Below, piece after piece: positions 1 through 64,000 of a DNA stretch of 64,000 nucleotides. Position numbers and translations under genes: made by a program. The notes beneath the pieces are model-generated. The model was not told where the DNA came from. It searched no databases and saw nothing but the letters and a program-made list of their open reading frames with translations. Where the stretch lies: NCBI RefSeq assembly GCF_016433145.1, contig NC_058133.1:192870374-192934373 (forward strand). Direction: 5' to 3'. This stretch comes from Gracilinanus agilis (Eukaryota). Every line of letters starts with the position of its first letter. The first letter of the stretch is position 1.

Positions 1-11599: not shown

Positions 11600-13279
11600 C
11601 TACCTTGATTATGGGTGTTCTCTAGGTTTAGTGTAATTGACTGGACTGGGAATAGGATGCTCAGAAAAAGAGAACAGGCCTGGAGTATTAGGGAAATGGC
11701 ACAAGACAGATATGGGGTCTTGACAAAATGGTCAACAGGGTTGGTCTCTTTCCCTAAGTTTTTGTGTGTATTGTTGAATAGGAGTGGGAAATCAAACCTG
11801 TAGGCCCAAAGGGGCAAAGAAGGGGAGGGAGAAGCATCCTGAAGCTTTCCCAGCATTCTCCAGGGTGATCTCCTTCACAGTTTCCACAACTTCCATCACC
11901 ACATACAGGTTTTCCCCTCGTTCCTTTATCTCTTGCAGGAATGAATGCTCTGGCATAAGCTTCCTGGGGTAGAGGAGACATAAGGAGAAGGTTCAAAACT
12001 TCTCTTTATGCTAGTTGGTCCCCATTTCTCCTTTTGCCTTCTCATCATTTGCCTGGCATCTAAGAACCAGTGTGTAGCTGGGGCTTTTTTTTTTTTTTTA
12101 GCCTTCTTAATTTAGATTTCTGAGCTCCCAAATTTTCTTATCCTTTTCCCCTGCTCCTCATCTCAGTCTCCCAACTACCACTTAAGAGGCAGTGTGATAT
12201 CCTCTGTACAACCTTGACCCAGAAACTCAAAAGAGGATGGCTGGGCATTAGACCAGGATTGTATGTTGCAACCATAGTTAGGTACTGGCCTTGGGTCATC
12301 TACCTTTGTGAGCAGCCTACAAACTGTGTGTATGGGTAGAGGAGTCACTAGCAAGTGGCTTCCGCTGTCATCTTTAGAGGTAGCCACAAGAATTCAAAAG
12401 CACTTTAGTTGTGGTAAGATTAAATTCTGACTGTATCAAGAGTTAAATAAAAAAGTTCCTATTAGGAAGAATACTTTCAAGATGATCTGTTACTTGATGT
12501 GCAAAGTGAAGGTCATAAGCTAGAAGGCATTGCTCCCTAGAGCTATCCTTGAGAAAGCTACAAGTCAGGATAGTAGTCAGACAGTCCCTCTTGCCATGCC
12601 AAGACCAAGAGAAGTCTGGTAAAGTCCAGCCCTTCTTGTAGATTCTCTTGCTTCCCTCTCCTCCCCTCAAGAAGGAGCTTCCCCTAATCTCACCTTTCCT
12701 TATGTAAGTCATCCAAGGCTTTAGCAGAAACACTGAGAGACTGAACCTCTAGGGTACTGCTGTGTGAGAGCCCTGCTGTCCCTTTGACTTTCACTGTTTT
12801 GGGGACATCTACTTCACCCTCCAGGCGGGCATCCAGCATCTTCTTGAAAGAGAAGTTTCCTGTGTCGGATGGATCTAGGGGAATGAGAGGGAATGGGGAT
12901 GTGATGCTGGACCAAAGGCATTCCCCAAATCAGAATGCCAGTGATCCAACCGGAAATTCTTTCCTCCTTCTTCTATATAGGATGATATGCTAGGCAGGGT
13001 CTTGCTAGCTGGATGACCAGGCCCATTTCCATATCTGCTTTGGCCTATCTGTGCTACCAACTGACCTGAAGGTGAGGCTCCTGGCTGTAGCAGATCTAGG
13101 AGTGTATAGTCAGTGCGGACATAACGGGCACCCCAGAACAGTGTGCTTTTCCTCTTCCTCAGGACCAGGCAGAAGGGATGGAAGCGCTTAAAGTCAATGA
13201 GGCTATCCAAGGGGGTCAAGTCTCCTCGGGGATTGAGCTGTCTGGCCAGGGCCCGAGTGACATTTTCAAACAAGGTCAT
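6305..13279 (-). CDS. GSDMA: Gasdermin-A, complete, 11 coding exons, 1341 nt, 446 aa
   Basis: Exons (minus): 13279-13066, 12874-12694, 11963-11798, 10493-10397, 9995-9948, 9140-9114, 8415-8395, 7949-7795, 7357-7243, 7112-7039, 6547-6305. All GT-AG, frame continuous. Starts MTLFENVTRALARQLNPRGDLTPLDSLIDFKRFHPFCLVLRKRKSTLFWGARY, ends LCALYASLSFLQLLTKHS*. Confidence 0.97.
7039..7112 (-). CDS. GSDMA: GSDMA coding exon 10 (74 nt)
   Basis: ELTEAQHKLLAKSMEMKLLPQQLKL; donor gtaaga. Confidence 0.94.
7243..7357 (-). CDS. GSDMA: GSDMA coding exon 9 (115 nt)
   Basis: FEEALNKGHPVSLEANPKDIELSRDVVEGVLYFLGALT. Confidence 0.94.
7795..7949 (-). CDS. GSDMA: GSDMA coding exon 8 (155 nt)
   Basis: EVPENFGTLKKEVQNEAQEVAKLSKEGQESLLKSLRSILGKKQDLQDLELT. 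Confidence 0.94.
8395..8415 (-). CDS. GSDMA: GSDMA linker microexon (21 nt)
   Basis: cattatag|TGATCCAGTCATCTGATATTT|gtaagg = (L)IQSSDI(S); aligns to human LIQASDV. Confidence 0.9.
9114..9140 (-). CDS. GSDMA: GSDMA linker microexon (27 nt)
   Basis: tttatccag|AAAATCCTGAGGATAAAACATTCACCC|gtaagt = ENPEDKTFT(L); aligns to human EKSGEEKVI(L). Confidence 0.85.
9486..9719. mobile_element. hAT MITE in a GSDMA intron
   Basis: TIRs caggggctcctaac ... gttaggaacccatg; 8-bp TSD atttagag (9478-9485) / atttggag (9720-9727). Confidence 0.75.
9948..9995 (-). CDS. GSDMA: GSDMA coding exon 5 (48 nt)
   Basis: DIPHVCNEDMKTFPPE; ccag/gtgagt. Confidence 0.93.
10397..10493 (-). CDS. GSDMA: GSDMA coding exon 4 (97 nt)
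   Basis: GSIDHKEAITIPQGCVLAYRVRQLIVKGKDDW; ag/gtgagt. Confidence 0.95.
11545..11596. repeat. (TG)n microsatellite
   Basis: About 26 TG units. Confidence 0.95.
11798..11963 (-). CDS. GSDMA: GSDMA coding exon 3 (166 nt)
   Basis: KLMPEHSFLQEIKERGENLYVVMEVVETVKEITLENAGKASGCFSLPFFAPLGLQ; donor gtttga. Confidence 0.95.
12694..12874 (-). CDS. GSDMA: GSDMA coding exon 2 (181 nt)
   Basis: DPSDTGNFSFKKMLDARLEGEVDVPKTVKVKGTAGLSHSSTLEVQSLSVSAKALDDLHKER; ag/gtgaga. Confidence 0.95.
13066..13279 (-). CDS. GSDMA: GSDMA first coding exon (214 coding nt)
   Basis: ctccag|gagcaATG acceptor at 13286-13285; MTLFENV...LQPGASPS; donor gtcagt. Confidence 0.96.
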
Positions 13280-14832
13280 TGCTCCTGGAGAAAGAACAAA
13301 GAAAGAATCAAGTGGCTGCCAGAGAGATGGACCTAAAGGGTACTGGGTCATGGAGTGGATAGGCAGGTTGGTTATATAGGAGAGAGTCTTTTATAGAAAT
13401 ACAAAATTTTGGAGCTGGAAGAAACATTTGAGAAGGAATTGAAACAACTAACACCTAATATTTTCTCCACCTTGAAAATTTTGTGATTTTTAAGTAATTA
13501 TATCATTTAGTACCCTCATTTTACAGAAAAAAGAACAGAAGCCCAAAGAAATTAACTGGCTTTCTCAAGGACAGATAGCTGGTTAGTGTCAGGTGGGAGC
13601 TAGGAGTACTCTCTAGGTTATGAGAAAGCAGAGATATCTCTTTTGTAGGCATCCATGGTGTAGTATCAAATATGCTCTATCCAAAAGTCAGAAGTTCAAG
13701 ATCAGATCCTGGCTCTGCCACTTTCTAGCTATTACTTTAGTCACTTAATGTCTTTGACCCTTAGTCTCCTTATCTATAAAATAGAGTTAATGATACTTGT
13801 AATAGTTCACAGGACTATTGTGAGAATCAAATGTGATTAAGTATTTGGGAAACCTTGAAGCCCTATATAGATATATTAGATATAGCTGCATCTTCAGTTT
13901 TGGACTGTGTTTTTCTGGTTCAAATACAGGAGTCCTAACTGGGATGACAAGTACAGCTAAATCATTAGATGTTAGAAAGAGAGTACTGAACTGCCATTAC
14001 TAGAACTGCTACATCTGTTCTTTGGATAATTGGAGGTAGAGGGAAGAAGCCCCTTCAAGAATTATTCTGACCCAATCAAATGACCTGTAGTATTTTTGGC
14101 CATGGTTTTTGTTATTGTTCAGTCATTTCAGTTGTGTCAGATCCTTCATGACCCTGTGGACCTCTGTGCTTGGTTTTTTCTTGGCAAAGAATCTGGAGTG
14201 ATTTGCTATTTCTTCTCCAGTGGCAAAGAGATTAAGTAATTTACCCAAGATCATATAGCTAGAAAGTTTCTGAGGCTGGATTTGAAACCAGGTCTTCCTG
14301 ACTGCAAACCCAGACCTCTGTCCACTGTACCACTTAACTGCCTTATTTATGCCAGTTTCTGGCAGAGCCTCACCATGCTGGAATAACCATCTTCATTCCT
14401 GACTGAGTATCCTCCCATAATTCTAGGCCACTGGACAATTTGTCCATATGCTTCCCCTTCTCTAGGAAAGGCCCAATTGAGTAGACTATCCTGACTAAGC
14501 CAATCCAATGTACATTTATTAAATACCTACTGTGTGCTACAAAGATGAAAATGAAAACAGTTTCCAACTTCAAGGGGTTTTAATTCTGCCTCTAGGATCC
14601 ATGATTCTTTGTCTCCTAGGGGAGTCCCTTTCCCTAAAGCAGCTTGATTATTCACATTTACTGCCCCTCACCCTCCAGGTCTCCCTCACCCCCATCCCTT
14701 ATCCCTTATCCCTTATCCCCGTCCCAATACCAAAATCTTTACCAAAGAATGGTGATGATGATTGGGTGTTGTCAGGTAGATGTAGACGTCACGTGCTGGG
14801 TCAGTCAGATTTGAGTCCAATTTGGTCTTTAC

Positions 14833-15430
14833 AGGCTTTCTTGGGTTGAGAGAATCCCTGCGCTCAGTGGTGTCTGAGGCGGCTCTGCCTGATTTATGGC
14901 AGTGTGGAGGGAAGGATGGAGGTCACAGAGATCCTGCCTGCCCTGGTGACCCCACCCCAGCACCACTGGCCACACTTCCGGGAGAACTGCATCAACCTGT
15001 TCTCCATGTGCCCTGCCCCAGGCCCCAGGTCCTCATTTGCTACAGGGCTGAGGAGTTGGGTGGGGAGTTGCCTGGCAGGTGTCAGTGTGGGCGACAGGAG
15101 TCAGACTAGGAAGGGAAAGAGCACCTGGATCAATGGCTGATGGCCAGGGAAGGTAGAGGATGGGTCTCCTGCAGGGGAAACTGAAGGAGGTAGGGTGGCT
15201 TAGAGTATATGTGGGTGGAGTATACTTCTGTACTTCTGTGATGCTGAAGGAGAGCTTGAGAGCTGTCAAGGAGAATCTTGGGGTCAGAGTCAAATCTTGT
15301 CTGATGTGATAAGGAAACAAGGAAACTCCTTTCCCAGGAGATTCTATCAGGATGCTGAGCTGCTGAAGAATAGAATATTGGTCTGTCCTTTAATCTCTTT
15401 GATGCATTTAAATAGACAGAATATCTCATT
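14833..15430 (-). promoter_or_regulatory. Putative GSDMA promoter and non-coding exon 1 (copy A)
   Basis: Non-repeat sequence 1.5 kb upstream of the first coding exon. TATA-like CATAAAT (14898-14892), CACCC boxes, candidate donor CT|gtaaag at 14832. Mammalian GSDMA has a non-coding first exon. No transcript evidence. Confidence 0.4.
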
Positions 15431-17071
15431 CAGTTTTTAAAAATTAGATTTTATTTTTTCAAAGAACAAAAATTGTTTTCTCTCCCTCTCACCCATCTCC
15501 ACCATGGGAAAAAAAATCAAAGCCCTTGTAACAAATAAAGTGAAGCCAAACAAATTCCCACATTGTTGTTTAGTCATTTTTGGTTCAGACAGCTTTGTGT
15601 CCCCATTTGGGGTTTCCTTGGCAATAATATTAGAGTGGTTAGCCATTTTCTTCTCCAACTCATTTGACAGATGAGAAAACTGAGGCAAACAGGGTTGCCC
15701 AGGGTCACAGCTGTTAAGTGTCTGAGCCCAAATTTGAATTCAAGGAGATGAGTCTTTTTAATTCCAGGCTACCTAGCTGTCCTCAGTTCCTTCATTGCCA
15801 TGCCCCAAAATAGATTTCTCATTCAGGAGGTGAATAGCATGCTTTATCAGTAGCCCCTCTTAATAACTTTAGCTTCCTGATAGGACACATGTATAGATAT
15901 GTATGTATGTGTATATGTATGTAAATATATACATGTATATATACAAACACACAGATATTTAAATATGTACATGTATATTCACAAATACATAGATAGATAT
16001 GGTAGCCCAAGGAATTTGTATCTGCATTTTAGTGGGAATATTGTATATGAGAGGCGAGAGACCTAAATTCAAATCCAGATTTTATTTGCTATCATTAGGC
16101 AAATAACTTTTAAAAAATACTTTTTCAAAAGACTAAGTCTTTTCATCTTGTCCATCCTGGAGATACAGGGACTATTCATGGGCTCAGTTTTTCTTCTGAT
16201 CATCAGGGGAGCTTTGGCCTACTCTGCCAGGCATTGTACCAAGGGCTTTTTACATATATTATCTTCTCATAACAATCACAACAATCCTGGGAGGTAGATA
16301 CAATTATTTCCTCCATTTTATAGTTGAAGAAACTGAAGCAGACAGAGGCTAAGTGACTTGCCCAGAGCCACAGAGCAGGCAGTGTCTGAGGCCATATTTG
16401 AGCTCAGGCCTCCCTGACTATAGCCAAGTACTCTATCCACTCTGCTCTATAGCTGCCCCTTAGGCAACCTTGTGACCTCCTTGTCTCAAGAATGCATTAA
16501 TTCCAAACTTAATTTGGGTGTCCATTCAGCTCAGAACTCTGGAGCTCAAGATTTTCTAGAGCCTCAGCCTCTTCCATAGTTAGGATTACGAGGTACCATG
16601 TCTGGCTGTAACTTTGTTTTTCTGAGTCATGATTTTCTCATATGTTGTGAGGAAAGTACATTGTAAACCTTGATGAATTATAAAGATCATCTTTCTCCAT
16701 CTACATTTATTTGGTTCTCCCTGGTTTTCTGTCTACAACCATTTCTTATTTCCTACAGTCTTTTTCTATGGGTCTGTCAAGAGGTTTTTTTTATTAGTAT
16801 ATAAAAATAAGATGAATTTTCCTTTGTGAAGTTTTGCTTCCATCTCTTTACCTCTTTAACAGTCACATGAAGAGCTCCTTTTTTATGAATAAAAATAAAT
16901 GTGGATAAAAGAATCAAAGATACAGTAAGACATCTTCCACATTTGTCTATAATTATTTGCATAGATTTTTAATGAAGAGGTCAATTAGTCCAGTCTCAGA
17001 TTGAGATATATTCTTTGGACTCTGAAAATCCTTCCTTTCCCCTAATCAGCTAACTTCAGAGAGGGTTCTTT

Positions 17072-17947
17072 TTTTTCTTTTTTTGTTTAAACATTTATTT
17101 ATTATTTATTTTTTTGAAAAGTTAACATGGTTACATAATTCATGCTCTTACTTTCCCCTTCACCCCCCCCACCCCCCGACTCCTCCCTCCTTGCCATGGC
17201 TGATGTATATTTCCACTGGTTTTAACATTTGTCATTGATCAAGACTTATTTCCATATTATTGATAGTTGCATTGGTGTGGTAGTTTCGAGTCTACATCCC
17301 CAATCATGTCTGCCTCAACCCATATGTTCAAGCAGTTGTTTTTCTTCTGTTTCCACTCCTGTAGTTCTTCCTCTGAATGTGGGTAGCGTTCTTTTCCATA
17401 AATCCCTCAGAATTGTCCTGGGTCATTGCATTGCTGCTAGTACAGAAGGCCATTACATTCGATTTTACCACAGTGTATTGGTCTCTGTGTACAATGTTCT
17501 TCTGGCTCTGCTCCTTTCACTCTGCATCAGTTCCTGGAGGTCTTTCCAGTTCACCTGGAACTCCTCCAGTTTATTATTCCTTTTAGCACAATAGTATTCC
17601 ATCACCAGCATATACTACAATTTGTTTGACCATTCCCCAATTGAAGGACATACCCTCCTTTTCCAGTTTTTTGCCACTACAAAAAGCGCAGCTATAAATA
17701 TTTTCGTACAAGTCTGTTTATCTATGATCTCTTTGGGGTACAAACCCAACAATGGTAATGCTGGATCAAAGGGCAGGCATTCTTTTATAGCCCTTTGAGC
17801 ATAGTTTCAAATTGCCAGCCAGAATGGTTGGATCAGTTCACAACTCCACCAGCAATGCATTAATGTCCCAATTTTGCCATATCCCCTCCAGCATTCATTA
17901 CTCTCCCCTTCTTTCATTTTAGCCAGTCTGCTAGGTGTGAGGTGATA
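17072..17947 (-). mobile_element. 5'-truncated L1 (3' end only)
   Basis: T-rich tail at left; 15-bp TSD cagagagggttcttt at 17057-17071 and 17948-17962; sequence resembles the 3' end of the L1 at 51200-52000. Confidence 0.85.
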
Positions 17948-18359
17948 CAGAGAGGGTTCTTTTATTCCTTCCTCTTGGAACACAGTCTGTCTTCTTACAG
18001 CTCAGACTTTTGTGACCATCTCAGTGTGTAAATTCTTCATTCTCAACTTCTGATGTCCAAGTCCTCATCACCTGGTGAATTCTCCATAGACCCAGAACAC
18101 ACCTGTTTCCAGTCATCCCTACTCTATTATTACTCACTCTAACCCTTCCACAAGTCCATTTCCCCTTCCCACTGCCATTATGCTAGTCTCACAAATGACC
18201 CATGGCACTTAGCATCAAGGTAAAGGGCTTTAGGGACATAATCAGAGTGGGACAGGGGCCTGAGATTGGGTGGATAGGTGTATGGGCATGGGGTAAGGGT
18301 TCATTCATTTTTTACTTTGGAAATGAACCAGGAATACTTCCTTGCACATAATAGATTAT

Positions 18360-18676
18360 TACTTTTGATTCCTCACCTTGTGTCCTAGTGACAACTCTAA
18401 GACAGAAGGGCAGAGGCTAAGCAAATGGGGTTAAGTGACTTGTCCATGGTCACAAAGCTAATAAGTGTCTGAGACCAGATTTGAACGGAGGCCCTTCTGA
18501 CTCCAGGCATGGCACTCTATCCACTGATCTACCTAGCTGCTCCACATAATAGACTATTTTTTTTTTTAAACCCTTACCTTCTGTCTTGGAGTCAATACTG
18601 TGTATTGGCTCCGAGGCAGAAGAGTGGTAAGGGTAGGCAATGGGGGTCAAGTGACTTGCCCAGGGTCACACAGCTA
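18360..18676 (-). mobile_element. Two adjacent marsupial SINEs
   Basis: The second (about 18557-18676) is 5'-truncated, with 16-bp TSD cacataatagactatt. Confidence 0.8.
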
Positions 18677-21149
18677 GCACATAATAGACTATTAATAAAT
18701 GTTTGTTGATTTTGAAATGGAGCTTCTTGGTTTCTTGCCCATGTCTTACTCCCTTTCTCAGACCACATACTCTATTCCCAGTCCACTCTTTTCCTCAGGA
18801 TCCTTTAACTGTCTCTTCTCATCCCATATCTGGTTCCTCCTACACCCCTTTAGCAACTCTCCCTATTGGGATCATTTACATGATTTCTCTGCACCCCTTT
18901 CCCCTTCCCTTTCTTCTTGTCTAAGAGTAGAACTTAAGGTTGGACTTCACAAGAGAACTCAGATATCTGCTTTGTTACAGTGATTGAATTCGGGAGTCTG
19001 AGTGAGGGTGACCTTTACGTCCCTGAAAGTCTCAGACTCACTGTCTGAGATATTTAGGATGAAGCCTCTTCAGGGGTAAGGAGACAGCTGGGAAGCTTCT
19101 GGAAGGACTGGTTAATTGTATCAGCCCCAATCTCTTGGGATCGTGTCTGGCTTCTTTAGCTCCCTCTGGTGGCAGTTCAGGACTCAGTCATTGCACTGAA
19201 TGACAGGCATCCAACCTTTCTGGATGGGGCTTTGGGGCTGGGATATGAGAGTAAAACCAATAGCAAAAGTAGTAATCTGGAGAGCCTCTAGTGATCACTT
19301 CCCATTCTCTTTTGTGTCAGAGACTCATAAGTAAGACATTGGGACAAAAATAAGACTTGTTCTTTTAAAAAACTTTTTTTAAGCAATTATCTCTTTAAAA
19401 AAAAAAATGTTATTTCCCCTTCTTCCCAAGGAGCAAAGGGAGGAAGGGAGAAAATAAGGGGAAAAACAAAGGACTTAGGGAAGGCTGGCAGCCCTGACCC
19501 AAGAGAAAAATGAATATCCAGAAGGTGGCAGCAGTGGGTCCCTGAGAAATCATACTATTGTACACTTGGGCATCCCTTTGGGGATAAAGGGGAGAATTCC
19601 CACTTGCCAGTTAGTACCCATGTATTTGCTTTGTGAGGTGGGAGAAGCATTTAGGGAGAATGGCATTTCAGAGAGACCTCCTCTGGCTTCTTAAGTTTCC
19701 TGGGAGAGGGAGAATCACGGTTTTTCTGGGGCTTTGGGTAGCAGCTTTTCTTCCCAAGTTGCTGTTCAGCTGTCCTTTTCTGAGCTTACCCTTTCCCCAT
19801 CCATCCAGGACTTCAGACACTATAGTGGGACACTCCAGACAGTCAGTGATTGCCATAGGAACTGGTATCTGCCTTGACTCATTGATTTGACTGAAATGTG
19901 TAAGTGTCACTGAGTTTACTATGTTGGCTGCTACATGAATCAGTGAGGAATGAGGGAATTGAGATCAGGAAAACCTGAGTTTGAATTCTGCCTCAGACTC
20001 TCCCTGACCAAGTCAATAAACCCCTTTCATCCTCACTTTTTTCAGGTGTAAATATAGGATAACCTTAGCACCTATCTCCCAGGGTCTGTGGGGAACAAAC
20101 AAGATAACATGAGGCATTTTGCAAGTCTTAAAGTGCTCTATAAATGCTAGTTTCTCTTAATTATTCACAGGAACCTATATAGGGTCTTTATGACTATCTA
20201 AATATTTTAGCATCTATGTTTAAGTATCTTTTTGTTTCCATGAATGCTTGTGTCATTGTGTGTTTTTCAATGAATGAAAACCTATGTCCTTGTGATTTTG
20301 TTTCAGTGTCCCTGTGTCTTTGCAAGCCCGTGCTTCCAGAAAGGCCAGGGCTGGAGCTCCTTAGAGAGATTCCTGTGCCAGCTCTTATCATGAGCTCATA
20401 AGCCATACTTCCCAACTTGAGCCTCACCACCTCTTTGAGAACTGCAGCTCATGTATGATGCTGAGCTTCTGAATCTTCAGCAGTTGTCATGTAAGCTACC
20501 AGTAGAGAGTGATATTCTCCGTGACAAGAATTGTTTCAGACTTCACTCCAGCCTGCATTTTCCCTTCAGTTTTGATTGTTGGGTCTTTTCTTGGCTCTGC
20601 TAGACAGAGACACTAGAGCTTTTCTTGCCTACACTGCTCCAAACCCACTTCCTCCAAAAAGACTACTTGGACTTCCTCATAGTAACAAATGTCTCTCTTC
20701 CTCTCCTCTAAATTGACTATGAATTAAGGGATTTTCTCCAGACCTATGTGAAGATTTAAGCATGGCCTGTAGCATTTTAAATATTGGAAGACAACAGGAA
20801 TTTTCCAAGAACATGGCAATTGTCATAGGTTATTGGAGAGGGCATTAGATTTGGAGTGAGACCTTTATTTGAATCCTGGCTCTACTTCTTACTACATTTG
20901 TGACTATCAACAAATCATGTCCCTTCTCTTGGCCTCAAATTTTTCCCTCTGTAAAATGAGAGTTGTACTTTAGAAGACTAATGGTGAAGTGTGTTACCTG
21001 CCTCTTGTTAGAGAGGTAGTGAACTAGAGGGGAAGAATACATTTTTAGACATGGCAAAAATGTTGACTTTGTTACAAGAAAGTCTTCCATAGGTGGGTGG
21101 AATGGGAGCTTGAGAGAACTGGTAGGAAATGACAATGATATGTATTTTT

Positions 21150-22222
21150 AAATCCTTACTTTCCATCTTAGAATCAATATTGTGTATTGGTTTCAAGGAA
21201 GAAGAATATTAAGGGCTAGGCAAAGTTAAGTGACTTGCCCAGGGTCACACAGCTAGGAAGTATCTGAAATCAAATTTGAACCTAGGACCTCCTATCTCTA
21301 GGCCTGACTCTTAACCCCCTGAGCTACCCCTGAAAGTGATATTTTTAACAAAAGATCTAAGCATAAATAAAACAATTTCTTGCAAAAGAAAGCAATTACA
21401 TAGAAATATTTATAATAATATTAAAAAAATAAGGTTAGAGGCTCTTGGTGAAGAACATCAGATCTAAGGAAGGATCTCTGAACTAAAATGAGAACGTTGA
21501 TAGGGACTGTCTGGGAGCTACCATTTTGTGGTTTAGTCCTGTGCCCATCTACTAAGTGGCATCAGTTTGTAACCATAATTTGCCTTAATTGTCTAGTGAA
21601 ATGAATATTCCCTAGTTAAACAGAAACCTTAGAGCACTCATGATGTTCTCTAAGTCTGCTCTTTCTTCCCATTTCCTTCTCTGGGTTGATTGTATTGTCA
21701 TTCTTGCCCATACTTAGATTCATAATTTCCCCCTTTTGTCAGTATCAATATGTGCTCAGGTACCAAAGGTTATTAGTATTTTCTGTCCTCCCTTTCTCTT
21801 CTTCTTCTTTCTTTTTTCCCTCTTGTTTTTCTTTTCTTCTTGTCTCTTCTCCCTCCTTTCCTTTCTCCTTTTTCTCCCTCCTACTTGCCCTTCCTCCCTC
21901 TTTTTTTCTCACTCCTGTCCTCTCCCCTTCCCTCTTCCACCTGGTTTCTTCCCTTTTCTCCTTGGTTTCCTTCCCTTCCTTCATTCTCTCCCTCTCTGGG
22001 GGTCCTCTCAAGTCTCCTTGACTCTAACAAAAAATAACCTTTACCTTCTATCTTAGAATTGATACTCAATATCAATTCCGAGGCAGAAGTAAGGGCTAGG
22101 CAACTGGGGGGAAGTGTCTTGCCCAGGGTCATCCAGTTAGGAAGGATCTGAGGTCAGATTTGAAAATGGATCTTCCCAACTCTAGGCCTGGCTCTCTTTC
22201 CACTGAACCACCTAGCTGCCTC
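21150..22222 (-). mobile_element. Two marsupial SINEs (about 21150-21332, 22035-22222) around a pyrimidine-rich low-complexity tract (21780-22015)
   Basis: SINE consensus phrases; CT-rich tract between them. Confidence 0.75.
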
Positions 22223-22799
22223 ACTCCTTAACTAGTATAATAGCTTCCTTACTGATATCCTTGCCTCTCCAGTCCATCCTGAAAAATTCTGATCATGGCG
22301 TTAATCTACAAAAAACTTCAACTGATTCTCTATTGCTTATATGATGAGAAAATATATATATTTCTAAAGCATGATACAATGTAGTGAACAGTGACTTTGA
22401 AGTCAGAGGATCTTGATTAATAGTTTGTCTGACACTGTGACTTTAGGCTAATCACTTAACCTCATTGAACTTGGATCAGATAACCACTGAGGTCCTTTCC
22501 AATCTCAGATTCATGGTCCTATGACTTACATTTAAGGTCTCTCACAATCTGGGCCCTCTTCTACCCTTCATTCTACATTACACCCCTTTGATTATTCCAT
22601 TTTCTAAACTAGTTGATCCTTGATTAACCCTCTCATCTCCTACCACCATGCATTTACTCAGGTTAGATTCCATGCCTGGAACACATTTTGTCCTTATCTT
22701 TACCTGTTGGAAATATTTTTCCCCTTCTGGTCTCACCTTAAGTGTTAGCTTTTCCATGAAGCTGTCAGGAATCACTCTTTCTCAGCTGAAAACTGAAAG

Positions 22800-24130
22800 T
22801 ATTCTCTCTTCTTTTTTAATATCATATTTTAAAATTTATTTAAAAATATTTTTCCATGTTTACACTATTCATTTTCTTTCCCTCCCTGCTCCCCCTTTCC
22901 TTACAGATCTGACAAGTAATTCCACTGGATTGTACAAATGTTATCACTTGATACCTATTTCAATATTATTCATTTTTGCTAGAGTAATCTTTTAAAGCCA
23001 AAACCCCAATTTATATACCCATATATACAAGTGATAAGTGATGTCATATGTTTTTCTTTTGCATTTCTTCTCCCATAGTTCTTTCTCTCAATGGGGATAG
23101 CATTTTTTCTCATAAGTCCTTCAGGAGTGTCCTGGATTATTGCATGGCTACTAGTAGCAAAGGCCATTACATTGGATGTTTCACATTGTTTTACTTTTTG
23201 TGTACAATGTATTCTTGGTTCTGCTCATTTCACTCTGCATCAGTTCATTGAGGTACTTCCAGTTCATATACAAATCCTCCAGATCATTATTCATTACAAG
23301 TGTTTTCTCTTCTTCCTCAAATTTCCCTGCAAACTTTGTCTCAACTTTTCATTTGCTCCAATCACACTCTACTCTGTGTTATACTTATGTGTTTACGTGT
23401 ATTCTGCCTGTATCCCATGCCTGGAAAGCTCTCCCTTCTCCACTCTGACTAATGACTTCTCTGGTTTCCTTTTATAAAAATAATTTTATTTTTTTCCAAA
23501 TTACATGAAAAAACACATTTTAACATTTTTTTTTAGCATTTCGAGTTCCAAATTATCTTCCTCCATCCCTTCATTCCGTCCTTCCAGAGATGGTAAACAA
23601 TATAGGTTATACATGCAATCATAAAAAACATTTCCATACTAAAGGAATGCCCATCAACTGGGGAATGACTAAACAAATTGTGGAATATGATGGTGATGGA
23701 ATACTATTGTGCTGTAAGGAATGATGAACAGGATGATTTCAGAAAGAGCCAGAAAGACCTTCCTGGACTGAAGCAGAATGAAATAAGCAGAACCAGGAAC
23801 AGCTGTGATAGACTTAGCTATTCATTGGCAAATCAAAGATCTGGTACAGTTTTTAAGGACTTATGACAGAATGCTATCTACCTACAGAAAAAGAACTGCT
23901 GGAGTTAGAATGCAGATGAAAACATACGCTTTTTGACTTGCTTATTTGGGTTTCTGTTTTGGGGTTTTGGTTTTATAAGGCTGTTCACTTAAAAATGAAC
24001 AATATGGAAATTTATGTTTTATGTGATAATAACATGTATTTAAAAACCAAACAAGAGAGTTAGAAAAACAATTATAAAAAGAAATGAGAATAACACAAGA
24101 AAATAAAATTGAGGAATTGAAATACAAAAT
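22800..24130. mobile_element. Old L1 3' fragments (minus 22800-23640; plus 23640-24038)
   Basis: L1 3' UTR phrases such as aaggaatgcccatcaactggggaatgactaaacaaattgtgg. Confidence 0.7.
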
Positions 24131-24959
24131 ATTTTTCTATATTAGTCATATGCTTGGTTTCCTTTAAGCTCCAACTAAAATCCCAATAAGTCTACGGGAG
24201 ACCTGCCCCAATCCTTTTTAATTCCTGTGCTTTCCTTCTCTTAATTATTTCATATTCATGCTAAATATAGTTTGCTTTGTATATATTTGTTTGCACTAAA
24301 TTGTAAACCTGAAGGCCGGCACTGTCTTTTACAAAACTCTTTTTGTGTCCCTAGCACTTAGCACAGGGCCTGGAATGTAGTAGATACTTAAAATAAATGT
24401 TTATTGATTGATTAAATGTAATTCTCTTGGAGTCAAGTTTTTTTTTTTTTTTTTTTTAAGACTTTACCTCCCTAGCCTTAACAGATAGGAGACTGTGGGT
24501 AGCATGAGTTAACTACAGGAATATCCCAGTGTTAGGACACAAATGCCAGCAATCTCCTCCTCCCTAAAGGGACACTATAAAGCACAACACCTGAAGGACA
24601 CTTTTTTACCTGTCTTCTCCTCTTTATCTTCACCCATTCTCTACAACCTAAAGAAGACTACAATTGATCTCCCCAAATATATACCAACAATATTTCCATT
24701 GAATTTCAGTTAATAGTTGTGTGATGCTGGGCAGGTCACTTAACCTTGTTGGCCTCAGTTTCCTCATCTGTCAAGTGAGCTGGAGAAGGAAATGACAAAA
24801 TATTCTAGTATCTTTACTAAGAAAATCCCTAAAAGTCAGACACAGCTGAAAATGCCTGAACATCAATAGCAATCCCAAATGACAAATAAAATGCAAATTT
24901 CTATTTTTATAGGGTTAAACGATCATCTATCTAGAATACAGTTCTTCAGAAAGATCTCC

Positions 24960-25090
24960 TTTCCTCTCTTCCTTTCTTCTCCTTCCTTTTCTTCCTCCTT
25001 CCTTCCTTTCATCTCCTTTTCTCCCTTTCCTTCTTTCCTGACTTCCTTGCTTCCTTGTTTTCCTCCTTCTCTCCCTCCTTTCCTTCCCCA
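24960..25090. repeat. CT-rich low-complexity tract
   Basis: (CCTT)/(TC)-rich run. Confidence 0.8.
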
Positions 25091-25241
25091 AAGATGCCCC
25101 CATATCAGTGGTTCTCAAGGTCAGGAATCTCAAAACCAACAGAAAGATTCTTTGTGACAGAATGATACCCTTCCTTTAACTGTGAGTGGTGACAGTCAAA
25201 GAGGGACACTATGATCTCCTAGGAGTGGGAACTCCCTAGGC

Positions 25242-25449
25242 TAGTGATGGGCAAACTACTGCCCGAGGGCCAGATGTGGCCCCCTGAAATGTTCTATCCC
25301 CTCCCCCACTGCAACATTATTCCTAATCTGACGAATACAATGAGTAGGATATAATACAATGAAACTTCAAAAGAGTCACCTTAGAGACAGACTGACCATG
25401 AGCATTTTCTTTCCTTTGGCCCCCTCTTTAAAAAGTTTGCCTATCACTG
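25242..25449. mobile_element. hAT MITE
   Basis: TIRs tagtgatgggcaaact ... agtttgcctatcactg; degenerate 8-bp flanks ccctaggc/gcagaggc. Confidence 0.75.
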
Positions 25450-25869
25450 GCAGAGGCCATTCCCACTTAATTGAGTCCTATTTCATTCCAGTTTTTTGTT
25501 CCTTTTCTCTGAACCTGTTTGCTGCTAATATACTTAATGTGTGCTCAATTTATATTCACTTCTAGGTATGATAATGGTTCAAGTTAGTGCCTTGGAGCTA
25601 TTCCTTGTTTCTTCTTTCTCTGTATCCCTTTTATAATTTCTGTGATAGTCCCAGGAGCTTTTTTTTTCCCTCCCCAGATATCTTTGAGATCCATTTGACC
25701 CGGGTGCTACTGGATGAATGCCTCTGATGGAGCCACCACCCCTATTCCATTCTCCACCCCTATTCCCACTTCCTTAAATGGAATGTAGCCATGCTAGAAA
25801 CATCTGATCCCGTGCTATAATTAGTAAAGAATCAACAACCAATTCCTGATGTCTCCCTGGCTGTGTCTT

Positions 25870-27410
25870 GACAGGCAATCAATCAATCAGATGTGCTGCA
25901 TGATACTCTTCCTCCCTTAAAAATAAATCCTCGGCCCTTCCTTCCCTGGGTTGATGAATTGCCCTAGTGTGGATGGAACTCGTATGCCCCATATCAAAAA
26001 CAGCAGTGAGGAGAGCTTGGCCTGATTTGGTTGTGCAGGTCTGCAGCAAGGCCTCAACCCAAAACAAGCCAAAAATTAGGCCCTGTCCCCAATAATGGCT
26101 AGCAGTGAAGCCTCAATCCAGCACAAGGTGTCAGCAAGGCTCTGCCCTAACAACAGCAAGGTCTCCACTGGGAACAAGGTACCCACAAGGCCCTGCCACC
26201 AGTAAATTTTAGTAGAGAGTGGAAGTTAGCAATTGAAGCCTTCTATTGTGTAAGCTAGCAGCTAGGTCTCAAGATCTGGTCCAAGGTAGCAGCAATATCC
26301 TGAGACTCCAAACAAAAAGCTTGGGACAGTGCCTTTTCCCACAAAGGATCAGATACAATGAAAAGCTACAAAAGAAACTGGAAAAATTATCAACAACTCC
26401 ACCCCCCCCCAAAAAAAGAGAACAGGTAGGAATAAGCCACAAAGTCAGAAGAATGTCAAAACAGCTACATGTAAATTGATGCCATGCCCAAAGAGAACTC
26501 TTGGAAGAGTTAAGAAAGGACTTTAAAAACCAAACAAGAGTGTTAGAAAAACAATTATAAAAAGAAATGAGAATAATGCAAGAAAATAATGAAATAAGAA
26601 TTAATAGCTTGGTAAAAGAAGAACAAAAAATGGGAAAAGATATACTAATATTCACTGAATAAAATAATTTCTTAAAAAGTAGAACTGGCCAAATGGAAAA
26701 GGAGGTACAAAAGCTCACTGAAGAAAATAATTCCACAAAAATTAAAATTGGGCAAATGAAAACTACAAGATTCTACAAGACATTAAGAAACAAACAAAAT
26801 TAAAATAATGAAAACAAGATGAAATTTCTCATTGAAAAAATACCTGAGGGGCAGGCAGCTAGGTGGTTCATGGATTGAGAGCCAGGCCCAGAGATGGGAG
26901 GTTTGGGGTTCAAATTTGGCCTTTTTAGCTGTGTGATCCTGGGCAAATCACCTAACCCTCATTGCCTAGCCCTTACCACTCTTCTGCCTTGGAACCAATA
27001 TACAGTATTGATTCTAAGATGGAAGGTAAGGGTTTAAAAAAAAAAGAAAAAAGAAAAGAAAAAACATCTGGCCTGGAAAGTAGATCAAGGAGAAATAATT
27101 TAAGAATTATTGGACTGTCTGAAGGCCATCATCAAAAAAAAGAACTTGGACATTATATTTCAAGAAATATATTTTTCAAGGAAATTTCAAGGAAAACTGC
27201 CCTGTTATCCTAGAATCAGAGAGTATTGAAATTGAAAGTATCCACCAGTTAACAACAGGAAGAGATTCCAAAATGAAAACTCCTGGGAATATTATAGCTA
27301 AATTCAAAAGTTCCCAGGCTAAGGAGAAAATACTACAAGCAGCCATAAGGAAACATTCAAATATTGAGGAGTCAAGATCTGGGTTACACAGAATTTAGCA
27401 GCTTCTGCAT
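25870..27410 (+). mobile_element. Degraded L1 5' UTR/ORF1, with a SINE inserted at about 26847-27055
   Basis: Translation SRRNNLRIIGL is the ORF1 RRM entry motif; many stops and frameshifts. Confidence 0.8.
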
Positions 27411-28589
27411 TAAAGTCCATTAGATCTCCCATATATGACAGTACTGCAATTAATTGGTTTTGTGTAATAAAAACTTATGCTAATTTATTTAGGAAAAATT
27501 CAGTGGAGAAAAGATTAAGTTTGTAGACAACATTAAAAACTAGAAGAACTGAGCAAGTGGAAGAGATTATAACAATATATCACAAGGATACTTCACTCTG
27601 ATTAGGTAGGATTTATATTAGTCAACATTAGTAAACATAAAGGGTGATACCATAAACAAATTAGGTGAGTATGAAATTGTTTACCTGTTGGATCTATGTA
27701 TAAGGGAAGAATTTAGAATCAATCAACAGGTAGATAGTATTATGAGGTAAAATGAATAATTTTGATTATATTAAATTAAAAACAAAACTAATGCAACAAA
27801 GATTAGAAAGAAAGCAGAAAGCTGGGAAAAAATTTTTACAACAAATATCCCTGATAAAGGTCTCTTTTCTCAAATATAGAGAGCTACATCAAATTCATAA
27901 GAGTACAAGTCATTCCCCAATTGATAAATGGTCAAAGGATATGAACAGGTAGTTTACAGATCAAAAAAATAATTTAAGAAATCAAAGTCATCTATAGTCA
28001 TATGAAAAAATGCTCTAAATCACTCACTCTTGATTAGAGAAATGCAAATTAAAACAACTGTGAGGTATCACCTCATACCTATCAGATAGGTTAATATGAC
28101 AGAAAAGGAAAATGATAAATGTTGGAGGGGATGTAGGAAAATTGGGACACTAATACACTGTTTGAGGAATCGTAATTCTGAGTTCTGAGGAGCAATTTGG
28201 AACGACAGTGGTACCTTGACACACAAGTTTAGTTAATTTTATGGCCAAGCTTATAACTCAGTTTGCTCATGTGTCANNNNNNNNNNNNNNNNNNNNNNNN
28301 NNNNNNNNNNNNNNNNNNNNNNNNNNNNNNNNNNNNNNNNNNNNNNNNNNNNNNNNNNNNNNNNNNNNNNNNNNNNNNNNNNNNNNNNNNNNNNNNNNNN
28401 NNNNNNNNNNNNNNNNNNNNNNNNNNNNNNNNNNNNNNNNCTTACTTTATTGATCTACAGATAAAAAGTTATTGAGCAAAGATTAGTAACTGCTTAGATC
28501 TCCAGCTCTACTGCTTGACAGTCTTGCAGCCTGATGGGTCTGTAGAAGCCATGCCAATTTTAGCTGCTACACATTATTTACACTGTTTA

Positions 28590-29160
28590 ACTTTGACCAC
28601 ATCTCGAGATCTATCTATCATCTCCAGATAATCTGATAAAGACAGCTTAGTTGATAAGGAAGTAACAGATACCGAAGATCTTTTAGCTCATGCTTCCAGC
28701 TCTCTCCAGGAGCATGAAGTTTATTATATATACTTCAAGACTCATTTCACTCAAAAGAACCCTCCCCCCAAATTTAGCATTTGCATAGAAGCACAAATTA
28801 TGTCATATCAAAGCACAATAAAGTTATAGTTTTACAAATAATTTTCTTATGAAGATAATGCCGGATGAGAAAAAAGTCTCAAGGCTAAAAATGAGCCTCA
28901 CTCTATCTAAAAGTTATTTTGCCTGAACTTGCAACTCCATGACCTTGGAATGCCTGGAGCAGTTAGAGAGATATACCTACAGCTGCAGCTTTACTCTGCT
29001 GAGTGAAAAAAGGCTGTTAACTCATTAAGTGCTGGCTTACTAAGAACTTAAAGTTTTCCTAGAGGTTATAATGTTTTTCAATAAGAAAAGGTATGGATCA
29101 TAAAAGACGTCAAAAGAGGAGCCAGATTTTCATCCGAGACTCTGTTTCTCTCATTCGCCT
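28590..29160 (-). mobile_element. LTR-like repeat, copy 1 (related to 31180-31700 and partly to 34333-35207)
   Basis: Shared blocks tcgagatctat...gaagatcttttagctcatgcttccagctct and ggatca..gtcaaaagagg..cagatttt. Confidence 0.6.
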
Positions 29161-29565
29161 CCCACAACCACAGGTTTAAGAAATCAAGACATTATTTTAG
29201 TTTAGCTTGCAAATGCATGGCTGATGACTGAATCTAGTTTCTTTTATATTCTGTATTTTTTCTTTAGTTCTTCCACTTTTTGAATATAAGCTTTTATGGC
29301 ATCTTCTTTGGATATCCCTTTCAAAGAGTTCCAAGCATCCCATTTTGCTTTGCCTTTGAAGTCCGTCCTGCCAGGGCGGTCTGTATTTACATCTCCAACT
29401 GTTGCTTGTTTGTAGTGGGAATAGATGAACAATATCTCATCATCATTTGGTTTAGTCTTTAGGACTTTGACTTCTTGAGGCAGCTTTTTTTCTGAGACAT
29501 GCTGCAGACTAGTGTGATGGAGAGGACCGACTGAGATGTTGCAGCGAGCAAGCGTGCTCTAAGCC
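29160..29565 (-). pseudogene. DBI: Processed pseudogene of diazepam-binding inhibitor / acyl-CoA-binding protein
   Basis: Intronless; [61 protein letters not shown] (stop 29244). ATG at 29500 followed by a frameshifting deletion; short 5' UTR and partial 3' UTR; no own poly(A). Confidence 0.93.
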
Positions 29566-29965
29566 AGTACAAGTTGGACTACTGAATTTCCCATTTAAAT
29601 GAATGGAAATGCAATTAATCTGTTCCATTTTTTGGGTTTAAAAATGTATGAAGCAACAAGGTATTTGACTGATGCTGCTGGGATTTGAAAATGACTTTTT
29701 TTTTAAAGAAGAAAATATAACTTGCCCCTCTACGGGAAGCTGTGTGCCAAAGAACCAGTGTTATAACCCTTCTTTTTCCTCTTCCCCCTCCTGCTGAGCT
29801 GATATTGTGTTATTGCGTATCCCAGTTCTGTGTGGGTTTTTGTGAATCTGTGTGTGAAGTCTCTACTGCACTCTCCTGCAGATATGTGTAGTAAGCTGTG
29901 GTGTAATTTTTTTTTTTGGCATATAATAAACATGTTCAGCAGTAAAAAACAAACAAACAAAAAAA
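29566..29965 (+). pseudogene. Probable retroposed 3' UTR fragment of an unidentified mRNA
   Basis: 3' UTR-like composition, AATAAA at 29925-29930, A-rich tail at 29944-29965. Confidence 0.5.
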
Positions 29966-30176
29966 CCCAAACCCCTCCGTAGGCTGCTATCTAGTGGAGG
30001 ATGATGGAAGTTCACAAAATATCTCCTCTTGACTTAAAGCAAACACTCCCCATCCTGACTGATCATTTCTTAAATTACTCATGACTTAAGATGCTTGTGT
30101 ATCAAGGTACCACTGTATAACCAAAGGACTTTAAAACTGTGCATAATGTTTCATCTAGCAATAATTTTATTACTAC

Positions 30177-30685
30177 TATAAGAGTAAAAAATATGAGACT
30201 GGCTGTAAATTAAAATTTTATTAAATCAAAAGCAATAGGGGAAAAAGATGGAAAAATAGGAGAAAGATATATAGGTTACCTTCCTTATTACTTCATTTAG
30301 CTTGCTATTCTATGGCTGCCATGAGGTCCCCTACCCACACTCACAGGAGAGACCAGTCAGCTCCAAACATGGAAGCAGAGAGAACAACATTTACTCTTGC
30401 CTCAGTTTATCAAACTTCTCTGCCCACTAACTCTCACACAGCATGTCTCAGGAGCCAGCTATAGTTTTCTATTTTGCCTGGGTGGCCCAGTGGGGCAATC
30501 CATGGGGAAGTGCAGGGGACTAAGCCCTGCCCCTTGTCTCATGATCTCTTGACTGCCTTTTTCCAGTTGCTATTCTACCCTCTTGACTCAATTCATTCAA
30601 TGATTTCCTGGTCTCTGGGTGAACAGGAGATGAGGCCAAGTGTGTGAGCCCAGGAGAGGGAGGAAGAGAAAAAATTTCCTTCACA
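30177..30685. mobile_element. Probable solo LTR inserted in L1
   Basis: Interrupts otherwise contiguous L1 text; ends ...ttcaca; TSD ambiguous. Confidence 0.5.
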
Positions 30686-30965
30686 TACTAGGTCTATATT
30701 CCAAAGAGACTTAAAAAAAAAAGAGAAAAGGAGCCATTTGTACAAAGATGTTTATTGCAGCTCTTTTTGTGGCAGCAAAGAATTGGAAATTGAGTTTGGC
30801 AGTCAATTGGGGGATGGCTGAACAGGTGACATCTGGTTAATACTAATATCTTATAAGAAATGATGAGCAGGATGATTTTGGAAAAAACTGAAAAGACTTA
30901 CATAAACTGATGCAAAGCGAATTAGCAGAACCAGAAAAAACATTGTATGCAGCGACAGCAATATA

Positions 30966-31149
30966 TATATTTTTAAACCCTTAACTTCTATGGATTGGCT
31001 CCTAGGTGGAAGAGTGGTAAGGGTGGGCAATGGGGATCAAGTGACTTACCCAGGGTCACACAGCTGGGAAGTGTCTGAGGTCGAATTTGAACCTAGGACC
31101 TCCTGTCTCTAGGCCTGACTCTTAATCCACTGAGCTACCCAGCTGCCCC
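30966..31149 (-). mobile_element. SINE1_Mdo-like SINE
   Basis: Full-length; TSD gcgacagcaatat / gcaacagcaatat. Confidence 0.9.
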
Positions 31150-31179
31150 TGTAGCAACAGCAATATTTTTTGATGAACA

Positions 31180-31700
31180 ACTCTCGAGATCTATTTATAG
31201 TCTCTGATAATCATATAAGGACAGTTTAGTAGATAAGGAAATAACGGACACTGAAGATCTTTTAGCTCATGCTTCCAGCTCTATCTACAGGAGCATGGAG
31301 TTTATTATATATATTTCAAGACTCATTTCACACAAAAGAATCTCCCCCCCCAGAAACTTTGCAGATGCATAGAAGTTATAAATTTTGTCATATCAAAACA
31401 CAAAAGGTCTCATTGGCTTTAGAACAGACCAAGGCCAAGGCTGAATTTTGACTGAGTTCTTATCAGAAAGCCAAGTCGGGGAATATTTTTCTCAGGGTTG
31501 AATTGCCCCTGCTAAGGTTTTGGCCTTGGCGATACCAGGCAACTGCATTCCTGGCCAAAGGAGGAGAGTGTTAACCTTTTAAATGCTGACCCACTAGGAA
31601 CCTAAAACTCTTCAATAAGGCCACAATACTTTTCAACAAGAAATCACAAGGATCACAAAAGGGGTCAAAAGAGGTGTCTCAGATTTTTATCTGTTCTCTT
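31180..31700 (-). mobile_element. LTR-like repeat, copy 2
   Basis: Aligns to 28590-29160 at roughly 75-80% by eye. Confidence 0.6.
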
Positions 31701-32020
31701 ATTGGCTTCCCACAAACAACTATGATCTAGCTATTTGCAGTGATTCAAGACAATTGCAGAGACTCATGATGAAAAATGCTGTCTGCCCTCTGAGAAAAAA
31801 TTCATGGAGTCTGAATATAGACTGAAATAAACAATATTTCACTTTCTTTTTTTCTCATTTGAGATCTTTTCCACAAAATGACTAATATATAAAATCTATA
31901 ACAGATTGCTAATTTGTCTTGGGGAAGGGAGAAAGAAAGGAGGATGTGGCCTGAAATATCGCACAAACCTTGCCAAGTAGCTATAAATGATCAAAAGAAA
32001 AATAATTAGTTGATTAGTAT

Positions 32021-32632
32021 TGTACCACCTTTCAGATAAGGCATATGGATGCTTAGATTTACATTTATGAGAAAACCCCTCATATCAATCTTTAGACAAA
32101 ACCTAGATCCTTGGCCAGGGGTCTCTGAATAGCAAACACAGGTGGTTCAGATTCCCAGTTACACAGGACAAGGTTCAAACAATGCTCAATTCCCACAATC
32201 ACTGCCTTCCTTAGAGACTGCAGAAAAGAGCAAAATTTGATAGAAAGTTGCCCTGGGGTGTTTAACATATCACTAGCATTTCATTTATATTGCAGTTTGC
32301 AACCCAAGTAGACAGAGTGAATCATGTGTAAAGCCTCATAGACCAAAGTGGACCATGGGCAAAGTGACATCGGTTCCTTGGAAATGACAGGGCAACAACC
32401 ACCAAAACAAATGACCCCTTCCTTAGTCATTAATCAAGATGAAAAAGCATTCCTGAAAACCCCTTGTCTCACCTTTACTTACCTTACCTTACTATACTAG
32501 CTAGTTGGCTGTGTATGGCCACTCTATTACTTTATTCTCTTATAATAAAGCTTGTTTCCTTGCAATGGAGTCAGTCTGACCTGTCAATCAATTATTTGGA
32601 TGAGACCCTAATCAACCTAATAAGCCACATCA
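32021..32632 (+). mobile_element. Probable 5' LTR of the class I ERV
   Basis: Begins TGTACC, AATAAA near 32545, ends ...ccacatCA; followed by a PBS-like tggtgccc at 32637 and a leader running to gag. Confidence 0.65.
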
Positions 32633-33553
32633 TTTCTGGTGCCCACAGAAAACAGAATTGTTTTCAGCTTGACTTAGACCATCCTGAAGTAAGCTTGCTC
32701 CAGCCCTCCTCTGCTTACTCCTTGCCGTGGAATTTAATATAAATTATTATTCCATTTGAAAATCTATCTTCGATTAGTACCAGTATGTTTGACTGCCTGT
32801 TGTGCTGGAAAGGGGCTGGCAGAAGTCCCTGTGCGCACTGGTGGCATGGTAAAAAGTGAGGATGGTCCCAAACTTAAGCCTGTTGAACCAGAGAGTCCCA
32901 GGAGGAGTGGTGAAAACTTGCTTTATAAGAGAAGGGACACAAGAAGCTTGTTCTCTCTTGCTGGACACTTGTTGCTTTCTCTCTCTTCTCTGGAGCGTTT
33001 AACACTTGGTGTGCATTGGCTTATCTCACAGCCAGCCACTTGTAGAAGGATCTGATGAAGCTCCTGTAAAGTGGCAAAGAATTAGGGAGGCCAGATGATC
33101 ATGTGATCATGTGACATTCTTCTCGCCCCCATCTCTGACTCTGTCCTGACATTTTCCTTTCGTCTTTGAGTACTCAAGCTTAGTTGGGACACTGAATTAG
33201 GTCTTCATGGCCAGCGAGTCAAAGCTCCATTGGAACTCTGGGTTTGGGGTCACAATGAGACTCCCCCAAGCTGCTGGGCCTGGGGCCAGGGCAGATTGCT
33301 TCTGTGCCCATTTTAAGACCAGGCAGAACTCATTCTGCTGCTGCACCTAGATTTTTTTCTTCTTCCCTTCCCCTATTTCTTGTTTTTGGGGCTTTGGCAA
33401 ACAGCCACTGCACTCATCTCCCTGTCCTCTATAGGACAGACTTCTCTAATCTCATGGAATTCCCCGCTTGGCTATTTCCTTTCCATCTGGAAAAAGTTGG
33501 ATCTGCAAAACCCAAGAAATGCCTTATAGTTTACTGCAATAATGAATGGCCAC

Positions 33554-33750
33554 AGGGGGCAGCTGGATAGCTCAGTGGATTGAGAGTCAGGTCTAGAGAC
33601 AGGAGGTCCTAGGTTCAAATCTGGCCTCAGACACTTCCCAGCTGTGTGACCCTGGGCAAGTCACTTGACCCCCATTGCCTACCCTTACCACTCTTCCACC
33701 TATGAGCCAATACACAGAAGTTAAGGGTTTAAAAAAACAAACAAACAAAA
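33554..33750 (+). mobile_element. SINE1_Mdo-like SINE inserted in ERV gag
   Basis: Perfect 16-bp TSD aataatgaatggccac (33538-33553, 33751-33766). Confidence 0.93.
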
Positions 33751-34332
33751 AATAATGAATGGCCACACTATCTCCTAGAATGCGGAGAAGTATGGCCAGT
33801 AAACGGGACCCTAAATTATAACATTGTCCTGTAATGGGATCTGTTTTGCAAGAGGGAGGGGAAATGGACAGAAATCCCTTAAAGTTTAACCTCCATGGCA
33901 CTAGCACAGGACTCAAAAGTCAGAGAACAATGCAGGATGTACTTTGCCAGGATGGGTTTCTTCCCAGATGATGCTCACTTCTCCCCCATTTCCTGGATGA
34001 CTCCTTCCTGAGCCCTCCAGGAAAATCTCCCCTGCTAGCCATTGCCCTGCCTTCCACCTTGCGGGCAGTATCCAGCCCATTTCCTCCCCCTTATAGCACT
34101 CCTTCTGATCAATCTTTCCCCTCTCTCCTCCCTGCTCTCTACCTACCACTCCTACCACTCCCACCATTGCTATTACCCTGCGCTTGCCATATACAGAGCA
34201 GCACCCACTATGCAGCCCTGTCTAGGGACCCCCAAACCCTTTGTCCCCTCAGAACGATGGCACTGGGAGAAGGAATGGTGGATGTTCATGTCCCCTTCTC
34301 CATGTCAGACCTCTCCCAGATCGAGGATAAAC

Positions 34333-35207
34333 TGTGGAGAGCCATTGGATGTAGAAATGCCATTGGAGAAATAGGATCAAATTTAGGGCCTATTATCTGG
34401 ATTCCCTACGTGACCAATCCAGACTGAGGCAGTCTTTGTGTTTGGTCCTCGTCACCTGAGCCCAAAAAGCTCTGGTACCAGCAGGTAGGTTAATCCAAAA
34501 TCAATTTGATCCCTCCAAGAGGCTATTAGGAGTCATTTAGAGAAACAGAGTCTGTAACAGATATTTTATCTGGATCCCATTACAAAATCATCGGCAAGTA
34601 AAACTGTGTGTATGATTTTTCTGCACTGCATGTCAGGTCAGACAGAATGGGCCATCTAAGATAAAAATCTGAGGCTCCTCTTTTGACTCAGTCTTTGATC
34701 CCCACCTTTCTTAGAATTCTTATTGGAGAACTTTGAAGTGGTAGACCAGCATCTACTGAGTTAATGATTCCTTTCCTTGATAATTGAGAAGCCTGAATCC
34801 TAACAAATGTTACTTAGATAAGATTGCATATTTAGATTAGAACTGGCTCCTTTAGTCTGGACTTCATTTGGGCAAATGCAGGATTTGACTGGTGAGCATC
34901 TCCATGGGGTATTTTCTCTCCCAGAATTATCCCCTACTAAGTTGGTGGTTGAAATTTGACCATTTGTCTTTGTACCTTTATTCTTTAGACTTCAATGGGT
35001 TATGTGTGATTTATTACCCCCTTACAACTGTGGCTCTTTTTGTGTTCCTTGCTTGAAATCAGTATATAATAAACTTCCAAGCCCACAGAATTCGGAACAG
35101 CATGGGCTAACCACTAGTCAAGTTGTTCTCATTTTCTTTCTCCTGCCTTAACCATCCTATGCCACCGACGTGGACCACAAAACCATATAGGGGGCTGGCC
35201 CCCTATA
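34333..35207 (+). mobile_element. Solo LTR inserted in ERV gag
   Basis: TG...TA (probably a mutated CA), 6-bp TSD ataaac; splits SDLSQIEDKL from ESF. Confidence 0.85.
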
Positions 35208-35661
35208 ATAAACTTGAAAGTTTTCCAAGAATCTCACCAAATTCATAGAGTGGTTCAAATTGGTGACCTTGCAGATTGACCTGGCCTGGGCAGATTTATA
35301 CCACATTATTTCCTCATTTTCTCCTGCTGTACCATAGATGAAAAGTGGAGGATTTGGGATCTAGCCCAGGTGGTGAGGATGACATAGCTGAAACTAATGC
35401 AGAAGACAGATTTTCTATGGGGGCTGCTATAGTTCCCGTTGCTGACCCTTGTTGGGATTATCAATCAGCACGAGACTGAGAGAAAGGAGGCTATGTGATA
35501 AGGTGCCTGACTTAAGGCATGAAACAAGGAGTGAAGAAGCAGGTTAATTACAAGAAACTTAAGGATATAACGCAGGGCAGGGAAGAAAATCCAGCCTTGT
35601 AGAAGTCATGAAAAATTATACTAATATTGAACCTAAAATCCCAGAAGGAATGACAGTTCTT

Positions 35662-38600
35662 TTTTTTTTTTTGCCTATTTTATATCTTTTATTGGTATTG
35701 ATATTTAGCAGATCATTGAACAAAGTTAACCCTCAGGCTCACCTGACAAAGAATCATGTATTTGTGTGTGAATATATTTGTGGTGAACATCTTGTTTTTT
35801 AAGAGCCTTTGAGACAGCATCATTTTTTTTTCTACTAAAATTATTACATTATCTAGGCAGGTAGGTGACACAGAAGAAAACATCCTTAGCGTGAAGTCAG
35901 GAAGACCCAAGTTCCATTTTATCCTCAAGTATTTACTAGCTATGTGGCTGTGGGCAAATCATGTAATCACTGTTTGCCTCAGTTTCCTCAACTATAAAAA
36001 TAGGCATAATGATCTATAGGCATAAAGGGTCTACCTACCAGAGTTGTTGAAAGGAGTAAAGTGCTTAGCACAGTATCTGACACATAGTAAGTGCTTAATA
36101 ATACTTGTTTCCTTGCTCCCTCTATACCTTTCAGTTAATTAGTCTTATATTGAAGATATTCTGCAATAGAAAATTTATTGCAAAATCCTCCCCACTTCTT
36201 TCTCATGTTTTTATTTAGGAAGAGCAACTTGGGCTCTGGACTTACATTCCTAACTTGCTCTCAGATAAGCAAGTCCAGTTCCTATAGCATTTCTGCTACC
36301 TCTTCATTCAGGATTTCTGGAGAAAGAACCCTGAAAATCTGGGTTCAAAAACTGTTACTCATGAGCCCCCATATTCTCCGCCATATAAATCAATTATTTA
36401 ACATCGCCTTAATATCAATTAACCAATTAACATCAATTAGCCTTTATAAAGAAATATTTGCTGAGGATCAAAATACAAAAAGAAAGATTTATAATGATCA
36501 AAATACAAAATCATCTACCACTACCACCTTCATCATTCCCACCCCTGCCTTAATATTATTTCCTGGGGTTTTTTGGATGAATTTTATTTTGACCCAAAAG
36601 ATAAACCCAAACCAGTCACAATGCAAATTCCTGAAAACAACAATACAGCTTAAAAATGAATATGACCATATATACATTCTTAAACTTGTAGTTAAAATAA
36701 ATGTGTGTGCTTTTAATTTAACCTATTTGCTTTTTTCATGTAAAATTAATTGTGATTTTATCTAGTTCCATGAAGAATGAACTTCCTTGGTATTTTGACT
36801 GATAATGCATTAAATATTTAAGTTAACTTGGAAAAAAAGGTGTCTTCTTGCCAACATGGCAAGGTTAAAATCCTATATTACACTTCCTTCTAAAACTCAA
36901 TTCTTCCCTTTAAGATCGCAAATTCCAACTTAAAGTGGTTGCTACATAATTTTCTCCTTCCCATGGCAGAGTGGGTTACCTTTAGATAGAAGGCAGTGTA
37001 CTTCTGGGCTGATGAACCATTTTCTTCCTTTTTGGAGTCCCCACCACATTCATTTCTTAGTGTGCCAGGAGTCCAATGCCATCATTAGACATATGTAGAT
37101 CATTCTCAGCAATGATTTTATGGAGCTTTTCATGTTTCTCTTGGTTTTTGTGGTTGGATATTGAACTTTCCATTTAGTCCTGGTCTTTTCTGTGCAAATA
37201 CTTGGAAATCTTCTATCTTGTTGAATGCCCATACTTTCCCCTGGAAGTATATAGTCAGTTTTGATGGATAGGTGATCCTTGGTTGTAGACCCAGTTTTCT
37301 TGCCTTCTTAATATCATATTATAAGCCTTGTGGTCTTTTAGTGTAGAGGTTGCCAGGTCCTGTGTGATCCTGATTGGTGCCCCTTGATATCTGAATTGTC
37401 TCTTTCTGGCTTCTGGTAATATTTTTCTTTTACTTGGAAGCTCTTGAATTTGGCTATTATATTTCTGGGGGTTGTCTTTTCAGGGTCTAGTGTAGAGGGT
37501 GATCTATGGATCCTTTCAATGTCTATATTGCCCTCTTGTTGTAGAACTTCAGGGTAATTTTGCTGAATAATTTCTTTTAGTATGGAGTCCAAATTTCTAT
37601 TAATTTCTGCTTTTTCAGGAAGACCAATGATTCTCAAATTGTCTCTTCTAGACCTGTTTTCTTGATCTGTCAATTTCTCATTGAGATATTTCATGTTTTC
37701 TTCTATTTTATCAGTCTTTTGACTTTGCTTTATTTGTTCTTGCTGTCTTGAGAGATCATTGGCTTCTAATTGCCCAATTCTAGCCTTTAGAGACTGGCTT
37801 TCCTTTTCAATCTGGTCTATCTGGTTCTTCAAGGCTTCCAGCTGGTCATTTCTGGTCTTCAGTTTGCTTATCAATTCATTTGATTTCTGAGCCTCACTTT
37901 CCAATTGTGAAATTCTGCCTTTTAAACTGTTATTTTCTTGCCAGATCTCTTCCATCTTTCTCATACTCTCAGATTTGAACTCTTTAAGATCTTGTGACCC
38001 ATTTTCATTTTTTGGGGAAGGTTTGGATGTCTTTGTTTGTCCTCCTCTGTTTTTTGGGTTTTTTTTTTGTGCAGAAGTTATCAAGTGTTTGAGCCTTTTT
38101 CTTGGTCTTCTTGTTTATTTCTTGTTTGGCATTGATTGGCATCATTATGTTTTATCTGCCAGAAGGCTGAGTAAGGCAATCTGATTCTCTTTGTATGGAG
38201 TTAGGGAGCAGTTTTTTGCCTGAGGCTACTTTGTGAGTCTCTTAGCTTATCTGGGGGCTCTCCTGGGGTCTCTGGTCTAGCTGTTTTCAAGGTCGAGCCC
38301 CAGTGGTCCTAGCCAGCTGCCCAGAGCTTGGGACTTGGCCCACACTTTCTCCTCCACCTGAGATTTTCCCCTGAGTCTGAGCTTGCTAGGTGCTGCTGCT
38401 GCTGCCTCTCTCAGCCCCACTCCTGTGTCCAAGGTCTGAGTTTTCCAGCTACCTGGGATCTCAGATCTTGCTGCTCTTAGGGGCAAGTTCCTAGTAGTGC
38501 CAGCTAGCTGCCAAGGGGCTAGATTTTGTGCTGCTGCTCACTCTAACTCTGGAGTGCAACCTCTGCCTCTGGTACAGTGGGTGGGGTGGGGGAAGGTTGA

Positions 38601-38805
38601 TCTGCTCACATTTTGATGGGAGCTATTTTGCCCCCTTATAGCATTGAAGTGCCCAAATCCCACATACCTTCAATACTGTGCCCTATTGTGGGGTCCCTTC
38701 TTTCATCCGGATTTTGTTTTCTTGTCCTTTGGATGTACTCTATATCCATTGGTAAGGAGAGAAAGTCACCCTGCCTCTACTCTGCCACCATCTTAACCAG
38801 GAAGG
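35662..38805 (-). mobile_element. L1 5' UTR + ORF1 fused to a 1.2-kb non-L1 polyadenylated tail (HAL1-like or transduction product)
   Basis: 15-bp TSD ggaatgacagttctt / ggaatgacatttctt; ORF1 frame at 37338-38084 (RSRRDNLRIIGLPE); poly(T) at 35659-35672 with tttatt about 15 nt inside. Confidence 0.85.
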
Positions 38806-39961
38806 GGAATGACATTTCTTAATATGCATTTTATTGGATGTCAGCCTCAGATATCCACAGGAAGCTGCAAAAGTTAGACCTGTGCTTTCAGACCCAACTC
38901 CATCCCAATGGCCAGATATGATCTTTAAAGTTTTTAACAAGGATCTGGCAGAAGCTGAGGAGAAGGACCATAATGCTTGAGTCTATAATAAGGAACAGGC
39001 TCAGATGATTGCAGTTGCCATCTCTACCAACCAAAAGGGGAACTCCCTGGGAGACTGACTTGTGTTTCAAGTGTGGTAAGGGCCATTGGTCCAGAGACTG
39101 TCCACAGAAGTGAAAGCTGCCCAGGCGCTGTCCCATTTGTGGACAGGATAGACACTGGGAATGGGAGTGTCCAGGAGGTCGAGCCACAAACCAACTCCCC
39201 CATTCTCCAGTCTTCTCAGGGGACTTGCTAAGGGTGTTACCCAAATAGATAGGGTTCTTGGAGTGATGGGACCCAGGGTTTGATTCAATTCCTGCCCTCT
39301 CCATCACCATGACCCAACTCAGAGTTGTGATAGATGTGCCAGTTAAGTGTATCATCTTTCTTATAGATATAGAAGCCACTTACTCTGTCCTGCCTCAGTT
39401 TTCAGGTCCCACTAGACCCTCCATGCATCATATAATTGGGATGGAGGGGTTCCAGAAGAGCTTATTTAGAAACCCACCCACTCCCCTGCTAGTTTCAGGA
39501 GCTTCAATTCCAGCACAACTTTCCTCCTGCCCAGTCTCCTTGTTAAGAAGAGATATTATGCTAAAAATTGGGACACATTTCAGCCTTGGTGGAGGTTCCT
39601 CCAATGCCGACACCAAAAAGGTCCAGATTCTCAACAGAAGATCCAATACTCTTAGACAAGCCTTTAAGCAGACCCCACTACATTCTCACCTCTGTGTGGG
39701 AGGTCAATCCCCAAGTCTGGAACACAGGGATCCTTACAAGGGCAATCCATGCAGACCCTATGATCATTCACCTGAAATATCCTAGCAAATTTTCCGTGGA
39801 AGCAATACTGTATTAACCCAGACAAAAGGGTGGGACTGCAACCTTTGATAGACAAGTTTCTTTAGCTTGGGCTTCGGTGGGTATCTATCCACTCTCCCTG
39901 TAACACCCCTATCCTTTCTGTAAAAAAACTCTACAATATTAGATGGTTCAGGATTTGAGGG

Positions 39962-40950
39962 TGTTATAGGTGAATTTGGGAAAGGTATTAGGTTAAAGGG
40001 GATTTGGAAGGGATGTTGTCAAGGACTTGCTAGGTAGATAATATGGGTTGCAGGTAGGATGTAATAGTGAGATGCAGGATATAATATGAGGCTGAAGTCA
40101 GGGAGTATAACACTGAGGTAACAAAAATTTCCAGGGAGAGGATGAATTAATCTAAACAGGCAAAGAGGCGCAGGGCTTATAGATTAGGACTTAGACTACA
40201 GACAAACTGAAGGGAAATAGACTGATTGAAATTAACTACAGGCTTTAGTTAATTTCACAGGAAGGGGCTTGTTTTGCAGTTACACCTTCCTTCAAGATGG
40301 ATACCCCGGCTTTCCTTCAAGCCCAAAGTATGTTGGTTCTATTCCTCTTCTTCCCTTTTCTTACTAATTAACTGACAAAGTAACTAACAGGTCTGTTTTA
40401 AACACAAAAGGGGTTTATTGTCTTCTCAGGTTAAATTGTCAGGTAAAAGGAATTAAAGGAAGCCCTAACAGTTGCTTAAAGAAACCTCAAGTGGGGGAAG
40501 GGAAGCAGAGATGGAGTTTGAGCAAGGTCCTGCCCTGACTCAACTTTCAAGGTGATCTTGAAATCAAAAGGGATTATGATGATGGCTGCCTAATCTCTCT
40601 AGATAAAGTACTGCAAGAATATAGCTGAACTCTCACAGATTTGAAACTACTCCCTGATTCACTCTCTTTATTCACTCCTCACAGACATTTAGGTAAGGGA
40701 AAAGAAAGTAGGGAAATGAGGTAGAGTATGGAGATTCAAAGGGTTTATCTAAATTAACAAATCTCAAATCACTCCAAAACTAGGCTAAGTTTTCAATCTC
40801 AAGAAGGAGAAGCAGCAGCTCAGCTGGCCCTGGTTCTCTCCACGAGTTCCCAGGTCCAACTGAAACTTTCTCCCAAGATTCTAAACTCCTAACTGACATC
40901 AGAACTCAGCCAAAGCCTGCAAAACTATGTCCCCCCTTCTTTGTACTACA
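39962..40950 (-). mobile_element. Solo LTR inserted in ERV RT
   Basis: TG...CA, 4-bp TSD aggg; removal restores CAG GAT TTG AGG GCT GTT AAT = QDLRAVN. Confidence 0.9.
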
Positions 40951-41193
40951 AGGGCTGTTAATGAGACTATGATTACTATCCACCTTGTTGTCCCTAATCC
41001 CTACATGATACTAGCCCAGATCCCCAGGGGTATAGCTTGGTTTTCAACTGTAAGACATAAGGACTCTCAGTTCATTTTTTCTTTTGAGTGGGTGTTGTCG
41101 GCTGACTTCTGCCAATACACTTGGACAGTCCTCTCCCAAGGATTTAGGGACATTCCCCACATATTCAGCAATACTCTTAGCAAGGATCTAAAG

Positions 41194-41365
41194 CAGTGAT
41201 TCCCAAGGTGGGTGCTGCAGTGATCCAGGGAGGAGGTGACGGCCACAGGTACATTTATCTTTCCTATTAATTGCTATTAAAATTAAAAAAATTAATTTCC
41301 AGGGGGCTAAGTAATATTTTTTTCTGGAAAGGGGGTGGTAGGCCAAAAAAGTTTGGGAACCACTG
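41194..41365. mobile_element. 172-bp hAT-Charlie MITE inserted in ERV RT
   Basis: TIRs cagtgattcccaa ... ttgggaaccactg; perfect 8-bp TSD atctaaag. Confidence 0.9.
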
Positions 41366-41631
41366 ATCTAAAGAATTTTACACCTTAACAACAATGTGGC
41401 CATCCAATGTGTAGATGGCATCCTTTTCTGCAGCCCTGATTTTGATTCCTCATATAGAGACATTGTTAGGACACTAAACTTTCTGGGAGAAAGTGGATAC
41501 AACATCTAAGTAGGAAAGGTCCAGATTCCCCAACAGAAGATCCAATACATAAGCCAGGAACTAACCCCTTCCTCCCAGGCCCTAACCTATGAAAGAAAGA
41601 AGGCTATTTTGTCCCTCCCTGCCCTAGTGAC

Positions 41632-42502
41632 TGTTGTAATGAATTTCTGGGACAAGATGGACACCACCTTTGAGTGACAAGACCAGCAGTTGAAGACTTC
41701 GGAATGTACCCAGGTGCCGTGAGCCAGGGCAAAAGTCAGTTGGAGCCAACCCTATAAATACCTACCAGGCACAGCACAAGTTGGCTCAGTCTGGAGCAGA
41801 ACTTGGGAGGTGGGAGGTCAAGAGGGAGGGTAGGCCTGTACCTGCAACCCAACTTGCCTTACTGAGAGAGCTGGAGAGCAATTACCATCATTGTCAATAG
41901 AGCTGAGAGAGAACAGTGATACTGCCATTCAAAGATCATCATATAGCCTTCCCTAATCTTTGGCTTGGCTCCAGCCAAATCAGGCCAGAGTTAGTGAGAG
42001 GATGAAGAACCTCCAAGCTCTACCTGATCCAGCAATCTCCATAGCTTGATCATTAGCTCAGACTATTAACAATAAGGTTCCCAAATCCTCCACCCTTTCC
42101 CTTGTTTCTAACCCCATTAATTAGAATTAAAGATAGTGTTTTGTTATACATACCTTTCCTGAGTGGTGATTATATCCATAGCCCTTGGGAAGGGGGTGTC
42201 AATCACACAGTCAGATCCAACAGTGTACCAATAGCTTTTATCAATAATCATTCCAACCCCAGGTTGGGGAACTAGAGAAGTTAACCACATATACAACTTT
42301 TCAGTGGTTCCCTGTCTGGGCAATTGTTAAAAGGGGACAGCTGACAGGCTCAGGTGAGCAAACCTGTCAGGAGAGGAGAGGCATAGCCTTCCTGCCAGCA
42401 GCAACTACACCAAGGCCTGTGGGTGAGAGTGTGATTTCTCTCCCATCAAATCCAGTCCACAACCTTTCAAGCCTCATATTATTATCCCTCCTGTTTATAA
42501 CA
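41632..42502. mobile_element. Solo LTR inserted in ERV RT
   Basis: TG...CA, 4-bp TSD tgac; the RT frame resumes at TKK*LRTFLG. Confidence 0.9.
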
Positions 42503-43589
42503 TGACAAAGAAATAACTTAGGACCTTCCTAGGTATGGCTGTTTTCTGCAGGATCTGGATCCCTAACTTTGTCATAATTGTCAAGTCACTAAATGAAGCA
42601 ACTACAGGCTCTGATTCCCAGACTCTGCACTGGGGCCCTGATCAGCAGACTGCCTTCAGTACCTTAAAAGCCACGCTCACATCTACCCCAGAATTAGATG
42701 AACTCAACCTTGATAATCCTTTCTCTCTATTTGTTGATGAGAGAAGGGGACATACTTTGGGGATCCTTACTCAGATCTTGGGACCTGACCACTGCCTTGT
42801 AACCTACTTTTTTAAACATCTAGACATAGTATCTCTGGGGTGGCCTGTTTGCAAGTAGTTGCAACCATTGTCATGATGGTAGAGGAAGCTGCCAAATAGA
42901 CCTTTGGGCAGCCCCTAGAGGTTCAGGCCCCCCCCCCCCCCATCATGCCCAGGGTGTCCTTGAAACAAAAGACCACAGGTGGCTGGCCAGTGGTAGACCG
43001 ATAAAGTACCAAGCCTTGCTCCTAGACACACCTAACCTAACTTTGAAAGTGTGTCACACCTTGCCTACTGTCAGATTAACTGTTTCCTTTCCTAGGCTAA
43101 GTATGCAATGCATTTAGTTCTCCCTTCTCTTAATTGCATCATTACAGACTGATGGAATACCACAGAGGATGCAATCTGTCATCTTCCAGCTCTCCAGGAC
43201 TGTGCCCCATGGATAGAACATCTCTTTGGGACTCCCTTAAGTCCTTCCTCCTCTTGAGCACCCGGTGGTATTCCCTCATTTCCCTTTTGTTTTCACTATT
43301 GCTCTTTTTGCTATTTGGCCCTTGTCTGTTTAATTGCATTGCTATAATTGTGGCCTCTTGGCTTTCTCATTTCCAATTCCAGATGGTGGCTACTGAGTGA
43401 CAAGTATACCTTCAACCACTGGATGCTGTTGCTGTTGCCTTCCACTCCCAGAAGCCTTGTGATGATCCCTCCAAACCCCTCGCCCCCAACCAAGTAATAC
43501 AGAACCCTGCGCTCATCCTTGATTCTGCACTCCTTTTCAGCTGGAAGTAGTTCCAGAAGACTGACCTTTGCCTCTATCCTGGTTTTGGG

Positions 43590-44390
43590 CCCTGTTACTT
43601 TTTTTTTTCTCATGTAAAACACACTTTCATATTGGTCATTGTTACAAGAGCACACTTATACAAAACCCAAATTCCAAAATAAAATGTAAATACACTGATG
43701 TGAAAGATAGTATGCTTTGATCCCCATCCATCCAACTCAACAGTTTTTTCTCTCAAAGTGAATAGCATTCCTCTTTATAAGTCTAGATCATTGGACTGAT
43801 GAGAGTAGCCACGTTTTCACAGTTGGTTATTGTACAATATTGCTTTTACTGTATATGACCTTTGCCTAGTTTTCCTACTTTTGTTCTACATGAGTTCATG
43901 CAGGTCTTTCCAGCTTCTTCTGAGATCATCTTGTTCATCATTTCTTATAGCACAATAATATGCTATCACCAACATATAACACAATTTGTTCAGCTATTCT
44001 CCAATTGATGGACATCTCCTCAGTTTCCAAATCTTTGCCACCATGAAAAGAGCAACTATAAATATTTTTGTACAAGTAGTTCCTTTCCATTAAAAAAAAT
44101 TATCTTTTTGGGATACAGACCCAGTAGTGGTATTACAGGATCAAAGGATATGCACAGTTTTATAGCCCTTTGGGAATAGTTTCAAATTGTCCTCCAGAAT
44201 GGTTCGGTCAGTTCACAACTTCACCAACAATGTATTAATGTCTCAGTTTTGCCACATCTTCTCCAACATTTATTACTTTTCTTTGCTGTCATATTGGCCA
44301 ATCTAATAGGTGTACCTCGGATTTTTTAATTTGCATTTCTCTAAGAGTGATTTAGAACATTTTTTCATATTATTATTGATGGCTTTAATT
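43590..44390 (-). mobile_element. Old L1 3' end abutting the truncated ERV 3' end
   Basis: L1 3' UTR/ORF2-end phrases (ttctccaattgatggacatctcctcagtttcc...). Confidence 0.75.
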
Positions 44391-46665
44391 AGGATCAAGC
44401 CTTTCCTAAGTTTAAGGCTGGACCCCAAATACAGGGGAAGACAGGCTTTTCTACAATAAAGATAATTAGTTAAATAAGACCAATTAATTAAAAGAAAACA
44501 ATACAAGGATCTGATTTCTAATTGGATAAAAAAGTTGAGAAGGGGAGAGTGAATAGGTTTGATTCCCTGAGTTCAAGAAAGGAGGTGTTCCCTTCCTCAG
44601 ATATCTGTAAACAATCAAAGGAACATGCAAACAATAACTGATTGATCAGCACAAGACCAGTTTTTAGATAAGACATATAAGTTGCTTGAGGTGTACAATT
44701 ATGAGAAAACACATCAGTCTTATGATCTGTCTGCATTTTGGTCAGCATAATCTAGACCAGTGTTGGTGAAGTATTGGCATGCGTGCCCAGCTGGCACAGG
44801 GGAGCTGCTCTGTTCTCTATCTTCCCAGTGTCCGAGGACATTTTTGCATGCTTCACTCCTCTCTCCAGCCTCCCAAGGCAAGCAATTCCTCCCTCTGCTC
44901 TCTAGGGTAATGCAGGGGGCTAATAGGCAGCTTGAAGTTGCAGTTTGGGCACGTGAACTTGAAAACCTTCGCCAATACTGACCCACGTCTCTCTTAGCCA
45001 TCATCCTGTATACCTTTGTCTCATTTCTAAAATCTTTACCAAAGAATGGTGGTGGTGGCTGAGTGTTGCCAGGTAGATGTAGAGGTCACGTACTGGGTCA
45101 GTCAGATGTGAGTCCAATTTGGTCTTCACAGGACTTCTTGGCTTGAGAGAGTCTCTGCACTCAGGGGCGACTGTGGTGGCTCTGCCTGATTAGTGGTAGT
45201 GTGGAGGGAAGGATGGAGGTCACAGAGATCCTGCATGCCCTGGTGACCCCAGCTCAGCCCACTGGCCACACTTCCAGAGAACTGCATCAACTTGTTCTCC
45301 ATGTGCCCTGCCCCAGGCATTTCTACAGGGCTGAGAGTTTGGGTGGGGCTTGCCTGGCGGGTGCCAGCATGTGTGACATGAGTCAGACTAGGAAGGGAAA
45401 GAGCACCTGGATCAATGGCTGATGGCCAGGGAAGGAAAGGGAAGAGTCTGCTGAGGGGAGACTTAATGGGCTAGAGCAGCTTAGGGTATATGTGGGTGGA
45501 ATGTACTTCTATACATTCTTCTGTGATGTTGGAGGAGAGCTTCAGAGCTGTCAAGGAGGATCTTGGGTTCAGGCTCAAATCATGTCTGATATGATGAGGA
45601 AATAAGGAAACTCCTTTCCCTGGAGATTCTATCAGGATGCTGAGTTGCTGAAGAATAGGATGTATTCTATTGGCTTGTCCTTTAATATCTCTGATGTTTT
45701 TACACAATCAGAATATCTCCTTCAATTTTTAAAACTTTTTATTTTTAAAATTTAATTTTTTATTTTAATTTAAACTTTAAATTAAAAAAAATTTTTAAAG
45801 ACAGAAATTGTTCTTTCTGTATCTTTTACCCAACCAACCATGAAAAAAACAGAGGAGAAGGAAAACAAAGGCTTGTAAGAAATATCTATTAGTGAAGCCA
45901 AACAAATGACCACATTGTTGTTCATTTTCAGTCATGTCCAACTCTGTCTCCTTTTGGAGTTCTCTTGGCAAAGAGACTGAAGTGGTTTTTGATTTTCTTC
46001 CCAATGTCTTTTTACAGATGAGGCAACTGAGCTAAAAAGGATTAAAGTGATCACAGAGCTAATAAGAGTCTGAAGCCAAATTTGAACTCAGGAAGATGAA
46101 GCTGCCTGATTCCATACCTGGTACTCTATACACTTTACAACTTAGATACTCCTAATTCATTACATTGGGCATGTCCCAAAATAGATATGGCATTCAGGAG
46201 GTGAATAGCATGCTTCATCCTTGACTTCTCTTTAATTCTTGAGCTCCTGATATAACACATGTACTGACATATATATATATATACATATGTTTATGTGTGC
46301 ATGCACAGGCATGTATACACAATACATATATAGATGTGGAAGCCCAAGGAATTTTTGTCTCTGCATTTTAGTGGGAAAACTATTGGCCTTGGGAAGCAGG
46401 AGACCTAGATTCAAGTCCAGATTTTGTCTTTTGATAGCCTCAGGTAAAGAATTTTTTCTCTTAAAGAAAATTTTTTAAAGATTAAGTCTCCTCATCTTGC
46501 CCAATTGGGAAGTTCAGGGGCTACTTATGGGCCCAAACCCATTTCTAGTCTTCAGGGTGGCTTTGAACTGCTCTTTTTCCAATCTGAGCTGCTTGGTCCT
46601 TCTTAGGGAAAGAAATAAACACTTATATGGCACTTATTACATGTCAAGCATCCTACCAAAGGCTT

Positions 46666-46850
46666 TTTTTTTTTATAAACCCTTAACTTCTGTGTATTGG
46701 CTCCTAGGTGGAAGAGTGGTAAGCGTGGGCAATGGGGGTCAAGTGACTTGCCCAGGGCCACACAGCTGGGAAGTGTCCAAGGCCAGATTTGAACCTAGGG
46801 CCTCCCGTCTCTAGGCCTGACTCTCAATCCACTGAGCTACCCAGCTGCCC
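46666..46850 (-). mobile_element. SINE1_Mdo-like SINE, present in copy B only
   Basis: TSD cctaccaaaggcttt / cctaccaaagacttt; empty site in copy A near 16235. Confidence 0.9.
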
Positions 46851-47101
46851 CCTACCAAAGACTTTTTATCAATATTACCTCATTTGATCCTTATACCAAT
46901 CCTGGGAGATTCGTACAATTATTTCCTCCATTTTATAATTGAAGAAACTGAAACAGAGACAAAGTGATTTGCCCAGTATCACACAGCTAGGTGGTATCTG
47001 ATGCCATATTTGAACTTAGTCTTCCTGACTTTAGACCCAGTGCTCTGTTCCATAGCTACCCCTTAGGCAACCTGGTGGCCTCTAGCTTCCTAGAAAACAT
47101 T

Positions 47102-50100
47102 ATATGATTATAGATTATAGTAATTAGAAGAATTATTCATAGGGAGAGGTTGGAGTATTAAAGGATCTAAGATGATATGGGGGAGAAAAAAGAAGAGGGG
47201 GGGAATAGTAGATGGCACCAAGAGAAATTTGAATGAATAAGAAAAATAGGATAATCTATACCACACAAAGAGGGCATGGGAAGAAGAGGGGATGAATACT
47301 ACTACAAGAAGGAGAGGAAGAGAGGTAATAATAGGTAATACTTAAACCTTACTCTCAGCAGAATTAATCCTGAGAGGGAAGAGCAGCTATATCCATTGGG
47401 ATATAGAATTCTATCTAACCCTACATAGAAAGTCAGAAGGGATAAACCAAGGGAAGCAGAGGGTGGGGAGTTCAAAAAAGGGAGAGAAAGAGAGGGGAGA
47501 GGGAATTCATTAGGCCTTAAAAAATAAAAAGAGGGAAACAAAAAGGGAGGGGGTGGAAAGGGAAGTAATCTAAGGGAGGGGATAAGGGGGACTGATTGAA
47601 AACAAAATACTGGTTTAAAAGGAAATAGCGTAAGAAGAAGGGGCAGAACTAGGAGAGGATATCAAAATGTAGGGGAACACACAGCTGATAATTATAACTC
47701 TGAATGTGAATGGGATGAACTCACCCATAAAACAGAAGTAAATAGCAGAGTGAATTAGAAAACAAAATCCTACCATATGTTGTCTACAAGAAATACACAT
47801 GAGACAGGAAGACATACATAGAATAAAAATGAAAAGATGGAGCAAAATCTATTGGGCTTCCACTGAGAAAAAGAAGGCAAGGGTTGCCATCATGATTTCT
47901 GACAAAGCCAAAGTAAAAATAGATCTGGTTAAAAGAGATAGGGAAGGCAATTACATCCTGATAAAAAGCAGTATAGACAATGAGGAAATATCAGTACTCA
48001 ACATGTATGTATACACCAAATGGTATAGCATCCAAATTTATAAAGGAGAAATTGGCAGAGCTCAAGGAGGAAATAGACAGCAAAACTATTCTAGTGGGAG
48101 ACTTGAACCTCCCACTATCAGATCTGGATAAATCAAACCAAAAAATAAATAAGAAAGAGGTATGAGAGGTGAATGAAGTCCTAGAAAAATTAGAGTTAAT
48201 AGATATGTGGAGGAAAATAAATAGGGACAAAAAGGAACACACTTTCTTTTCAGCTGTACATGGTACATTCACAAAGACTGACCATGATTTTTGGCAAAGA
48301 GACTGAAGTGGTTTTTGATTTTCTTCCTCATGTCTTTTTACAGATGAGGCAACTGAGCTAAAAAGGATGAAGTGACAGGATCACAGAGCTAATAAGAGTC
48401 TGAAGCCAAATTTGAACTCAGGAAGATGAAGCTGCCTGACTCCATACCTGGCACTCTATCCACTTTACAATTTAGCTACTCCTAATTCATTACATTGGGC
48501 ATGTCCCAAAATAGATATGGCATTCAGGAGGTGAATATTATGCTTCGTAACATGGCAAACAAATGCAAAAGAGCAGAAATAATAAATGTAACCTTTTCAG
48601 ATCATAACGCAATAAAATAATAATTAGTAAGGGCACATGGAAGGCAAATAAAAAATTAATTAGAAATTAAATCATTTGATTCTCCAAAATCAGTTAGTTA
48701 AAGGACAAATCATAGAAATAATTAATAATCTCATTGAAGATAATGACAATGATGAGACATCCTACCAAAAACTGCAGCTAAAGCAGTAGTCAGGGGCAAA
48801 TTTATATCCTTGAGTGCATATATTAACAAATTAGGGAGGGCAAAGATCAATGAACTGGGCATGCAAATCAAAAAACTAGAAAGAGAACAAATTGAAAATC
48901 CCCAGTTAAAAACTAAATTAGAGATTATAAAAATAAAGGAGAAATTAATAAAATCAAAAGTAAAAGAGCTATTGAATTAATAAATAAGACTAGAAGCTGG
49001 TACTTTGAAAAAAGTAATAAAATTGACAAAGTACTGGTCAATCTAATTAAAAAAAGGAAAGAAGAAAACCAAATTATCAGTATCAAAGATAAAAAGGGAG
49101 ACCTCACCTCTAATGATAAGGAAATCAAGACAATCATTAAAAACTATTTTGCCCAACTATATGGCAATAAACATAGCAATCTAGGTGACATGGATGAATA
49201 TTTACAGAAATACAAATTGCCTAGATTAACAGTAGAAGAAATAGAATACTTAAATAATCCCACATCAGAAAGAGAAATTGAACAAGTCATCAAAGAACTC
49301 CCTAAGAAAAAATTACCAGGACCAGATAGATTCACAATTAATTCTATCAAGCATTCAAAGAACAACTAATCCCAGTACTATACAAACTATTTGACATAAT
49401 AAGCAAAGAAGGAGTTCTACCAAACTCCTTTTATGACACAAATATGCTACTGATCTCAAAGCCAGTTAGACCAAAAACAGAGAAAGAAAACTACAGACCA
49501 ATCTCCTTAATGAACATAGATGCAAAAATCTTAAACAGAATACTAGCAAAAAGACTCCAGCAAGTGATCACAAGGGTTATTCATTATAATCAGGTGGGAT
49601 TTATACCAGGAATGCAAGGATGGTTCAATATTAGGAAAACCATTCACATAATTGACCATATCAAAAGCAAACCAACAAAAACCACAATGATTATCTCAAT
49701 AGATGCTGAAAAAGCCTTTGACAAAATACAACACCCATTCCTACTGAAAACACTATAAAGTATAGGAATAAAAGGGCCTTTCCTAAAAATAATAAACATT
49801 ATAAATCTAAAACCATCCACAAACATCATCTGCAACTGGGATAAATTAGAAGTATTCCCAATAAGATCAGGAGTGAAACAAGGATGCCCATTGTACCTCT
49901 ATTATTTAACATTGTACTAAAAATACTTGCAGTATTTTTATCAAAATATATCAAAGTACCAGCAATTAGAGAAGAAAAAAAATTGAAGGTATTAAAATAG
50001 GCAGTGGGGAAACCAAGCTATCACTCTTTGCAGATGATATGATGGTCTACTTAAAAAATGCTAGAGAATCAACTAAAAAGTTAGTGGAAATAATCAACAA

Positions 50101-52010
50101 CTTTAGCAAAGTTGCTACCCAAATTAATTTACTTATTTAGTGCTATACCTATCAAACTACCAAAAAACTTTTTTTACTGAATTAGAAAAAACTATAACAA
50201 AGTTCATTTGGAAGAACAAAAGATCAAGACTATCAAGGAAAATAATGAAAAAAAAAAAACGTGAAGGAAGGTGGCCTAGCAGTACCAGATCTTAAAATGT
50301 ACTATAAAGCATTTGTCATCAAAACGATATGGTACTGTGGGCAGCTGGGTAACTCAGTGAATTGAGAGCCAGGCCTAGAGACAGGAGGTCCTAGGTTCAA
50401 ATCTGACCTCAGACACTTCCCAGCTGTGTGACCCTGGGCAAGTCACTTGACCCCCTTTGCTTACCCTTGCCACTCTTCTGCCTTGGAGCCAATACACAGT
50501 ATTGACTCCAAGACAGAAGGTAAGGGTTTAAAAACAACAACAACAACAATATGGTACTGGTGAAGAGACAGAAGGGAGGATCAGTGGAATAGATTTGGGG
50601 TAAGTGACCTCAGTCTATGATAAACCCAAAGAACACAGCTTCTGGGACAAAACCCCACAATTTGACAAAAACTGCTGGGAAAATTTGAAAACAGTATGGT
50701 AGATATTAGGTTTAGATCAACATCTCACACCTTATACCAAGATAAATTCAGAATGAGTGAATGACTTGAATATAAAGAAGGAAACTATAAATAAATTAGG
50801 TGAGCACAGAATAGTATACTTGTCAGATCTCTAGGAAAGGGAAGATTTTAAAACCAAGCAAGAGTTGGAAAAAAACTACAAAATGTAAAATAAATAATTT
50901 TGATTACATTAAACTAAAAAGTTTTTGTACAAACAAAACCAATGCTACCAAAATTAGAAGGGAAGCAACAAATTGGGAAAAAACTTTATAACAAAAAACT
51001 CAGAAAAAAGTCTAATTACTCAAACATATAAGGAGCTAAATCAAATGTACAAAAAACCAAGCCATTCCCCAATTGATAAATGGGCAAGGGATATGAATAG
51101 GCAATTTTCAGGTAAAGAAATCAAAACTATCAACAAACACATGAAAAAGTGTTCTAAATCTCTTAGAATTAGAGAAATGCAAATCAAAGCAACTCTGAGG
51201 TGCCACATCACACCTAGCAGATTAGCTAACATGACAGCAAAGGAAAGTGGAGAATGTTGGAGGGGATGTGGCAAAATTGGGACATTAATGCATTGCTGGT
51301 GGAGTTATGAATTGATCCAACCATTCTGGATGGCAATTTAGAACTATTCCCAAAGGGCTTTAAAAGACTATCTGCCTTTTGATCCAGCCATAGCACTGCT
51401 TGGTTTATACCCCAAAGAGATAATAAGGAAAAAGACTTGTACAAAAATATTTATAGCCATGCTCTTTGCATTGGCAAAAAAATTGGAAAATGAGGGAATG
51501 TCCTTTGAGTGGGGAATGGATGAACAAATTGTGGTATCTGTTGGTGATGGAATACTATTGTGCTCAAAGGAATAACTGGAGGAATTCTATGTGAACTGGA
51601 ATGACCTCTAGAAATTGATGCAGAGTGAAAGGAACAGATCCAGGAGAACATTGTACACAGAGACTGATACACTGTGGTACAATCAAACATAAAGGACTTC
51701 TCTACTAGCAGCAATGCAAGGATCCAGAGCAAGGCTGAGGGACTTATTAGAAAGAAAACTAGCCACATTCAGAGGAAGAACTGTGGGAGTAAAAACACAG
51801 AAGAAAAACAACTGCTTGAACACATAGGTTGATGGGGATATTATTGGGGAGGTAGATGCTAAACGATAACTAGTCCAACTATCGATAATATGGAATTAGG
51901 TCTTAATCAATGATACATGTAAAACCCAGGGGAGTTTGGGGGAGAGGGAAAGAACATGAAATATGTAACTATGGGAAAATATTAAAAATAAAATAAATTA
52001 AAAAAAAAAG
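47102..52010 (+). mobile_element. 5'-truncated L1 with a broken ORF2 and poly(A) tail
   Basis: EN/RT motifs ([26 protein letters not shown]; [11 protein letters not shown]; SLFADD), A tail at about 52000, TSD-like aaaacatta / aagacatta; internal deletion near 50110. Confidence 0.95.
50338..50544 (+). mobile_element. Marsupial SINE inserted in L1 ORF2
   Basis: 15-bp TSD aacgatatggtactg / aacaatatggtactg. Confidence 0.9.
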
Positions 52011-52692
52011 ACATTAATGCCAAACTTAGTTTGGGTGTCCATTCAGCTCAGAACTTTGCAGCTCAAGAGATTTTCCAGCCTCAGCCTCTTCCATTGCTAG
52101 GATTACATGAGACACCATGTCCAGGAATAACTATTTTTTCCTGTGTCACAGTTTTCTCATAAGTAAAATAATTCTTACGCTATTTACCTCATAGGGATTT
52201 GAGAAAAGTGCATTGTAAACACTGATGTACTGTAAAAATCATTTCTCTGCCAAATCTATTTGGTTCTCTCTAGTTTTCTATCTATGATCATTTCTTATTT
52301 CTTAGTCTTTCTGTATGTTTCTCAAGAGGTCAATTAGTTAAAAAAAAGATGAATTATCCTTTTGGAAATTCCACCAAATGACAAGTATCCAAACTTGGAT
52401 GGGGCTTTGGGGTAGCGTCTGGAAAACTAACCGTAAAAAGAGATATTCTGGGAGCCTCTGATGACCACTTTCCACTCTCTTCTGAGAATATCAGAGACTC
52501 ATTAGCAAGATATTAGGACAAAAAACACAAGTGCTCATTCTTTCCTTCTCTTTTTGATGATTTTTGCTTCATTTTTTATTGTTATCTCCCCTCCTTCACA
52601 GGAAGCAAATGTAGAAAGGGAGAAAAGAAGAAGAAAAGCAAAGTAGAAGAGGATTTACTCCTCAAGCCCCATTTTATTTTCTCTATCCCTCC

Positions 52693-53620
52693 NNNNNNNN
52701 NNNNNNNNNNNNNNNNNNNNNNNNNNNNNNNNNNNNNNNNNNNNNNNNNNNNNNNNNNNNNNNNNNNNNNNNNNNNNNNNNNNNNNNNNNNNNNNNNNNN
52801 NNNNNNNNNNNNNNNNNNNNNNNNNNNNNNNNNNNNNNNNNNNNNNNNNNNNNNNNNNNNNNNNNNNNNNNNNNNNNNNNNNNNNNNNNNNNNNNNNNNN
52901 NNNNNNNNNNNNNNNNNNNNNNNNNNNNNNNNNNNNNNNNNNNNNNNNNNNNNNNNNNNNNNNNNNNNNNNNNNNNNNNNNNNNNNNNNNNNNNNNNNNN
53001 NNNNNNNNNNNNNNNNNNNNNNNNNNNNNNNNNNNNNNNNNNNNNNNNNNNNNNNNNNNNNNNNNNNNNNNNNNNNNNNNNNNNNNNNNNNNNNNNNNNN
53101 NNNNNNNNNNNNNNNNNNNNNNNNNNNNNNNNNNNNNNNNNNNNNNNNNNNNNNNNNNNNNNNNNNNNNNNNNNNNNNNNNNNNNNNNNNNNACCGTTGT
53201 GGAAGGGCCTGAGCGAGATGGGGTTCTGGGCTGAAGAGCTCGTGCGTATGCGTTTGAGGGGCAGAAGTGAGGTGTCACTCGGAGAAGGGGTTAATAGACC
53301 TGCTTGTGAGGGAGCTAGGGAGAGGGATTGTGGGGATGGAGTCAGACTTGGGAGAGGTAATTATAATTCCGCATATTGGGGAGAATTGGAGAGAAGGTCG
53401 TGGGGAGGGGGTAGAGATGGTTTACTTATGACTACCTGTTTGTTGGAGAGAGCGTCTGTATATGGGGGCCACTTGGAAGGAGTGGGGCGGGATGCTTATG
53501 CATATAGTCAGGGTATCCGCGTATATAGGGATGGGTGCCGGGGAGAAGGCTCAGCTGGACGGTGGGGAGATGTCCGCGTGCATTAGACACTGGGTAGCGG
53601 GGGAGGGAAATAGGAACGGT
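52693..53620 (+). promoter_or_regulatory. Probable ORMDL3 promoter/exon 1 region, mostly inside a 500-N gap
   Basis: Raised CpG and GC content right after the gap; ORMDL3 has a non-coding first exon that is not seen elsewhere. Confidence 0.45.
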
Positions 53621-54789
53621 GGGGCTGAGGGGAGATGGGATGCTGTAGGAAAAGTGGAGAGGGTGGACTCTTTCCGGGATACAAGTTTGGCTGCCTTTGG
53701 GTCAGGATGAGTGGAACAGTCAGTGAAGACTGAGTTGAGGGGCTGAGGTTTGGAAGGAAGTGGATAGTCAGGAGTTGAGGTGGTGTGGGCCTGAGTTGGA
53801 GAGCTGCGTTCTGCTGGGCTGTTGGGGGGGAGGTCCTACCTCAGAAAGCCTCAATTTTAGTTGAAAACTCCTCCTCCTTCTCTTGCCTCTCTCCGCCCCA
53901 ACTCCTCCCCCTACCTTTAGCTGCCGAGCAGCTGCCTCCTGTCTGAGAGGAAGGGCTTCAGAGGTGAGTTGAGAAGGGGATTCACTGAGAGCCAGCCTTT
54001 CCTAAGCAGGGAAAGGGTAAAGTCGAGGGGTGGGGGGCAGTTAGTTGAAGGAAGAGGGTCACATTTCCTTACTTGGGTGGCAAAGGAAGGGTTGAAATTT
54101 TCTCCCCCAAAGAGTAGAAAGGGTTGTTTTAAGGACTGACTCTTTCTCAGCTGCTCTTGGGGTGTATGGAAGAAGTGTGTGTATAGGGGGAGAAAGGTCG
54201 TGGTTTTCTTAGGTACCAGCCAAACTACAGGTATCTCACCCTGGTGTCACTATCCAGCAAGGAAGAGGTGTATGTTCAGGGAAGGGTTGTTTGGCAGAGG
54301 ATTAGTTAACAAAACCGCTCCGGGCTGTAGTCTGGCACAGATCAGGTTATGAAACCAAAATGAAGGAGCCATAGGCACTAGAACTTCTCTGTCTCAACTG
54401 CCAGTGGGGACTTTCTGCAGTCTTACGACTTCTTGCCCTATAACCTCAGAGATCCTTTTGACCGGGGAATCTAGGAGTAGTGGGCTCCAGGAGTAGAAAG
54501 CATTATTAGACTGTCGTTTTACTTATAGGAATTGTTGGCCCTTTTAACAGCAAGAATGCATGTTAGACTCCCTGGCTCTCTTGTCTGCCCTTCTGTTCTT
54601 CTTTCCTTAGGGACTCCTCATGGTTTCTGCCCTCTCATATCTGCTTTATCTGTTACCTACATATTGCATAGTCTCTTCTTTGAGAATTTCATTGAGCTAC
54701 CCAAACTGGATTAAACTGGGAATGGGGCACCAGCTGGAATGAGAGTGAGAGTCATTGCCACTATTCTTTCCTCTTCCCCTCCCTGCTAT

Positions 54790-56330
54790 TAATCAGTCAA
54801 CAGGTACTGCTTGCCAGAAACTATGCTAAGCACTGGAGTTACAAGGAAAAAGCAAAGATTGCCCTTATCTTAAAGGAATTTACATTCAAATGGGGAAGAC
54901 AACATGTGCCTACATAGGTGCAAAAAAGCTGCATACAAAGTAGATGGAAGATCACATTGAGGGGAAGTTGCCAGCCAGCTAGGGGGGACTGGGAAAGACT
55001 TCCTGCAAAGGTGGGTGGCATTTAGACTGAGATTGAAGGAAGCTAGGGATTCTGGGAGGCAGAAGTGAGGAGGGAGAGCATTCCAGACATGGGGAAACAG
55101 CCCATACAAAGGCCCACAGATGGGAGATGATGTGTCATGTGTGAGGAACAGCAAGTGGGCCAGTGTGGCTGAATTGAAGAGTACACAAAGGGAGTAAAGT
55201 GGAAGAATATTCGAAAGAGGAAAGGACCCAAGCTGTGAAGAATAGGGAAAGGTGATTTAGTCAGTTCACTTGGGAAACTTTGTAGAGAGGAATTGGGAGT
55301 CTTGCCTTGAGACAGAACTTAGAGAGACTTGAGACAGAATTTAGAGAGCTATTGCAATAGTTTATGTGGGAGGTGACAAGGGAACTAAGGTGGCAGCTGT
55401 GTAAGTAGAGAGAAGGGGATCTACGTGGGAGAGATATGATAGAGAAAAGACAAAAGTTAGCAACTGATTATATATTATAGTGGAGTGGAGAGCAAGTTGA
55501 AGATGACACTGAGGTTGTGGATTTGGGATCCTAGAAGGATAGTGAATAGGGGGAAGAGAGTTCAAAAGCAGGGTAGGCTTAGTGGGGGTGGGGAGATTAC
55601 AAATTGTATTTTGGATTTGGAAAGTTAGATTTCAAAACCAGAACTGAGAAGAAAGACTAGCACTGAATATATGGATCTGGCAGAGGTGGTAATTGAACTC
55701 ATGGAAATAAAAAGATCATCAAGTCATGTAGTATAGAAGAAAAAGAGAAGAGAACTCAGATTGAGCCTTGAGGTGTACCCAGTGAGCGGGTATGGCATGG
55801 ATGCAGAACCAGCAAAGTTGACTGAACAGTGGTTAGACTGGAGAAGTCTAAAGAAGACAGCATCATAAAAACAGAGATGAAAAGAGTATCCAAAAGAGGC
55901 GCTGATCAACAATGTCAGATGTTGCAAGAGAGGCCAAGGATTGGAATTGAGAAGAGGTCATTAGATATGGCTATTCAAGATCTTTGGGAACTGAGGAGAG
56001 AGCACTTTCCTTTGAATGTTGAGGTTGGAAGCCAGATTGCTGAGGGTTTAAGAGAGGGTGAGAGGAGAGTCAGTGCAGACACTGAGTGTAAATGGCTTTT
56101 TCATGGAGTTTAGCTGAGAAAGAAAGGAGAGTGACTCTAGGTGGCCGGCATGGTAGGATTGAGTGATAATTTTCTTTTTTTTTTTTTAAGAGTTAAAGAA
56201 ATTGGATTTGTTTTGTAGGCAGCAGGGAAGAAGTTAATAGGAAGAGATGGAAAATTAGAGGGAACAAAGAGATAGTGGTGGTGGGGAAGGGAATTTGGGA
56301 TTAAGGGTTTGTGTAAAAAACTTGGCTTTG
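54790..56330. mobile_element. Old L2-like LINE fragments
   Basis: Phrases such as ctatgctaagcactggagttacaag and purine-rich L2 ORF2 remnants. Confidence 0.6.
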
Positions 56331-57276
56331 GAAAGGAAGGATAGCTCTTCAGAGACTGAAGTAAAAGAAGTTGATGGTAGTCTTTAGAGGGATTCTAAGT
56401 GAGTTTAAGAATTATTCTTGGCCCTACTTCACAGTGTCCTGGGGTGTGTCAATATTCTTGTCACATTCTGGGGGGATGGACTGTCTTCTTGGACATATGG
56501 CATTATTGGAGCCCTAGAATCTGTCCCCTTCCACTTTCTCATTATTATTGGAATGGTGGCTCCTTCCTTCCCAGTTAACTGGAGGAGGTTTAATTTTATC
56601 CTCCATGACACTTAGAGATCTGAAATCACAGAACCCTTATGATCAAGCAGTGAATGGATGGATCACAATCAGAACTCAGAAGGTAGCAGGAATTAGTGAC
56701 TCCCTGGATATTAGTTCTTAGGAATCAGACTGCCTCAGAAGTACCTTGCCTGGGGAATAACAAACACCTTCATCTCTATTCCATCCTCCTACTCCCATGA
56801 TTGGGCCAGTAAACAACTGAGCTAACTTCAGTTTCCTAGCTTCTTATGTTCTTGTTTGACTTAATTACCAGGTTTAATAGGCTGTAGTGATTAGTCCCCC
56901 TGGAAGCTTAACCTATCTAGGTTACACTCTGGGGCCAGACTTTCTTGGACTTTGTAACCTCATGCAGATATGTTTGTTATGGAGAATGCAGTTTTCTCTT
57001 GAGATCTTAAAGCCCTACACCTGGGAAGGCGACATGTGTTGGGAGAAGGTTTGCCCTAAATGTCTTAGGTAGTTTAGTGGCTGAGACTCAAAATATCTGG
57101 TTCCTAACCATGTAGGAACTTTGGGCTTCCTAGAGTTGATCACCTCTGCTGGAGGTAGAAATGGGTCAAGTTCACACTTGGACTGTGTGATTGGGGTGAT
57201 ATTCCTTGGAGGGCATCTTCCTTTTCCCTTTATGTCCTCAAGAGATATGAGACCATTGCTTTAGGGAAAAGCCTTG

Positions 57277-57470
57277 GGGGCAGCTAGATGCTACAGTGGA
57301 TAAAGCACCAGGCCTGGAGATAGAAGGTCCTGGGTCCAAATTTAGGCTTAGACACTTCCTAGCTATGTAATCCTGGACAAGTCACTTAACCTCTATTGCT
57401 TAGCCCTTACCACTCTAATGCCTTACAATGAAATATTGATTCTAAGACAGAAAGTAAAAGGTTTTTAGAA
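57277..57470 (+). mobile_element. Marsupial SINE
   Basis: ggggcagctagatgctacagtggat...agacacttcctagctatgtaatcctggacaagtcacttaacc. Confidence 0.8.
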
Positions 57471-59357
57471 AGAGAGAGCCTCATGGTCTTTACAGGTCAC
57501 CCCTAGCCTCCATGGTCTCATACAGGGGAGCTGTGCTGTCAGTCAGCCCTCCCTTCCTGAGCAATTGGTGGAGGCTTCTCTAGCCAGGGGGGAAGATACC
57601 ATCTCTTTTCCTCCTCCACCAGGATACTACAGTTATCAGGAAGAACAGCCAAACTGGGGACAAGAGAGCTTCCCCAGGGTTTTTAAGGGACAAAAACAAA
57701 TTATAGGTTCTATAGGGTAAACCAGGGGTTGGGGAGGAGTCTGGCAAATGAAGAAGGAAGTCCCCCATGGCAAAGGGTATAACCTGAAGAGAAATACTTC
57801 CTGGGTGCCAAGCACAGGTTGGAGCAGTCTGAGCAAGACCAAGAGGAAGGCCAATGTCCACAGACCAGGAGTTAGAAGGTGCTCAGAGAGGGACACAGGC
57901 TGAGAAAGTCACTCACTTTTGTATATTTGTGGGTCTGCATATTTCATTGTTCCCCTATTTAATACTTCTTCACACATTTTTAAACAAACATAAAAAAAGA
58001 GGATCTTTCTGTTGGCTTCAGCCCTTAGCCCTCTGGAAAGTAAACTGACTGTCCACTTCTGGATATGTTGAGTTGGTTTTTTCTGACCCTTGTGCTGGTA
58101 AGAATGGTCTGGAAAACAGAACTGATTGGGCTCCCACTAGTGGGTGTGGAAAAGATGCCACCTCCACTTCTTTCTTTTTAGGACAGGAGAGGTAGGCCAG
58201 AATTAGAGGGAGGCAGATGAGGGAGGAGGTATTACAGAGGGATGGCTTTGTGTTTCTGATGTGGATTGGCTCCAGGTGCAGGAAGGGGGTTGGTGGATAC
58301 TGCCCAGAAAGTTCCTTTGTATGCTTGGGATCAGGAAGGTGGGCAATGGTAGGGATGGAGGGGTGCCTGTCTTCAAGGCTTGGCCTCTGAGTTGGTGGAA
58401 GATTTCTTTAAAGGGAGATGAGCACATCAGAATGGGCTGGCCAGTACCACTTCCCAGCTGGGTCTCCCAGCTCCTGGGGTGGGCCAATATGGACATTGTC
58501 TTTGCCTTACTGAACTCTTAACCCTTCATTGTTAACCTCCTATAGTAGGAACAGCCTGCATTTATCAGTGTGGAGGTGGCTCGTGGAGAAGTTACTAGCA
58601 GAGGACACTTCTACTGCTAGCCCCTATAGGTCCTGTACTCCCATTCTTCTGATCCTGTTATCCCATGGGGTGGGAGTTGGGACAGGGGGAGAAGAAGAAA
58701 GATCATCCCTGAGATACAGAAACAACTTTGAAGTTGGGTTCTTGTTGAGCTACCATCAGAATAGTTAAAGTGGAAATCAGGGGAAAAGGGAGGATTCTTA
58801 AAGTGACCTTGGCCCTCTGGCAAGGGTAATTTCTTTTCCTTCTGCAGTTTTATGAAGAAAGGATCATCTCCCTTCGTATAGGGGAGAGGACTACAGGGAA
58901 TTGGTTTTCCTTTGTAGATTCCTGCTGAATTCTATTCCAGATTCCTCTTCTGCATGAGGAGAGATCAGAGGACTTTGGAATGATTTTTCCAGCTGCTTCC
59001 AGTTCCCTAACTTCCTAAAGGAGTTATCCCAGTTGGGGGAGGGTTTAGTGGTGGTGGTGTTTATCTCTACCTTATAGGATGAAACAGGGAGCTGAGTCCA
59101 TATTGACTTCTCTTTCTTGGGCTTAGAAATTAACCAGGTGAATAGAAGGGAGCTTCTAGGCAGGGGCAGGGAAGAACCTTTTCTGCTCCCTTTTTGGGAA
59201 GACTTTGGATCTGTGGGGAATGGAAGACAGGGTTCTCCCACCTCCTCAGGAGAACGTGAGGCTTGTACTGGGAGATTCCAGAGCAAATGTTTGAGCCTGT
59301 GTCTACCTCCAAACCCCTATGTACTGGTTTCAGAGCGGCGGCCCCAGGGGCGGCAAG

Positions 59358-59531
59358 ATGAATGTGGGCACGGCGCACAGTGAGGTCAACCCCAATACGA
59401 GGGTGATGAACAGTCGGGGCATCTGGCTCTCGTACGTGCTGGCCATCGGGCTCCTCCACGTTGTGCTGCTCAGTATTCCTTTTGTCAGTGTCCCGGTCGT
59501 CTGGACCCTCACCAACCTCATCCACAACATG
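59358..59531 (+). CDS. ORMDL3: ORMDL3 first coding exon
   Basis: Acceptor tttcag at 59333; ends AACATG|gtgagg. Confidence 0.96.
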
Positions 59532-61423
59532 GTGAGGATCCTTCCTGTGTCCTCGTCCTTAGCCTCTGACTCTACAGGCTGTTCTCCTGGCATGGCTCAA
59601 GTAGGATTAATCCATATATGCAGGTGATCTGGTCAGGATGGCCAGCTGGCTGTCATGGGGGCAAGCCCAGGCATTTTCTTACCTATTGCTAACTGAGTGA
59701 CTGGACCCTGATTTGGCTCTTCTGGGAGCTGGGGTCATTTCAACTCTTATCTTTACAAATCCTCGCTCCAGACCACAAGCCCACAACTGTACAGATTCCT
59801 AGGAGAGATTCATGATAAAGACAAGTATAAGGGGATGGTAACAGAATAAGAAAGCCACTGAGGGCTGAGCAGGCCAGGAAGAATGTCTATAACCCAGGAG
59901 TCCCTGATTCTTAGCCCTATCTTGGTACCCACCCCTACCCCCAATACTTTTTATTAATTGTTTTCTCAGGCTAGAATCTCTATTTTTGGTTCCTCTCATC
60001 TCTAGCCATCCCTCACCAACCTTAATCAGGGAACCAGACTTAATCTGTTATCATCCATTACGGAGCCAGGATTTAGGCATCTGCCCATTATGAAAGAGAT
60101 TAGGGACAGGAGCCCATTAGCCAACATTAGGGAGGCCCAAACCAGGCTACTTTCATTAGGCCTTCAGTGCTCATGCCACTACCCACTACCCTCTCCCTTT
60201 GTGTGCTTTTGCTTGAGCCTTGACTCCACTCCCCTGCCCTCTTACCTAGACATGGGGTCATTTTCTGGAATTCTGTCTTCTCTTTCTTGCATCTCCTGAT
60301 CTTTGACCCATAGCCTGGATCTGAGCTCCTGATCCCATCACTTTCTACCCAGATTTAGCTTATGGGTGGTGTGTGTTTGTTGGGGTTATTAACTCCTTCT
60401 TTACATGGGACCTACAAGTAGCTCTAATATAAGTCCCCTTCCTCCAGGGCATGTACATCTTTCTACATACAGTAAAGGGAACTCCCTTCGAGACGCCTGA
60501 CCAGGGTAAGGCACGGCTGCTCACTCACTGGGAACAGATGGACTATGGTGTCCAGTTCACGGCCTCCCGCAAGTTCCTGACCATCACCCCTATCGTGCTG
60601 TGAGTGTATAAGGGCTGGGAATGGTACTTGGGGATAGGCATAGGTAGCTTTTCTGAATGGAAGGATGGGATGGGGGTTCTTTAAGACCTGGCTTATTATG
60701 GGTGACATAGTTCCTTTTGTGTTCCCTTTGTAATAGATGCTGAGAGAACGAGGTAAGGAGCCTCTTTCGAAAGACTGAGGGCCTGGGGCAAAGGCTTTAC
60801 TGTCCATTAGACTGCCCCTCCCCTCTGGCTTATAGCTTTTTATTTTCTGTGCCCTGACCATTAATCTCTTGTGAGATAGACTCATGGGCCAAGAGGAAGA
60901 GGGTGACTAAGTGTCTAAAGGGACTCTATGCCTTTTTTTTTAAACCCTTAGCTTCTGTCTTAGAATTGATACTAAATATTGGTTCCATTGCAGAAGAGCA
61001 ATAATGGCTAGGCAATGGGGGTTAAGTGACTTGCTCAGGGTCACAAAGCTAGAAAGTGCCTGAAGCCAGATTTGAACCCAGGAATTCCCATCTCTAGGCC
61101 TGGTTCTCAACCCCCTGAGTCATCTAGCTACCCTAGGGACAGTATACCCTGAGGGGCCCCCAGAAACTGCTATGCCCTCCATTCTCACTATTTTAAATTC
61201 AGAAATCCAGTCATTTCTTGCTCACCTTCTTTCCCCTCAGAGAGTGAGGGGAAGGGCCTTATATCTCTTGTTCTTATTCTCAATCAGGTATTTCCTAACC
61301 AGCTTCTATACCAAGTATGACCAGCTCCACTTCATCCTCAACACAGTATCCCTGATGAGCGTGCTGATCCCCAAGCTGCCCCAGCTCCATGGTGTCCGGA
61401 TTTTTGGGATTAATAAGTACTGA
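59358..61423 (+). CDS. ORMDL3: ORM1-like protein 3 (sphingolipid biosynthesis regulator), complete, 153 aa
   Basis: Exons 59358-59531 (174 nt), 60448-60599 (152 nt), 61288-61423 (136 nt); [34 protein letters not shown]...[16 protein letters not shown]; position beside GSDMA/PSMD3. Confidence 0.97.
60448..60599 (+). CDS. ORMDL3: ORMDL3 second coding exon
   Basis: [51 protein letters not shown]. Confidence 0.96.
60938..61132 (-). mobile_element. Marsupial SINE in the last ORMDL3 intron
   Basis: T-run followed by SINE consensus phrases. Confidence 0.8.
61288..61423 (+). CDS. ORMDL3: ORMDL3 last coding exon
   Basis: [44 protein letters not shown]. Confidence 0.96.
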
Positions 61424-63163
61424 GGGTCTAGCCCCTTCTTTGCCCTGTCCTGGGGGAATCTGAGGAGATGAAGATGAAGGGGGCCTCCATGCCCAGAGAC
61501 TGATGTTGAGCCTATGGGCCTAGTTAAAGCTCTCCTTTTCCCCTACTTCCTTCCCAATCCCAGTAGTCAAAATGGAGTAGCCTTTAGTGGGGTTAGAGGG
61601 GGGGGTTCTCCCCTGTTCCCCCCTTCTCTCTCAGTGGCTTTGTTCCCTTTTTGATTTTTCTCATTTGGATAGAAAAAAAATGTGAGAGGGGTTGTGTGGT
61701 ACTTCAGTGGTCCCGGCTACCTGAGCTGAATAGGGACGGAGGATGTTGGGAAACCCCACACATTCACTGTAACTCTGGCCAATGCACTTTAACCCCCACC
61801 CCCAGCAGGGGGCAGAGGGAATGGTACAGCCTCTATTTCACTNNNNNNNNNNNNNNNNNNNNNNNNNNNNNNNNNNNNNNNNNNNNNNNNNNNNNNNNNN
61901 NNNNNNNNNNNNNNNNNNNNNNNNNNNNNNNNNNNNNNNNNNNNNNNNNNNNNNNNNNNNNNNNNNNNNNNNNNNNNNNNNNNNNNNNNNNNNNNNNNNN
62001 NNNNNNNNNNNNNNNNNNNNNNNNNNNNNNNNNNCAGGTATGAGTCTATGCATGCATTTCTACCTTGGAAGGCACAAATGTCTGTCTATCCAGCAAGCTA
62101 AGTCCATTCGGTACACAAGAGATCAAGGGAAAGGTGTTGGGTCCTGGGGAGTGGGGAGGGTACTGCCTAAGTAGGGAAGGAAGCTCTGGCTTATTAGCCT
62201 GGGGTGAGATTAGGGGCTCTGTGTGTGTGCACCTGTGTGTCTGTGTGTGTGTGTAGGGGGTCAGGGTAGAGGTCAATATAGTGAGTTGTGAACTCGTGAT
62301 GCCAGAGAGTAGCAAAAAACAGAGTTGCAAATGGAGGTACTTTTTCTAGGTTCTTGAGCCACTTTGGAGCAGAGAAGGCCCAAAGGACTCATCTGATAAG
62401 TGTGGGGTGGAGAAGTGAAGAGATGAGATTGAGTCCGTCCCCTTTGTTAGTAGCTCATCTTTGGGGCCATAATGTTGGTGCAGAGGGAGGTCTGAGTCCT
62501 CCAAGGATTGTGACCTGTGGCTGAGGGTCACCCTGCATTGGTTTCCTTTGAAATACAGGTACTTCCTTTGGAAAGGAGGTGGGGTAAGGAGACAGGCCTG
62601 CTACAATAGAGCCTCTGGTGGCCAATGGAAGAATGTCTTCCCCTCTTCCCCTTGGTCAGCCTCTTTCCTCCCCTCTCTTCTAGCACTTCTTGGCTATTGA
62701 TCAGGTCCTTTTGGTCATACAGTGTAGGTTGCAAGGATGGGCGGGCAAATTGTTAGTGTTTGTTGATTAGCCCCCTTTTTCCTGCTCTTGAGGGTATCTG
62801 CCATTTGGAGCTGGCACTCTTCAGGTGGGCATGGCTTACTGCCCCAGAGCTTCTCTTCCTAGTAGCTAGGCCACTGAGAGGAGGAAAGAGGTGGGGCTCC
62901 AGAGGAGACAAGGGGATGAGAGAGAGAGCACTTGAGTGTGTGTGTTTCTGCACAAGATCCTGTGTGTTCTGAGACACCTTCTGGTCCCTCCCTGATGTGT
63001 GAGGGAAGAGGGGTGGTCACTATGCCTTGTTCTCTGCCTCTTGTTCCCCCTCCCTCACAACCCCCCACCCCATGTATTATAGGGAACTTTCAACTCAAAA
63101 CCTTTCTAAGACAGTGTGAATAGAATTTTTACTCCTCCTTTGTACAGTATTCTGAAAGAAGCA

Positions 63164-63169
63164 AATAAA
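63164..63169 (+). terminator. Candidate ORMDL3 polyadenylation signal
   Basis: AATAAA about 1.75 kb after the stop, followed by GT-rich sequence. Confidence 0.5.
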
Positions 63170-64000
63170 AGGCAGTGTGTTCCTGTCTACCACTTGCTTG
63201 TCCTCTGTATCCTGTCAGTGTTCAGGGTGGGGGACAGTTGGGGCCTGGGTCAAGCCTTATCTAAATCTTGTAACCTCCTCAACACCTAGCACAGTGCTTA
63301 GCAGAGACCTTCCATGCCTGGCAATTGAGAAGTTTCTTTCTTCAGCTCCCTCCATCCTGGGCAGTGCCACCACCAACCATTGTGGCCCCCCTTGAGTGGC
63401 CAACTTGGACATTTACTGTGAGCAAGACTGGGCTTTGGAGTCCCAGAACTGCCAATTAACTACCAGCTGGTATCCATCTGTCTCTTCTGGTGCCACTCCA
63501 CTAGAAAATTCACCCAGGAAATCACCTTTTGTTGGAGGTGGAGGCAGATCAGGATGATCTGAAAAACCGGAAAGATTGCCCTTCTCAGCAATCCAAACTT
63601 CAGTTTTTAACCCCACTGTGACAACTCTCTCAACAAGCAGCACATAGCTAGAACAAATGGAGAAATGTAACTTGTTTCTTCTAGAGGTTGGTGTGGGGAG
63701 TCTGGGGATGAATGAACCACAACTCAATGTGATCTGCCCTTGGCCTGGTTGGCTTTTGGCCCAGTGGATTCCCTTAAACCTGTTGCAGGGCCTCTGTCCA
63801 CCTTGTGTGTACAACGTGCTGTCCTGGGGGAGGGCCTGTGTGACCATAAAGACCAATCCATAATGGGGGCAATTTGTCTGGATCTCAGAAAGGTCCATGC
63901 TACCAGAGTTCTCCACACTTGTGCCTGTGTGGCTGAGCTCTTCTTTACTGTTCATGGCAGCATTTCCCTGCCCCCAATCCTCTCTTCTAGGTTCCTTTGC

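Follow-up and report, generated by a model that had tools for sequence, protein, structure and literature searches.

In the window (the whole stretch of opossum DNA that was analysed, 64 kb), about 2.4 kb of sequence from upstream of the gasdermin-A gene, GSDMA, is repeated at a distance of 30 kb. The first copy, block A, is the parent. The second, block B, has lost constraint; it contains the promoter and the entire non-coding exon 1, splice donor included, followed by some 50 bp of intron 1. With a probability of about 0.85, B is a pseudo-promoter, i.e., an old duplicate of the 5' end of GSDMA which was made at the DNA level and has been decaying neutrally, with A as the working parent. As far as can be judged from sequence, B would be an ordinary duplication relic of a known kind, namely a 5'-end partial gene duplicate.

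Extent and content of the duplicated block

Comparison of the window with itself by BLAST yielded four collinear pairs on the same strand, with E-values from 0 to 4e-33, and the pieces of A and B occur in identical order and on the identical strand (Table 1). An earlier note on this DNA had described a block upstream of GSDMA which recurs collinearly and in the same orientation; this was confirmed, and the coordinates proposed were right within about 50 bp. The A/B pieces are the sole long low-copy pairs within the window, and the parts confined to the pair have no third copy there. In a gapped alignment A and B were 81% identical over aligned columns (K2P 0.22); identity was 87.5% over the initial ~700 bp and fell to 78% for the remainder. 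Two old SINE- or MIR-like pieces are present at matching positions in both blocks, interleaved with DNA confined to the pair. No Rfam family was found in the analysed sequence.

The coding region of GSDMA is intact. A profile HMM was built from 50 eutherian GSDMA proteins (one human entry left out) and run against every ORF of the window with positions 13149-13195 masked; the exon pieces, searched singly, matched with E-values of 1e-42 to 8e-4. The start codon is located at 13279, in exon 2, and block A lies 1.4 kb upstream of this exon. The identity of the exon as gasdermin-A came from a protein search, in which a full-length squirrel-monkey gasdermin-A was matched; in a follow-up word search for gasdermin-A, only eutherians were among the best 120 listed.

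For the prediction of exon 1 in copy A, dog exon 1 was placed at L001:8416-8498 by a dog mRNA contig (L002) and then aligned to the window. The donor, TTTG|GTAAAG, follows base 14743; it can be aligned in dog, cow, mouse, A and B, and mouse exon 1 is found at the equivalent place. A simple donor/TATA scan missed this true donor, which was revealed by the cross-species alignment alone. The most conserved part of the block is a core of 475 bp, which is syntenic with the proximal GSDMA promoter of dog (L001:7921-8395; 64.5% identity over 496 columns, E 2e-41), cow (E 3e-30) and mouse (E 7e-14). Features kept in these three species and in A are an E-box, a 29-nt block with all but two columns identical, a GGGGTGGGGTCAC motif and a CATAAA motif; since the latter is situated at or within the 5' ends of mouse mRNA contigs, it is doubtful whether it acts as a TATA box. 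The block thus defined is GSDMA's own 5' region, with a proximal promoter conserved in therians and a complete non-coding exon 1 with donor, and A would be the working, ancestral copy.

Copy B matches the eutherian promoter stretch less well than A does. Within intron 1, homology between the copies ends after about 50 bp; neither intron 1 nor any later exon gave a match elsewhere in the window. The statement that block B is without coding exons holds: gasdermin exons are present at 6308-13279 only, profile matches outside this region all had E > 1, so that there is no second set of gasdermin-N or gasdermin-C exons, and a tblastn search with all GSDMA-side ORFs against the window gave no gasdermin exon beyond the same region. 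Since B contains promoter and intronic DNA, with homology continuing ~50 bp past the exon-1 donor, it is not derived from mRNA. On the gene side B is bordered by about 580 bp of anonymous DNA, followed by a fragment of an L1 and by an ERV (38.9-44.4 kb); no pairs of ERV LTRs were found at 37-45.5 kb. The composite make-up of the block, the old repeats at the same positions and the orthology of the A core to a single-copy eutherian promoter argue for a duplication of DNA and not for a repeat.

B faces away from ORMDL3. Its proposed position beside the promoter of that gene is plausible from indirect evidence: B ends 43 bp before a run of N, after which comes the sole CpG-rich stretch (53200-53600, observed/expected about 0.6-0.75). 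Protein matches to ORMDL3 that were followed to contigs led to eutherian-looking ones, and one Tasmanian-devil UniRef entry was also among the matches.

Each copy carries private insertions, for which the other copy is the empty site according to comparison of the junctions. The L1 in B is 4.9 kb long and includes an RVT_1 match at 49342-49755 (E 4e-20), and the young SINE in B (46666-46853) is ~93% identical to other copies within the window. The insertion in A contains a minus-strand 3' fragment of an L1 (17212-17975) and SINEs (18356-18675). As the earlier note had stated, the duplication is older than the L1 and the SINE-bearing insert which split B.

Table 1. Features of the window and paired segments of blocks A and B (coordinates within the window)
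Feature	Position	Strand	Remarks
Intact GSDMA coding region	6308..13279	-	nine profile-matched exon pieces, profile positions 1-446
Block A part 1: intron 1 start, exon 1, promoter, ~1.5 kb distal flank	14685..16833	-	self-BLAST, alignment
Predicted non-coding GSDMA exon 1, copy A	14743..14864	-	dog exon 1 carried over by alignment; 5' end approximate
Proximal GSDMA promoter, core of block A	14893..15367	-	marsupial/eutherian conservation
Insertion private to A, 2.36 kb	16834..19189	.	B empty at 52368-52370
Block A part 2: distal end of duplicated unit	19190..19481	-	74% identity to 52368-52650
Block B part 1a: copy of intron 1 start, exon 1, promoter, distal flank	44978..46574	-	
Homologue of exon 1 in copy B	45040..45161	-	donor TTTG|GTAAAG kept
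Decayed copy of GSDMA proximal promoter	45202..45652	-	61% to dog, E 4e-23
Insertion private to B, includes young SINE	46575..46852	.	junctions vs empty site in A
Block B part 1b: old SINE-like piece common to A	46853..47102	-	
L1 private to B, fragmented ORF2, poly-A tail, short target-site duplication	47103..52004	+	A empty at ~16490
Secondary 256-bp copy of B 45965-46216, inside the L1 of B	48291..48546	+	93.8% identical
Block B part 2	52005..52650	-	ends 43 bp ahead of N run
Run of 500 N (gap or masked)	52693..53192	.	
CpG-rich stretch, probably edge of ORMDL3 promoter island	53193..53600	+	CpG observed/expected 0.62-0.75
ORMDL3 start-codon exon	59358..59531	+	PF04061 ORMDL matches, 98-100% identity on exon part
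A/B pair 1	14695-16462 with 44990-46854		self-BLAST
A/B pair 2	16237-16499 with 46853-47102		self-BLAST
A/B pair 3	16488-16833 with 52005-52370		self-BLAST
A/B pair 4	19190-19471 with 52368-52643		self-BLAST
MIR-like piece	A 15560-15850 / B 45914-46216		
SINE-like piece	A 16237-16499 / B 46853-47102		

Loss of constraint in copy B

At 225 columns which are invariant in dog, cow and mouse, 21 substitutions were confined to B and four to A (p = 0.0009), and three deletions at eutherian-invariant promoter positions were likewise found in B only. When four columns beyond the homology edge were left out, the numbers were 17 and 4. The 17 changes, at ~156 conserved sites, amount to 10.9%, which is half of the p-distance of the non-core sequence (21.8% / 2); B has thus changed at conserved promoter sites at about the neutral rate per lineage and about five times as much as A, although the Poisson interval of the B-only count is wide and would allow constraint for up to about half of the history of B. 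The K2P distance between the copies rises from 0.138 in the core to 0.261 in the sequence outside it, a contrast which is explained by these one-sided counts. Gene conversion was considered as a cause of the better-conserved core and was ruled out, the excess conservation being one-sided, i.e., kept in A and not in B.

Every motif that A has in common with the three eutherians is altered in B: the E-box reads CACCCG, the GGGGTGGGG motif reads GAGCTGGGG, CATAAA has become CACTAA, and the 29-nt block carries a single substitution as well as a 1-bp deletion. Because such changes, at a neutral rate, occur in each motif of B, A is regarded as the functional promoter and B as a copy that is probably dead transcriptionally. 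Of the 160 conserved promoter sites, 136 (85%) are still present in B, so that most of the conserved block survives, and the splice donor is kept too; this leaves room for some weak residual activity. A search of sequencing runs for the stretch gave one run, from the source organism, and no RNA run.

Origin of copy B and alternative explanations

The duplicated unit would have reached from ~50 bp inside intron 1 across exon 1 and the proximal promoter to about 2 kb farther upstream. Most probably only a part of the gene was duplicated from the outset, with one breakpoint in intron 1. This requires one event, whereas a copy of the whole gene with subsequent deletion requires two. The copy would have come to lie ~30 kb from A, oriented as A is and adjoining the promoter region of ORMDL3, either as a dispersed copy or by a small tandem duplication whose halves were later separated by ~25 kb of retroelements. 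It has no exon to splice to. It has changed neutrally since then, and later it was fragmented by the L1, the SINE and a small local re-copying event. A neutral K2P of 0.26 separates the copies (0.13 per lineage), which suggests an age of roughly 45-90 million years, if 1.5-3e-9 substitutions per site per year are assumed.

Alternatively, as the earlier note mainly proposed, B could be what is left of a tandem duplicate of the complete GSDMA gene, whose body past the first ~50 bp of intron 1 was deleted or overwritten. Its position and orientation would fit a head-to-tail gene duplicate between GSDMA and ORMDL3, the anonymous DNA, L1 fragment and ERV at its gene-side edge could mark a rearrangement, and tandem expansion of the locus is possible, as in mouse (PMC3789809). 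This origin is nevertheless doubtful: a second event with a breakpoint just at the end of the homology is needed, and no homology to gasdermin exons or introns was found in 14.4-64 kb, though non-coding DNA of the same age and only 78% identity was readily detected there. In addition, the promoter of B shows the full neutral change; any working second gene should therefore have been lost early, in less than about half of the elapsed time (95% level). That B marks an independent duplication of GSDMA in marsupials, with the second gene intact in other marsupials and a stub only in the didelphid, is unlikely.

The proposal of a regulatory-only duplication which is still working was not supported, in view of the 21 versus 4 changes and the approximately neutral rate. 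No more than ~0.6 kb separates B from the CpG-rich stretch that precedes ORMDL3, the donor of exon 1 is kept, and so are 85% of the promoter positions conserved in eutherians; one might think of an alternative or bidirectional promoter or an enhancer for ORMDL3, or of a driver of a non-coding transcript. Such a function is improbable, given that the neutral-rate change extends to the E-box, the GGGGTGGGG and CATAAA motifs and the 29-nt block, that B is interrupted by the L1 and by the SINE-bearing insert, that only the inherited donor scores well in B, and that no conserved ORF is common to A and B. Still less credit can be given to an interspersed repeat with many genomic copies, be it an LTR, a DNA transposon or a composite element. 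Some of the block is indeed SINE- or MIR-like, but the pair-only parts match nothing else in the 64 kb, and in three eutherians the core has a syntenic, single-copy orthologue, namely the promoter and exon 1 of GSDMA. One block-B ORF that was scanned contained no transposon protein domain (other ORFs of the block are short), and, as weak evidence, a translated ORF of the block (15036-15389, minus strand) had no match in 5.8 billion proteins. An assembly artefact, by an uncollapsed haplotype or a misjoin, could be suspected from the runs of N at 28277-28440 and 52693-53192. It can be almost dismissed, since the difference between A and B, 13-26% (K2P), is far above allelic divergence; moreover, the copies carry distinct retroelement insertions with target-site duplications.

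Relation to known gene duplicates

The earlier note had referred to a tandem expansion of Gsdma in rodents. A tandem cluster is reported for mouse, but in rat, as in human, a single gene is present (PMC3789809). The mouse cluster of Gsdma, Gsdma2 and Gsdma3 (PMC3789809) resembles the opossum case in its locus and head-to-tail orientation, and the interval evidently tolerates tandem duplication; in the mouse locus, a second gasdermin gene ends 8.3 kb upstream of Gsdma. The mouse copies are complete, expressed genes, whereas B in the opossum is without a gasdermin exon.

Taken alone, one further decaying duplication fragment is of little weight. The pair can, however, be regarded as a natural experiment, in which one promoter of ~475 bp would have evolved for tens of millions of years in two copies, one under selection and the other free of it. 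Comparison of A with B, together with the alignment of dog, cow and mouse, marks the constrained bases of the GSDMA core promoter, i.e., the E-box, the 29-nt block, GGGGTGGGGTCAC and CATAAA. To our knowledge, the switching-on of GSDMA in skin and upper gut is poorly understood. GSDMA is a pore-forming gene and belongs to an immune gene family with repeated expansions; if other marsupials keep a gene behind B, a marsupial case would be added to those of the gasdermin family.

With 5'-end partial gene duplicates B shares its nature as a DNA copy that runs from the promoter across exon 1 into intron 1 and lacks the downstream exons, the neutral decay and the private retroelements. It differs from these in its distance of 30 kb from the parent and its place beside the promoter of another gene; furthermore, B shows no junction to a second gene fragment, and the boundaries of the duplication are therefore not tied to a larger unit. 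Processed pseudogenes, or retrocopies, are likewise non-functional fragments derived from genes. Unlike these, B contains promoter and intron sequence and has neither later exons nor a poly-A tail, and for this reason it was copied as DNA, not by way of mRNA. A retrocopy of DBI/ACBP is also present in the window, at 29247-29558.

Extent and make-up of the duplicated segment

Self-comparison of the whole window showed four collinear same-strand matches between the 5' region of GSDMA (copy A) and a segment near ORMDL3 (copy B), which bears out the block as located and described in an earlier note. With repeated families filtered out, no other long pair of low copy number was left in the 64 kb. 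Identity was 70–73% by BLAST, with gaps counted, and 81% in aligned columns of a gapped alignment. K2P distances were 0.138 over the first ~700 bp (A 14740–15450) and 0.261 for the remainder; since the copies are thus 13–26% apart, an assembly artefact is ruled out.

Within the block, stretches present only in the partner copy alternate with two SINE/MIR-like pieces, which match copies across the window and occupy equal positions in A and B. A transposon was rejected on these grounds, and what was copied is a genomic mosaic rather than one element. Comparison of junctions showed that the site in A corresponding to the L1 in B is empty, and the duplication predates both this L1 and the SINE-bearing insert splitting B, as had been noted. 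Inside the L1, a 256-bp copy of B 45965–46216 was found at 48291–48546 (93.8% identical), which takes in non-SINE flanks on either side of the MIR-like core; it stems from local templated re-copying that postdates the L1 insertion, its age being about a quarter of that of the A/B duplication.

Features of the window; the A/B matches are from the self-comparison
Feature	Position (copy A where paired)	Position in copy B	Strand	Remarks
A/B match 1	14695–16462	44990–46854	same
A/B match 2	16237–16499	46853–47102	same
A/B match 3	16488–16833	52005–52370	same
A/B match 4	19190–19471	52368–52643	same
SINE/MIR-like piece 1	15560–15850	45914–46216
SINE/MIR-like piece 2	16237–16499	46853–47102
Insert in A, 2.36 kb	16834–19189			B empty at this site
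Insert in B		46575–46852		carries young SINE
L1 interrupting B		47103–52004	plus	RVT_1 match, E 4e-20; poly-A tail; short target-site duplication
GSDMA coding region	13279 (start codon) down to 6308		minus	profile match
DBI/ACBP retrocopy	29247–29558		minus	Pfam ACBP, E 7e-27
L1 ORF1	37341–38114		minus	Transposase_22, E 6e-13
ERV pol RNase H fragment	42517–42855		plus	E 8e-6
ORMDL3 start-codon exon	59358		plus

Identity with the GSDMA promoter and exon 1

One complete GSDMA was found on the minus strand, in nine exon pieces covering positions 1–446 of a gasdermin-A profile (50 eutherian proteins, human entry left out); exons of GSDMA and ORMDL3 were searched singly. Over the whole window, the profile gave nothing outside GSDMA better than E = 1, and the exons of the window itself, used as tblastn queries, likewise yielded no second gasdermin exon, in agreement with the earlier statement that B lacks coding exons. 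B ends 43 bp short of an N run (52693–53192), right after which lies the single CpG-rich stretch (53200–53600) between B and the ORMDL3 start-codon exon.

According to a dog mRNA contig (L002), exon 1 of dog GSDMA is non-coding (8416–8498 of the dog locus, L001) and the start-codon exon lies ~1.5 kb downstream. The proximal promoter, or core, of A (15367 to 14893, minus) matched dog 7921–8395, immediately upstream of this exon 1, with 64.5% identity over 496 columns (E 2e-41); the core of B (45652 to 45202) matched the same stretch with 61% (E 4e-23). The cow locus matched both copies and the mouse locus A alone; besides these promoter matches, window positions 13.3–59 kb had none in the three eutherian loci, each of which took in 10 kb upstream of the gene. 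Mouse mRNA contigs place exon 1 at the homologous spot, and the mouse Gsdma start codon is in exon 2 (PMC3789809). The exon-1 donor could be aligned in all five sequences (dog, cow, mouse, A and B), reading CTG/GTAAG in the eutherians and TTTG/GTAAAG in A and B; exon 1 ends at 14743 in A and 45040 in B, and A/B homology fades ~50 bp into intron 1. The promoter alignment and the shared donor indicate that B is a copy of the GSDMA 5' end, in which the beginning of intron 1 is followed by a complete exon 1, the proximal promoter and ~2 kb of more distal upstream DNA, and that A is the ancestral, syntenic copy.

Constraint on the promoter core

The five-way alignment revealed a deeply conserved core, in which dog, cow, mouse and A share the E-box CACCTG, the GGGGTGGGGTCAC and CATAAA motifs and a 29-nt block that is identical in every column except two; B is altered in each of these elements. 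The CATAAA motif lies ~25 bp upstream of the 5' end of the dog mRNA contig and in mouse coincides with the 5' ends of the contigs or falls within them, and its identity as a TATA box is not claimed. The core promoter conserved between marsupial and eutherians extends over ~200 bp (14880–15090, minus; dog L001:8200–8400; cow L003:7850–8045; mouse L004:8070–8270).

At the 225 columns in which the three eutherians agree, both copies kept the eutherian base at 136; 21 differences and 3 deletions were confined to B, versus 4 differences confined to A (binomial p = 0.0009 for 21 vs 4; 17 vs 4 once four columns past the homology edge were dropped). The changes in B amount to 17 of ~156 sites (10.9%), which equals half the non-core p-distance (21.8%) and shows that the promoter of B changed at the neutral rate while that of A was held; the core is only half as diverged as its flanks for this reason. 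Gene conversion is unnecessary as an explanation of the low core divergence, since constraint on A accounts for it. Because the count is small, B may have been under constraint for up to about half its history. The duplication noticed earlier is real and was well described; its reading as a regulatory-only duplication that still functions is not supported, given the neutral rate in B, which is an orphan copy of promoter and first exon of an ordinary kind, decaying neutrally. It is of value chiefly as a built-in control that shows which bases of the GSDMA promoter are under constraint.

The core region contains 7 CpG in A (14700–15100) versus 3 in B (45000–45400); by eye, B has TG or CA in place of five of those in A, and A has TG or CA in place of two of those in B. 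Such a contrast is consistent with a relaxed constraint on B or with its decay through methylation.

Origin of the second copy and the intervening DNA

A small tandem or dispersed partial copy is considered the most probable origin (probability about 0.6). A tandem duplication could have spanned the DNA between intron 1 (+50 bp) and a point shortly before the ORMDL3 promoter, the copies being spread apart later by ~25 kb of L1, ERV, SINE and retrocopy insertions; otherwise, a 2.4 kb segment could have been copied to a dispersed site on the same strand. These two routes are not separable, since ~8 kb of the interval is without recognisable retroelement. That a whole-gene tandem duplicate later lost its gene body is rather unlikely: in the window no homology to intron 1 or later parts of GSDMA exists beyond the gene itself, even though non-coding sequence just as old has kept 78% identity, and the promoter of B carries a full neutral load. 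The missing downstream homology and this load favour a copy which was gene-less from the outset or very early. With 0.13 substitutions per site in each lineage since the duplication and an assumed rate of 1.5–3e-9 per site per year, its age would be roughly 45–90 million years, and B is therefore predicted to be common to didelphids at least.

The L1 ORF1 and the ERV pol fragment are part of the retroelement fill separating A and B; a search of 37–45.5 kb for paired LTRs of this ERV gave none. A low-copy direct repeat of ~560 bp (28594–29170 and 31174–31718, 67% identity) flanks the DBI/ACBP retrocopy and a SINE. In eutherians, LRRC3C is located between ORMDL3 and GSDMA; inspection of 19500–38000 by eye showed no long leucine-rich-repeat ORF. 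The mouse locus begins with the tail of another gasdermin gene (L004:1–1714), 8.3 kb upstream of Gsdma, which belongs to the known mouse-specific tandem cluster. A same-strand low-copy match (64% over 212 columns), perhaps an old repeat, links 3291–3498, downstream of GSDMA, with 54976–55185, which lies upstream of the coding exon of ORMDL3.
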